Below, piece after piece: positions 1 to 64,000 of a DNA stretch of 64,000 nucleotides. A program made the position numbers and the translations under genes. The stretch covers positions 1 to 64,000 of the forward strand of contig JARQWU010000025.1 in the NCBI GenBank assembly GCA_040182905.1. Reading direction: 5' to 3'. How positions within the stretch are numbered: position 1 is the first letter of the stretch; each line of letters begins with the position of its first letter. The stretch is from Barthelona sp. PAP020. Taxonomy: Eukaryota. The notes beneath the pieces are model-generated. The model made no database searches. It had not been told where the DNA came from and saw only the letters and a list, made by a program, of their open reading frames with translations.

Positions 1-127
1 TTTTTTTTTTTTTTTTTTTTGAAGGATAGATCTGCACCCATTTGCATTTCAAAAAGGTCAAAAAACAAAAATCATTTTCTCTATTTACACAAAATACACC
101 ATATGAACAAGAACTACAAGATTTGTA

Positions 128-1174
128 CTATTCCGAACATTTGACAAGATAATCGTAAAGATTGTCTGAACAAGCTATTTGCTTCAAGAAGAAATACCAC
201 AATTTCGTTTGTTGATTCTTCAAATATTTTACCAAACTTTTAATGATATTCATTTCAAAGTTACTTGATTGATCAGGTTGTAGACAATTGATTAGTCTGG
301 ATGTATTCACCAATTCACCTTCAACATCAGTCAAATCTCGCTTCAAAGACTCAACAAGGATTATAAATTTTGGCAAATAATTGATATGTTTTGGAGATGA
401 TTGTACAACAAGGGTTTCATGTAACGATAAAACCTTCAGCAAATTTTCAAAATTACTGGAAGATTCATTAATTTCCAATGAAATTGAAAATAATTGTGTA
501 ATTTCTTGACTTAAGGTTTGCTTCATGTTAGATGAAATTTCTAACTCTTTACTAAGGGTTCTAGGTAATGACCATTGAAAGAAATTTGAAAATGCTTTGG
601 AAGAATGTTCATGTGGTGGTTTCAATGCCAATTTTATTGAAGTTTCATCCAAAATTTTTATCAATGTTTGAAAAGTTTCCGTCAATAAATTCGCAACAAA
701 AGTCATCTCTTGACAAATTTGATCAAAATCATTGAATAACACGTTATTTGACCTGAAACATTTCAAAATATCAAAACATTTCTGACAACTCCTTAGTTTT
801 GCGCTGGCCCCAAATATTAAATGAGGAATCTCACAACTATTACACACCAATTGACCACATAGCCAACAATTCTTCAATCCAGTTTGTTTCATACATGAAT
901 TACATCTTGAAAATGTTGTTACAGGCATCCATTCACATTGTATATAATGACAATTTTTGATTTTTTCAATTTCATCAGGAAGAAAAATATGTGATGGTAA
1001 AACTGTAATATCGAAATGTTTGAATGTTTCTAACAATTTTTCATAAACAAACAACACTCTTCTTTTTTCAAGGGATGTGTGTTGATTTTTCTTCAAGGAA
1101 AATAATGTATCAAGAAGATTAATTCCCTTCCAATACTGGTGTTCTTCGTGTGAATCATAAATATCATTGTCCAT
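128..1174 (-). CDS. FYVE-type zinc finger protein with C-terminal coiled coil (possibly rabenosyn-5/Vac1-like)
   Basis: EWMP..CNSC..NCWLCGQLVCNSC..RSCQKC gives 8 Cys in FYVE spacing preceded by W; the RRHHCR basic motif is absent; helical C-terminus. Confidence 0.6.
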   Translation of the reverse strand: MDNDIYDSHEEHQYWKGINLLDTLFSLKKNQHTSLEKRRVLFVYEKLLETFKHFDITVLPSHIFLPDEIEKIKNCHYIQCEWMPVTTFSRCNSCMKQTGLKNCWLCGQLVCNSCEIPHLIFGASAKLRSCQKCFDILKCFRSNNVLFNDFDQICQEMTFVANLLTETFQTLIKILDETSIKLALKPPHEHSSKAFSNFFQWSLPRTLSKELEISSNMKQTLSQEITQLFSISLEINESSSNFENLLKVLSLHETLVVQSSPKHINYLPKFIILVESLKRDLTDVEGELVNTSRLINCLQPDQSSNFEMNIIKSLVKYLKNQQTKLWYFFLKQIACSDNLYDYLVKCSE

Positions 1175-1494
1175 TTTTGATTTTCATCGACCAGGAACAA
1201 AAAAAAGTATCTTGGAACAATAATAAATTTACATTTAATGTAGCTTCAAAACTATTAGTCACATATTGATACAAAATATTTTCGACCTTATCCGAAAATG
1301 CAGAAGGAATCAGTTTTTGCCTGAAGAAATTTCTTCCCATCATTATTGATCTTTTGATTGAAGTATTATGAAAAGATTTAATTTGTTTTTAACATTTATT
1401 GATTTAATGACTCTTCATAATCTTGTTTGTTTTGGGGGAAAATTTGGCAGGTCAAAAAGCAATAACAAAGCCTGTTTCAAACAAATCAAAGTTA

Positions 1495-2196
1495 TTATAT
1501 TGTTTTAGGGGCCTTCAATAAATTCAAAATTTCTGGTTGCCTTTGTCTTTCAAAACATTCAATGTCTGATTTATTGACAAAATTAAAATTCTGAAAAGGG
1601 TCGCTTTTTTCAAAATTTTGCTCAAATAAATACTTAGATAAGGGTTCCAAAATTTTTCTGGACTGGAAAGCAAACTCAAGGAATAATTCTCTCATTTCCA
1701 TTTCATTCATTCCACAAAATATTTGTAATTCATTTCTATCAGGAAAATTATTAATTCTGATCTTATAACTGATTCTTTTTGGGGGAAGAATATGAGGTTT
1801 TAAAATATTGGCATAAGCAATTTTTGCAGCTTTTCGCGATGTTATTTCACCATTTTTTCCCATTTCTCCCAACCAAATCATAATAAATTCTAAATTCCTG
1901 AGCAAATAGACGGTTTTTTTTGTTAATTTATTGCTTTTTATACTGCAAGAATTTGAAGCACATTCATTAACAAATAGATCATTGATGGTTGTACCACCAA
2001 ATTTATCAAATTTCTTTTGAATTTTCTTCAATCCATGTTTAATATCTTTTGCTAAACTCTTTGTGGAGCTGTTTTGAATTTCTTCAAGAAAATCGCATAT
2101 TTTATTTGATAAATCGATAAAATCTTCAGTTGGGATTTCATTTTCATACAATAATTCTATTTCAAGGATTTTGTCCAAAACGATCTGTAATGACAT
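1495..2196 (-). CDS. Glycolipid transfer protein (GLTP) family protein
   Basis: LLRNLEFI…AAKIAYANILKPH…PDRNEL resembles the GLTP core (LxRxLxF…AYxxxLxPxH…P.R); size fits. Confidence 0.65.
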   Translation of the reverse strand: MSLQIVLDKILEIELLYENEIPTEDFIDLSNKICDFLEEIQNSSTKSLAKDIKHGLKKIQKKFDKFGGTTINDLFVNECASNSCSIKSNKLTKKTVYLLRNLEFIMIWLGEMGKNGEITSRKAAKIAYANILKPHILPPKRISYKIRINNFPDRNELQIFCGMNEMEMRELFLEFAFQSRKILEPLSKYLFEQNFEKSDPFQNFNFVNKSDIECFERQRQPEILNLLKAPKTI

Positions 2197-2742
2197 GTAA
2201 GAAGTTTCAATTGATGTTTTTGGACAATTAGAAGAAATAAGAAGTCAATAGAAGAGAATGAAAACAAGACCATCTCGCTGAATGAAGGGAAAGCTGATGA
2301 GGGTTTTACTAATTTTCTCACTAGATTATTTTTTTTTTGATTTTCTATTCACTGTTAAAACATTTTTTTTGCCCTGCAACAACATCTTTATCTTAGGTTT
2401 TCAATTCAGCTAACCATAGAGTTTGCATTCCTCTTTTTGCAATCCTTTGAAAATTCCTTTTTAATTGCAATCATATCACATAAATTATATATTATTTGGT
2501 TTATTTATAATACCGTTAAGACTAAAGTATTATTTTTCAAGAAATACTTAAGAAAAACCAGGAAACGAAAAAATGTTCTATCATTGTTGATTTCCATATT
2601 TACTTGTTTCATAAGAGATCAGATCAAATCCTGGGTCATCCATGAATATTTTTGAATTTTGATTCTTGCTTTGGAAAGCAGTGATTTTGATTGAGATCTT
2701 TGGAAAGGGATTTTTCTTTTCATCTCTTTTTTTTTGTTAAAT

Positions 2743-3909
2743 ATGAGTGGTTATAATAGTGTGTATACTTACCCTGCAACTCTTTTTATTGGAGAAGGAA
2801 AAACTTCAAATTTGATTGCCAAAATGGCTGCTGATGGTTATAAGAAAGCCTTATTGCACTATGGTGGTGGTTCTATCAAGAATAATGGAATTTATGAAGA
2901 AGTTGTTTCTCTTTTAAAGGTGCATAATGTTGAATTTGTTGAAGCAGGTGGTCAAAAACCCAATCCTGAACTTTCCATCATTAAAGAAGCCATTGATATT
3001 TTTAAAAAAGAAGAATGTGATGTTATTTTAGCTGTTGGAGGAGGTTCTGTTATTGATTCTGCAAAAGGTATCAGTGTTGGTTGTGCTAATTCTGAAGATG
3101 TTTGGTATTATTATACCACTGGTGATTTAATTTCCGATGCAGTTCCTATTTATTGTGTTTTAACTCTTTCAGCTACTGGATCTGAATCGAATTTTGGATC
3201 TGTTGTTTCCAATTCCGAAGAAAATCAAAAATATGCTTACATGCATCCAATGTTGCTTCCTAAGGCTTCTTGCATTGATCCTAAACACCAAATGAGTCTT
3301 CCTTGGTGGCAAACTGTCAATGGTGCCATTGATGCTTGTTCTCATCTTTTTGAACAATATCTTGGCGCTGTTAGAACAGGTTGCAGAACTCCTCTTTATG
3401 CAATTGAAGGTGTTATTCAAGCTGTTGCTGATGCTACTAACAGACTTCAGGTTGAAGATACTATTCTTGCCAGGGGAGATTTGAGTTTTGCTGCTAATCT
3501 TGCCTTGAATAATATTTTTGCTGTTGGTACTGATAATGGAGATTGGGCTACTCATATGATTGCACATATGCTTGCTGCTTGTTGGGACAAGAGCAGATTG
3601 AGTCATGGTGCTTGTTTAGGTGTTTTGACTGGAGAAATTTTCTTAAGATTGAAAGAAAAAAGTGATGAATTTGCTGAATTGTTGAATAGACTTGCTCATA
3701 CCGCTTTCCATGCTGATTCTATTGAAGAAGCTGTTGAAATTTGGAAAAAACAAGTTGTTGATTGGGGACATCCCATTACCATTACTGAACTGATTGGTGA
3801 AGCTCCCACTGAAGAATATTTGGCTCAAGTTGCCAAACAAACTTTTGAACGTGGTATTCGTCATTTCTCTGAAGCTGAAATTTTGGATATTTTGAAAGCC
3901 TGTGTTTAA
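2743..3909 (+). CDS. Iron-containing alcohol dehydrogenase, butanol dehydrogenase (BdhA/YqhD)-like
   Basis: YGGGSIK, GGGSVIDSAK, TLSATGSESN, DACSH, GDWATH, SHG motifs; first ATG at 2743 (the ORF track starts at a TTG). Confidence 0.92.
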   Translation: MSGYNSVYTYPATLFIGEGKTSNLIAKMAADGYKKALLHYGGGSIKNNGIYEEVVSLLKVHNVEFVEAGGQKPNPELSIIKEAIDIFKKEECDVILAVGGGSVIDSAKGISVGCANSEDVWYYYTTGDLISDAVPIYCVLTLSATGSESNFGSVVSNSEENQKYAYMHPMLLPKASCIDPKHQMSLPWWQTVNGAIDACSHLFEQYLGAVRTGCRTPLYAIEGVIQAVADATNRLQVEDTILARGDLSFAANLALNNIFAVGTDNGDWATHMIAHMLAACWDKSRLSHGACLGVLTGEIFLRLKEKSDEFAELLNRLAHTAFHADSIEEAVEIWKKQVVDWGHPITITELIGEAPTEEYLAQVAKQTFERGIRHFSEAEILDILKACV

Positions 3910-4038
3910 AGAATTGATATTTTTTGTTTATTTTATAAGACTGTAAATTGTTATTGATACTAAAAACAAAAAAAAATTTTTTTTTTTTTCACATAAAGTG
4001 TCTTTTACAAACAATTTTACAATTGAACATGACCTCAA

Positions 4039-4941
4039 TTACTGTATTGAGCATTTACAACAATTATTTCGAGGTTCTTCATTATGCCTTAAATTGGGAT
4101 CATAGTGAGGTGTAAGATTTTCCTTTAAAGGTCGAGGATTCTTAATACTGACTCTAATTACCCTTTGAGCTCGGGCAATAGATTGCAATAAAAATCTATG
4201 AGATTCTTGATTGATTTGACAACTATTAAATTGAATATTATCCAATTGTAAAAAGCTCCCTTGTTCTACTGCCTTTGCTAACATCCTTGCTGCATCATTT
4301 CCAATATAATTTTTGTTTAAAATTAACTTTTTAAGCGGTTTATTGTGAATTCCTGCAAACAATTTTTGTATATGACTAATATTACAGTTTTCAAGCTTTA
4401 ATACTCTTAAATTGCTTAAATTATTCAGATCATATAGATTACAAAGAGATAAATCAAAATTAATCAAAGAAAATGTTTGTAAATTGACTATTTGGCACAA
4501 AGTGTTAAAAATTTCAGTTCCAAAATGAGAAGTACTAATATCGTATTGTGGATCATCAAAATCTAAAATTAAAGATTCAAATCGGGAGCTACTCTTGTCA
4601 ATCTTTGTTAGAACTTTTAAAATCTGCATTCTTTGAGATTCTTGAATTGTAGTGATAGATACATGAGTTATTTTACATATTGGTGATTTTAACACACCAA
4701 ATATAAAATGTTCTAAATTAATAAATAAATTTCCAGGCAATGCAATTTTTGTTGTCCTGCCTAATCCTTCTATTAATGATGTTAATATTATTTTTGAAGG
4801 TTCAAATTGTAAATTTTTGAAATCGATTGAGTTTTGAGATAATTGAATCTTAATTGCATCTGATATTTCATTGCAACGTTGCCAATGGCTTTGAAATTCT
4901 TCTTCAATAAATTGACAATTACAAAATGGGCATTGTTTCAT
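4039..4941 (-). CDS. Leucine-rich repeat (RNI-like) protein with N-terminal Zn finger and C-terminal CaaX
   Basis: CPFC-x11-H-x3-C at the N-terminus; LRR motifs LRVLKLENCNI, LKKLILNKNYIGNDAA; ends CCKCSIQ; ATG 4941 avoids overlap with the kinase. Confidence 0.7.
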   Translation of the reverse strand: MKQCPFCNCQFIEEEFQSHWQRCNEISDAIKIQLSQNSIDFKNLQFEPSKIILTSLIEGLGRTTKIALPGNLFINLEHFIFGVLKSPICKITHVSITTIQESQRMQILKVLTKIDKSSSRFESLILDFDDPQYDISTSHFGTEIFNTLCQIVNLQTFSLINFDLSLCNLYDLNNLSNLRVLKLENCNISHIQKLFAGIHNKPLKKLILNKNYIGNDAARMLAKAVEQGSFLQLDNIQFNSCQINQESHRFLLQSIARAQRVIRVSIKNPRPLKENLTPHYDPNLRHNEEPRNNCCKCSIQ

Positions 4942-4976
4942 GATATTAATAAAAAATGATTTCTTAATATGTTTGT

Positions 4977-6308
4977 TTATAATCGTTCCAGTGGGCAACT
5001 TTGATCATATAATTTGCGATCATCTTCCATTACTAGTTCCTCTGGTTGAATAAATCTTTCACCAATTTGAGAATGTAAAGGTGAACCAGATGGTATAACT
5101 GGAAAATACTTGGTATCCCAAGCATTCTTTAAATCTGGTTTAAGAGGAGGGATTCCTTCAAATAATAATTTATTAAAATTAACACTTTCAAACCATGGAT
5201 GATCTTTAATTTCTTGAGCACCATAATGAACACCCAACCTTTCGTTCGCATCTGGATGCAACAGTTTTGCAATTAAATCTTTGGCATCATCAGACACCTT
5301 CACTCTTGATGGAAAATTAAGCGTACCATCCATTATTGATTTAAACGTGGCTTTTCTGGAAGATCCAGTGAAAGGAGCAAAACCATACAACAACTCAAAC
5401 AATAAAATTCCAAATGCCCAAAAATCAACAGATCCATTATAACTTTCACCTCTTAACATCTCTGGACTTAAATACTGAGCAGTACCAACAAAAGAATCAG
5501 CCTGACACAATAAAGTAGGTGCAATTGTTTCTTTCACAATTTGCGACGGAACTTTTGACTTCCAAAACTGCCACCAACTATGATCATCTTCTTGTTTGTC
5601 TGAAATAGAAGGCAAAACTATACGTTTGGATAAATCGAAATCTGTTAATTTAATATGTCCAGCAGCATCAACTAATATGTTTTCTGGTTTTAAATCTCTG
5701 TAAAGAATGCCACAAAAATGCAAATATTCTAAAGCACTGAGAACTTCTGCGGCATAAAAACGAACACTTTGTTCGGGTAATCTGTGACCTTTTTGTCTTT
5801 TTAATAATCTAAACAGTTCTCCACCGGGACAAAAATCGGTGACAAAAAATAAATGTGTGGATGTTTCAAAAGAAGCATGAAATGACACAATAAAAGGATG
5901 TCTAGCTGTAGTTAGAATATCTCTTTCTGATAAAGCTCTCCTTAATCTGTTAGCTTTTATCATTGCTTCACGATTATACATCTTAATAGCAAATGGTTTG
6001 GCACATTCCGAATATGCTCCTAACCAAACAGTTCCTGATGCCCCACGGCCCAATGGCTTCAATTTAATAAATTTAGAAGGATTGAAATTACTGGAGTAAA
6101 TTTCTTTTAAATAATTTTCGACATTAAGTCTTTGAAAATGAATATCTTCATCTTCTTTCGCTAAAGTTTTAGAGTCTTTGGGTATTTTCGTTGGAAAAGA
6201 TATGTCAACAGACTTTAATGATAAACAAATCCTTTGTGAGAACAAATGAAGTTTTTTTTTTTGAACTTTTTTTAAAGATTTTAAGTGCTTTCCTTTCAAT
6301 TCTTTCAT
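4977..6308 (-). CDS. AGC Ser/Thr kinase, phototropin/Kin82-Fpk1/nrc-2 (AGC-VIII)-like
   Basis: GRGASG, FAIK, YRDLKPEN, DFDLS instead of DFG, insert before SFVGTAQYLSPE, AGC tail. Confidence 0.9.
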   Translation of the reverse strand: MKELKGKHLKSLKKVQKKKLHLFSQRICLSLKSVDISFPTKIPKDSKTLAKEDEDIHFQRLNVENYLKEIYSSNFNPSKFIKLKPLGRGASGTVWLGAYSECAKPFAIKMYNREAMIKANRLRRALSERDILTTARHPFIVSFHASFETSTHLFFVTDFCPGGELFRLLKRQKGHRLPEQSVRFYAAEVLSALEYLHFCGILYRDLKPENILVDAAGHIKLTDFDLSKRIVLPSISDKQEDDHSWWQFWKSKVPSQIVKETIAPTLLCQADSFVGTAQYLSPEMLRGESYNGSVDFWAFGILLFELLYGFAPFTGSSRKATFKSIMDGTLNFPSRVKVSDDAKDLIAKLLHPDANERLGVHYGAQEIKDHPWFESVNFNKLLFEGIPPLKPDLKNAWDTKYFPVIPSGSPLHSQIGERFIQPEELVMEDDRKLYDQSCPLERL

Positions 6309-6513
6309 TTATGTATTTATAAATATAAATTATTCTTTTGATTGGTGGAAATATTTCACAAAAAAAGTTCTTTCCTTCAATTTTTTGGGAAAATCCCGAT
6401 TTTTATTATATTCATGCAAATAAGTTGAAAAATTGATCTTTGTTCTCTTTTTAACATTTTTTTTTTCTCATGATTTATTGATGTAGAACCACTGAATTAA
6501 CTAAATTTTATGA

Positions 6514-9258
6514 ATGGCCATTGTTACAGAAAATAATTTAGAGCAGTTTAAACAAGTTTTACAAATAATTCAGACAGAACCGAACAAATTCTTTCAGATG
6601 TTGCCGATCATTATTGATGATATTTCTGAAACGTATAAAAAAGAGTTTAGTGATTTGGTTTTCCGTTTAAATTCAGTTTCAAATGATTATGAAGTTTTAA
6701 AGAACGTACTATCCAATCTTTTTTGTTTGGTTACTTTATCCAAATATAATATTGAAGAAATTAAACACTGTGTTGATATTTTGATTCATGAATTTGTTTT
6801 GTTTCTTAACATTTCCAAAGATAATATTCTTATGTATAATTCAAAAATTCAACAATTAGCTGAGGAAAATAATCTTAATTCAAATATTTTGGTTGCGTTG
6901 ACATATATAGGGATTAATTTAAGCCCCTTTATTGTTGATAATACCTCAAGCGCAAATTTGAATGAAAGCAAACATGATTCTACATTTTCTTCATTTCTCA
7001 CATTTCCAAGTGAAATTGAAAATATGAATGTTTATATTGAATATCCTCAAACAATTTTTGAAGCTATCTCTTCACACCGACTATCTTTTATTTATGATCA
7101 TCCTGAAATGTATGCAGAAAAAGATGAAGAAGGTTTTACTCCACTAGCCATTGCTGTTGATGAAAAGAGGTATAATCTTGCCAACATTTTGATTTCTAAT
7201 GGTTGTGATGTAAATCAACAATGTAATAATCATTTCAATCCAATTCAGATTGCAACATATTTAGAAAATGAAGAAATTTTTAAATTGTTGTTTAAGAATG
7301 GAGGAGATATATTTCTAGGGGATGAAAATGTTCCTTGTTCTTTTATTTTAGCATTTGAGTTAAAACGCACTCGAATTTTGGATATTATGACCCAATTTTT
7401 AAAAAATAAAGTGACAACCAAAGAACATATCAGTGTTGTTCAACAAATGTATTACAGAATATTAAAAAATAAAGATACTGTCATGTTTGAGTATTTATTC
7501 AAAATGTGTCCCTTGTTATTTGATGTTGATCATGTTATATATTTTTTTGAAATTTTTGATGAAATTCTTTTCAAATTTATTTTTTGTAAGGACATAAATA
7601 TTAGTTATTTTGAGGATTCAATAATTGAAGAAGTGTTTAAACAAATAATTAAATATGAAAAGAATAAAATTTTTGAAATATTTATTCAAAATGAAAATGT
7701 TTTGAAAAAGATGAAGAATAATAATGATTTTTTTGTGAAATTATATTTGGTTTGTTTAAATGAAAAAAAACATCAAATAAAAAGAAGAATTATTGAGTTA
7801 AAGATGTTTGATATTGGTGTTGAAATTGAAGGAGAACCTTTGTTGATAATATTAGCAATTGAAAATCGATTTGCTGAAATTCAATTATTAAATCCTTCAA
7901 TAAATTTATTAAACAATTGTATATCGTCTGATGGATTTTCATTTGTATATATTTGTCTTCAAATTGGTCCTTCTATTGAATTTTTAAAATATCTAATCAG
8001 TTCAATTTCATTTAATTATGCTAGAGATAACGATGCATTGATTTTTGTTTTGGAAAGAAATAATCTGAAAGAAATTCAACTTTTAACGGAGTTAAAAATC
8101 AAATGGCATTTTCCGTTCAAAAATTTTTCTTCTCCAATTTGTTATTGTATTCAAAAAGAAAATTTAAAATTAATTGATTTTCTCTTAAATGATGGTCAAT
8201 CTGACATTGACATTTTAAAGAAAGAAAAAGGTGCTTCCTTTTCACCTTTTGAATTAGCTTTATCTACTAACAATGATCAAATAGTTGAATTAATTTTTAA
8301 TCAATTGCAAATTCATGATTATACAGATGATTTAATCAATATCATTCGAAGTTATGGACAAATGAAGAATATTCCCATTAAAATTTCAAATATTATTATT
8401 GATTTAATAAATGAAGAAAGTTTTGAAAGAATTATTCAAATTTTGAAACAGAATAAAGCAAATTTTTATCTAAAGTTTGATTCAAAGTTTACAACTGTTT
8501 TTCATGAATTGATTCATCAAAATAAACTTGAATTATCAAAAAAAATCATTCAATCTATTCAAACTGATCCAATTCAGTTTCATTTAGAAGATGTTCATGA
8601 ATTCCTTCTTCTTCGTGATAGTGGACATTTATTTGGGTTACATTATGCTTGTCAAATAATGAATATGGAATTCATTGACTTATTTATACAATTGGATACA
8701 TCTCTTATGTTTTTTTGTGATAAAAACAAGGAAAATAAAGAAATGAATCAGAATAATAATATAGTTCCTCCTATATATGTCTGTTTAATGAATGAAGGGT
8801 TTGAATTTGTTTTCAATTATTTAAAAGAGGAAAAAAAAAACGATTCATCAATGATTATAGACAATTTGTCTTGGTTGATTGAAATTTCAATAAGTTTTAA
8901 AGATGATGAAATTTTTGAATTTTTGGTAAATTTCATGAAAAAAAATTTTGTTGAATTTTGTCCAACCGAAAAATTTTGTGAAATTTTAAGACAATTAATT
9001 TCTGATAAAAATTTTAAATATTTTTCAAGATTGTTGGTCAACGAAAGTCAAAATGTTCATGATAATGATTTTCATTATGTTTTTACTGACAATCAATATA
9101 AAAATTTAAGTGATATTGCTCTGAATACTGGTAATAATCGAATAATTTCCATGATACTTGATCTTGACAGAAAGAATGTTGAACAGTTTTCAAATCAAGT
9201 GAATGCTTGGTATGAGACTGATAGCTTCTTGGAGAATTCCTTTGATTTTTTGCAATGA
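6514..9258 (+). CDS. Ankyrin-repeat protein (degenerate repeats)
   Basis: GFTPLAIAV…LISNGCDVN, FNPIQIAT, SPFELAL, GLHYAC motifs in a 914-aa ORF. Confidence 0.8.
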   Translation: MAIVTENNLEQFKQVLQIIQTEPNKFFQMLPIIIDDISETYKKEFSDLVFRLNSVSNDYEVLKNVLSNLFCLVTLSKYNIEEIKHCVDILIHEFVLFLNISKDNILMYNSKIQQLAEENNLNSNILVALTYIGINLSPFIVDNTSSANLNESKHDSTFSSFLTFPSEIENMNVYIEYPQTIFEAISSHRLSFIYDHPEMYAEKDEEGFTPLAIAVDEKRYNLANILISNGCDVNQQCNNHFNPIQIATYLENEEIFKLLFKNGGDIFLGDENVPCSFILAFELKRTRILDIMTQFLKNKVTTKEHISVVQQMYYRILKNKDTVMFEYLFKMCPLLFDVDHVIYFFEIFDEILFKFIFCKDINISYFEDSIIEEVFKQIIKYEKNKIFEIFIQNENVLKKMKNNNDFFVKLYLVCLNEKKHQIKRRIIELKMFDIGVEIEGEPLLIILAIENRFAEIQLLNPSINLLNNCISSDGFSFVYICLQIGPSIEFLKYLISSISFNYARDNDALIFVLERNNLKEIQLLTELKIKWHFPFKNFSSPICYCIQKENLKLIDFLLNDGQSDIDILKKEKGASFSPFELALSTNNDQIVELIFNQLQIHDYTDDLINIIRSYGQMKNIPIKISNIIIDLINEESFERIIQILKQNKANFYLKFDSKFTTVFHELIHQNKLELSKKIIQSIQTDPIQFHLEDVHEFLLLRDSGHLFGLHYACQIMNMEFIDLFIQLDTSLMFFCDKNKENKEMNQNNNIVPPIYVCLMNEGFEFVFNYLKEEKKNDSSMIIDNLSWLIEISISFKDDEIFEFLVNFMKKNFVEFCPTEKFCEILRQLISDKNFKYFSRLLVNESQNVHDNDFHYVFTDNQYKNLSDIALNTGNNRIISMILDLDRKNVEQFSNQVNAWYETDSFLENSFDFLQ

Positions 9259-9351
9259 ATGTAAAACAAAGACAAACAAATGTCAGTAATTTGTTATTGT
9301 TTCACAAACAACTCTTGGCAAATACTCTGGAAAAGGCATGAAATAAAAGTA

Positions 9352-10103
9352 TCACAACTGAGTTAAGTTTATTTTTATGCCTGTATAAGATATAATGTTG
9401 GCAGCAGTGTCAACATTTTGAAAACATTTTTTAATTATTTGTTGAAACAAAACAGTAAAGTTTTTCAATTTTTTCCAGGCGAAGAAGCACTTCTTGTATA
9501 AGTGAATAAGAAAGACAAATTTTATTTTTTTTCTGGCTTTCGAGAGGCAAACGATCCAGTGAATTTTGTTTTTACAAAATACAATAAAGAAGTGCATTTT
9601 TTTTTTCAAATCTTTAAATCTGAACATTGAAATTGAATTTTAATCTCTTTGTTTCCCCATAAGGGTTTTGAATAAAATTTTATTAAATGTTTTCCACTTT
9701 CTCTACAATTATTTCCAAGCCAAGAAGGACTGTGTACATGAGTGAACAAAAAAGAATGAAGTCTATTTGGCTAATGGTTTTCGAAGCCCGAATGATCTGT
9801 TGAAAAAATAGATTTTGTTTTTGTCAAAAGGGTATTTCACAAAAATTTTCGTAGTTGAGCCTTAAAAATAAATTTCAACCCCTCGATTCCGCCACCTCAG
9901 GTTTTTGACTGAAATATGCTTGAATGAGTTTTCTGGGTCGATCTCTTTCATCAAGACATTTCACAACAAAAGCAAAATTTCCACATTTGATCAACTTTTA
10001 CTTCAGCAGCATATCTTTTGATTGAAAATTCTCAAAATGAGTTTCTCCAGTTTTTAATCGTGAATAAATAATTCTGTTTGACGATTTTTATCCACTTTAA
10101 TCA
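9352..10103 (-). pseudogene. Probable decayed coding sequence with an internal duplication
   Basis: Stop-interrupted minus-strand frames contain two related segments (SKARKKIKFVFLIHLYKKCFFAWKKL and SKTISQIDFILFVHSCTQSFLAWK*L); DNA copies at ~9466-9579 and ~9706-9829. Confidence 0.35.
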
Positions 10104-10650
10104 TTTTTTATAGTTGGTTGGGAACAAAAAATATCAATTATATGATGTTTCTTTTATTTATTTCAATTAAGGTTGTTACATACAACCATTTGGAGACTGT
10201 GATTTAAGATATGAAAAAAGTGTCTGCACAAAAAAAAAATGAAGACTTGATTCATTCATATGGCACTCTTGCACATTCAATTTATAAATCTCTTGAGCAA
10301 AATATGTCAATGTCACTACTGAATCAATAAATCTGTAGAAATGCATTGGAACAATTTTCGACAAAAATATTCGAACAAACAACATTACGATGAACTTTCA
10401 CAATTTTGTAACATTTTCAGAATGTTTAATTCAATATCGAAAGCACAACTATGTGGATGAATTTGAAAATAGAAATCTCAAAAAATTAAATAATCATTGA
10501 CAAAAATATCTACAAACTAGTCTAATCATTCATTCATCTAATTTCAACGACGACCGCTTCAAAATAATGACCAATTTGAGAGAAAAATTTCCAAGTGCTT
10601 CAAAAGAAAGAAAATCTTTTTTCCGATTTTTGAATTCCTTTTTTCAGACA

Positions 10651-12447
10651 ATGGTTGTTAACAATGCAATCAAGGAAATCGACCCTTACATTAAGCATAA
10701 CATGGATCAAGTTGTTGTTCCAGATGCGTTTGATGTAGATGGATTTGAAGATGATGGTCGTCCAAAGAAGATTTATTATGCAGCATGTGATGGTAATCTT
10801 GAGGTTGTCAAGCAATGTATCAAAGCTGGCGTTGATGTGAACAAACAGGGCGAGGAAGGAAGAACATCAGTTTATGGCGCTGCTATGAATGGGCATGTCA
10901 ATGTTGTTGAGTTTTTGTTGGATTTTGGAGCTGATGTTACTTTGTGCTCGAATGATGGTGTTTCTCCATTCCTTATAAGTTGTCAAAATGGTCATGTTGA
11001 TGTGGCCAAAATGCTCTTCGATCATGGCGCTGATGTTAATTTGTGTGACAATGATGGATTTTCTCCATTGCACATTAGTTGTCAAAATGGTCATCTTGAT
11101 GTGGCCAAAATGCTCTTGGATCATGGTGCTGGTGTTAATTTGTGTACAGATGAAGGTGCTTCTCCATTGTTTAATAGTTGTTACGGTGGACATCTTGATG
11201 TTACCAGATTGCTCTTGGATTATGGATTTGATGTTAATTTGTGTGACAAAGATGGATTTTCTCCATTGTATCTCAGCTGTCAAGAAGGTCATGTTGATGT
11301 AGCCAAAATGCTCTTAGATCATGGAGCTGATCTTAGTTTGTGTGATAATTATGGTTGTTCTCCATTTTACGTCAGTTGTCAACAAGGTCACCTTGATGTG
11401 GCCAAAATGCTCTTGGATCATGGTGTTGATGTTAATTTGTGTGATAATGATGGATTTTCTCCATTTTACGTCAGTTGTGAACAATGTCACCTTGATGTGG
11501 CCAAAATGCTCTTGGATTGTGGCGCTGATATAAATTTGTGTGACGATTTTGGGTTTTCTCCATTGTATCTCAGTTGTCAAAAAGGTCATCTTGATGTAGT
11601 CAAAATGCTGGTGGATCATGGGGCTGATGTTTATTTGTGTGACAATTATGGGTTTTCTCCATTCTTTGTCAGTTGTCAAGAAGGTCATCTTGATGTGGCC
11701 AAAATGTTCTTGGATTATGGAGTTGATGTTAATTTGTGCGACAATGATGGATTTTCTCCATTGCACATTAGTTGTCAAAATGGTCATCTTGATGTGGCCA
11801 AAATGCTCTTGGATCATGGTGCTAATGTTAATTTGTGTGACAATGATGGATTTTCTCCATTGTATCTCAGCTGTCAACAAGGTCATCTTGATGTAGCCAA
11901 AATGCTCTTGGATCATGGCGTTGATATTAATTTATGTACAAATGATGGTGTTTCTGCATTCTATGTCACTTGTCAAGAAGGTCATCTTAATGTAGCTAAA
12001 ATGCTTCTAAATTGTCCCAAAATGAACATAAATGGTGAAGAGATGCTAATATTTTTCAATAGATTGTATACTTGTGATGAAGAATGGCAAAGAAACGATG
12101 AATGCCGCATTTTGAGCTTTGCCAACTTGAAGCAACAATTGGAGGGAAATGAAGCTGTTGATTTGAGATTTGAGCACTTTTCTAAAGCTGAGTTAATTGA
12201 TTTGGTAAAAAATGAAGGCTATCTGTTATCGACACTTGTTGCAATGAAGGTAAACAGTGTCATTATTCGAGATTTTGTGAGTGCTGGGGTCTACATGAAT
12301 CAAAGAGATTTTGACATGACAACAAATTTTTGTTGGGATTTGGTCGACATCAATGAAAGAAACGGTGGCAATATGCGTCAGTATATTGATGAAGAAATGG
12401 AAGATGTTGACAGTGAGGAGAGTGATGAAAGTGATGCTGATTATTAA
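10651..12447 (+). CDS. Ankyrin-repeat protein (about 13 repeats) with an unrecognised C-terminal CWDLVDINE module
   Basis: 11 near-identical 33-aa ankyrin units plus 2 divergent N-terminal units; C-terminal module shared with the WD40 gene at 28887; start at 10651 (after a T-tract) or 10567. Confidence 0.92.
   Translation: MVVNNAIKEIDPYIKHNMDQVVVPDAFDVDGFEDDGRPKKIYYAACDGNLEVVKQCIKAGVDVNKQGEEGRTSVYGAAMNGHVNVVEFLLDFGADVTLCSNDGVSPFLISCQNGHVDVAKMLFDHGADVNLCDNDGFSPLHISCQNGHLDVAKMLLDHGAGVNLCTDEGASPLFNSCYGGHLDVTRLLLDYGFDVNLCDKDGFSPLYLSCQEGHVDVAKMLLDHGADLSLCDNYGCSPFYVSCQQGHLDVAKMLLDHGVDVNLCDNDGFSPFYVSCEQCHLDVAKMLLDCGADINLCDDFGFSPLYLSCQKGHLDVVKMLVDHGADVYLCDNYGFSPFFVSCQEGHLDVAKMFLDYGVDVNLCDNDGFSPLHISCQNGHLDVAKMLLDHGANVNLCDNDGFSPLYLSCQQGHLDVAKMLLDHGVDINLCTNDGVSAFYVTCQEGHLNVAKMLLNCPKMNINGEEMLIFFNRLYTCDEEWQRNDECRILSFANLKQQLEGNEAVDLRFEHFSKAELIDLVKNEGYLLSTLVAMKVNSVIIRDFVSAGVYMNQRDFDMTTNFCWDLVDINERNGGNMRQYIDEEMEDVDSEESDESDADY
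10930..12018 (+). repeat. Tandem array of 11 x 99-bp ankyrin-coding repeats
   Basis: Period exactly 99 nt; 11032-11130 and 11725-11823 differ at one base. Confidence 0.95.
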
Positions 12448-12773
12448 TAAGGGCTGTTTATGTGGACATGTTTGTCCAATATGCTTTCTTTTCGATCTTT
12501 TTCTTGTATAAATTATAGTTTGTTTGTTATTTGATATAGCTTGATAAAAGTCAAGTTTTTTGTTTGAAATTCAAAAATTCATTTTCTGACCTTTCATTTG
12601 TTTTTGAAAATTGTTCAAAGGTTCTCATTTTCAAAAAATTCACATTGCTTGTCCTCATATTTAACCAAAAAACAATAAATCTCGATACATTTTACAAAAT
12701 ACATAAATTAAAATTGATAATTTTTGAAAGGTTTAAAATATTTGAAAATTTGAATAAGATTGAAAAATTTGCC

Positions 12774-14492
12774 TTAATATCTCACTTTTGATCTTCTAAT
12801 TTTTGTCGGATTGACCCTTTTTTTTGGTTTATATGTCACGGGTTTCCTTGGAATGGTAATTCGTGCAGCCTTTGCAAAAGAAGAAGGAAGGTCATAAAAC
12901 TTGTTTGCACCTTCTGGCATTTTAATGCTGGTAGTAAATCTGCTTTCTTTTGCTTGAGAAATACAACCGCCAACAACACGATGAGAACTTTTATTTGTTG
13001 GCACAGCTTTCATCAAATCGATTTCACTATGATAATCCAATGGTCCGGGATGATCCAACTTGTTAATTACTTCTCGATGAGTACTGATGAAACGAGTCGG
13101 GGTGATAGGGTCTTCAATGTTATTTTCAATGCGTTCTCTATGTGTTTTTGCACGTGCTTTAGCAAATTCCCTTTTTAATTTGAGGGTAGGTATTAAATCA
13201 ATAGCTTTTGGACGTTCAACATGTTCAACGGGTTCCAAAAGATGCTTATTTTCTTCAGTCATAACAACCAAATCACCACTTGAGATCATTCTTCTAAAAC
13301 GAGGAACTCCTGGTTTCTTATCTAATCTAGGTGACTCTGGAACTAAACTTTTAAAGACACGAAGTTTGTATTTCTTTGCTTTTTTATTTTCGATATTTTC
13401 TTCTTTTATGGATGCTTGAGACGTAGTTTCATCCATTGGAACTTCATTTGATGAATCAACATCATTATTGACAACCTTCACAACTTCAGCTTTGGACTCA
13501 TTTTCAATCTCAACATTTGATGTGTTTTCGTTCAATTGTTCATCTTTTAAGGAATTTAAATCCATTGATAAATTATTAGTTTCAACAATATGACTGTCAT
13601 TAGCAGTTTCTATCGATTCATTATCTTTGAGTTCAACGAAATTGTCTTCTATTTTATTTTGATCATTGGTATTGTCAGGATGTTCATCATCAGCATTAAT
13701 ATCACTCGATAAATCACCGACTGAGTCATTTGAAGAGGTTTCACGTGTTTCTTGAGGTGTTTCAGTTTCAACCAACACTTCATTGTTTATCTCAATTTCA
13801 GGAGCATTCACAGTGTTGTCTTGATTATCAGATGAGTTGCGTTCCGTGCTTGATTCAAATGTTTCAGCTTTGGTAGTGATGTTCAAATCTTTGGAAATTT
13901 CAGTTTCAATGATATTATTGGTGTTGATTTCCTTTGCAACTTCATCATCAATTTCCTTTTTTTGATCAACTTCAATCAAATCATCCAACCCTTTAGAATC
14001 AGTCTCATTTTTCTCAATGTCATTTTCAAAAGTTTCATTCGTTTCATCATCAACTTCGTCGCTTCTTTGAATATCTGAGATATTATCCTTTTTCGTATTA
14101 TCCACGGTAACATCAAGATTCTCATCCCCTTTGGCTTCATCAATTTTCTCTTTTTCATTCATATCATCAGTTATGGTTTCTTCTTTTTCAAATGAATCAA
14201 TGGAAGGAGAAACTTTACTTATATCATCAATATTGTCATTTACATCAATTGATGAAGAATCATTGACAGTTTCTGAAGTTTGGTTAACTTTTGGTCTAAT
14301 TAATCCAGAATTTTCTTCAGGGGGAGGTAGAGGTTGATCATTACTGGTTTCTTTGACTTCAACATCATTCGAATTATTATTTGAAGTTTCCAATTCCGAA
14401 TTAATTTCATTACTCAATGAAACTGATTGATCAATTTGATCGGAAACAGTGTTCTCTATTGTTTCTGATGAATCAATCTCTGGATTTGACAT
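12774..14492 (-). CDS. Acidic low-complexity protein with a basic C-terminal region carrying a PGP (SHIPPO/ODF3-like) motif
   Basis: About 370 aa rich in D/E/N/S, then a basic region with HPGPLDY, KESRF, KFYDLPSSF; first ATG at 14492. Confidence 0.6.
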   Translation of the reverse strand: MSNPEIDSSETIENTVSDQIDQSVSLSNEINSELETSNNNSNDVEVKETSNDQPLPPPEENSGLIRPKVNQTSETVNDSSSIDVNDNIDDISKVSPSIDSFEKEETITDDMNEKEKIDEAKGDENLDVTVDNTKKDNISDIQRSDEVDDETNETFENDIEKNETDSKGLDDLIEVDQKKEIDDEVAKEINTNNIIETEISKDLNITTKAETFESSTERNSSDNQDNTVNAPEIEINNEVLVETETPQETRETSSNDSVGDLSSDINADDEHPDNTNDQNKIEDNFVELKDNESIETANDSHIVETNNLSMDLNSLKDEQLNENTSNVEIENESKAEVVKVVNNDVDSSNEVPMDETTSQASIKEENIENKKAKKYKLRVFKSLVPESPRLDKKPGVPRFRRMISSGDLVVMTEENKHLLEPVEHVERPKAIDLIPTLKLKREFAKARAKTHRERIENNIEDPITPTRFISTHREVINKLDHPGPLDYHSEIDLMKAVPTNKSSHRVVGGCISQAKESRFTTSIKMPEGANKFYDLPSSFAKAARITIPRKPVTYKPKKRVNPTKIRRSKVRY

Positions 14493-15021
14493 AAAAGTAA
14501 TTTGAAATTGTTCTTTTTTTTCCAAATCATTTTTTTTCTGTCAAATAGTTCAATTTAGATACCATATAAAGAAATTTATTGCAATAAATTTATCATCATA
14601 TTAAAATTTTAAATCAATTAGTATTACATCTCACATTTATTTATTTTTCTCTTTTCTTTCTAAATGTTTCAACAATTCTTTTGAATTTTTAAATTTCAAT
14701 TTAATATCAAAAATATGTGGATTAATTAGTTTGAAATTAAAGTTGTTTGGATTGTTTAAGAATAAAATTACTTAGTACCTAATTAAAATTTATTTGTCAC
14801 TATAAATCTATTGCAAAACAAATATCAAATATTTAAAATAAAAAATACCCACATGTTTTTAAGGCGAAAAAAGTTTTGACTTTCAATTTGTGAATGTAAC
14901 TTTTGGTTTCATAATGAAGGTTTTAAAATAAAGAAGAGAAAATAAATAAAAAGCTTTGAAATGTGTGGTAAAAATGACTTGAAAACTTGAAGAGAGAATT
15001 ATTCATGATTTTATTTTTATT

Positions 15022-16542
15022 ATGATATTATCTGATACCAACACCATTGAAGTTGCTTCTGGACATTTGTATAATACTCCAAAAGATAGGATATTAGACA
15101 GAATTTCTGAGTTATCATTTGGAGGATTTTTTTCGAATGAAGGCAAAGTTCTGAGACCTTTATCATGGATGTTGAGTCTTTTTGTGATTGAAGATCATGA
15201 TTCAAACACTTGGGAAATCAAAATACATGAAAATAGAAAAAAATATCAAGAAATTAAGAAAAACATTTTAGTTAACCCAAATCAACAACATATTGAAATT
15301 GATCCTTTAGCTATGGATGATAATAACAATAAATGGAATGATTTCTTTGTGAATCAGAGAATTGAAAATGAAATCAAAAGAGATCTCGATAGACACAAAT
15401 CCAGTGAACCTTTTTATCAACAAGGTGATTTTAGAGAGGCTATTGACAATATTTTATTAATTTTTACTCGTGAACATCCAGATATTGGTTATCATCAAGG
15501 GATGGGTGATATTGTTGATCCAATAATGTTGTCTTGTTATTTAAGTCATATTATTGCATGTTCTACCAAGCAAGGAGAACATCCAGTTTGGAAGAGTTTG
15601 GCATTAACCTTATCTGATGCTGAAGCAGATGCATATGTTATTTTTTGTCGTTTAGTATCTAATTACTTGCGTTCATATTTCCTAGACCAAGAAGAAGTTC
15701 ATTATGATGTTGTTGAAGGACATATGGCTATATTAGGTGCTGAAAATGATATTTTGTGTTCAAAATTGGAATTACAAAGACGTCAGCGTGATATGGAAGC
15801 AGAGAACCGAAGTTTATTACTGAAAACTGCTAGAGAAATATTCGACAATGTTCGTTTGAAAGACCAAACATTGTACAACCATTTTATTGAAATAGACCTT
15901 ATTCCTGCGGCATTTTTGGTTGAATGGTTAAGGTGTCTATTTACTCGACAATTTGATGATGAACAGACTTTATTGCTATGGGACTGTCTATTGAGTTGGA
16001 GTGGTTTTCCAATGGATTTCGCTAAAGTTTGTGCTACTACCATGATTCTTGTATTGAAGTCAAAATTAATTAAGATGGACTTGTTGGAATGTTTGCAAAC
16101 ATTGAAGAGTTATCCACCTGTCATTAACATTCGTAAATTATTGATTCAAGTAAAGGCTTTAGGTGAACCAAAAAAATATTCTAATATTCCCTTGTCTCAA
16201 ATTCTCTCTGACAGAGGAATTTTTGAGGATTCCGCTGAAACTCAAGATTTTGTTGTCACACAAACCGCTAGCATTTTTCAAAATGTTTTTAATGGTGCCA
16301 TAAATGCTGAAAATCACAATTACCCAATTAAAAAACAACAATCTCACGCTTTATCTTCGGCTAAAACATCAAAAATGGCAAAAGCTGTTATTGAAGTCAC
16401 ACATCAACAAAATACTAACATTAATCTTTTGAAAGACATTATTGAATCTTTGGAAACAATGTCTGGAACAGAATTTGAACAAGCCAGACCTCAAATCTGC
16501 AGAAATTTACGTAATTATCTTTCGAATATTCAACAAAATTAA
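15022..16542 (+). CDS. TBC-domain Rab GTPase-activating protein, TBC1D5-like
   Basis: EIKRDLDRH (R finger), YHQGMGDI (Q finger), EWLRCLFTRQF, LLLWD; IDPL…WNDFF segment typical of TBC1D5. Confidence 0.88.
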   Translation: MILSDTNTIEVASGHLYNTPKDRILDRISELSFGGFFSNEGKVLRPLSWMLSLFVIEDHDSNTWEIKIHENRKKYQEIKKNILVNPNQQHIEIDPLAMDDNNNKWNDFFVNQRIENEIKRDLDRHKSSEPFYQQGDFREAIDNILLIFTREHPDIGYHQGMGDIVDPIMLSCYLSHIIACSTKQGEHPVWKSLALTLSDAEADAYVIFCRLVSNYLRSYFLDQEEVHYDVVEGHMAILGAENDILCSKLELQRRQRDMEAENRSLLLKTAREIFDNVRLKDQTLYNHFIEIDLIPAAFLVEWLRCLFTRQFDDEQTLLLWDCLLSWSGFPMDFAKVCATTMILVLKSKLIKMDLLECLQTLKSYPPVINIRKLLIQVKALGEPKKYSNIPLSQILSDRGIFEDSAETQDFVVTQTASIFQNVFNGAINAENHNYPIKKQQSHALSSAKTSKMAKAVIEVTHQQNTNINLLKDIIESLETMSGTEFEQARPQICRNLRNYLSNIQQN

Positions 16543-16682
16543 CACAACAAAAACAAATCACAATTTTTATATAAATAGGTCGTAATCTTATTTCTTTTTT
16601 CTCCAAAAATCAACTAAAAAGAAAATGGTTTTAACCTTTATTTACCGATGTCCAGTCAATGGAACTCTGGTGAGTATAAGAA

Positions 16683-17036
16683 TTATTCTTCTTGTAATAA
16701 AACATTCATACGAACAGAAGGCTCAAAATCAACTTTTTGAAGAGATCTGATCAATGACATAGGAGCACTCATATCAATGACATGCTTGTGAATTCTAAGT
16801 TGGAATTTGTCCCAAGTAGTAGAACCTTCACCACAAGGAGTTTTCATGGTAGTAATGGAAAGATTCTTGATGGGCATACGAATAGGTCCACGAAGCATAC
16901 CAACACGACGTTCCTTGGCGTTCTTAATCAAATGAGATTCAACGCGATTAAGAGCATCAACATCACGAGAAGCAAGGACAAAACGAACCTTGTTCATTTT
17001 CTCTTCTGTAGAACCAGTCTTTTTGTTGTCAGACAT
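16683..17036 (-). CDS. RPS20: 40S ribosomal protein S20 (uS10)
   Basis: RGPIRMPIKNLSITTMKTPCGEGSTTWDKFQLRIHKHVID; ATG 17036 gives the normal ~117 aa. Confidence 0.95.
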   Translation of the reverse strand: MSDNKKTGSTEEKMNKVRFVLASRDVDALNRVESHLIKNAKERRVGMLRGPIRMPIKNLSITTMKTPCGEGSTTWDKFQLRIHKHVIDMSAPMSLIRSLQKVDFEPSVRMNVLLQEE

Positions 17037-17043
17037 TGTAAAT

Positions 17044-17079
17044 CTATTGTTAGTAAAGATAAAATGGAAATATTGATAC
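17044..17079 (-). other. Candidate 36-nt spliceosomal intron in the RPS20 5' UTR
   Basis: Minus strand reads GTATCAATATTTCCATTTTATCTTTACTAACAATAG: GT…TACTAAC-AATAG, ending 7 nt before the ATG. Confidence 0.7.
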
Positions 17080-17369
17080 TTTTTAAGGTCAAAAAAAGCG
17101 AAGGAAGTCAAAAAAAAAAAATTTTCCCAAAAATTTAACATTTGTTTTTTCTCTTTTTTCATCCAATTCCTCAATATCATTCGAAAACAAGGTGATTGTA
17201 TTTTCTTTATATATTTCATCAACATAACTTCTTTACTTTTTTAAGTTTTTGTTTCTTTTTCACAAAAAATCTATTGAATAAATTAAGTATCAATGTTTTG
17301 GCACGAAATAAGGAGAGAAAAAATGATTTGAAAACTTTTTCCTTCGACATCATTTTTTGTTTATAACAT

Positions 17370-17837
17370 ATGAGATTAAGATTACACAACATCATAACTT
17401 GCAGAACACCTGAATGTTCTGGAGATATTAATGCACCATGCTTTGAATTTTCATCGATTGATAAGGTGAATACTGAAGATTTAGAATTTAACCCTAACCA
17501 AATGGCTACCATATGGAAAAGAATAAATTTTGAAGAATTACAGAAAGTTTGTGAACAACTTGATGTTGAATGTCCTGCAGATGTTCCTGATGATTTGGAA
17601 GATATTGAAGATGAATCTGTGGCTGAATTTTGGATGAATTTACATCATATTTTAAATGAAATAGATATAGTTGAAGGAGAAATGCAATGTCCAACGTGTG
17701 GTAGAAAATATCAAATACATGAGTCGATTGTTTGTTTTGAACCTTTACCAAAAGAAGAGAATATAGAAGAAGAAAATCAAGAAGAATCTCAAGCACAGTT
17801 TACAGAGGAAATGACCACAACCATTATAGAAGAATAA
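17370..17837 (+). CDS. TRM112: Trm112-like methyltransferase activator subunit
   Basis: MRLRLHNIITC…EFNP…LHHILNEIDIVEGEMQCPTCGRKYQI. Confidence 0.88.
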   Translation: MRLRLHNIITCRTPECSGDINAPCFEFSSIDKVNTEDLEFNPNQMATIWKRINFEELQKVCEQLDVECPADVPDDLEDIEDESVAEFWMNLHHILNEIDIVEGEMQCPTCGRKYQIHESIVCFEPLPKEENIEEENQEESQAQFTEEMTTTIIEE

Positions 17838-17917
17838 ATAAATACCATTTATGAATTTTTTTTTTTTATCTGATAATTTTCTTTTCGATAATAATTTCAT
17901 TAATGAATGCTGTATGA

Positions 17918-20900
17918 ATGACACAAATAATAATAGAGAAGATAATTAAAAAATTATTGACAAGATTTGTTGAAAGTGATTTTAATTTTGCCATTTCTTT
18001 ATCAAATGGTGAAATTCAATTACAAAATGTACAAATTCGAATAGATTTTATTGAATCTTTATTAAATGTTAATTTTTTGAAACTGCATTTGATTAAATGT
18101 AAGACTTTAACATTATCTTTCAATTATTCGACCTTATTTAATGAAGGTTTTGAAATGATTTTGGGCGGTGTTGAAGTTGATGGAGAATTTTTGAATAAAA
18201 CTCATCCAAAAATTTACATTGCTAATTTTAACAACAAAAATAAAGAACAAAATGAAAATATAAGGGAAGGAAAGAAAATAAATGGGGAAAAAAATGATGG
18301 TTGGATGGAAAATTTGTTGAATAAAATAATATTTTCCTCCAAAGTTCTTATTAGAGATGTAACCCTTAAAATTGATGATTTAAAGGTTATGAATAAATCC
18401 TTTGATATTAATTTTGAGACGATAAACGGACTTCCCAAAATCCATGGAAAAATCACAGAATTGGTTTTGATGGACAAAGAAATGACGATTTTTGAGATTG
18501 ATGAGTTGTTTTTGGATGACTTTATCAATATCTATACTCCCAAAATTAAATTTTCTGCGTCTATCAATTTGATATCAAAATATGTTTGGTTGAAGGACAT
18601 TGAAATTGCAATAATAACAAGCGAAACATTTGAAACGTTTCAAACAGAGATAATAAATGATTTTGTTCTTTTAGAAGAATATGAAGATCTTTCCATTATC
18701 AATGGCATTAATCATCCTATTAAGGAAGATGATTTGTGTATTGAAATAAATATTGATGAAGTTGAACTTGTTTATGATTTGCTGAGTTTGAAAATTTTGG
18801 GTATAAGCATAAAGGATTCTTTTAACTACATTTTAGTCAATGAAATGCAAATATTGTTGAATGAATGTGTTTTGGTGCATATTCCATCAGCCAGTATAAT
18901 TTCATGTGTTGCTGATGGTAAAAAATTGTTGATGGATTGTATCTCGATAAGTTGTCAGATGGAACATATAAGCACAATTATGAGTCTTTTCAACAGTTTG
19001 AAGTCTTATTTTTTAAAGAATGAAAATTTGGATGGTTCAAAAGATTATATAAATGCTGATATTGAGATGAAAAGTCATAATAATTATGAGATAGCAATAA
19101 ATAAAATTGAGGGAAATCTTACATTATCAAGGTTTGGACCTCTTTCAATAACTGTCAATGATATCATAAATACCAACGATACGTTGACCATTTCCAGTAT
19201 TTTTGTGGGTGTTGCTAAAAAAGAAATGAATGCGTTGTCACTTTTACGTTTGAGCAGTATAAAATTGGAGATAGATACTAATTCTCTTGTTTTAGGCAAA
19301 GTACGTTTTGAAACATCAGCATTAACTTTGAGATATTTCCTTTCTAGCACAATTCAACTGCTTAATAAAGATTTCCCCAAATTTTTTCCACCTAACAACA
19401 CAAACTCAACTGTTACAAAGAAAAATCAAAGCAATGAAGATGTTTCTACTAGATTTAGGATAACGTTTGAAACGCCAATTTACATTAAAACGACTTTTGA
19501 TAAAATTGATGTGTTTGCAGAAATCACTTTTTCCCCCATTGATCTTTTTGAAAATTCAACATCTCTTTGTTTGTTAAATGTACAGAAATTAAGTATTTAT
19601 TGTTCTTCTGAAGACAAAATTCCAATTTCAGTTCTTGTAAATTCTCAAACCTCTGAATATGTCTGTTCAATTTCTATTGATAATGATTTAGCAATCAATA
19701 TTACCTTAAATGGATTGATTTTCACATTACCCTTTCGTTACTTTGTACAATTCAATGCCATCAACTTCGATTTACCCACAATTACTCCTATGTATGATTC
19801 TCCACCATTGGCCATTGATTTAACGATGAATTCTACTTTAATTTATTTATATGATGATTTAACCTTTGACTTGATTGATGAATCATCCAAAGATCAGATA
19901 AATTCTCCTTCGGTGGCCTTCATTATTGACCATCTGTCATTTATAGATTCAAGTGATGCTTGGGGAAAAGTTCGACTTTTTTTGGGAGTTGCAAAAGATG
20001 TGGAAAATTTCCCTGTTTCAACAATAGATTTGCTTTCTGTATTGTCAACTCATGGATTGAAGCAAATTTTTGACATTGATTTAAGTTTAAAAATAAAACC
20101 AAAGGAATTAATTATAAAAACTACTTTTGGAATTTATTTATCGCCAAAAAACATTTCCCATATCATTGAAATATTTGAAAAGTTTGAAAAGTTTGACGAT
20201 ATAAACAATAATGATGTTGATGAATTTTTTGAATCAAATATTGAATATACAAATAAAGATGAAAGGAAAGAGAAGATTAATGACGTATTCAATCGAAGTA
20301 TTCCCATGGTTGAGGAAGAAATTTTATTGAATGCCACTTCAAACAGATTGAATATTGTTGAAGAGTATTTTTCGAAAATGGAAGAATCTGAATCATTTTC
20401 GCGGCGAATGGGATTAAATTCGACACCTTTACAGGGAGAATTATTATCAAACAATATTAATGGTGATAACGCATGGAATATCAGCATAGTTGTACCCTTA
20501 GCAGATATTCAACTACATACTGATGACCATGAATTAAAAAAAATGAATTTAAAGAAGCTGAATAATTCCATTTCGTTAAAGTTAATTAATCTTGATATTG
20601 GAACAAGTATCACTTCAGACCAAATTATTTTCTGTTCAACACTTCAAGATTTGATTATTCGTGATAACTTTATTAACAGCCCTTTTAGATATTTATTTAT
20701 TCGTAAAAATAATGACATCAGATGTCCAATTATGTATTTAAATATGAAAAGTACAACCGAAGAATTTTCCTGTTTTTTTTCGCTCAGGCCCATTGAAATC
20801 GGATTCAGTTCGGTTAGTTTTGTTCATCTCTTTTCTTTTCTTTTGCCATTTTTAGCCTTAGAAAACAAAGATTTGGATGCTAAAAAGTATAAAAATGAGA

Positions 20901-21736
20901 ATATTGAGAGTATCAAAAACAAATTTTCCGTTGAAAAGTCAATTCCAATTAACCCTGATTTAAATGTTATTGATTCAGCAAATGACATTAGAATCACTGT
21001 AAAAACCTCTAAAATTAGTTTCATTGTATCATTTGAACCCTGTGATGTTGATTTAAATGTTGAATTTTTCAGCACTAATAAAAAAGAAAATGAAAATAGT
21101 TCTCTCATTGATTTGTTAAGTTCAGTGTTACAAATTATTCCGGTTCGAAATTTTCACGTAGTTTTTAAGCCTCTACATATTTCTACTGGAAGTGACAAAT
21201 TCACAGCAATTCTTTTGAACATTCTAAAACCAACATTAACAAAACACATTCTTAACTTTGCCATCACCTTACCTATTATCTCCTCTTTCGTTAATGTGAC
21301 AAAATCATTTCTCTTGATTTTTTTCAATCCCCATTCGGATACCCACTCTTTTAAGCTAAAAACACTGTCAAAAGATTTCCAAAATTTTTCAAAAGATTTG
21401 CTGAAAGAAACAACTTTAACAATGCAATTTTCTTTGAATATGTTCAGTAACCTTTTGATTCTTATTCCATCAAGAGTGTTGTCTGGAGTTCCACTTTTAT
21501 CAAATATTTGGAGTCGTCCAATGGAATTCCCAGATAGTTTGGCAAAATTTAGACAAAGCTTAGTTCAAGAAGTAAAAATTTGGCCAAATTCAAAAATTAA
21601 AAAAGTTGGGGCATTGGTATCTGTTCCATTCAGATTAGGTGGTGCTTTCGCAAACGGTTGTAGTCAAATTCTATATAGTTTATTAGTTTCAATCAATGAT
21701 GACTTGAATTTTCAGGTCAATAATCAATATAAATAG
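17918..21736 (+). CDS. ATG2: ATG2-like bridge lipid-transfer protein (chorein-N, ATG_C-like end)
   Basis: N-terminal KKLLTRFV…ISLSNGEIQLQNVQIR (chorein-N); beta-rich body; C-terminal amphipathic helices LPIISSFVNV…P…VPFRLGGAFANGCSQIL…QYK. Confidence 0.6.
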   Translation: MTQIIIEKIIKKLLTRFVESDFNFAISLSNGEIQLQNVQIRIDFIESLLNVNFLKLHLIKCKTLTLSFNYSTLFNEGFEMILGGVEVDGEFLNKTHPKIYIANFNNKNKEQNENIREGKKINGEKNDGWMENLLNKIIFSSKVLIRDVTLKIDDLKVMNKSFDINFETINGLPKIHGKITELVLMDKEMTIFEIDELFLDDFINIYTPKIKFSASINLISKYVWLKDIEIAIITSETFETFQTEIINDFVLLEEYEDLSIINGINHPIKEDDLCIEINIDEVELVYDLLSLKILGISIKDSFNYILVNEMQILLNECVLVHIPSASIISCVADGKKLLMDCISISCQMEHISTIMSLFNSLKSYFLKNENLDGSKDYINADIEMKSHNNYEIAINKIEGNLTLSRFGPLSITVNDIINTNDTLTISSIFVGVAKKEMNALSLLRLSSIKLEIDTNSLVLGKVRFETSALTLRYFLSSTIQLLNKDFPKFFPPNNTNSTVTKKNQSNEDVSTRFRITFETPIYIKTTFDKIDVFAEITFSPIDLFENSTSLCLLNVQKLSIYCSSEDKIPISVLVNSQTSEYVCSISIDNDLAINITLNGLIFTLPFRYFVQFNAINFDLPTITPMYDSPPLAIDLTMNSTLIYLYDDLTFDLIDESSKDQINSPSVAFIIDHLSFIDSSDAWGKVRLFLGVAKDVENFPVSTIDLLSVLSTHGLKQIFDIDLSLKIKPKELIIKTTFGIYLSPKNISHIIEIFEKFEKFDDINNNDVDEFFESNIEYTNKDERKEKINDVFNRSIPMVEEEILLNATSNRLNIVEEYFSKMEESESFSRRMGLNSTPLQGELLSNNINGDNAWNISIVVPLADIQLHTDDHELKKMNLKKLNNSISLKLINLDIGTSITSDQIIFCSTLQDLIIRDNFINSPFRYLFIRKNNDIRCPIMYLNMKSTTEEFSCFFSLRPIEIGFSSVSFVHLFSFLLPFLALENKDLDAKKYKNENIESIKNKFSVEKSIPINPDLNVIDSANDIRITVKTSKISFIVSFEPCDVDLNVEFFSTNKKENENSSLIDLLSSVLQIIPVRNFHVVFKPLHISTGSDKFTAILLNILKPTLTKHILNFAITLPIISSFVNVTKSFLLIFFNPHSDTHSFKLKTLSKDFQNFSKDLLKETTLTMQFSLNMFSNLLILIPSRVLSGVPLLSNIWSRPMEFPDSLAKFRQSLVQEVKIWPNSKIKKVGALVSVPFRLGGAFANGCSQILYSLLVSINDDLNFQVNNQYK

Positions 21737-21978
21737 AAGTTTTGTAGTCTTTTTTTTCCTTCTTCAAAAATCGAATCAAAAAGTGTCCATTTTTCACTTT
21801 AAAATTGCATAAAATTGCATTTATTTTCTCATTTAACGCTTCATCGATATAGAAGTGGCTGATTAATAAAATAAAATAAAAAAAAATATAGATATATAGG
21901 TATATATTCCAATTTTATGTCAATAGAAGACCACAAATGAACAAAAAAAACTAATAGACTAACATTAAACCTCAAAAA

Positions 21979-22368
21979 TTAAACAGCAATGATATTTCGC
22001 ATTTGCTTTTTGGACATGAATTTTATCTTTTTGGCATCGACTTTTTGAGTTACAATACCTCTTAAATCATTCTGTTTTTGTCTTTCTTCTCTCTCCTTTT
22101 TAGCTTCTTTTCTTCTTTCCATGTCTTGTTCAAGTTTTTGATAATATTCCCTTCTGGCTTTTCTCAAAGAATCTCTTTTGGCTTTAAAAATCATCTTTTC
22201 TTCCCAAGTAGTTTTTTCTGATTCTTGTCTATATGCTTCTGAAAATCTTTTCTTATTTGTTGATTGCATCCATTTAATTCTCTTTTGTTGCTTTGTTGTT
22301 TTGGATGCTGATGTTGGTTTTTGTAATTTTAAATCACCGTCAGTGATAACTACACATGGATGTGTCAT
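21979..22368 (-). CDS. Cgr1/CCDC86-like ribosome biogenesis coiled-coil protein
   Basis: W…KKRFS…TWEEKM…, basic coiled coil, Q.V.AKKIK.MSKKQ.R ending. Confidence 0.75.
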   Translation of the reverse strand: MTHPCVVITDGDLKLQKPTSASKTTKQQKRIKWMQSTNKKRFSEAYRQESEKTTWEEKMIFKAKRDSLRKARREYYQKLEQDMERRKEAKKEREERQKQNDLRGIVTQKVDAKKIKFMSKKQMRNIIAV

Positions 22369-22500
22369 ATTTCCAAGTAAAAGGATTTTTCATTTTTTTC
22401 TTCTTCATTTTTTCTTTTTTCAAAAAATTTTGTCAAAAACAATTTGGGAAGAAAAATTAAAAAACAAATAAATCAAAGTAATACCTATAATTTACATTTT

Positions 22501-24150
22501 TCACATTTTTTCCAATTGCTCAACATAAGCCTTTGGAGTAACAATGGTTGTACCACCAATGAACACATTAACAACTTCTTCATCTGAAACATAAAATTCT
22601 GCTGGTGAAATACCACCAATCACAAAAACAACTAAATTAATCAATCTGTTTCTGATAGGCAATGCACCAGATCTGGGAGAAATTGAATAGTCTTCAGGCA
22701 TTGATCCTCTTTTCACCAAATCAATCTGTTTTTCAATAAATGAGCTGTAAGTTGGGGTCATAACAGCATCAGTTGGGTCAAAATATCCTCTGGAACGTTG
22801 AGTAACAATATTTGTTAACTTATGAACTTGTTGAAATGCACGGCTTAATTTTCCTCCTTCATTCAATGCACCAAATCCATTGGCATTTAAGAATGTCTCA
22901 AAATCGTTTTTGTCATTGAATACACCCTGATTGTGTTCTTGAACATTTGCCATACACAACAAAAGTCTTTTTTTATCCATTGGATCTAAATTGGGATTGC
23001 CTAAAACTGGTGCCAACTTTTCTTCTGAAACATTGCCGTTAATTCGCATGAAACCATTGATCTCTTGTTCCAAAACAGCAACTTCAGCCAGGATGGAGAT
23101 ATCATCATCATTATTGACAGCATATTTGTTGATCATTTTTTTTAGGTATTGAAAGTGCTCTTTGATCAAACCTTCTGCTTTTTGGGCTTCAAATCCTAAT
23201 TTTGCCCTTTGACGTTCATCCAATGCAGCAGATGCGGTAGAAAATTGGTCTTTAACTGCATTTAAAGCCTCTTCAATGTACATTGAAGCTGTAAATATAT
23301 TTCTGAAACGTTGCTCGTAAAAGAAATCGTTATCAACTCTAGCCTTCGTCGTTTGCTTGTTGAGGAACTGTCCTTTAATATCTATTTTTTTTGTGATGGG
23401 GTCAATACCAATCATATCGTATAACAACGCTTCATATGACAAGGTATGCATCAAAGGTGTCATATGATCTTCCCTACGATCAACAATCATAAATATAGAA
23501 TCTGGTGTTGATGAACAGTTCATTAAATTGTTCATCTTAGTCTTTAAATTTCTAGACAAATATTTTTCAGAATTTGAAGAAATAATTGCCCAATTTCCTT
23601 CAACAGCAGTAATCATAGATGTCAACTGTGAAGCTATGGTGTTTAACAACTGATCATTCAATGATTTTAAATCATTCAATTGGAATTGGGTGGGCAAGAC
23701 AAAAATATTGGTGTCAACAGGCAATACTTCACAACAGGAATCATCAAACGTCTTCATATACTTTAACCAAGTATTTGCTCCATTTCTCATAAACTCAACA
23801 ATATTATGATGTTCTTGAGATGAAATACGATGAGAAAAAAACAAATAGAATCTTCTATACATATTTTCTTTGGAATCAGGAAAATCTTCGGCTAAGATTT
23901 GTAAATTCTCCATAGTAGGTGAAATGAAATAAATGGCATCAAAGGCAGGAAGAGGAGAACGTTCGGAACGGGAACGAATCTTTTCAACAAGACTTACATG
24001 ATGCAATAAGACATCTTTTAAAGAAATTACAGACCCCAAAATCTTCACAGTAATATCATCAACAATTAATATTTTTTGAACCTTGGAAGAACCAGACTCT
24101 AAGACTTTTGTGATATGATCACGCGTAATATCTGCTAAAATAACTGACAT
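22501..24150 (-). CDS. Sec1/Munc18 (SM) family protein
   Basis: KILIVDD, DAIYFISPT, IVDRREDHMTPLMHTLSYEALLYD, VFVIGGISPAE, IGGTTIVTP; first ATG at 24150. Confidence 0.92.
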   Translation of the reverse strand: MSVILADITRDHITKVLESGSSKVQKILIVDDITVKILGSVISLKDVLLHHVSLVEKIRSRSERSPLPAFDAIYFISPTMENLQILAEDFPDSKENMYRRFYLFFSHRISSQEHHNIVEFMRNGANTWLKYMKTFDDSCCEVLPVDTNIFVLPTQFQLNDLKSLNDQLLNTIASQLTSMITAVEGNWAIISSNSEKYLSRNLKTKMNNLMNCSSTPDSIFMIVDRREDHMTPLMHTLSYEALLYDMIGIDPITKKIDIKGQFLNKQTTKARVDNDFFYEQRFRNIFTASMYIEEALNAVKDQFSTASAALDERQRAKLGFEAQKAEGLIKEHFQYLKKMINKYAVNNDDDISILAEVAVLEQEINGFMRINGNVSEEKLAPVLGNPNLDPMDKKRLLLCMANVQEHNQGVFNDKNDFETFLNANGFGALNEGGKLSRAFQQVHKLTNIVTQRSRGYFDPTDAVMTPTYSSFIEKQIDLVKRGSMPEDYSISPRSGALPIRNRLINLVVFVIGGISPAEFYVSDEEVVNVFIGGTTIVTPKAYVEQLEKM

Positions 24151-24213
24151 TCTTGGAATTGACGTAAAAATTATCAAAAAAAAAATTATCAAAAACAATT
24201 CCTACATTTACAC

Positions 24214-25212
24214 ATGAATATTGAATCCAATTTGGAAGATTTACCTTGGGTCGAAAAATACCGTCCCAAAACATTAGATGATTTAGTTTCTCAAGATGAT
24301 ATAATCTCCACATTGAAAAAATTTTTAAATGAAGCCCATTTGCCTCATTTATTATTTTATGGACCACCAGGAACCGGTAAAACTTCAACAATTTTGGCAT
24401 GTTGCAAGGAATTATACGGAAATTCAACAGGATCTATGGTATTACACTTGAATGCATCTGATGATAGAGGATTATCTGTTGTTCAAGATACTATTAAGCA
24501 ATTTGTCACCACAAGATCCATTGTTCAAACCGGTTTTAAATTAGTTATTCTTGATGAAATTGATTCAATGACAAGTGCTGCCCAATTTGCTTTGAGGTGC
24601 ATTATGGAAGAAGGAACTCAAAATGCTAGGTTCTGTTTATTGTGTAATACTGTGTCCAAAGTTATTAATGCTTTACAATCACGATGTGCCAGATTTAGAT
24701 TTGCGTCCTTAAAAGCTGATCAATTATCTAATTATACAATGGAAGTGTGTAAACAAGAAGGAGTGGAAATATTTGAAGGTGGTGTTGAGGCTTTGATACA
24801 TGTTTCTGGTGGAGACATGAGAAAATTGCTAAACACATTGCAAGCCATTCATATGTCCAAATTAGATCTAACTCCCAGTGTTGTTTATGGAACAGTTGGT
24901 CAACCGTCACCTGGATATATTAGAGATGTGTTGAGTTCGTTATTGAATGAGCAACCCCAAGATATTATGATCAAGTTGGATAAGGATCGTCGAAATCAAG
25001 GTTTTGCACTCTTTGATGTTGTTAGAGAATTAACTGATTTGATAGTAGCCCTTGATTGTTTTGAAAATGAAACCCTCTCCACAATATTGATTGGTTTGAG
25101 TGATATTCATCGTCGCTTGGCTCGTGGAGCATCTGATGTCATCCAATCTGTTGCTGTTGTGGGTCTATTTGTTTCAGTGCGCAAAGATGATGATGTTATT
25201 ATGATTGAGTAG
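24214..25212 (+). CDS. RFC5: Replication factor C small subunit (human RFC5 / yeast Rfc3 type)
   Basis: LPWVEKYRP, LPHLLFYGPPGTGKTSTILA, LNASDDRG, FKLVILDE, SRC, GDMR. Confidence 0.9.
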   Translation: MNIESNLEDLPWVEKYRPKTLDDLVSQDDIISTLKKFLNEAHLPHLLFYGPPGTGKTSTILACCKELYGNSTGSMVLHLNASDDRGLSVVQDTIKQFVTTRSIVQTGFKLVILDEIDSMTSAAQFALRCIMEEGTQNARFCLLCNTVSKVINALQSRCARFRFASLKADQLSNYTMEVCKQEGVEIFEGGVEALIHVSGGDMRKLLNTLQAIHMSKLDLTPSVVYGTVGQPSPGYIRDVLSSLLNEQPQDIMIKLDKDRRNQGFALFDVVRELTDLIVALDCFENETLSTILIGLSDIHRRLARGASDVIQSVAVVGLFVSVRKDDDVIMIE

Positions 25213-25822
25213 TTTAGAACATAAACAAATGAAGACAAATGATTCACACATACTTGTGCTTTAACTTAATTTTCATTTTCAGAAAATTACCGATTGTTCA
25301 TTTTTATCGTTTCATTTATTACAGATATAAAAGTGATATGGAACTATATTAAAATTGGTTTCTGATTAAAAATTGGATTCATTTATAAAAAGTGACAAAC
25401 CAACTCAGACTGTTGATATTTTTATAAATTTTATTTTATTTGTTTTATATAATTATCATGGTATTTCAAAATACGAATAAAGGTTAATTATATTGTTTGC
25501 ACTTCAAGAACATAAAATTTGAAACTTTATGATAATTACCCATTAGTGCTTGAAATAAGAAGTCATTAAAGCAAATAAACACATGAAATTATGCATTGGA
25601 GAACCAATGTAACATTTGAAAAATCATCCATCCTCGAAAAGAAAGAAAACTGTTTCTTTTTCAGTTTTCTTTTTGTCATTTATGATTAATACTTTTAGAG
25701 ATTACTGTTTTAATTAAAAAAATTGGAAAGTTAGTAATATTAAAGTTTACAGTAAATATTAGGTGTTTCATACTAGCTGTAACGATGGTTCGTAAGTTTT
25801 TTTGTTTGTTTGTTTTAATAGG

Positions 25823-27691
25823 ATGGTTAAATGTAAGATTTTACTCATATTATTGCTATTTTCATTGAAACTTATTTTATGTGAAACTCTAGATTATGAT
25901 TCATTGGCCCCTATTTTATCTGAATCTTTAAATTTAAATGAAGATAATAGCTTTTCAATTGATAGTATTTTTGATGATTATTCGCAAAGTTCAAATTATT
26001 TTGATGAATTTTATCCAATTGGTATGGAAATTGATACAACTTTGATTTATGATAATCTTTATTCCATTGATATTGACGGAAGCATTGAAACTAATGTAAA
26101 TTCTGATGATGGAACCATTAATTTCACTTTTGATATTGATATTGATGTTACTCCACTTGAAAATTCCATCTATTCTTCAAGCGAAATCGATTCATCTGAA
26201 GAAACTACTGCTGTGGATCCTTTTGCACCAATCGATTCTTATCTTTTTGATACTACATCTGTCACTGAAGAGAGTGATTATGCTGATTATACACAGGAAG
26301 AAGCACAAGAACAACAACAGGAAGAAGAAGAAGATGATGATGCAATTGATTATTCATCCACTGATATTTTAACTCCATTGCCAAATTATCCAAAATTAAT
26401 TGCTGATGTTGTTAATACTCTTTGGAATGTAATATATGTTCATAACAATCGGTCAACAAGTTTGGATGTTGATTCAATTATTGATCCATATCCAGAATTG
26501 CCTGGAATAGGTACTTCTCCAATTGATGTTGATTCATCCGAATTACCAGTTAATGATGATGAAAGTTCATTGCCTGATTCTACTGAATCAAACATTGACG
26601 ATACAATTGAACCTGAAAATGATCAAGAAACATCCAACAATTCGAGTGGTCAGGACACTGACATTGATGGTTCAAATACAGAAGAAATATCTGGTGATTC
26701 CGATGAAACTATTCCTGACACGACCGAATCTGATGGTTCTAATTCGCAAAATGTTGAACCAGAAGAATCTGGTACTGAAAGTAACACTGATCCAGTCGAT
26801 TCATCAATTGTTGAACCATCTGAACCCTCTTCAACTGAAGAACCTTCTACAGAAGAAGATGTCATTGAGGAATCTGACTCTACACCCGAAGAATCTGTTT
26901 CTACACCTAAACTTGACTCTGAATCTGAACCAACTCCTGAAGTTGAATCTGAAATTGAACCTGAGGTTGATCCTGCAGTTGAACCTGAAGATGAAAATGA
27001 TCCATCAGACCCCTATATTGAAACTACAGATTCAATCGATTCAGATGGTTCAACTGCTGATGAGCCATCAGATGACTCATCATCTTCAAACAATGAAGAG
27101 TTGAACACTCCAACATTTATTATAAATTCAGTTGAACCTTCCCAAATCCAATTTGCTTCCACAGGTATTGAATATGTTAACATTCGATGCGATAATATCC
27201 ATCAAAGAATACCTGTTGTCAACAATACCACCATTATTAATGGATTAGAAAATGGTGTTGTATGTCAAATTACTACTGATTCTGATGTTCAAATCACAGA
27301 ATCTGTTGTTATTCCTTTTGAAATACCTGTTTCTCCAACAGTTGAATTGAGATTTTTGCAAAATGTGCCTGTTTCTTTGATTATTTCTTGGGATCCAATT
27401 CCACAATCTGAACTTTACAAATTGATTATAACTGGTGACATGGAAAAAACAATTGAAACTGTTGATAATTCAGCATCTATGGATCTTCCCGTAAATATGG
27501 ATGGAAAGGAAATAAAAATCACATTATCGTGCAAGAATGAAGTCTCAACGTGGTCAGACGAATCAAAAGCTACTGTTGTTACACTATCACATGAATACAT
27601 CCAACCTGATAATCACAGTGGAATTGAAAAGAGTACAATTCTTGCATTTAATCTTATTGTTGGTTTGCTCATTTTATTTTTTACAATTTAA
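25823..27691 (+). CDS. Acidic Ser/Thr/Glu/Pro-rich cell-surface protein with FN3-like region and C-terminal hydrophobic anchor
   Basis: Signal peptide ILLILLLFSLKLILC; mucin-like middle; SLIISWDP…YKL…ITLSCKN…SDES (FN3-like); terminal ILAFNLIVGLLILFFTI (TM or GPI signal). Confidence 0.75.
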   Translation: MVKCKILLILLLFSLKLILCETLDYDSLAPILSESLNLNEDNSFSIDSIFDDYSQSSNYFDEFYPIGMEIDTTLIYDNLYSIDIDGSIETNVNSDDGTINFTFDIDIDVTPLENSIYSSSEIDSSEETTAVDPFAPIDSYLFDTTSVTEESDYADYTQEEAQEQQQEEEEDDDAIDYSSTDILTPLPNYPKLIADVVNTLWNVIYVHNNRSTSLDVDSIIDPYPELPGIGTSPIDVDSSELPVNDDESSLPDSTESNIDDTIEPENDQETSNNSSGQDTDIDGSNTEEISGDSDETIPDTTESDGSNSQNVEPEESGTESNTDPVDSSIVEPSEPSSTEEPSTEEDVIEESDSTPEESVSTPKLDSESEPTPEVESEIEPEVDPAVEPEDENDPSDPYIETTDSIDSDGSTADEPSDDSSSSNNEELNTPTFIINSVEPSQIQFASTGIEYVNIRCDNIHQRIPVVNNTTIINGLENGVVCQITTDSDVQITESVVIPFEIPVSPTVELRFLQNVPVSLIISWDPIPQSELYKLIITGDMEKTIETVDNSASMDLPVNMDGKEIKITLSCKNEVSTWSDESKATVVTLSHEYIQPDNHSGIEKSTILAFNLIVGLLILFFTI

Positions 27692-27781
27692 ATGTTACAA
27701 AGGAATAATTTTAATAAATAATGTTGTTTGGTTTCATTTTTATTTTTTGTTTTTCATTTTCCATTTACCTCCAATTATTTT

Positions 27782-28729
27782 ATGATTTCTGATAATTTGA
27801 ATACGTTGGATGGTTCAAATAATAATCCAAGTTTGACTCGAATGAATAAAAAAGAAATTCGAAGAGTTTTAAAGGGCGAAACAGGCGCAAGGGCTATTGA
27901 GATATTAGAACAACATTCTTTGAGACAATTAAATCGAATCAATTATTTAGAGAATGAAAATCGCAGATTGAAACAAACTTCGGAAGATTTTGAAAAGGAG
28001 AACAGAAAATTTTTGAATTTGAACAAAAGTATGGAAGATGTAATTGATAATTTAACTCAACAAAAGGATTTGTTATTAACAGAATTAGAATCAACAACAG
28101 AAAAGAGTAAACAGGAAAAAACTGCATTGATTGATAATTTTCAAACTAGTCTTGATGATATTTCTGATCAAATCAAAGCATCTTCACTCATTCGAGATCA
28201 ATTGGAAAAAGAAAAAGAAGAGTTGAGAGGCCATTTGAAAAATGCTATTGCTCAATTGGAGATATTAACTGAAAAGTATCAGAAGTCAGAAACTTTAAGA
28301 TATAGTGAAAACCACTCAAATTTGCAAAAGGTTGACTATTTTGAAAAAGTTATTCAAACCCTTTCTGAAAACACAAAGAATGAACAAGGAAAATCTTTAA
28401 AGTACGAATTATTATTAAGACAAAAAGAAAACGAATTAAAAACTGTTTTGTCAACCATTGATACTTTTAAAGATACAATGAATGAATTTGTTGAACGATT
28501 ACGTTTCTTCCAAAACGAAAGAAAAGAATTTGGTCCCAAATTTAATGAATTACATTCACAAAATCAATCCTTAAGAAAAACAGTGAAAGAATTGACTCCA
28601 TTGGTTGTAGAAAATCAAAAATTAATAAAACAAATTAATTTTTTGAAAAAGTTGGCCAAAAAACAATTGGATGAAGAAAGAAATAACAAAGATTGTGACA
28701 CGAAGAGTAATGTTGTTGATGAAGCGTAA
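27782..28729 (+). CDS. Coiled-coil protein, taxilin-like
   Basis: Continuous heptads; EKTALIDNFQTSLDDI…EKEELRGHLKNAIAQLE resembles the taxilin core; first ATG at 27782. Confidence 0.55.
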   Translation: MISDNLNTLDGSNNNPSLTRMNKKEIRRVLKGETGARAIEILEQHSLRQLNRINYLENENRRLKQTSEDFEKENRKFLNLNKSMEDVIDNLTQQKDLLLTELESTTEKSKQEKTALIDNFQTSLDDISDQIKASSLIRDQLEKEKEELRGHLKNAIAQLEILTEKYQKSETLRYSENHSNLQKVDYFEKVIQTLSENTKNEQGKSLKYELLLRQKENELKTVLSTIDTFKDTMNEFVERLRFFQNERKEFGPKFNELHSQNQSLRKTVKELTPLVVENQKLIKQINFLKKLAKKQLDEERNNKDCDTKSNVVDEA

Positions 28730-28886
28730 ACTGTTAATTTTGTTTTTGGTTTGTAAATTGTTGTTTTTAATGGTTTTAAGTTACTTGTGTTTGATTCATA
28801 ATTCCTTTAAAATGACAATAATTTGAAATAGATCTGATAATATTGTCAAGCACTTCCTTCATTTATTTTTTTTTTATTTTGGCAAA

Positions 28887-30113
28887 ATGACGTCACTTAG
28901 CAGAGAAAAATATGTGCAACAAACTGTTCGAGAATTAATGACACCATCTATTGACCCAAACGAAATCAAAGTACTTGAAAAAACATTAACTAGTAATATG
29001 TTTGATTCTAAGTATTCTCCTGATGGCAAATATTTCATGGCAATAGATAATACTAATTCTTCTATTTTATTAGTTTTTGATGGGGAAACTGGTGAATATA
29101 TCCGTACTTTATCATGTCATGATCATGCAAATATATATTCTGTTGCGTTTTCTGACGATAATCGATATTTAGCAACAGCATCTTTAAATAAAGATATTGT
29201 AATTTATGACATGACAAATGATTTTTATATTGATCATGAATATACTGATGTTGATTCAATATTTTCCCTTGTGTTTTCTCACTCTTGTGATTATTTGTAT
29301 TATGCTGGAAGTGGTAAAGTAAAAAAGATGGATTTACGAACTAAGGAAACTGTAGGACAAGTTGAAGCTCATGCTGGGTATATTTGTCGATTAAGAATTT
29401 CTCCTGACGATAGATATGTTCTTTCTGGAGGAGATGATGGAACTGCTAAGCTTTTCAGAACTGAAACAATGGAACGTGTCCAAACTTTTGAACCTATGTC
29501 AGGAAATGTTAGAGGTATTGATTATCATCCAAATGGACACATGATTGCCACAGGGACCTGTTCACCAGGCAAAGTTTCTTTATGGAATACAGAAGATGGA
29601 TCATTAGTTCACACATTTTCTTTACCTGGTGAGGTGCATTATCTGAAATTTCTGTTATACAAATGGATACTTGTTTTGTCAGGAAATGATGGTTTTTATT
29701 TGTTTGATATTGATACTTTTGCCAAAATTCAACATGTGCCATGTGGTGCATCTGTTTCATATTTCTCGTTTGATGTTTCACCAGATCTTACAAAGATAAT
29801 TTATGGCGGTGATGCGGACCAGCGTATTAAAATGGTAACAATTAATTTATGCAGTGATGAAACAATGAAAGAACAATTGTTGGAGTTGTCTCGTCCAGAT
29901 GGTTATGTTTTGTCCAGTTTAATTGCTATTAACAACATTTCCCCTATCAGACAGTTGGTTGCAGCTGGAATTTATATGAATCAACATGATTATGAAATGA
30001 CTATCAATAATTGCTGGGATCTAGTTGATATCAATGAAAAAAACGGGGGTAACATGCATGAATTTATGAGCAATTTTTGTGACTCTGGTTCTTCTTCTTC
30101 TGATGATGATTAA
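28887..30113 (+). CDS. WD40-repeat protein with the same C-terminal CWDLVDINE module
   Basis: About 7 WD blades (YSPDGKY, VAFSDDNRYLATAS, AH…ISPDDRYVLSGGDDGTAKLF, YHPNG…LWN); last ~80 aa match the ankyrin protein tail. Confidence 0.92.
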   Translation: MTSLSREKYVQQTVRELMTPSIDPNEIKVLEKTLTSNMFDSKYSPDGKYFMAIDNTNSSILLVFDGETGEYIRTLSCHDHANIYSVAFSDDNRYLATASLNKDIVIYDMTNDFYIDHEYTDVDSIFSLVFSHSCDYLYYAGSGKVKKMDLRTKETVGQVEAHAGYICRLRISPDDRYVLSGGDDGTAKLFRTETMERVQTFEPMSGNVRGIDYHPNGHMIATGTCSPGKVSLWNTEDGSLVHTFSLPGEVHYLKFLLYKWILVLSGNDGFYLFDIDTFAKIQHVPCGASVSYFSFDVSPDLTKIIYGGDADQRIKMVTINLCSDETMKEQLLELSRPDGYVLSSLIAINNISPIRQLVAAGIYMNQHDYEMTINNCWDLVDINEKNGGNMHEFMSNFCDSGSSSSDDD

Positions 30114-30318
30114 TAGATGAACCATATTCTTTTTTGTTATTTGTGTTTGTTCTTTCTTGTATTAATAAAACAACCTTTTTTTTCTTTTTATTCGATTGTC
30201 TTGAATGTTGTTTTGTGATTTTCTTTCATATCCCATGTGTATCAATTCAATTAACCAATTAGCAAAAGGAATCAAAAAAAAAATTTTTTTTTTTTTTTTC
30301 ATAAACAAAACGAATAAA

Positions 30319-33300
30319 CTATTTATTTGAATATAAGAATTTGGTACAAATCCATAATGTAACCAGACAAATTGTTGAATAAATGATTGAAAAATTGCTT
30401 TCGATAAAAAAAGCTTGTAAGGTTGTAACAGGAAGAATAATTTGTGAAAAATTATCTTTAAATTCACCATTAATAGGAAAAAACGAAACAATAAACAGAA
30501 ATGAAACAATAGATTTTTTAACATCAAAAACAACATTTGGAACACGATAAATTGGATAAAATGTTGGGGAATAAAGTAAATAAGACCCAAAAGAAATGCA
30601 GAGATAAAATTTTAACAAATCCGAGAGATTTCTAAATGTTTTGAAACTTTGTTCTTTGAAAACATTAATAAATTTGAAAAAAAGAACAAACATACTGAAG
30701 ACGATACATAAATAAAAAAGAACAGGTTTTGACAGAAAACCAAATGAAATAATGAAACTTTGAAAGATATTTAATATCGGAAAGTATTCATTAAAACTTG
30801 AAACAACAATCAAATAAGAATGTATTAACATTGCATGATTGATAATTTTTCCAGCAAAAACAGTGATAACAATACAAATAACCAATATAAACCCGATCTC
30901 AAACCACAAATATTCAACGCAAATACCTGAAAAAGTTCGAACATAACCATCAGAACATTGCAAACAATACATCCCAGTATGATTTGAAGAACAAGTGCTA
31001 TTTCCTTTGCAAAAAGATGAAACACATTTTGTGATCTCATTGGTACCTTCATTAAAAAAATACCCATTCAATGAACCAATCACCTTTCCATTCTTACAGA
31101 TAACAGATGTATCACATGGTATGCATTGAATATCTTTCAATACAAACCCATCAACACAAGAACAATTATCAACATGATTATTATACAAAGTTTTGTCAGT
31201 ATACATATTATTTGGACAATCCAAACATTTATCACTGTTAGGATGGGGAGAAAACGTCCCTACACCGCATTTTTCACACACTTGAATAAGTTCGGTTGAA
31301 TGTTCTTTGACATAAGTCCCAGAAGGGCAAACACAATGGTCATTCAAAAGAATATGACTTCCGGGACAATTCGATTGAATCAATTCATTTGTTGATAATC
31401 CTGAAGCACAAGATACCTTAACAAACAGATTATTCAACGTTTTAAAATCGAATGTGTGAACAAAATAGAAATTTGAACTATTTTTTTGAAAAACAAATTC
31501 AACAATTTGAGAACTCGATCCGTTGCCTTCAATATTTCCAACACTGGCAAAAACTTCACAATAATCATCAGAAATAAAAACTGTTTGATTGTTTGATGAT
31601 GTAAACAACTGAATATTTAACATAATTTTTATTCCATATTCAGAAACTGTTGATTGTACTGAAGTGATGTTGATGAAAGAAGGAACATTTGGAATGATTA
31701 ATAAAGGAATTACGTATTCAGCATAATCGATATTTAAAGTACAATTCCCATTTTCTCTTGGTTTTAACGACATTTCTTTGATGTCATATCCTGCAATTAA
31801 ATCTCCAATTTTTAAAGTATCATAATAGTCAAAACAATTAAATGATGCCTCTGATTCTACAAACCATTCATAATGATTCAATTCCATTGAAGATGAAACA
31901 TATTCAATATTTAATGGCATAAAGGAAAAAGTGTCATTAATATAGACAATAAAAGATGGAATCAACAAAGAATCAAGGTCATTAAGGCTAACTCTCACAC
32001 TGGGACTATCTATTATCAAATCAACAGATGAGACATTTAATACGACATCAAAGACATTATTTGGCACATATTTTACGTTCAAAACAATATTCTTTCCGTC
32101 AAATATCCAGTCTAACGATGTAATAAAATCAGATTCTGGTTTTATAACAATATTTTTTATATCTTTCAAATTATCAATTATTGACAATTTTAAATAATTA
32201 AACAAAAGTAATTCAAAAAAATTTTCACAAAAAGTGTCAATAAAACACTTATGATTTTCTTCTGATACCTCAATTTCAGATAAAACACCATAATAAGGTG
32301 AACTAACTGGCCAACCATAAATGCTTACTGAAACTAATTTTGAATCGAGATGACACTCATCATAATCAACAAAAAGAGAAAAATGGTCTGTATTATTGAT
32401 AATGACTGGAATGGAACAAAAAGTCTGCAATGATATAGTTGAATATCCAGCAATCTGCTCGCACACAGAAGATTTAAATATGTTGGTGTATGTAGTTGAC
32501 ATGCTTGCATCTTCAAGAATAAAAACTTTAATGTTCTCAACCAAACATATTTCATGCAGGCTTAACATAATTCCAAAAACTGTATGATTTTGCTTTAAAG
32601 TAACATCTATCCTTTGTTGCTTCAAGGAACTTAAAGAAAGACCACAATTTTCATTTCGACAACAACGTTCATCGTTCAACTTATCATCAATAATAGCCAT
32701 ACCATTTAGAATTAATTCGTTGGCTAGAAAACCAAGGTCAAAAGAGTAAGCAAATGGCTGACTGAGATCATAATCTCTGTAACATAAAGGGGATTTGTTG
32801 TCCAACACCAGAATTTGTCCCAGATTAAATGATTGAGAACCATTATTACCGAATAAAATAGATACATTCAATATTCCAGACTCTTGAGCATTGAACATAA
32901 AACTTGCTTCAAATTCCAACGAAAATATATTACCTATGTTAATTGTTGCATGTTCTGTTGTTAATAATTTTAAAATTTGCTCATTTCCATCAATAAAAAA
33001 CAATTTTCCAACATTATAATAATAAGAAGTTTCACCTAAACTTAACATACCCATACTTACATTATAATAAACGAACTGTAACTTAGTTTCTATCCAATTT
33101 AATCCACACCTAAAGAATATATCAAATTTTTGGTGTGATACACTCTTATCAAAGACATCGAATGAACCAACAAAAATATTATTGTTTGCATCATTATTTA
33201 CTTCAATTATCTGTTGTTCATTGAAATCTGTATTAATTAATAGAATTTCAGTAATTTTTATCATAACTAATGAATCTGTTTCAAAACAGATTTCAAAAAT

Positions 33301-36300
33301 GAACGTTTCATTCAAACCGGTCAAAATTAAGTCGTTATCTGTCTGTTTAAAGAAAAAACTAGGTGGAATAATCGCTTTGATAAAGGCTATTTCCACAAAT
33401 TGTCCATCAAAAACAAAACATAAAGTTAACTCACTTTCTTGCCAATAATTGACATTGCACAACATATACTCATCAAAAAATAGACATTCTACAGGAGAAT
33501 TCATTGTACTATCTCCCAAAACTATGTGATCAATAACATTCACAAATCCTTTCAAATTAGGTTCAATTAGACATTTGAAATTATAGTCTACACCCACTAA
33601 AACAATTTCATCACACAAAACTCTAAAGAATTGGGAACTTATGTCATATTCAAATGATGACCCGTTTGTAATAACTTCAAAAATAGTAGTTTCAACAAAA
33701 GGACAAAACCATACGCCGTTTTCAAAAAAACAATCAAAAGCGCTTCCATTATTGTCCATGATCGCCATCTCATCAATGTTAATCTTTGTAGAAAGCTTTA
33801 AATATCCAGTAAATAAATCAGTAATAAATAAAGGACCTTCAAGTGTTAATTGAGGTTTTTGAATTTCACCAACAAAAAAATTATTAAACAACAATGAAGC
33901 AAATTCATAAACATCATTCCCTTCAACATTGTCTTCATTGGTCCATAGACATATCATACATATATTATATCTAGAATTTATGAATGATTGAGTAACAATT
34001 GAACAGCCAAGGCTAGTTGCAAACGATAGATTTTCACCAAGATTCTTTCCTTCAACAAATATACATTTTTCTTTTGCATGCGGAACAATGTATACCTCAA
34101 ATGTTATTTCAAATACACTTATTTCAATCTCTGAAGACATAGCAATATCATCCACAATTACTATTGGTTTGTCCACTGCTGAAAACTCATTTGAAACTTC
34201 AAAAGTGGCAAAAGTATCGACAATCTTGGATGGTTGGTAATTTTTATGAAATAATCTTAAAGAGACAATTGAATCTGAAACAATAGCCTTGGAACGTACA
34301 AATAATTCATAAGTTACTCCTACAAGCATTTCTGCAGGTGTTATAGCTTCAATTTCAGATAATTTGATTATAACACCGTTAGAAATCATTTCATTTCGTG
34401 ATATTTGAAACATAAACATCTCATCATCATCATTAACATCATATTTACAAAAAAATGCAGCTACTTCATGTGAAAATGCAGTTGCAGATGTTTTCATCAA
34501 AGTTTTAAGCGTATTAATATCGACAATTTCCAAAAGCAGACTAAAATTGTCATTTTCACTGGATCCAAAATTGGACCCTCTAATATCAAATGAAATTCCC
34601 TTTTGAAGTTGGGAATGACTAAAAGTAGATGGGGTTATCGAAATTAATGAGGGTCTAACAAGACTTAAAATAACATTTTGATTGACCATTGAATTTTTCT
34701 TGAGAAAACAATTGACAGTGATGTCATTGGGAGTATTTGCTTCTTGAAATTTTAACTTTAATGAAAAATCAGAAACCAACTGAATTTCTCCAGTTAATCC
34801 ACGGGCATTATTAATGACAATGCAATTAAATTGCTCGTTGCAGGAAAAATCACCCAAATATTGACCTTCAAGTGTTGTTGATGTGTAACCTGTGTTTAAA
34901 ACACCATTTCCTTTTAAAATAAATGGTATATGAGTGATTTCAAATTCTTTTGTCATTTGTCCTTCACTGTCCAAAATAACTGTTTCTGACTGACAAAAAG
35001 AAGCAATGAAAAAAGTAATTTTCCCAAGGCTCCATGTTAAGACTTCAACATATTTATTATGAATTGCTAACGTTGACTTAAAACTCAATTCTTTTCCAAA
35101 TATTATAATGTGGTATCCATCATCAACAACGTCAATCTTAAAGTCGTTAACAGTAGGTTCCATACAGTTGATGTTTGTTTCAACAAACAGTTTGCCAATC
35201 ATTACAACTGCTTTCTTCTTCAAACCATATGAATAATCAGGAAGAGAGACATTAAGCATATTACCAGCAACACTAACAACAGTTGCTTGAATCTCATCAA
35301 CATAAACTGTCACATATTCTGACCAATACCCAAAATATGTACCTGTAAAGTTAACTTCTCTATTATCCCCACTGAAACTATAATCAAAAATTGTTGGTGC
35401 TGGATATGGTATCGGATCATATCTATCACCATTACATGTATGCAAGGGAATACACTCAGTACAAACATTTGACTCAAAATCATAGTATGTTCCAGCTGCA
35501 CATTGAATACATTCTACTCTGTTTACAGAGGAATAATGTGTGATAGGACACATTATACACTGCTGATAATCATCAGAAATTCGCTCAAAAATGGAACATT
35601 CAATTGAATCAGAATCTTTCCCTGGACAAGCATGCCCAAGAGGACATGTATCACAATGTATGTTTTCAGCATTATAAAGTGTATTTGGCGGACAAGACCA
35701 ACAAAAATCTTGGCCAGTCTCATTTTGATGGGTTTCAGGTCCACAACGCTTGCATTCCGTTTGTCCAACTTCATCTTGATATTCATTAAGTGGACAGGCA
35801 ATTTGTTTTAAATAACCTGTGTCTAAAGATACAGGAATCGGGACATAATGTCCAACAGAAGCGCTTATACAACTAGTTTGACCAGACAAAGACTGATATT
35901 GTCCCGAATTGCAAGCTATTTGTTCTGTATTTCCATAAGTATAAGGAACATAATATCCAGCATCAGCAGGATAACAATGAATGACTTCAACCTCATAAAA
36001 CGAGGGATCACAATAACATTCCCCATTTTTCATCACACCAACACCATTGCAACCACAAAATGAAATATCTTGCAAACTTTGGGTACATTCCACACAACTA
36101 CTCTTGAAAGTAAACAAATCAATTGTATTTGAAACAGTATTATCCTTCCTAGTAACAACAACAGTATCATTTTTCCCAAAAGCTATCGCAAAATCAGCTT
36201 CCGAATTCTTACAATCAATCACAAATTCATTGATTTTATGAAACTTATTATCAACAGGGGATAACCAATATAAATACACATATGCTTTCAACTCTGTAAC

Positions 36301-39300
36301 AGCTGACATCACAACTAGTGTATTTGTACCCTCACAATAATCAAAATCAAAGTTAAAGTCAAACTCTTCAGATATTTTTTGATAAGGATCAACCTTATCC
36401 CAACTGTTTTGAGTATTTTTTTTATAAATAAGGACATAATTGCTTGAAAACGCAAATAAATAACCTCCACCAAATTTAATACCCAAAAATACTTGATTTT
36501 CACTGTAAATTTGTCCATTTCCCATATCGTTATTTAAATAACATTTTATCAAAAATGCCGTTTTGATAATGCATAAATCAGCTTCGTAAATCGAAATATA
36601 CTTTGAATTGATGACGTTCATGTTGTTATAATCAGTACCGCTTGGCGTTAACACTTGCGCATCACCCTGCACAGTTCCTTTACTCCATTCATAAACATAA
36701 ATTTTGGTGTTTGCAACAATAGCAAGCATAGAATTATAAATATCAAAAGTTCCACTATGCAGTGCACCTTCAAGATTGTTTGCAATTAAATTTCCTTCCA
36801 TATCATAAGAGAATAAACCCTGGCTATATGCTACAAATATGTAACCATTCACAATACGTACACTTCTTCCATAATCATACACGGCATTTTTTTTGAACAA
36901 AGTGTCATACTTTAAAGTCCTGTAGTTCCATCGTAACACTTCAATGTAAGCTTCATCAGTATTGGTCAGAGATACATAACCTACAACACAGACATCTTCC
37001 AGACAATCTAAACTCACGTAAGGAAAGGAAAGACCATCACTAACGGTAATTATGGAATGTTTAAACTTACTATCTTCAATCATTAGCACATTAGATGAAT
37101 TACATACACAATTGCCATACCAATCACACACCCCATTACACATGGTTGCTGAGCATTTGATATCACATGTAAAGGGAGGATAATAATCTACAGGACATGT
37201 AAAACCATATCTAATGGAATATAACAATTTAAGAGAAACATCTACTGTGTACAACGTCCAATCAATTAGTTTAATTTTTGTGTGATCTGCTTTCACCAAT
37301 GATGAAGGATATGAAGTGAAACTATGACTATAAACGTATTTATCCATACCTTTTTCATCATTTATACGCTTATAAATGTATATATCTGGTTTTATATGTG
37401 TTATTTGTGCTGTAATAACCATAAAGATTGGAGATACAGATACTTGTGTTCCAAAAACTACCGGGGTAATATCTTGATCATCTTTGATAATTGAAAATGA
37501 ATCCACGATTCCCCAATAGTTTCCGAAGAGCCTAAATTGAAAGACTTCCGAATATTCTTCAGTGTTATAGTTTGGACAAGTCACAAAGATATTTTCATTG
37601 TAAATATTGACTGATTTGCCAAAAAATTCAGATAAACAAGTTGCTTTGGGATTAAGGATTTCACCATGTTTGTACCATTTTGATTCTTTATTTTTCAACA
37701 CAATCAGTTGTGATGCTGTACGAACCACAACTAAATCGTTATGAATAAAAATATTTACATTTGTTCTATCAACTTTTAAAGATGGATAATCAATATATTG
37801 TAAAAAATTGGCAGAAACATTAAAAAATGCTAATTCTAACGTATCTTTATCAATAACAACAACTAAAAAATCTTTAAAACCTTCAAAAATTAAACTTAAA
37901 AGTTGAAGTTCATAAATTACTTCATTTAAATTTATTAGATCATAAATTTCAATGAAAGATCCATCAATTTGTTTGCAAAATAAATAATCATCAGATAGAC
38001 TTACAAATTCATAATCAAATGAGTTCTTTAAAAAGGTTTCATTTTCCATCTTAACTACTATGCCATTATTATTTTCTTCAATATATGCTAAACCATTCCT
38101 TGAAGCATCAAATATAGCATTGGAATTTATCATTTCCTCCTCAAAATGTAAAAACCATTCCATTTGCTTATCTGAAGGAATGTAACATTCATTATCTAGT
38201 AAAGTTGAAGTGATTGAATGACAATTAAGAAAGGCAGAATTACCACATTGATTCTTTTGAAATTGAAATATATTTGTTGATGTGACCAAGTAGACAAATT
38301 TTGAATCATCTTTAGATACAGTAATATCTTCTAAAAGATCATTAGTCAAACTTTTATAATCAATGTGTTCAAGCAAAAACCATTGATTTTCCTCAAAAAA
38401 GTAATTAAATACTGTACTTTGATGTGATTCATCCTCAGTCAAATAGTCTTTTAAATAAATAAATAAATTGGTGGAACTCACACGTAATATAGCTCCAAAC
38501 CCACTTGAAGATTCAGTATTTGGCGTAACAATTGTTTGTACCAGTTTCCATGTATTATTCAATTCATTGAAGGAATACATAAATACTGGATCCTTACCAA
38601 TGATTAAATTATTACTGTAATGGTGAAATACCATTGAATCAGCAAAATTTGGGTATTCACCACTCTGTTGAAGGTCATGAATATCATTAACAGAAACTAT
38701 CCTGCAAATGTTCTCTAATGCATCACATTCAACATTTTTAATCTCGAACAAAATTACTTTCCCAATCCCAACTAATCCAAATGCCACCCACTCATCAGTA
38801 GATTGAATAAGAATTTGCTCTAAATCATCCACACTTCCCAAATCAACTGACCAAAACGATAAAGTATATTCTGAATCCCATAAATTAAACTTATTCACAG
38901 AGTTAGCTTTAACATCATACCACCACACAATGTTTTCATCAGAAATCAATACAACCTCGTTATCATTACTGTTACAATAACAAATATCCAAACCAAACTG
39001 ATTCGAAATTGTTTCAGAAGCTAAAACAACACTGATTCTCTCATACCAAATGCTATTATCTGCATCAAAGTCAAACATGTGCATTTTTCCATCATCAGTA
39101 GACAAAATAATTAGAACATCTTCAATTATCACTATTTTTTTTACCGAAATGCCAGAAAAGTCGCCAAAAACATAGATCTCATCAGTATTAATATTGGTCA
39201 CCTTCACTTTGGCTTCCGATACAGTTACAATGATTGAAGAACCACTTGTGAATCCACCCTCATAGGCCAATGATTTGACATAGCCAAATTTTAATGAATA

Positions 39301-42300
39301 TGGAAATTCACAAACGCATAGGCCTGAACTGTTGCAAAATCCAAAATTATTACAAGTGTCTACGTCTGAACAATATACATCACAAGAACCAGCCGGATAA
39401 TAATTTGATGGACAACCTCCCATATCAAGGGATATTGATTTAAAATAACTAAATGTATTTTGAGATTCAATCCCCTCAAAATCAGGTAAAATTGAGATCA
39501 AAAGCGTTTGATTTGTGAAATACATATTAACATGAGGAAAAATTGGACTTAAAGAAGCTGTTGTATTGTAAAAATAGAAATAATCATTGTTATCAAATAG
39601 ATCAATAAGTATAATGTCAAATGACCACAAATTATCATTATATCGATAAACAGAAATGACAGTTGTATTATCTTTGATTCCTTGAATAACTAACACATTG
39701 CCATCAACAATTAGTTGTAATCCAAAAAGATAGGATGTATTGACGATACTTTGAGTGTGTACAAATGAATAATCTTTCCAAATATAAAATTCAACTGTCC
39801 CAGTGTTGTCAGAAAAAGATGGTGATGATATAAATAACCAAGGATAATCATTACTAGCAGCAATACGATATCCAAACCACTTGTTAAAATCAGAACTAAT
39901 TACCATTTGTGTTCCTCTGTTGAGTATCATATCTTTCCAAAAGTATATGATCCCGGAACAACCCAACACCAAAATTTCATTATGTACAATAACCAAATTC
40001 ATACTTTGCACATCTAAACTTTTAAAAGCCGTTGGTAATGACAAAACCCATTCATCCAAAACATCGAAAACGAAAATATTTGGACAATCAGTAACATCAC
40101 CCAAAACAACTAAATAATTGTCACTTGCACTCATAATTGATCCAAAACCATTACAAATAGTTCCACTTACTGTGTTTTTAAAGTCTGAAAGCACACAATA
40201 GTCATTAATGTTACCACAAATAAATATTTGATTAATATTCGGAGCACTAATCAATATATTACCATCAAATTCAACAATGACCGTACCAAAACCAGGATAT
40301 TTGTCCTTCAGGGAAATGTCACATTCATCACACTCACCAAATATTTGTTTCATAACTTTTTGCGTTTCAACATCAAATAAAATAACACTACCATTGTTAT
40401 TATCAGATAAAGGAAGGCCAATATAACATGTTTCATCACTTTCAAAAATATTCCAACCAAATCCTGATGTTAAAGCATTTTCAGAGAAATTACTTGAGGA
40501 CACAAACGAATCCGCAATCCAATCATATTCAAATTGTGTGAAATCAGTACACCCATCACTAAAACTATCACAAAATGAAACACTATCACAAGAAAAACTG
40601 GAAGAACAAGAATTACAAGTGTAATTTAGCTGATAAACATGATAACCTGTTTCTTCAAGACTAGCAATAAAAAAAATTTGTTCTTTCCAAATTTCAACTT
40701 TCGTAAAGTTTTCATTGGTGAGTAGACTTGCACGAATACTATCAATTTGCCTCCATTCATCATCAATAAATGAATATATAAAAAAGAACATAGGGCCTTC
40801 AAATTTGACAGCAGAAACGACCAAAACGTTATTTTCGATTGCAATTCCAATTCCAAAAGAATAATCTTCAAGAGAATATTTAAAATCTGATGGATGAAGC
40901 CTCAATTCTTCTTTCACCGTGAATGAAGTATTATCAAAATGGAAAATTTGAACACATCCACCAAACGAACCATCAGAAATCCAAGAAGAAACAAAAATTT
41001 TGTTATTTTGCATTTTTAATGCATGAAAACATGTTGTAGCAGGGCAATATAATTCGGTAGAAAACAATTGAGTTTCTTTTGTGCTTGAAAGCTTAAAAAT
41101 CACAAATCTGTTCGAATCAAACACCACCGCTAAAATGTCGTTTTCAATAACAACATGAACACATGGTGATACAACACAAACAGGTATATTCGTCAAAGCA
41201 TCTATGTAATCAGTCAAATCAATCACATACTCATATGCCATGTTATCAACCATATCTTCCAATGTATAAACCAAAAGGACAAAAATTTCACTACTTGCAG
41301 TTACAACAAACTTCTTAGAAACGGATATTGATGACCCAACCATTCCATTCACAAAGTCATGAGTCAATGTATATTGCTTCAAACTTCTTTTTTGATGAGA
41401 AATCAATATCGTTACCAAACCATCTTTATTACCATCTCCAATTTTTGAAAATGCAAAAATATTTTCAAAGGCATCAACAAAAACGTCGCATACGGGATCA
41501 CATGTAATTTTTCTAAAAGGAGAAATCAATTCCAAGTCTAAATTAATAAGTACTACCGTTTCTGTGTTTTTACTCATAATACAATATAAATCACCGCAAG
41601 CAATCTGATTTACACTTAACTCATCGAGTATCGAAGTCATAACATGACTGGGAAATTTAGTTTCTTTGCATTTGCATTTTTCTAATACAATATCATATCC
41701 GTCAGTCGTCAATGGATCACAATATATGTCACAAACACCCTCAGGATAATAATTTTCCCGACATTTTACACATCCCAACTCATACAACAAAAGAGAGGAA
41801 TTATTAATTGTGGGAAACCCTTCAGTCAATTTATCTGTTTGAAACAACAATTGATGTTTTGAAACACTGACCGAAAGTTGAGTTGAAAAAAAATCAATAG
41901 AAAAATCTTCTTTTTTGTGAATACTCATTTGATTTAAACTATTTATTTGTAACTTGTAAACATATACTCTCAAAACATTATTTGAATTTACAGAACAAAG
42001 ATAAAAAAAATTGTCAAATGATGTAATGCTCAATGCTAAAACATTTGACAAATCATCAGCAGATATCAGGGTTATTTTGCTGATCAAAGTCCAATCCTCT
42101 GTTCCATCATCAAAATCATAGTGATAAAGAGAACCCAAATCATCATAGATTATTAAACTAGATTGAAAAGCACTTAATTTCAAATTTGACCCAAACATAG
42201 ACAACTCAACGTTTCCCAAAATCTCATAAGTACCCATATCCGATAGAAAAAGAGAATAAATATCAACAATATAAGTAGCATCATTGGTTTTAGCAACAAA

Positions 42301-44106
42301 TATATATGTTTCAGTTACAACCAATCGATGAATGACAATATCAACTATAGTGCCTTCAAATGATGCATCAAGAACAATAGAATTTTCAAATGTCATTTCG
42401 AACACAATAATCTTCTCCTTTTCGACAACTATCAGTTTTGTTGAAGTTGAATACAGTTCAATTATATCATTGAATACCATATCATTGGATTGTACTACCT
42501 CTAAACAATGTAACAGATCATTTACAGAACAAATGTACACTTTATTTTCAATTGAATAATAAGCAACAGAATCATAATTAATTTTAACCATCTTTGAAAG
42601 TCTGTCTCTATTACCGCTTAAATTGATAGTTTCAAAAGTTTTTACATCAAAATTATTGTCGTTGATCTCATAAACCGTAAAACTATCATTGTAAAAAGTA
42701 ATGATTCTATCTGAAGTCAAAGATACACTCAACAACTGAAAATATGAGGGAAATTCTTTTTGTGCCTTTAATCCATAACCTTGGACAAAGTTGTCATCCG
42801 ATGAACACGAACAAATACTGTTGGATGTAATGACGTTTGTTCCACAAGATATTGGAGAATTTTTGGCAAAACACGAAATAGTGTACACATAAACCTTTCC
42901 ATAATTAACAGAACTGCCAATAGAATAATATGGATGTCCAAACAAAACATATCGTCCATCAGGTGACATGGTTGTCGTTAACTCTTGTGAATAAAGTGTT
43001 CCTAGTCTATTTGAATAGTATTCAACATAAGCGTTTGTTTCAAAGTCAATCTGAAAAACATAAGGGGCATACAAATAAATTTGTTCGTTCTTTAATGGTG
43101 TCATTGTTACTGCTAAACGTTTAGCATCTAAGGAAAAACTTAACGAATATCCAAACACAGTGTTATTTACCAGTCTTGGTGGAAAAATATGATTAACTTC
43201 CTTCCATTCTCCTTCAATTTTTTTATACATAAAAACAATTCCAGTTTCAATATATTCATCTATAAAATCATTGTACCTATACCCACTGCTAATGAAGAGT
43301 ACATTTTTAGAAATTATACCCGCTCGACCAAAATATTGAACATCAAGTGAAGGCTTTAAAACAGTTATTTGATTATCTTCAAGTGACAAAACCCTTGCTT
43401 CAAGGGCAGAACAATCAACACACAAAACCAAAACCTCATTTTTATACATTGATATGCCACTAATCGTCGAATCAAAATCAATTGTGATAACTTTATCTTC
43501 TTTCCATTCTAAATCCTCAAATTTAAACAATAGTAATTGATTATCACCAGAAATAACAATGCAACTGTTAAAAATAGCAATATCATTGCCTAAATTGGCA
43601 ATAGGCTCAACAGAATCATAAAGCAATTCAGTAAAATCCCAATTATTGAATGTTGAATCAGAAGGTGAACCCACTTTTATAGTGTTACTTGTCGATTCAA
43701 CAACAACAAAAATATCTTCATAAATGTCAAAAACATCCACAATCAAGTCTGTAAAGGAAAAATGTGGAGTTGGATTTTCGACATCAAAGCTTTTTGTCAG
43801 AAAAAGATGTAATCTTTTGTTCTTTAAAGTTTGAATCAAAATAACTTCATTAGACATTGCTATTTTAATTCCAAATTTAGCATGATCAATTTGATCAGGA
43901 CTTGAAAAGCTGTTTGTTTGTTTATAAGCCTGTTCATATGGAAAATAACATTCACACATTCCATTACTGTCACAATATCCATGTCCATTACAGGTAGAAT
44001 CACTACTACAGATAAAGGAACAATTATCTGTTGGATAACAATCGCATTGTATTCTTTCGATAAAAAACAATAAAAATGTTATAATTATCAATTTCAAATA
44101 TTTCAT
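30319..44106 (-). CDS. Giant (~4600 aa) surface receptor-like protein: signal peptide, alternating EGF-like and FG-GAP propeller-like blocks, Cys-rich repeats, IPT/TIG-like domains, multipass TM end
   Basis: MKYLKLIIITFLLFF signal; CNGHGYC…CEC; FG.S/GxVY motifs; CxxGxYQxxxGQTxC repeats; GTYFG/GSNFG/GKNLG; CSSNHTGMYCLQC followed by several hydrophobic segments; intronless 13.8 kb. Confidence 0.8.
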   Translation of the reverse strand: MKYLKLIIITFLLFFIERIQCDCYPTDNCSFICSSDSTCNGHGYCDSNGMCECYFPYEQAYKQTNSFSSPDQIDHAKFGIKIAMSNEVILIQTLKNKRLHLFLTKSFDVENPTPHFSFTDLIVDVFDIYEDIFVVVESTSNTIKVGSPSDSTFNNWDFTELLYDSVEPIANLGNDIAIFNSCIVISGDNQLLLFKFEDLEWKEDKVITIDFDSTISGISMYKNEVLVLCVDCSALEARVLSLEDNQITVLKPSLDVQYFGRAGIISKNVLFISSGYRYNDFIDEYIETGIVFMYKKIEGEWKEVNHIFPPRLVNNTVFGYSLSFSLDAKRLAVTMTPLKNEQIYLYAPYVFQIDFETNAYVEYYSNRLGTLYSQELTTTMSPDGRYVLFGHPYYSIGSSVNYGKVYVYTISCFAKNSPISCGTNVITSNSICSCSSDDNFVQGYGLKAQKEFPSYFQLLSVSLTSDRIITFYNDSFTVYEINDNNFDVKTFETINLSGNRDRLSKMVKINYDSVAYYSIENKVYICSVNDLLHCLEVVQSNDMVFNDIIELYSTSTKLIVVEKEKIIVFEMTFENSIVLDASFEGTIVDIVIHRLVVTETYIFVAKTNDATYIVDIYSLFLSDMGTYEILGNVELSMFGSNLKLSAFQSSLIIYDDLGSLYHYDFDDGTEDWTLISKITLISADDLSNVLALSITSFDNFFYLCSVNSNNVLRVYVYKLQINSLNQMSIHKKEDFSIDFFSTQLSVSVSKHQLLFQTDKLTEGFPTINNSSLLLYELGCVKCRENYYPEGVCDIYCDPLTTDGYDIVLEKCKCKETKFPSHVMTSILDELSVNQIACGDLYCIMSKNTETVVLINLDLELISPFRKITCDPVCDVFVDAFENIFAFSKIGDGNKDGLVTILISHQKRSLKQYTLTHDFVNGMVGSSISVSKKFVVTASSEIFVLLVYTLEDMVDNMAYEYVIDLTDYIDALTNIPVCVVSPCVHVVIENDILAVVFDSNRFVIFKLSSTKETQLFSTELYCPATTCFHALKMQNNKIFVSSWISDGSFGGCVQIFHFDNTSFTVKEELRLHPSDFKYSLEDYSFGIGIAIENNVLVVSAVKFEGPMFFFIYSFIDDEWRQIDSIRASLLTNENFTKVEIWKEQIFFIASLEETGYHVYQLNYTCNSCSSSFSCDSVSFCDSFSDGCTDFTQFEYDWIADSFVSSSNFSENALTSGFGWNIFESDETCYIGLPLSDNNNGSVILFDVETQKVMKQIFGECDECDISLKDKYPGFGTVIVEFDGNILISAPNINQIFICGNINDYCVLSDFKNTVSGTICNGFGSIMSASDNYLVVLGDVTDCPNIFVFDVLDEWVLSLPTAFKSLDVQSMNLVIVHNEILVLGCSGIIYFWKDMILNRGTQMVISSDFNKWFGYRIAASNDYPWLFISSPSFSDNTGTVEFYIWKDYSFVHTQSIVNTSYLFGLQLIVDGNVLVIQGIKDNTTVISVYRYNDNLWSFDIILIDLFDNNDYFYFYNTTASLSPIFPHVNMYFTNQTLLISILPDFEGIESQNTFSYFKSISLDMGGCPSNYYPAGSCDVYCSDVDTCNNFGFCNSSGLCVCEFPYSLKFGYVKSLAYEGGFTSGSSIIVTVSEAKVKVTNINTDEIYVFGDFSGISVKKIVIIEDVLIILSTDDGKMHMFDFDADNSIWYERISVVLASETISNQFGLDICYCNSNDNEVVLISDENIVWWYDVKANSVNKFNLWDSEYTLSFWSVDLGSVDDLEQILIQSTDEWVAFGLVGIGKVILFEIKNVECDALENICRIVSVNDIHDLQQSGEYPNFADSMVFHHYSNNLIIGKDPVFMYSFNELNNTWKLVQTIVTPNTESSSGFGAILRVSSTNLFIYLKDYLTEDESHQSTVFNYFFEENQWFLLEHIDYKSLTNDLLEDITVSKDDSKFVYLVTSTNIFQFQKNQCGNSAFLNCHSITSTLLDNECYIPSDKQMEWFLHFEEEMINSNAIFDASRNGLAYIEENNNGIVVKMENETFLKNSFDYEFVSLSDDYLFCKQIDGSFIEIYDLINLNEVIYELQLLSLIFEGFKDFLVVVIDKDTLELAFFNVSANFLQYIDYPSLKVDRTNVNIFIHNDLVVVRTASQLIVLKNKESKWYKHGEILNPKATCLSEFFGKSVNIYNENIFVTCPNYNTEEYSEVFQFRLFGNYWGIVDSFSIIKDDQDITPVVFGTQVSVSPIFMVITAQITHIKPDIYIYKRINDEKGMDKYVYSHSFTSYPSSLVKADHTKIKLIDWTLYTVDVSLKLLYSIRYGFTCPVDYYPPFTCDIKCSATMCNGVCDWYGNCVCNSSNVLMIEDSKFKHSIITVSDGLSFPYVSLDCLEDVCVVGYVSLTNTDEAYIEVLRWNYRTLKYDTLFKKNAVYDYGRSVRIVNGYIFVAYSQGLFSYDMEGNLIANNLEGALHSGTFDIYNSMLAIVANTKIYVYEWSKGTVQGDAQVLTPSGTDYNNMNVINSKYISIYEADLCIIKTAFLIKCYLNNDMGNGQIYSENQVFLGIKFGGGYLFAFSSNYVLIYKKNTQNSWDKVDPYQKISEEFDFNFDFDYCEGTNTLVVMSAVTELKAYVYLYWLSPVDNKFHKINEFVIDCKNSEADFAIAFGKNDTVVVTRKDNTVSNTIDLFTFKSSCVECTQSLQDISFCGCNGVGVMKNGECYCDPSFYEVEVIHCYPADAGYYVPYTYGNTEQIACNSGQYQSLSGQTSCISASVGHYVPIPVSLDTGYLKQIACPLNEYQDEVGQTECKRCGPETHQNETGQDFCWSCPPNTLYNAENIHCDTCPLGHACPGKDSDSIECSIFERISDDYQQCIMCPITHYSSVNRVECIQCAAGTYYDFESNVCTECIPLHTCNGDRYDPIPYPAPTIFDYSFSGDNREVNFTGTYFGYWSEYVTVYVDEIQATVVSVAGNMLNVSLPDYSYGLKKKAVVMIGKLFVETNINCMEPTVNDFKIDVVDDGYHIIIFGKELSFKSTLAIHNKYVEVLTWSLGKITFFIASFCQSETVILDSEGQMTKEFEITHIPFILKGNGVLNTGYTSTTLEGQYLGDFSCNEQFNCIVINNARGLTGEIQLVSDFSLKLKFQEANTPNDITVNCFLKKNSMVNQNVILSLVRPSLISITPSTFSHSQLQKGISFDIRGSNFGSSENDNFSLLLEIVDINTLKTLMKTSATAFSHEVAAFFCKYDVNDDDEMFMFQISRNEMISNGVIIKLSEIEAITPAEMLVGVTYELFVRSKAIVSDSIVSLRLFHKNYQPSKIVDTFATFEVSNEFSAVDKPIVIVDDIAMSSEIEISVFEITFEVYIVPHAKEKCIFVEGKNLGENLSFATSLGCSIVTQSFINSRYNICMICLWTNEDNVEGNDVYEFASLLFNNFFVGEIQKPQLTLEGPLFITDLFTGYLKLSTKINIDEMAIMDNNGSAFDCFFENGVWFCPFVETTIFEVITNGSSFEYDISSQFFRVLCDEIVLVGVDYNFKCLIEPNLKGFVNVIDHIVLGDSTMNSPVECLFFDEYMLCNVNYWQESELTLCFVFDGQFVEIAFIKAIIPPSFFFKQTDNDLILTGLNETFIFEICFETDSLVMIKITEILLINTDFNEQQIIEVNNDANNNIFVGSFDVFDKSVSHQKFDIFFRCGLNWIETKLQFVYYNVSMGMLSLGETSYYYNVGKLFFIDGNEQILKLLTTEHATINIGNIFSLEFEASFMFNAQESGILNVSILFGNNGSQSFNLGQILVLDNKSPLCYRDYDLSQPFAYSFDLGFLANELILNGMAIIDDKLNDERCCRNENCGLSLSSLKQQRIDVTLKQNHTVFGIMLSLHEICLVENIKVFILEDASMSTTYTNIFKSSVCEQIAGYSTISLQTFCSIPVIINNTDHFSLFVDYDECHLDSKLVSVSIYGWPVSSPYYGVLSEIEVSEENHKCFIDTFCENFFELLLFNYLKLSIIDNLKDIKNIVIKPESDFITSLDWIFDGKNIVLNVKYVPNNVFDVVLNVSSVDLIIDSPSVRVSLNDLDSLLIPSFIVYINDTFSFMPLNIEYVSSSMELNHYEWFVESEASFNCFDYYDTLKIGDLIAGYDIKEMSLKPRENGNCTLNIDYAEYVIPLLIIPNVPSFINITSVQSTVSEYGIKIMLNIQLFTSSNNQTVFISDDYCEVFASVGNIEGNGSSSQIVEFVFQKNSSNFYFVHTFDFKTLNNLFVKVSCASGLSTNELIQSNCPGSHILLNDHCVCPSGTYVKEHSTELIQVCEKCGVGTFSPHPNSDKCLDCPNNMYTDKTLYNNHVDNCSCVDGFVLKDIQCIPCDTSVICKNGKVIGSLNGYFFNEGTNEITKCVSSFCKGNSTCSSNHTGMYCLQCSDGYVRTFSGICVEYLWFEIGFILVICIVITVFAGKIINHAMLIHSYLIVVSSFNEYFPILNIFQSFIISFGFLSKPVLFYLCIVFSMFVLFFKFINVFKEQSFKTFRNLSDLLKFYLCISFGSYLLYSPTFYPIYRVPNVVFDVKKSIVSFLFIVSFFPINGEFKDNFSQIILPVTTLQAFFIESNFSIIYSTICLVTLWICTKFLYSNK

Positions 44107-44424
44107 TGCATACAAATAATTATCATTTTGAATTTTCCACAAGTTGAAAAAGATTACTTTGACAGATTGTCTTCTTTTTCTTTTTAATTATCAAGTGGTA
44201 AATTATTATGGGGTTTATTCATTTTATTTGATATTGAAGAAACTGTGATTATACAAAAGAAAAAAATAAAGAAAAAAATATTCAATAGAAGCTCTTCTTC
44301 TTGTGTTTTACAAATCCATTGAAATAATGGGCTCTATTGAATTCTATTAATAGGAATATTTTATAAAGAGGATTTTTTCCCAAAACTCCCATATTTGCTT
44401 TTTCCTTTAATATTCAATGTACAA

Positions 44425-46038
44425 ATGAAAAATATAACAAATGACTATCTTTATCTTATTAATAATCACACGAAACGTGCACAGAAACAGCAAAGAACAT
44501 TAAAATATGGTGAACAAAAATTGAAACGAATGGATTCACATAGGCTTCGATTTAAAGAATTAAATGCCAAATCTTCAATAATAAATGATTATGAACTGGC
44601 TGAAAATCAAAACAATTCACCAATTTTTACAATCTCTTCGAATCAAGTCGTAGATCATAATATAAAGCAAATTACCAATGAAAATAGTAAACCTGCTGTA
44701 ATATTGCCTCAAACAAATGAATTTGACAGTATTGAAAATGTTTTAAAAAGTATTGAATTGGGCAAATATAAAGGGAAGTTCAACTCTTTGCATATGTCTC
44801 GATTACGTTCTCGACATAAAAAGAATCCAACTATTCAAATAGATAAATTGAAGGCAAAGTTAGATCATTTACTGATGCAAACCAAAAATAATTTTTCAAT
44901 AAGAACAGAAAATGATGAAAATATTTGTGAATTTAAACCAGAAAGGAGCCTTTCAGCACCTTCTGTTTTGATGAAAGTGAAAAATCCCACTCCAAACAAG
45001 CATGTTTCATTTTTATTTACTGATGAGGATACTTATCTTTCCGAAAGAAATTCCGTTGAATTGGAAGAAAAAATAAATAAAACCAAGCGAAATGTTGACT
45101 TATCCATCAGTATCAATGTTTTTGAAGAAAACACAGCTGATAGTTCAAAAATTACTGGTAATTTTACTAATTGTGTTGTGGAAGAAAAACAAACTAACAC
45201 TTTAAATGATACATTAGAATTGCCTGTTTCTTCAAATGATTATAAATCTTTGATTTCTCCTAAATTTACCATAGTTACTGTAGAATCGTTGTTGGATAAT
45301 CTTATTAAAAGGTTCCCAGATGTCAAATTCCCATCAAATAATGAATTCAGAGGGTTAAATCGATGTAAAGAAGAAGTTAAACGAGATATTATGTTCTTTT
45401 TATCTTTTGGTCAAATCCCTTTCAATTCTGAAGATACTATTTTCATGTACAGTTTACAAACCATATTTATCAAACTTACTCAAACTTCAACACCACCAGC
45501 AATAGTTAGTGAGGCTTGGAAAGATATAGGATTTCAAGATAATAATCCTTTGTCTGATTTTAGATCGGGTGTGACTAGTTTATTACAATTATTGTTTTTT
45601 GTTGAGAAATATCCCTTGAAAGCGGTTGCATTGTTCTTTGAATGCAAAGAACATTCAGAAAAATTGGATAATTTTGCAGAAAATATGTTACTTGCATTGA
45701 CTGCATCTCATATTAGTGTTGGAATGATGAATTTATTATCTGAACCAATGGAATCTCATTTTATTAGATTTTTGAATGATACTCATCTTTCAGATGTGAA
45801 TTATGGTACAATTTATCTTCTTAATGAACTTTTTGTGGGTGGAATGTTATATTTTGCCAATGAATGGTTCAGATCTGAAGTAGTTTCTGGCACAAAATCA
45901 GATGAAAAGCATAAGCAGTCCAGTGATACCGTTATAATTCAAGCACATCAAAAATTCAAATTGGTAATGGATAATTTAACACTTTGTTTGAGAAATTATC
46001 CAAAGACTTTGTTAGAACATACTAAATTAAAAGTTTAA
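44425..46038 (+). CDS. ELMO/CED-12 domain protein (ELMOD-like Arf-family GAP)
   Basis: WKDIGFQDNNPLSDFRSG matches the ELMOD W-x2-G-F-Q-x3-P-x-D-F-R motif; long low-complexity N-terminus. Confidence 0.85.
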   Translation: MKNITNDYLYLINNHTKRAQKQQRTLKYGEQKLKRMDSHRLRFKELNAKSSIINDYELAENQNNSPIFTISSNQVVDHNIKQITNENSKPAVILPQTNEFDSIENVLKSIELGKYKGKFNSLHMSRLRSRHKKNPTIQIDKLKAKLDHLLMQTKNNFSIRTENDENICEFKPERSLSAPSVLMKVKNPTPNKHVSFLFTDEDTYLSERNSVELEEKINKTKRNVDLSISINVFEENTADSSKITGNFTNCVVEEKQTNTLNDTLELPVSSNDYKSLISPKFTIVTVESLLDNLIKRFPDVKFPSNNEFRGLNRCKEEVKRDIMFFLSFGQIPFNSEDTIFMYSLQTIFIKLTQTSTPPAIVSEAWKDIGFQDNNPLSDFRSGVTSLLQLLFFVEKYPLKAVALFFECKEHSEKLDNFAENMLLALTASHISVGMMNLLSEPMESHFIRFLNDTHLSDVNYGTIYLLNELFVGGMLYFANEWFRSEVVSGTKSDEKHKQSSDTVIIQAHQKFKLVMDNLTLCLRNYPKTLLEHTKLKV

Positions 46039-46786
46039 TGATGTTAAGACTGAAAATTTGACCTTTAATGATTCTTAGTTTCAAAATTTAATCAATCTTT
46101 TCTTTTTTCATCTTTCTATTTTTTGTTCCAACTATTTTTGTTCTTGTGTCAAATATCATATATTAATAGGTTTTTACAATAAATAATGTAGTTTTGTTTG
46201 TTTATTTTGAATTAGTTTTCTGCCAGAATGGAAAAGTTTGATTTTTGTCATCTTTGCGTATCATCAGGATAAAAAAATATTTAATTAATTATTTTAAAAC
46301 TCCTCTTGATTTTAATTGGGAAAGAGGAAAAAAAATTTATTTAAGAAGAAAAAATTTGCTATGAAAATTTTTTGGTTTTTCCAATAGGTATTTGACCATT
46401 CACCAAAAGTGACAAAAAGATAACAAAAGGAATATCTTTTATAAAAGTATATGAAAATGAAGATATATCATCTTTTAATTCTTGAATATTTCTAGTTTCT
46501 CTTTGCATAACACTTTATACCACCTGAAATTCCCTTCAGAATTGTTCATTAGGAAAAAACAGTATTAAAAAAAGAATAATTTAGAAATTATTCAAAAGGA
46601 CCAAACCAACATTAAGAAATTTAATTTTGTTCAATTCACAAACAATAACAAATAAAAATTTATTGTGAAAAAATGAAAAAGTCAACTTCAATCAAATTCT
46701 TTTTATTCATCATCAGATTGTATTGATGAATTAGACTTAACTTTTTTTACTTTTAAGTATACTTGTTGAAGAAAAAATAGTTATTT

Positions 46787-48059
46787 ATGCATAGTAATTG
46801 ATTTCTACATATATTTTTATCACTAACTATTTATAGAGTTTAGAGTTGTATGTAGAAAAGGTGAAGGTACTTTTTCAGAGGTATTAAAGGCCCAATGTAT
46901 CAAAGATGGTGAATATGTTGCGATTAAAAGAATGAAAGGACATTTTGCAAGTGTTGAGCAAGTTAATAACTTGAGAGAAATTCAAGCTCTTAGGAGATTA
47001 AATCATCCGAACATTATTAAATTGTTGGAGGTTTTGTATGATCGAAAATTAGGCAGATTAGCCTTGGTTTTTGAATTGATGGAAATGAATATATATGAAT
47101 TGATACGAACAAGACGACATTATCTGTCAGAAAAGAAAATTCAGAAATTCTTGTATCTTTTGTTGAAGTCGATTGATTTTAGTCACAGAAATGGAATATT
47201 TCACCGTGATATTAAGCCCGAGAATATATTATTGTCAAACACTGAATTAAAATTAGCTGATTATGGTTCTTGTAGGTCCATTTATTCTGAACCTCCTTTC
47301 ACTGAATATATTTCAACTAGATGGTATCGTGCCCCTGAATGTTTATTAACTGATGGATATTATAATTATAAAATGGATATTTGGGGAGCGGGTTGTGTTT
47401 TTTTTGAGATTGCAGCTTTGTTTCCTCTATTTCCTGGATCAAATGAGTTGGATCAGATACATAGGATTCATGATGTGTTGGGAACACCGCCAAGATCGGT
47501 CTTGGACAATTTTAAAAAGAACGCAACTCACATGTCTTTTGATTTTCCAATTAAGAAAGGAACTGGTATTAAAAAATTGGCCCCACATTTGTCAGATGAT
47601 GCTTTGGATTTGTTGACAAAAATGTTGGCATATGTACCAGGGGATCGAATTTCTGCAAGACAAGCACTTAAACATCCGTTTTTTAAAGATCTACGGAATG
47701 CAGAGGTAACACCTCAAATTCCAACACCTATGAATGATGAATCGTTACCTCAAATGAATGATAAAGGTAAACGAAGCAAATCGTCAATTTCAATGCATTC
47801 AGTGAACGAAAAATTGCCTCAACTTGGAGGTACAAGTACACAAAAAGGAAGTACATTATCCACAGCAACCACTGAACACAACGTTAATCATAAAAAAAAT
47901 AATAAAAAGAATCAAAAAAAGAATGTTCAGAGCAAACAGACTGTTGAAACATCACCAGTTTTTAATGTACAGGGACATAAGATAGCTGTTAAAAAACAAA
48001 CAAAGACTTCAAAAAATAACAATAGTAATAATGATTTAGTTCATATACCTCAGTTGTAA
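46787..48059 (+). CDS. MOK: MOK (MAPK/MAK/MRK overlapping kinase); exons 46787-46793 and 46837-48059
   Basis: Splicing restores MHKFRVVCRKGEGTFSEVLKAQ…VAIK; VNNLREIQALRRL, FHRDIKPEN, PPFTEYISTRWYRAPECLLTDGYY. Confidence 0.93.
46794..46836 (+). other. 43-nt spliceosomal intron of MOK
   Basis: GTAATT…CACTAAC-TATTTATAG; removal joins ATG CAT A|AG in frame with the kinase Gly-rich loop. Confidence 0.9.
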
Positions 48060-48531
48060 TTTTATTTTTGAGACATCAAACCACCAAAATATAAGGTTTG
48101 TGATTATGTAAAGAATGAATTAGGAATATTTTCTGTTTTCATGTTCTGTTTTTTTTTAATTGGGAAATTTGGAATAAAGCAAGAAAGATATGTTCCTGGT
48201 TGATAATTGAATAAAGTGAAAGAAACCGTTATGTCTTTGAGGTAAAATTCTCTGATTGATTTTAAATATTGGCTCGAAGACATAAAATTTCTGTAACATA
48301 CTATATTTGAACGAGTTTAAACATACAAAAGACTATAAAGATCAAGGAATATACATTGTGAAAATTATATTGAAAGAGAACTCTAGAACTTCAGGAAATG
48401 ATGTTGAATGTATAAAAAAAGATTTATATCAACATAGAGCAACAGAATTTTAGAAATGTACACTTAAATTGTCAATTGCTTGGAAAGTGAACAAACTTCC
48501 CTGAATATTTTTTTTTTATTAAATTCATTTT

Positions 48532-49220
48532 ATGCATAGATTTTTTGGAAAAAAGAAAGAAGAAAAACCTGTTGAAGCTCCAGACTTCAATAGTTTTGCT
48601 AATAATGTTTTATATGATATTTTAAATGAAAATCTAATATTTAGGTAAATCAAAGAATGGAAGGATATCAAAATCAATTGAGAGATTGTGATGAAAAAAT
48701 TAGATCTTATACTGCCAAGAAAGCAAAAGGTAAAGCAACTTCTTATGACCGAAGCATTGCTGTTCAAGCTTTAAGACAGAAAAAAATGATTGAACAACAA
48801 ATGGGTACTGTTGGTAGACAACAAATGACGATGAACAACATGGCTTTCGCTGTTGAAAATGTAAAGAATACAATGGAAACTGTTAAGGTCATGAAACAAG
48901 TTAATCAACAGTTCCAAAGTTTCGCCAAACAATATAATGTTGATGATGTTGCCGATATTTATGATGATCTTCAAGAATCAATGGCGGATGCCAATGAATT
49001 GAATGAAATGATGGCAGAGAGCTTTGAATATGATGTTGGCATTGATGATGCCACGTTGGATGCTGAATTAGAAGAATTAGAAAATATGGGATTCCAAGAT
49101 GAGATGATTGATACTGTTGTAACAACCACTGGTCAAAATGTTACACCTATACAAAATAACGTGGTTTCAAATGATAGTCAAAACAAGGCTCAATCAATGT
49201 TAGATGATTTAGACATGTAA
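48532..49220 (+). CDS. CHMP5: ESCRT-III Snf7-family protein CHMP5/Vps60; exons 48532-48606 and 48645-49220
   Basis: Spliced N-terminus MHRFFGKKKEEKPVEAP; A.QALRQKKM.EQQ, IDDATLDAELEEL. Confidence 0.88.
48607..48644 (+). other. 38-nt spliceosomal intron of CHMP5
   Basis: GTTTTA…TCTAAT-ATTTAG; the unspliced frame stops at TAA, the spliced frame joins the 48657 ORF. Confidence 0.8.
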
Positions 49221-49644
49221 TTTTTTGATTATTTATTTTCAGACGTTTTGAAGCAATTTTTTTTTAATTTTTTCTGATTAGATTGTTAATTTGTAAATTT
49301 TTCAATTTTTTTTTTCAATCTTCCCAAATAGCCACTTGTGAAGGATGATGCAAATTCTTAATATACTCAAATTTTGAATTGTCCAGTCAAAACATTCTTT
49401 ATGGCAGGAAACATAAGTTTACAACTAAATAATTAAAGATGTTAATTTATTTTAGGAGATTTTTTGAATTTTTTTTTTTTATCTGTTTGAATGCTTCACT
49501 TCACTGTCTTCTCTTAATAAAATTATTTATAAACCATCATCATATATTTTTGTTCAAATCCTTGCACTTATTCAGTGCTTATAGGATTTCTGAAGGTTCA
49601 TGGAACCGTTAAAATGTTCTCGATTTCATTTTTTTTTTTTTGCT

Positions 49645-50325
49645 ATGAAAATTCCTGCAGTTTTATTTGATTTAGATGGTACTTTGGTTGACAACAGTTA
49701 TCATGTGGTTGATTGTTATCAAAAGAGTTTAAAAGAATGGAATTTGCCACAAAAATCTGTTGAATTCATTCATAATCTTCAAGGTATCAGTGCAGAGGCT
49801 ACATGTGAGGCATTAGAAATACCTTCTGATATTCAAGAAGGATTTTTAGAATCTTTTTGGAATCATATGCAAAATTTTGATGATGCTGTTCCTTCAACAT
49901 TAAAAGGTGTTGATGCATTTCTCAGATATTTGCATTTGAGAGAAGTTCCATTGGGAATTGTTACTTCCAATAGGGCTACTAATGCAAAGAACAGTTTATC
50001 CATTGCAGGTTTGTTTGATTTGTTTAAAAACGTCGTTGGTAGTGATGTTGTTGACGAAACAAAGCCAAGTCCGGTTCCTTTATTGACTTGTTTAGAAGGT
50101 ATGGGTATTGAACATAGCAATGATATTTTTTACATTGGAGATTCTTTTTCAGATATTCAAGCAGGATTAGCTGCCGGTTTCAAACCAATATGGGTTTGTT
50201 CTGAAGATTATCGTCAAAGAAGATTGAATTTAGATTTTGAACGACTTTTACAGGACAATAATGTTTCTGTTTTTTCTTCCATGGATGAAGTTCATGAGTA
50301 TATTAATAAAATTTTAGGCAATTGA
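49645..50325 (+). CDS. HAD-superfamily hydrolase (phosphoglycolate phosphatase/PpaX-like)
   Basis: FDLDGTL (motif I), IVTSN (II), KPSP (III), YIGDSFSDI.AG.AAG (IV). Confidence 0.9.
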   Translation: MKIPAVLFDLDGTLVDNSYHVVDCYQKSLKEWNLPQKSVEFIHNLQGISAEATCEALEIPSDIQEGFLESFWNHMQNFDDAVPSTLKGVDAFLRYLHLREVPLGIVTSNRATNAKNSLSIAGLFDLFKNVVGSDVVDETKPSPVPLLTCLEGMGIEHSNDIFYIGDSFSDIQAGLAAGFKPIWVCSEDYRQRRLNLDFERLLQDNNVSVFSSMDEVHEYINKILGN

Positions 50326-50582
50326 TATAAACACACAAAATTTTTTTTATTTGTTTTATTTTTTTTGATATCCGATGTTTTGACCATTATTTTCATTTAT
50401 CTTTGATCTTCAATGTAAAAAAGAGACCAGCATTGCTTCAAAAGTTGTGTCATTTTGGATGTAAAGACAACTGAATGTTTTTGACAATTTGAAGATTTTA
50501 ATTCATTCAAAATTAAAAATTTATTATTTTAAAGAATGTTAAGTTTTGAAATGCAAAAAAAAAAATAGGAAAAATTGAACTT

Positions 50583-51413
50583 TTACAAACTATCTAGACT
50601 TCCTTCCAAAACCTCAAGTAAAAACGTATTTATGAACTCAGGATAATCATTATCTGTGCCTTTTGATATTAGTGCAATATGTTCATGTACTTTAGGTCTT
50701 TCAAAAAAGGATAATTCAGGTGATAAATTGACAAACAATTTAAAGAATCCTATTTCATCAATCGTTTCAGGGTTCACTTTGCCATCAATCTTTTGAAGGG
50801 AAATTCGTAATTCTGGTAAAATATGTATTTGTGTGAGGAGTGAAGTTTGTGAAGGAACAACAAAATCTCCTTCGACATTTCCAATTAGAACTCTTCTTTC
50901 GAACTTTATTAATGCCCCTAAATGTTCCTTTGAACTGCTTAACTCGTTCATTTTTTGATCATCATCCAAACCCAATAATTCAGAACCTGTTTGTTTTAGA
51001 AACATTTCAACCAATCGATTAGTAAACATATTTATTTGAAAATTCCTTAAAGTAATCATTGGAACAGCAATAAAAACTATTGAATTTAGGTTGAAATTGT
51101 AAGACAATGCAAATTTGCAAAATTCAGGCAAAATATTACGTAATATTATTCCGCCAAAAGAATGAGCTATAAAGCTAATACTAATTGTGCTGTTCATCTC
51201 TTCAACATTCAATGACATGTTAGATAAGATTTGAAATATTTCAAGAAGCACAACCCTCGAACAATGGTCTATTCCTAGTAATGTTTGATTTTCCATTCTC
51301 TTCAGTAAATAAGTCCTGAATTCTTTTTCTGATTCTTCTTCAAGAAATGCAGCAATTTGCTTTAAATCATCAGAAGATCCTAAAAGTCCATGTAATAAGA
51401 ATATTACATGCAT
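50583..51413 (-). CDS. DUF676-like alpha/beta hydrolase (putative lipase)
   Basis: LLHGLLGS oxyanion loop, ISFIAHSFGG nucleophile elbow, QTGSEL, N..GDFVVP. Confidence 0.8.
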   Translation of the reverse strand: MHVIFLLHGLLGSSDDLKQIAAFLEEESEKEFRTYLLKRMENQTLLGIDHCSRVVLLEIFQILSNMSLNVEEMNSTISISFIAHSFGGIILRNILPEFCKFALSYNFNLNSIVFIAVPMITLRNFQINMFTNRLVEMFLKQTGSELLGLDDDQKMNELSSSKEHLGALIKFERRVLIGNVEGDFVVPSQTSLLTQIHILPELRISLQKIDGKVNPETIDEIGFFKLFVNLSPELSFFERPKVHEHIALISKGTDNDYPEFINTFLLEVLEGSLDSL

Positions 51414-51584
51414 TTAACAATAAACTTGTGAAGTTCGCAAATTGTCAATTTCAAAATGAAAACAACAAATTGTCTTTGAAAGTCTTCATATTTTTTAATG
51501 GATTTTGAAAACTACATGTTTTGTGAACAAATAAAAGTGAATCTTATTTTTACGCATGATAAAAAACAAACAAAAAAACCAAAG

Positions 51585-52049
51585 TCAACTTTCTTCAATC
51601 CAAGCTGCATTAATATTCTGTTGCAATGCAAGCCAACTCGATGGCACAGCTTTAGCTTCTTTATCTAATCTATTTTCTGGTTCAGTGATACTGGGAGTTC
51701 TTTTTGTGTTTAATAAATTGAAAAACATTTCTTTTGTGGATGCTTGTTGTTCTGAACTAGACCTAGTAGATATTTGTCGTTTAAATATTTCATTAAATAA
51801 TTTTGTCACACCATTGGCAGTAATTTGTGATAGAGACTTTTCATATTCATTCATTGCTTCTGTAGGCACACTATAATTTCTATTATATCTTTCTTTTTTT
51901 ATTTTGGACATTTCTTTTCTTATTCTCGCTTCTTCAATTTGTCTGTCAACTTTGTGGATAGTTGATTTACTCTTAGATAAGATCGGATTCAAAGCTTTTT
52001 CTCTTCCTAATGGAATTGATAGGATTTGACTAATTGCAGTTGTGAACAT
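51585..52049 (-). CDS. RRP15: Rrp15-like pre-60S biogenesis factor
   Basis: PILSKSK…EYEKSLSQITANGVTKLFN…Q…FFNLL…W matches the Rrp15 pattern EKxLxxIATxGVVxLFN. Confidence 0.75.
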   Translation of the reverse strand: MFTTAISQILSIPLGREKALNPILSKSKSTIHKVDRQIEEARIRKEMSKIKKERYNRNYSVPTEAMNEYEKSLSQITANGVTKLFNEIFKRQISTRSSSEQQASTKEMFFNLLNTKRTPSITEPENRLDKEAKAVPSSWLALQQNINAAWIEES

Positions 52050-52109
52050 AATAATTTAAGAAAAAAAAATGAAATGAAAAAAAGCATTCATTTGTATGTT
52101 TATGGCATA

Positions 52110-53006
52110 ATGGCGAGTGTATCCATTGAATTGATCCGACAGAATAAGACATTTACACCTGGTTCTATTGTGGAAGGGAATATTATCATTGAAACACCAT
52201 CTTCACGAAAACATTCTGGAATTGTTCTTGATATCAATGGTACTATTGATAGAAGATTTGCAGATGAACCTACCTATGGACCTTTAAAGCCAATAGTTCT
52301 GTTAGAACAACAACAACAACTTGTACCACCTGGACTTCTTCAAGAAGGAGTTACTTCATATCCATTTGAATTTGTTCTAGAATCTGACGATCCTAGTGAA
52401 TCTTTGTATGAATCGTATTCTGGATGGTTGATTAAAATTGCCTACAAAATATCTGTTACTGTTGCTGGTTCTGTTTTCAATAGAACTCTTGAATGTTCCA
52501 CACCATTTTATGTTAATATATATTCTCCCCAACAATTTTCTGAAATAAAGAAATTTGTATTGAATCCTTCCAGTATTGGTAATAAATTACGTTTATCATC
52601 TGCATTAAAAGAGTTTAAAGTGGTTGGGCAATGGGACCAAACATCTCTTGATATAAACAATGCCTTTTCTGGTTATTTAATTGTGGAACATTCAGATTAT
52701 CCGATTATTTCAATAGATTTGACTCTTACTCGAGTTGAAACTGTAGGAGATCACAAGAGTTCTCATAAAGTACCCGAAGCTTCAATGATTCAGAATATTC
52801 AAATTGGTTCTGGTGATGTTACTCGTGGTTTGAGAATTCCCATTCACATGATAATACCCAATCATCACGCATGCATAACAACTTATGCTAAATGGTTTTC
52901 TTTGGAATTTCAAGTAAATTTAGTAGTTGTATTTTCCATTGATGGAGAAAAATATGGTGTGGCTGAAGAAATAAAATTACCATTTTACAGAACTAAAACA
53001 TATTAA
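52110..53006 (+). CDS. VPS26C: VPS26C/DSCR3 (Retriever subunit, arrestin fold)
   Basis: HSGI, PFEFVL, LYESYSG, SIDLTLTRVET, EASMIQNIQIGSGDVTRGL.IPIHMI.P, FSLEFQVNLVVVF; start taken at ATG 52110. Confidence 0.88.
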   Translation: MASVSIELIRQNKTFTPGSIVEGNIIIETPSSRKHSGIVLDINGTIDRRFADEPTYGPLKPIVLLEQQQQLVPPGLLQEGVTSYPFEFVLESDDPSESLYESYSGWLIKIAYKISVTVAGSVFNRTLECSTPFYVNIYSPQQFSEIKKFVLNPSSIGNKLRLSSALKEFKVVGQWDQTSLDINNAFSGYLIVEHSDYPIISIDLTLTRVETVGDHKSSHKVPEASMIQNIQIGSGDVTRGLRIPIHMIIPNHHACITTYAKWFSLEFQVNLVVVFSIDGEKYGVAEEIKLPFYRTKTY

Positions 53007-53137
53007 AAAATTAAAATGCTGCAAATTAATCAGAAAATAAAAAGGTTTTAATTTATATTTTTATTTAAATTTGATAAAAAGTTTGGTATATTTTGATGAT
53101 TGAACTATTACCAAATTCATGAAAAAAAGTTTACTGC

Positions 53138-56100
53138 TTAACAGCGGTTTTCACAATCAATTGATATTAATACGTTCTCTACGGTATTATTCAAATTATA
53201 CGTGCAGTTAAAGAACAGTAAATAAACAGTCAAAATAGAATCATCAAATACTTTGACCTTTTCATATTCTTTCAGTTTATCATCATCTAAAATATCAATT
53301 AGACAAGTTTCCTTTAACAAAATCGAATTTCCCATCCTAAACGATAATTTTTTAATTTTTTCTTTTGACACATCTGAATATTTTGATAATTCATCGTTCA
53401 AAGATTCTTTATTTACAATATCAACATTATTAATTCTTAAATTGTTAATAGTTCTCAGAATTTGCAAATGAGAGCTCATTTGAATCTTTTTGAGATCCTT
53501 TTTCAAAATTAAAAACAATTCTTTTTGTCTTAGATTTTGAAACAGATATGCTGAAGGTTTATTCAAAAAAGTACAATCAATGACATGATGATAATTTTTA
53601 AAAGAGTTTATGGATAATGGTTGAAATATGTTTTCAAATACCTGAACAAAATTATCCAAAGTCATAAAATCATGATTGTGCCAAATTTTGTTTTGAAAAG
53701 AAAGATTTGGTAAAATGTTGTTTGATAAATATGTAAATATTTCTAACTGCTTTAAGCAATAATTAAATTCATTAATTTCAAAAGTTTTTTTAATATTTCT
53801 TAAAAGTTTGATAAAATCTTCAAGATTTTTTTTCATTGCTACTTTGTAAGTTTGTAAATTTTCATCAAAAGAATTGAAATCATTATTTAAGCTTGTTACA
53901 CCAAATCTATCTTGTGTATTGTGAATCAATTTATTTAAATATGAGTTACATAACCTATACATTGATAAATTAGTTTTGGAATATGTTAGTGAAAGATCTC
54001 TTTTAAAAATCCCAGAAAAATGGGAATAAATTGATTTTTTGTCTTCAAAAAGACAACTAAAATTGCTCAAAATTTTTTCAATAAAATGATCAACATTTTG
54101 TGTTTGATTATCAAAAGAAAATGAATTTATGAAAATATTAAACCAATTCTTCAACTTAATATTGTTTATCAAAGGAAAATAATAGGTGAAATCAAAAGAA
54201 TTTCCATATTCTTTAAAACCCATACAACAATACAACAAATAATAATATGTGGGTTTTTTAATATTTAAAAGTTCAGCTAAGTAAGTCAAAGATATATAAA
54301 TCACTGCTGTTTTTTGTTGTAATTGGGTATTAAGATCAATTTTTAAATGGGTAAAAACAAAAAAAAGTTCCATAAAAAATTTCTTTGAATTGTAAAAAGA
54401 AATTAAAAATTGATCAGATTTTTCCAAAGTTAAAGTTATTTTAGCCATATTTTCAGCAGATTCAAATGTATATAATGAAGAATCAACATTGAAAAATTCT
54501 GTCAATTTTGTCACAAAAGCATGTAATTTTTGATCAAAAATTAGAGCAAAATTACTTTTGTCAAGTTCATCAATATCACTCTTAACACCAAAAAATTTGA
54601 ATCCAATGTCATTAAAGAAACAATCCAATGCAAATAAAACTTTAGAAGGCTTTAAAACTAAAATAAAAATAACTTGATGAACGTTATGCCAAGGCTCTTC
54701 CAAAGGCAACAATAGACTTTCATTTTCTTCATAATCTAACCACTCATAAAAACTATTTTTCTTTTTTTCAAAAGATTTTTTGAAATTTTCAGAACTTTTG
54801 TTGTAATATTCTATTATTTCTTCAACACTTGTTATTTTTTCACACAAAATCATTTCAATCACTTCAATATCATGTCGTGTGATGTAACCCAATTCAAAAG
54901 CAAACTGAATACCAATTTGAAATTTTTCCATAAAATTGAACTTTTTTAAACATTCAAAAACTTGAACAATCTCAAAATGTTCTGAAAATATGTTACAATG
55001 ATGAAAAATTCCCAAAATTTTTTCTAAAATGTGAAAAACACTAATATTGTGATAAATTTGATGACTTTTATTGACAGTAGCAATGATACAAAAAAGTTGG
55101 AAAATTTGTAAACAAGGAGTAAACTTTTCAAAATAATTTTTGTCGAAATATTCAAAAAGTTCCTGTGTATCCTTCAAAATATTGTCATCTACACTTTCAA
55201 TTGTATTTTCTGGTCGGTATAAACGAATAATATTAAGCATTGTTTCTTTTGAAGAATCAGGTAACAACAATACTCCTAAAACATAATTCAATGTTGAATT
55301 TTTCAGATGAAAATGATACTTATTGAATAGATAATGGTCCAAAGGTATTTCAGATATCCAAATTACTTGTGTTTGCTCATTGAAGCTATTAAAATCTAAT
55401 TCTTTATCAGGAAGTTCATTACAGTCAATAATATTAATAGTATTAGGTCTCAAATCTATCCACTTAGTGATCAAAGAACAATCATTAAATAGCAATGCTA
55501 AATCTTGAACTAAGCTCTTGGGAAAGTTTATTAACTGAATAAATTGATTGAAAAATATGAAACTAATTGATAATGGATCTAATTTCAGCAAAATACTAAA
55601 GAACCCATTGGAATTTTTGATTTCAAACGATTCTAATTGATTATGATTGCTTGAAAAAGAAAAAACTACATTATTCAACTTGAATTGATTTAACTGATCC
55701 TCATCTATAGCTGAAAAAATCTTATCTATTCCATTTGAATAAGCACTTGTCTTTCCATTCATTTCATCAAGTAAATTGAAATCCTCATCTTCTTCATCTG
55801 AACCAATTTCTTCAACAACTTCACAAATAACATCATTTTCACCTGTAAACTCATCATAAACACTTGTAGTTTGATAAAAATCTTGACTCAATGAACTTTC
55901 ATCATTTTCAAAACTATCATCAAATTCAATACCATCATTGCTGTTGTTGTTGTTATCATCATCACTGCTAACGATCATTTCATCACTATTATCTTGAACA
56001 GATGCATAACCACCTCTACTAGAACTAATAGAATACGCTTCCGTTTCTTCCACAACACTAATAACTTCAGATTGAATTTCTGTTCCAAGCATATCATCAA

Positions 56101-59100
56101 AAGGTATAATTGAGTTTGCATTTGATTGAAATCTGGAAGGATTATTGAGAATATCGCCAATTATCGAACCTAACATGTCAATTTGTCTACCATTGGGGAA
56201 ATTAGTAATTGAACTTTGATAATGCCTGCTCAAAAATAGTATCATAAAACGTTCAACAACAGAAATAAATTCTTTGAAATCAACACCAAAAATTAAATTC
56301 CTTTCACTCAAATCTTTGTGTAAAAATTCTTCAACTTTCTTTTTATCTTTATATAACATCAAAGGCAATAAAGAAATCTCAAAAGCACAATAAGAACTCA
56401 GAGCTTCAGCAAATTCAAAATTAATATCATGTTCGACAAAGGAAGGCTTAATCAATATTCTTTTTTCCAATTCTGCCAGCTCATTTAAGCAAATATTAAC
56501 TTCCTCTTTTTTAATTAAAATCTTTTTGGTAACTTCATCCAAACTGTTTGAAAGATCTATCATTTGCTTTTTAATATCACCAATTTGTTCAATTAAAACT
56601 TCATTTTGAACATTTTGATTTGTAATTCGTTCATTTTCCATCCTTAATGTTTGTTTCAAATCATTTATAACAGGAGTAAACTGAGCAAGTTTGAAAAAAT
56701 TATTTAAAGTCTCTAAAAATAATAAAAACAAGGGATTTGTAATAGGTATCATCATTTTGGCAATTGTTTGCAAAATTTTGCTGATAAATTGTAAAATTTT
56801 GTCGTCAATGATAAAGTCTTTACGATCAAATGCTTTAATATCAATGAAAAATTGTTCTCTGGCGGTTAAAGAAGCTTTCAACCTTTGTAAAAGTTCAATA
56901 GGATCTTCAATTCTATTCTCATAGGTTTGATTATCAATGATAGCATAAAACCCTAATAAAATATGGTCTAATGGATGATCTAATTGATGTATATGACATA
57001 TTTGATAAATTACGTCGCCAAATTTGAAAAAATCCAAATTTTGTAAATTTTCATAACTTTTTTGAAATTTATCTAATTTTTTATTATATTCAACCTTTCT
57101 TTTATCTAAAATACTTTTTAAAGTATTGTATCGTGTAGTATTTACCTCAATAATGGATTTTTCTTTTAAAGTAGATAAAAACATTTTTCTTTCACCTAAA
57201 GAATGTATTGTATTGTCTCTACGTTCAATTAATACTTTTATTTTTTGCTTTGTTAAAGCAAACTTTTCATTTATTGCTAATTTTTCAACTAACAAGCTTT
57301 TAAAATTCTTATCATACATTTCTTTCTTTTTAGTCAATTCTTTTTTGAATTCAAAAGCAAATCTATAAACTATATCAAATGTTTCAATCAAATGTTTGAA
57401 ATATTCCTTGTTTTTACAATCAGAACTTTTAAAATTATCAAAATAATCAAAACATTTGATAAAGCAATAGCAAAGATGATGCATCAATTGTTCACTCAAA
57501 TTTTCTTTATTTGTTTTTAATATCGCATTGATTTCCCAACTTAAAATTTCGTTATTCCTCAAATGAACGTCTAAACAAGGAAATATCTTTAAATAATGAC
57601 GTGAATAGTTTTGATTTCCTTGAAATATAAAAGTAATATCGTTTAAACACTCATACAGTTTAAAAACTATATTATTATTCAATATTAAATCAGCAGATAT
57701 GGTTTGCAACACATTCAACATTGCTTTATCAAAAACAGTGGTAAAATACGTTTTCAGCACAAGTAATTTGGTGTTATTGAAACTAAAATGATTCCAATAG
57801 ACAATATTTAAAAGAATAAACAAAATTTTTGGGTCAAAATTATCTAAAGGTACCAAAACAATGATCTTTTTTGAAATATGAATTTTATCAACTAAAATAT
57901 TCAAAAAACTTTCAAACTTTTCTATCAAATGTTCAAAAACATAAAATTCTTCCACATTTTTCGAACATTCCAATGTTGAACATTCCAAATGTTTGGAAGA
58001 ACAAATATTTGAAATTCTTCTAATAATATCAAAACATTCGTTATCTATTCGTTCTTCACAAAAGAAATGCAAAGAATCAAATTGAATTATGAATAGAATC
58101 CAAAATATTCGTAAAATATTTGAAACATTCTTCAAATTGAATTCCTTAACAATTATTGTGAATAAATCAAAAGTATCATTAACCAAATCAAATTCTAATC
58201 CTGTAGGTGTTTTAACAACATACATTTTTTGATTTTCAATCTTTAGATATTCTAATAATTTGACAGGAACAAAACAAACTTGTCCATAATGAATATTTGG
58301 ACCAGAAGTATAGAATTTTTGGACGGAACTTTTGAAAATTTCTTTCAATTTTTTGAACTCAATCAATTTATCAAACCTTGAAGAAATAAAACATTGAAAT
58401 AAGAAGAAATATAAGATTACTTCAATATTTTCTTTCGAATTATCAAAAATACAATTGTCAATGCAATTTTGAATCTCAAACATTAATTGTTCATGATAAC
58501 CTAAAGGGTATTTAATTGAGTAAGCAAAATATAATTTCAAATTATAATTCAAATGTTTTGTAAAGGAATTTAAGATATTGTTAAAGTTTGAAAAATTATT
58601 AGTGGGAAAAAATTTAAATTTATGAAATGCAGGCAATTTTTCATATGTTTGAATTTCCCAACAATTCTCAACATTTGTTGTTAACCCTAAGATTAACTTT
58701 AAATTGTAATGTACTTCAAGCAAATTCATTAAATAAGAAACAATTTCTTCATTAGCGATTTGAAAATTATCCACATATAATATGAGATGGCTATTACCTT
58801 TGGAAAACATAAATTCTTCAAATTTTATTTCACATATACTGTCGATCATTTGTTTTAAAGTAATTAAATCAATTTCTTGTGTCAAATACAGATAATTGAC
58901 CTCAAATTTATCAATAATATTTTGATAAGTTTCTGTGACAATCAATACATTGTCGTTGATATCATTAAAATTGTTGTTATATGTGGTGAATTGATTAATA
59001 ATTTCAAAAGAACAAGGTTTTGTATTTAAATAAAAACAAAATGATTTCAAAGTGTTTGATTGATTAAATTGTTTGAATAAATCTTCAAAAGAATCATTAT

Positions 59101-62100
59101 TAGTTAAATATTGCAAAAAAATCAAACTTAATGAAAAGAAAAGTTCTAAATCAATTTGTTTCTTTTCTTTCTTTCTTTCAGCAAATATCCATTTAACACT
59201 ATTCTTGATAGAATCAATCAAACCAACATAATAATACCATTCTTTGAATTTATCTTTAATTAAACTAATGTAAATATCTAAAATTTCATAAAATATTCTG
59301 CTACTCATCAAATGCTGTATGTAAGGATATATTGAATGTAAAAACTCCAATTTATGATAGGATATGGAGTCATTAGGTAAGAATTCAGACATTATTATAC
59401 CATCAATCTTATTAACAGTTTCATGTCTCAAATAACAATCAACATTATAATTTTCTTTGATTAACATGATGAAAATAATGCTTTTAGAAAATTGAATCTC
59501 ATCATTGATTGTTAAACGATACAATTTGAAGATATCTACATTTTCATTGATAAATATGATATCAAAATCTTCATTTTCTCCATTTTCATTTGTTTCTTCT
59601 TCTTTTTCTTCTTTTTGAATGGTACATTTCAAATCTTTATTATTTTTAGCTTGTTGTTGATAAGTTTTAAAAATGTTTTCAATTTTTTCCAAACCTAAAC
59701 CATTTGATTCTGTACATTTATAAAAAGTTTTACAATTACAGGATTGAGATAGTTCTGCAATTATTTCATCTTCAGTAACATAATTAGGAACAAATATTTT
59801 TGTAAATGAAGGAATATTTCGATTATAAGAATTGAATTGTTGAATATCAGCTTTTAATATGTCAATCAATGAAATAGATCTTGGTATGATATCAAATTGT
59901 TTAAAAAGTGTTGAATCAATAGCAAAATGTTGTAAATAACCTAATAGACATCTAGAAATTTCCAAAACACTGATAGTTACATTCTCTTTTTTTAAAACAT
60001 ATAATATCAATTTCCAAACTTTTTCTGTGAAAGAAAATTCAATTCCAATGTCATTTAAAGCATTTAAAATGTTGATAATAAGAGAAACATCTAAATCTTT
60101 TCTTATTAAAGAAGAATTCTTATTTTTTATAATGTCAATGATAATCAATTGTTTAATTCTATCAATTAAGTTGAACACTTCATTTGTAACGTGATGAATT
60201 TTCCCACAAACATATTTATTAATGTTCATTTGTTGTTCATTTTCAAAATATACAATACAACATTCATTGACACATGTATCAAAACTAAACTCTTCAATAG
60301 TAGATAATCTAAACAATACTAAAATGGAATTTTCAAGACATACATGTAAAAAATCATTGATACTTCGTTTCAAATCTTTGGAAATTTCATTCAAAATAAT
60401 AATCTCATAACCAAAATATTCTTTTATTGCTTTTATTGTTTCAAATAATATACTTGATTCACAAAAAATATTTAAACAATATCCTTTGTCTAAACATTCA
60501 ATCAAATCAATCAAAATATTTTCAACATAAGGTGAAGCTCTTTTAAAATCTGTGGTATTGAAAAAACCAAAAGGTATTTTAAAATCATGATATATTATGT
60601 ACTCTTCATCAAAATTAAATGTGAATGGTATTGGCTTTAAATAAAACAAAGGTTGTAAAGTAAAACTAACAAAGTTTTCTGTTTCAATTTCTGTTTCAGT
60701 GATAAAAAAATTTTCATTTTCATTTGATGAATAAATTTCTTTCTTTTCAAATATTTGTTCAATAACACCCAGTTTATATCCATATAAACATAATAATGTA
60801 AATATATTGATATTATTGACGTTAGTATTTAAATCAGTAGATAATAATGAATAAATTTTATCATAAATGTCTTGACAAATCTCTAAATTATCATAATTTT
60901 TATCTAAATATTCTTTCAATAAAATGTATTGATATTTTTCCGAAAATTCTTTGATTTGTTGCAAAAAGTCATGAAAATTCAGATTTACATCTCGAATATA
61001 TTTAAAATATACAATTTTCAATTCAATGAATACTTCAATTTTTTGATTTTTCATTCTTTGTATTAATGAATAGATACAATCTGAAAAATTTATAAATTCA
61101 TCGATTTGTGGTAAAAACAGTTCTCTATTCAATACAGTAGTTTGTTTACGCAAATAAAAATTGATTAAATATTTTTCCAAAGTGTTTCCATTAAATAAAA
61201 TGAATAAAGATGATTCATTTAATAATTTAGTTCGATAAAAATCAATAAATGAATTGAATAAACGTGTTAAATCAATATCTAATTGATTAAACTTGTTATT
61301 TGCTTCAATTTCATTCAGTTTATTGATAGTTTCAAGAAAACTTGAAGATTCTTTTATAATACTCAAAATATAACAATATTTATCATAAATCATTAAAAAT
61401 CTTTGGGTTAAAGGAGGATGATTGTATATATTTCCTAATAGAAATGCTTTTTGAAAATTTTGAGAAATATTTTCCAAAACTTTCAAAACTTTCATGGTCT
61501 TATCTAATAATATAATATAATCATTTGAAACATTTGATATTTCTTTGGTAGTTATCCAATTAATTTGTAACAATTTTTCAAATATTTCATGAATATGTGT
61601 CATTAAACTTTTGGATCTTTCATTTAAAATGGAAAATTCTTCTATTATCGAAATTTTAACATCTATTTTATCTTCCATTTCTTGTTCACTGTTTTTAATT
61701 GAATCCTTTTTTGAATTATTACTGTTATACCCAAAATAAATTGTATTCATTGAATCTTCTCGTTTTTTATTCAAGATTTTTAAACGAGTTAAAAATCCTT
61801 TTATGTGTTGTTGAATGAAAACAATATTTTGTAATTTTTCAACTTGTTTTTTAATATTTTTTCGATATTCCAAATAATTTTCATCAGTTAAAAGAAATTT
61901 TCGCACATAAATACCTTTAAAAAATGCTTGAATTTTTTCTTGAGCAGTGACACCAATTGATATGGGTTTTTGTACAGTTAATTTGGTAGCAATTCGTTCT
62001 TCATTAACTATTGCAGCATCTTTTAATCTTTTTAAGGTTCTAATGTCTTCAACATCATCTTTGTTCAAAGTTATTGTTTCAACACTGTGTTCAGTAATTT

Positions 62101-64000
62101 TATTCAAAATGCTATTGGATATTTCATTTGAAAATTCTAAATCTGTATGAAAAATTGGAAAATTCAAATCAATAAAATTTAATTGTTGAAATTTAAAGAA
62201 TTTATCAATATCTGAAAACAAATTTTCAGCAAAAATCATATCTTTCATTAGTTTAGTAAAATTTTTCAATTCAAACAAATCCAATTTGATAAAATCTTTT
62301 ACAAATCCTTTACAAAAATCAAATCCAAATAACAATTCAAATTTACTCTGAATTGCTAAGGTTTTTGAATTGAAATTAGATCCACTCTCTTTGAATTCAT
62401 TCAAAACATTTAAAATATTCAAAATAATTTCAAAATATTCGAAATATTGTCTAAAAATGGTTTGCAAAAAATCACAAACCTCTAAAGTACTCTCATTCTT
62501 GAAATTTTGAAACTTTTCAAAACATTTTTCAAAAACATCAATGGAATTCTTGGGAAAATCAATCAATTCGTCATCACAGATCTTTTCAAATCCTTGCAAA
62601 CAGAATTCAATTATTTTTACCAAATAACCCAATTCATCAATGATATTTTTCAATTCCAAAATTTTTTCCTTTTCTTCAACAATTTTATCAATTCCAATCA
62701 AAGCACAACTGATATTGTAATGATTAATATCACTAATATATTTTTCCAAAACATTTGCATATTTAAAACAATAATCCTTTTGCTTTATTAACCTTGAATT
62801 GATAAAACTAATATTATGAGGAAAATACAAATCAGTGAACAAAAATTTGGGAAATTTTAACAATCTTCTGTGAAAAACATAAAAGAACAGTGATATTTTG
62901 TTCTTTATATCAATTATATTTTTGTGAATGGTTTTGCAATATTCTAAGAATTCAATTGAATTCAAAATTTCATCAAAAATCATTTTTCTTCTATAAAATG
63001 AATATTCAGAGATTTTCATCTTAATTAAAGTCAAATCTTTACTGTAATCATCCCATTTGAAATTATTAGCTATATATTTGAAAACTGTCTCAATATCATT
63101 AATATTCTCCAAAAATATATACCGATATTTTATCAAATTTTCAACATTTCTTGAATTTTTTAAAAATTTCATGAATTTTCTTTCACTGTTTGCAATTTCT
63201 TCATATACTCTTTTTAATAACAAATAATTATGGCTTAAACAATCTTCAATCTTTTTTTCAATAATTTTAATCAAAGAAAATTTAAAACTTTCCTGATTTA
63301 AACGATAATTTTCAATATTTTTGAAAGGTTCCAAACTTTCAATCACATTTTTAACATCTACCAAATATTTCATCTGTTTATTCAAAGCATCATTTAAACA
63401 TTCAATATCTTCCAAAGATGGATATAGAATTTCAAATTCTTTGTCTAATTTCAAATGATTTAAACAATTAAACTTCAAATCTTTAAAAACTAAACATTGA
63501 TTCATTTGATTTTCTTCTTGATTTTTTTCTTGTTGCCTTTGAGAATAACTTTTGGATTGAACAATCAAACCTTTAAACTGCTTTTCAAGAGACTTTCTAT
63601 ATTCTAACATTTTTCTATTCACAAGAAAAATATGTTCCAATCCAATCAACAAAATTTCATGAAAATTTTCTGAAATTTTAAAACTATCAAGGCTTTGTCT
63701 TAAAACTTTCATATCAAATAATTTAAAGACAGGAATATGTTCAATCAATTCATCAAATACATTGTCAATACATAACAATAAACAATTGAGAACAACGAAA
63801 AAATTTGAAAACATATCATCTGCATTCAGATCTGTTGACTTCACTTCCATCTTTATTCTTTCCAATCCTATTTTTTGTACACTATAACTTCGCATCAAAA
63901 GACTTCTTGAAATATTTAGCTTACTGTTCAAATTAAAAGGTTTGGTTATTTCTTCAAGAGAATCTATTAACTGGTCAAATACTACATCTTTATTAAGTTT
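53138..64000 (-). CDS. Highly divergent dynein-heavy-chain-like protein with IQ motifs (5' end outside the window)
   Basis: Frame is open to position 64000. In dynein order: LILYVDN, NILRIFWIL, KIFPCL, coiled coil/MTBD-like (FFIDIKAFDRKD)/coiled coil, EWLD…LP…W…LKPSKV. Two IQ motifs; no Walker A seen. The CDS itself is secure; the family call is by eye. Confidence 0.6.
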   Translation of the reverse strand, partial: KLNKDVVFDQLIDSLEEITKPFNLNSKLNISRSLLMRSYSVQKIGLERIKMEVKSTDLNADDMFSNFFVVLNCLLLCIDNVFDELIEHIPVFKLFDMKVLRQSLDSFKISENFHEILLIGLEHIFLVNRKMLEYRKSLEKQFKGLIVQSKSYSQRQQEKNQEENQMNQCLVFKDLKFNCLNHLKLDKEFEILYPSLEDIECLNDALNKQMKYLVDVKNVIESLEPFKNIENYRLNQESFKFSLIKIIEKKIEDCLSHNYLLLKRVYEEIANSERKFMKFLKNSRNVENLIKYRYIFLENINDIETVFKYIANNFKWDDYSKDLTLIKMKISEYSFYRRKMIFDEILNSIEFLEYCKTIHKNIIDIKNKISLFFYVFHRRLLKFPKFLFTDLYFPHNISFINSRLIKQKDYCFKYANVLEKYISDINHYNISCALIGIDKIVEEKEKILELKNIIDELGYLVKIIEFCLQGFEKICDDELIDFPKNSIDVFEKCFEKFQNFKNESTLEVCDFLQTIFRQYFEYFEIILNILNVLNEFKESGSNFNSKTLAIQSKFELLFGFDFCKGFVKDFIKLDLFELKNFTKLMKDMIFAENLFSDIDKFFKFQQLNFIDLNFPIFHTDLEFSNEISNSILNKITEHSVETITLNKDDVEDIRTLKRLKDAAIVNEERIATKLTVQKPISIGVTAQEKIQAFFKGIYVRKFLLTDENYLEYRKNIKKQVEKLQNIVFIQQHIKGFLTRLKILNKKREDSMNTIYFGYNSNNSKKDSIKNSEQEMEDKIDVKISIIEEFSILNERSKSLMTHIHEIFEKLLQINWITTKEISNVSNDYIILLDKTMKVLKVLENISQNFQKAFLLGNIYNHPPLTQRFLMIYDKYCYILSIIKESSSFLETINKLNEIEANNKFNQLDIDLTRLFNSFIDFYRTKLLNESSLFILFNGNTLEKYLINFYLRKQTTVLNRELFLPQIDEFINFSDCIYSLIQRMKNQKIEVFIELKIVYFKYIRDVNLNFHDFLQQIKEFSEKYQYILLKEYLDKNYDNLEICQDIYDKIYSLLSTDLNTNVNNINIFTLLCLYGYKLGVIEQIFEKKEIYSSNENENFFITETEIETENFVSFTLQPLFYLKPIPFTFNFDEEYIIYHDFKIPFGFFNTTDFKRASPYVENILIDLIECLDKGYCLNIFCESSILFETIKAIKEYFGYEIIILNEISKDLKRSINDFLHVCLENSILVLFRLSTIEEFSFDTCVNECCIVYFENEQQMNINKYVCGKIHHVTNEVFNLIDRIKQLIIIDIIKNKNSSLIRKDLDVSLIINILNALNDIGIEFSFTEKVWKLILYVLKKENVTISVLEISRCLLGYLQHFAIDSTLFKQFDIIPRSISLIDILKADIQQFNSYNRNIPSFTKIFVPNYVTEDEIIAELSQSCNCKTFYKCTESNGLGLEKIENIFKTYQQQAKNNKDLKCTIQKEEKEEETNENGENEDFDIIFINENVDIFKLYRLTINDEIQFSKSIIFIMLIKENYNVDCYLRHETVNKIDGIIMSEFLPNDSISYHKLEFLHSIYPYIQHLMSSRIFYEILDIYISLIKDKFKEWYYYVGLIDSIKNSVKWIFAERKKEKKQIDLELFFSLSLIFLQYLTNNDSFEDLFKQFNQSNTLKSFCFYLNTKPCSFEIINQFTTYNNNFNDINDNVLIVTETYQNIIDKFEVNYLYLTQEIDLITLKQMIDSICEIKFEEFMFSKGNSHLILYVDNFQIANEEIVSYLMNLLEVHYNLKLILGLTTNVENCWEIQTYEKLPAFHKFKFFPTNNFSNFNNILNSFTKHLNYNLKLYFAYSIKYPLGYHEQLMFEIQNCIDNCIFDNSKENIEVILYFFLFQCFISSRFDKLIEFKKLKEIFKSSVQKFYTSGPNIHYGQVCFVPVKLLEYLKIENQKMYVVKTPTGLEFDLVNDTFDLFTIIVKEFNLKNVSNILRIFWILFIIQFDSLHFFCEERIDNECFDIIRRISNICSSKHLECSTLECSKNVEEFYVFEHLIEKFESFLNILVDKIHISKKIIVLVPLDNFDPKILFILLNIVYWNHFSFNNTKLLVLKTYFTTVFDKAMLNVLQTISADLILNNNIVFKLYECLNDITFIFQGNQNYSRHYLKIFPCLDVHLRNNEILSWEINAILKTNKENLSEQLMHHLCYCFIKCFDYFDNFKSSDCKNKEYFKHLIETFDIVYRFAFEFKKELTKKKEMYDKNFKSLLVEKLAINEKFALTKQKIKVLIERRDNTIHSLGERKMFLSTLKEKSIIEVNTTRYNTLKSILDKRKVEYNKKLDKFQKSYENLQNLDFFKFGDVIYQICHIHQLDHPLDHILLGFYAIIDNQTYENRIEDPIELLQRLKASLTAREQFFIDIKAFDRKDFIIDDKILQFISKILQTIAKMMIPITNPLFLLFLETLNNFFKLAQFTPVINDLKQTLRMENERITNQNVQNEVLIEQIGDIKKQMIDLSNSLDEVTKKILIKKEEVNICLNELAELEKRILIKPSFVEHDINFEFAEALSSYCAFEISLLPLMLYKDKKKVEEFLHKDLSERNLIFGVDFKEFISVVERFMILFLSRHYQSSITNFPNGRQIDMLGSIIGDILNNPSRFQSNANSIIPFDDMLGTEIQSEVISVVEETEAYSISSSRGGYASVQDNSDEMIVSSDDDNNNNSNDGIEFDDSFENDESSLSQDFYQTTSVYDEFTGENDVICEVVEEIGSDEEDEDFNLLDEMNGKTSAYSNGIDKIFSAIDEDQLNQFKLNNVVFSFSSNHNQLESFEIKNSNGFFSILLKLDPLSISFIFFNQFIQLINFPKSLVQDLALLFNDCSLITKWIDLRPNTINIIDCNELPDKELDFNSFNEQTQVIWISEIPLDHYLFNKYHFHLKNSTLNYVLGVLLLPDSSKETMLNIIRLYRPENTIESVDDNILKDTQELFEYFDKNYFEKFTPCLQIFQLFCIIATVNKSHQIYHNISVFHILEKILGIFHHCNIFSEHFEIVQVFECLKKFNFMEKFQIGIQFAFELGYITRHDIEVIEMILCEKITSVEEIIEYYNKSSENFKKSFEKKKNSFYEWLDYEENESLLLPLEEPWHNVHQVIFILVLKPSKVLFALDCFFNDIGFKFFGVKSDIDELDKSNFALIFDQKLHAFVTKLTEFFNVDSSLYTFESAENMAKITLTLEKSDQFLISFYNSKKFFMELFFVFTHLKIDLNTQLQQKTAVIYISLTYLAELLNIKKPTYYYLLYCCMGFKEYGNSFDFTYYFPLINNIKLKNWFNIFINSFSFDNQTQNVDHFIEKILSNFSCLFEDKKSIYSHFSGIFKRDLSLTYSKTNLSMYRLCNSYLNKLIHNTQDRFGVTSLNNDFNSFDENLQTYKVAMKKNLEDFIKLLRNIKKTFEINEFNYCLKQLEIFTYLSNNILPNLSFQNKIWHNHDFMTLDNFVQVFENIFQPLSINSFKNYHHVIDCTFLNKPSAYLFQNLRQKELFLILKKDLKKIQMSSHLQILRTINNLRINNVDIVNKESLNDELSKYSDVSKEKIKKLSFRMGNSILLKETCLIDILDDDKLKEYEKVKVFDDSILTVYLLFFNCTYNLNNTVENVLISIDCENRC

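Follow-up and report, generated by a model that had tools for sequence, protein, structure and literature searches.

To our knowledge, receptor boxes of cullin ligases have been described from hardly any organisms other than animals, fungi, plants and their pathogens. Among such receptors, FEM1 has an ankyrin scaffold and ZYG11 an armadillo scaffold. The SOCS-box receptors of CRL5, represented by the ankyrin-type ASB and the WD40-type WSB proteins, place a constant C-terminal box behind interchangeable WD40, ANK and other scaffolds (PMC3355856, PMC3779351), and the VHL-box receptors of CRL2, including FEM1, ZYG11/ZER1 and PRAME, combine a repeat scaffold with a short box (PMC4878042). The reported BC-box consensus is (S,T,P)LxxxC/S/AxxxPhi (PMC4878042), to which a Cul2 box of the form PhiPxxPhixxxPhi is added 8-23 residues downstream (PMC3355856, PMC4878042); a proline is described as necessary in cullin boxes (PMC3355856). 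The poxviral and Orientia ANK-PRANC/F-box proteins, reported as expanded families, join ankyrin repeats to a C-terminal adaptor. The cullin clade that uses VHL and SOCS boxes is reported to be restricted to Amorphea (PMC12816148). However, the lineage-specific trypanosome cullins (TbCul-E/F/G) have been described as working with Skp1 paralogs and with kelch or LRR receptors lacking F-box, BTB and DCAF motifs, showing that protist cullin ligases can use receptors without canonical boxes (PMC12816148). BTB-Kelch fusions have been reported as likely Cullin 3 adaptors in Carpediemonas (10.1101/2021.03.14.435266), which makes cullin ligases plausible in the metamonad part of the tree.

Here we describe a protein module that is encoded twice in a 64,000-nucleotide stretch of DNA (the window) from Barthelona sp. 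PAP020, an anaerobic flagellate that is free-living. Barthelonids are a deep-branching metamonad clade. The strain is now named Parabarthelona vacuolata (PMC13087550), and as a metamonad it lies outside the range reported for the SOCS/VHL cullin clade (PMC12816148). By sequence, the module falls outside the SOCS, VHL, F and PRANC boxes, yet it is arranged like them. No sequence shared with the trypanosome receptors is known; the TbCul complexes were obtained by affinity purification (PMC12816148), whereas the barthelonid module is described here from its sequence. A description of the family was not found in the literature searched, which comprised freely available main texts; that of PMC11316075 holds no occurrence of WD40, ankyrin, ubiquitin or cullin, and its supplements may list such genes.

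Two proteins of the window share a C-terminal module

The window is rich in AT, with 22-35% GC per 2 kb, and its genes are densely packed; they form long, uninterrupted ORFs whose products are of eukaryotic type. One of these ORFs, at 10567..12447 of the forward strand, encodes a 626-residue protein with 12 ankyrin repeats by Pfam; another, at 28887..30113 of the same strand, encodes a 408-residue WD40 protein consisting of an N-terminal helix, a propeller, the module and an acidic tail. Whole-protein BLASTP of the two gave one real HSP of 68 columns with 54% identity (E 1.3e-21), the remaining seven HSPs having E values of at least 0.38. Their common C-terminal module shows 37 identities over 64 aligned residues with one gap, running from K540 (nt 12184) to M603 (nt 12375) in the ankyrin protein and from K328 (nt 29868) to M390 (nt 30056) in the WD40 protein, both on the forward strand. 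In full, the two copies comprise K540-Y606 (12184..12384, forward strand; 93.5 bits against a 31-sequence profile) and K328-F393 (29868..30065, forward strand). Both proteins terminate in tails rich in Asp, Glu and Ser, an acidic tail in the ankyrin protein (12385..12447) and a Ser/Asp tail in the WD40 protein (30066..30113), each forward-strand interval including the stop codon and assigned from the ORF sequence and the family pattern.

These results reproduce the identity count of an earlier note on this DNA, and both peptides quoted there, as well as the acidic Ser/Asp tails, are present in the sequence. The interval that the note gave for the ankyrin copy, 12181..12447, identifies the right locus, starts one codon early and ends with the stop codon. 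It had also called the upstream scaffolds unrelated, which agrees with 12 ankyrin repeats in one protein and WD40 repeats, predicted to form a seven-bladed propeller, in the other; both scaffold-module fusions are single genomic ORFs.

Further comparison revealed different codons at 19 of the 37 identical residues. The Nei-Gojobori method gave a pN of 0.27 and a pS of 0.72 for the module pair, with a corrected dN/dS of ~0.13 that is rough because pS is near saturation; the final 33 codons taken alone give a pN of 0.15 and a pS of 0.83. The codon differences together with the pN and pS values indicate old common ancestry under purifying selection rather than recent DNA duplication, in keeping with the protein-level selection that the earlier note had read from the synonymous differences. 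Judged by eye, the DNA likeness between the two genes dwindles past the module and in the 3' flanks. A degenerate DNA pattern of the module core matches the window twice, which none of 100 shuffles equalled, and no third copy was found in the window with a 2-sequence profile, the 31-sequence profile or the DNA pattern.

Eleven near-identical ankyrin repeats (residues 125-487; 10939..12027, forward strand), the predicted binding scaffold, follow an exact period of 33 residues (99 nt) with a mean DNA identity of 79% (range 61-97%), which suggests recent tandem expansion or conversion. The adjoining upstream gene (6514-9258, forward strand; 914 aa) also contains ankyrin repeats but, according to the profile searches, has no module.

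Names of most other ORFs in the window were read from their translations, with Pfam support for some only. The ORF at 2743-3909 (forward strand) encodes an iron-containing alcohol dehydrogenase (Pfam Fe-ADH, E 6e-41), an enzyme typical of anaerobes and possibly of bacterial origin here. Those at 17918-21736, 22501-24150, 48657-49220 and 52074-53006 we take to be ATG2/VPS13-like, Sec1, CHMP5 and VPS26C membrane-traffic genes. A 4,595-residue product of the reverse strand (30319-44106) appears to carry a signal peptide and has ephrin-receptor-like repeats rich in cysteine, weak TIG and FG-GAP matches and a hydrophobic C-terminus; it is likely a giant surface protein. The 622-residue protein at 25823-27691 (forward strand), acidic and rich in Ser, Pro and Glu, has hydrophobic ends and no Pfam match, and by appearance is mucin-like or GPI-anchored. 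A 3,585-residue ORF (53138-63895, reverse strand) lies in very AT-rich DNA (22-28% GC) and gave no Pfam match at E <= 1.

The module defines a family in one barthelonid

A profile built from the two sequences was searched against 1,835,955,588 cluster representatives at E <= 0.001, the only exhaustive search among those made. It returned 42 matches, 38 of which are real members (clusters at 50% identity), the WD40 protein of the window among them. P0028, P0036 and P0041, which carry bacterial Ig-like repeats, and the TPR protein P0037 were excluded because they lack the core and scored only through their repeats; P0046 and P0047, of 51 residues and unrelated sequence, were dropped as well. Three extra sequences with Trinity names came from clusters already in the set. 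All 38 members have the core near the C-terminus and one copy of the module per protein.

According to Pfam and inspection, 26 members are single WD40 propellers of ~400 residues, two of them truncated, and five are longer proteins of the propeller type (four of them backed by Pfam) that mostly have a helical segment at the N-terminus. Three members of 877-961 residues, with little or no Pfam support, were read as tandem propellers, and the rest comprise two ankyrin proteins, an armadillo protein and a module-only fragment. The window ankyrin protein is 50% identical to P0002 across 260 residues. The armadillo scaffold of P0019 is importin-alpha-like (E 5.5e-8), and its module is distinct, being 39% identical to the window WD40 copy; as the non-window members all stem from one transcriptome assembly, this single fusion could be chimeric. 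No NTPase or recognisable effector domain was found by Pfam in the family members.

Of the 37 non-window members, 30 were looked up; without exception they are EukProt entries that derive from a transcriptome assembly and bear the label Barthelona sp. PAP020. The exhaustive two-sequence-profile search, together with word-indexed and contig searches, found no member outside this strain, in a library that may miss other barthelonid proteomes. The word-indexed searches were insensitive here: one recovered the query alone among 12 candidates, another 11 members among 7,997 scored candidates, and a third none among 191 candidates, overlooking the known 59-residue member P0018. Alignment of the two sequences located no module in viral or metagenome contigs. 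The core DNA pattern gave three matches in metagenome, none in viral and seven in prokaryote contigs; all ten were taken as chance because each scores at most 15 bits, compared with 67-110 for members. Altogether, the module is real and lineage-restricted, and a barthelonid has it on no fewer than 38 divergent repeat proteins. Both the expanded, lineage-specific family and the constant C-terminal module on unrelated scaffolds, here WD40, ANK and ARM, had been anticipated in the earlier note, and the profile search and architecture tabulation that it proposed brought up many copies on several scaffolds. Protist lineages commonly have their own expansions of repeat proteins that bear private domains.

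Some members have further features. P0048 and P0049 have different WD40 propellers and the same module and tail sequence, which may reflect recent exchange or an assembly chimera. The longer propeller proteins P0031, P0032, P0042, P0043 and P0044 have in common a helical motif near the N-terminus, of the approximate form Y-x-LI-x3-F/Y-D-L; it may be another element specific to the family and pack on the module. A resemblance to a degenerate kinase in the N-terminus of P0025 (residues 80-270), ahead of its ankyrin repeats, found no support, with 3.6 bits to a kinase of the window and no Pfam kinase match.

Predicted structure and similarity searches

The AlphaFold model of the WD40 protein, built with 26 sequences, contains a seven-bladed propeller at residues 21-320 (28947..29846, forward strand; mean pLDDT 92.4), the predicted binding scaffold. 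Structural similarity search gave a WD40 domain as its best match, with a Z score of 38.9 and an RMSD of 1.7 over 283 aligned residues, and searches with the whole model were filled by propellers. The module is predicted to be a domain of ~70 residues and five helices (325-335, 341-347, 354-359, 366-385 and 390-401), and a model of the module alone, from 39 aligned rows, has the identical five helices (pLDDT 82.6, pTM 0.68). In WD40 members, a predicted N-terminal helix (6-17) might pack on the module.

Foldseek searches with the module model gave no match at E <= 0.001 either in the PDB (best E 0.82) or among viral structures (best E 1.6), where four F-box-named rows at E 3.1-7.0 are at noise level. 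VIA-align against 48,161 chains gave none at Z >= 5; its matches are mostly armadillo/HEAT-type arrays, the best having a Z score of 4.7 and an RMSD of 5.7 with 84 residues aligned. The Foldseek check suggested in the earlier note thus found no confident match to a known domain; the fold searches demonstrate neither a new nor a different fold, and they speak neither for nor against the three-helix fold of the SOCS box or the fold of the F-box.

At the sequence level, PDB searches reached a best E of 0.59 with a single module and 0.096 with the profile, and the ESM Atlas gave no usable match (best score 0.80 with low recognition). A Pfam scan of 31 members matched 11 families at E <= 1, with HMMER filters that drop most matches above E 0.1; on the 31 modules themselves, the matches are weak and scattered, none reaching a meaningful level (best E 0.004, at most two members per family), and there are none to Ank. 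A degenerate ankyrin repeat was considered and rejected as the identity of the module: hhalign gave a probability of 0.29% and a score of 8.8, equalled by 17 of 60 column shuffles.

Conservation of the module and variability of the scaffolds

Seven residues (R355, G361, D378, L379, N383, G388 and N389) are invariant in all 39 rows, and W377 (37 of 39) and C376 (35 of 39) are nearly so. Pairwise identity among 23 full-length WD40 paralogs averages 28% in the propeller, 42% in the module and 69% in the core 376-391; within the module it rises from 30% in the first third to 37% in the middle third and the 69% of 376-391. The conserved core occupies the last ~40 residues of the module; in distant members, helices one and two have diverged. 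The distance of the invariant GGN from the C-terminus is 7-30 residues, with a median of 18 (n=41), and at least four of the last ten residues are Asp or Glu in 36 of 41 members.

The WD40 blades are old and divergent, unlike the homogenised ankyrin repeats. Loop identity in the propeller is 18% for d-a, 26% for b-c and 41% for a-b, and also 18% for c-d on the other face, the faces being assigned on the assumption of standard WD40 topology. Among the nine internal ankyrin repeats, the difference is 0.49 at six positions that we take to be DARPin-type binding positions and 0.24 at the other 27, a contrast matched by 2.5% of random six-position sets; several positions outside the presumed binding face vary too. 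A pN/pS of 10 at five ankyrin positions was discarded, since many two-fold codons have a pS close to zero. The variability of the scaffolds fits diversified binding surfaces only moderately.

The module tree, computed from 41 modules and 70 columns after leaving out the isoforms or near-copies P0030, P0034, P0045 and P0049, is mostly open, with four of 38 inner branches starred. It groups two close ankyrin modules (100/98), and a single clade of all three ANK-bearing modules is not rejected (AU p 0.40), so that repeated independent fusions are no more than a possibility; three unrelated folds need at least two scaffold changes.

Comparison with known receptor boxes

Like the SOCS box, the module lies at the C-terminus behind WD40 or ANK scaffolds. 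Compared to the SOCS box, however, it has no BC-box leucine, no LPxP and no Pfam match, and instead consists of ~70 residues in which an invariant core, WDL...N..NGGN, is followed by an acidic tail. The BC-box pattern matches none of 31 modules, and [STP]L occurs in none of 39 rows, where position 2 of the would-be box is I in 27, V in seven, T in two and another residue in three, never L. A relaxed spacing of I/V372-x3-C376-x3-hydrophobic 380, equal to that of the BC box, is seen in 28 of 39 rows; any amphipathic helix would be expected to show such i, i+4, i+8 spacing, and the predicted helix begins six residues ahead of the would-be box. The Cul5-box pattern LPxP, expected downstream of a BC box, is absent from all 31 modules, and SOCS_box, a model which the searched Pfam library presumably contains, is not among the 11 families matched by the 31 members at E <= 1.

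The VHL box likewise differs from the module, which leaves the BC-box consensus unmet and lacks the Cul2-box proline; a Pro anywhere after C376 occurs in only one of 39 rows. Compared to ANK-PRANC proteins, the barthelonid family is cellular and mostly WD40, with no F-box-like LPxE and no relative in the viral contigs searched. An F-box signature of the LPxE(I/L/V) type is found in none of 31 modules, and the 31 members have no Pfam F-box or PRANC match. A [WFY]Dx[RK] pattern for the WDxR motif of DCAFs matches two of the 31 modules, the part of the proteins that was scanned; DDB1-binding H-boxes are so degenerate that a pattern cannot pick them out. Lacking box motifs, Pfam matches and ankyrin likeness, the module is filed under no known box. 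The motif tests bear out the impression in the earlier note that it is no canonical SOCS, F or PRANC box, and the three findings that it named as telling against its module did not turn up: Pfam gives no match, there are many copies, and dN/dS lies far under 1.

A putative docking handle of possible cullin-ligase receptors

Because a small terminal domain is more conserved than the many scaffolds that carry it, the module most probably serves as a docking handle for one shared partner. The known systems with such a layout are cullin-RING receptors, and on this analogy the module could be a lineage-specific receptor box of a cullin-RING ubiquitin ligase, to which we give slightly less than even odds. 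In a more far-reaching version of this reading (probability roughly 0.38), the barthelonid box would be independent of the F-, SOCS-, VHL-, BTB- and H-boxes and plug ~40+ WD40, ankyrin and armadillo proteins into a cullin-RING ligase, a WSB/ASB-like system that would have arisen by convergence in a deep-branching metamonad. We propose that the variable propeller, ankyrin or armadillo surface would bind a client, and that the helix 366-385 with its C-W-D-L, together with the N-x-x-N-G-G-N turn, would contact the common partner or hold the contacting fold. That partner would be a Skp1/Elongin-C-like adaptor or a cullin N-terminus, and the bound clients would be ubiquitylated. For this explanation as a whole we count the architecture, the conservation gradient, the variable presumed binding faces, the trypanosome precedent and the BC-box-like spacing; against it we count the absent canonical BC box and cullin proline, the Amorphea-restricted clade and the mixed variability of the faces.

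The architecture and the conservation gradient would fit equally well if the module docked its proteins on a hub other than a cullin, such as Cdc48/p97, the proteasome, a chaperone, a coat or cytoskeletal scaffold, or chromatin, with the acidic tail helping. The missing cullin-box motif and the acidic tail in 36 of 41 members favour such a hub, SOCS boxes requiring no acidic tail, but the clearest precedents for WD40, ANK or ARM scaffolds with a small terminal box are cullin receptors, and we regard a non-cullin hub as somewhat unlikely. A far-diverged true SOCS or VHL box from the Elongin-BC system would account for the C-terminal position, for the pairing of WD40 and ANK as in WSB and ASB, and for the I-x3-C-x3-hydrophobic spacing; it is very improbable, given the BC-box leucine in none of 39 rows, the lack of a cullin-box proline, the helix that starts six residues early, the absence of a Pfam box match in 31 members and the reported restriction of the cullin clade to Amorphea (PMC12816148).

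There are two other explanations. As a homotypic assembly or signalling domain, it would cluster proteins whose repeats sense foreign or damaged molecules, in an innate-immune-like manner. The recently homogenised ankyrin repeats, with variation enriched at the predicted binding positions, the large expansion in a single lineage, and the pair P0048/P0049 with different propellers on the same module (by exchange or assembly chimera) agree with this; against it, Pfam shows no NTPase or effector domain, the WD40 blades are old, divergent and not homogenised, and any fixed partner would account for the purifying selection on the module. Complex prediction with two module copies, made without an alignment and with an uncertain fold, scored 0.00 twice and is evidence for neither side. 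We consider homotypic assembly unlikely. A little less likely still is a module that has no shared protein partner, whether it serves as a structural cap, stabilises its scaffold or is a small domain for catalysis or ligand binding. A purely structural role could explain the invariant Gly, Asn, Arg and Asp, many of the invariant residues being Gly or Asn in a predicted turn, and the possible packing of the N-terminal helix (6-17) of WD40 members on the module would suit a cap. However, the module is more conserved than its scaffolds, sits on three unrelated folds and is unlike the window ankyrin repeats in the hhalign comparison, and the replacement of C376 by V or S in four of 39 rows argues against a catalytic cysteine.

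If the cullin reading is true, the design of a variable repeat with a constant box would have arisen again, as a new metamonad box on three unrelated scaffolds. Even without a cullin partner, the module defines a large, seemingly undescribed family in this lineage, and would represent a new interaction hub.
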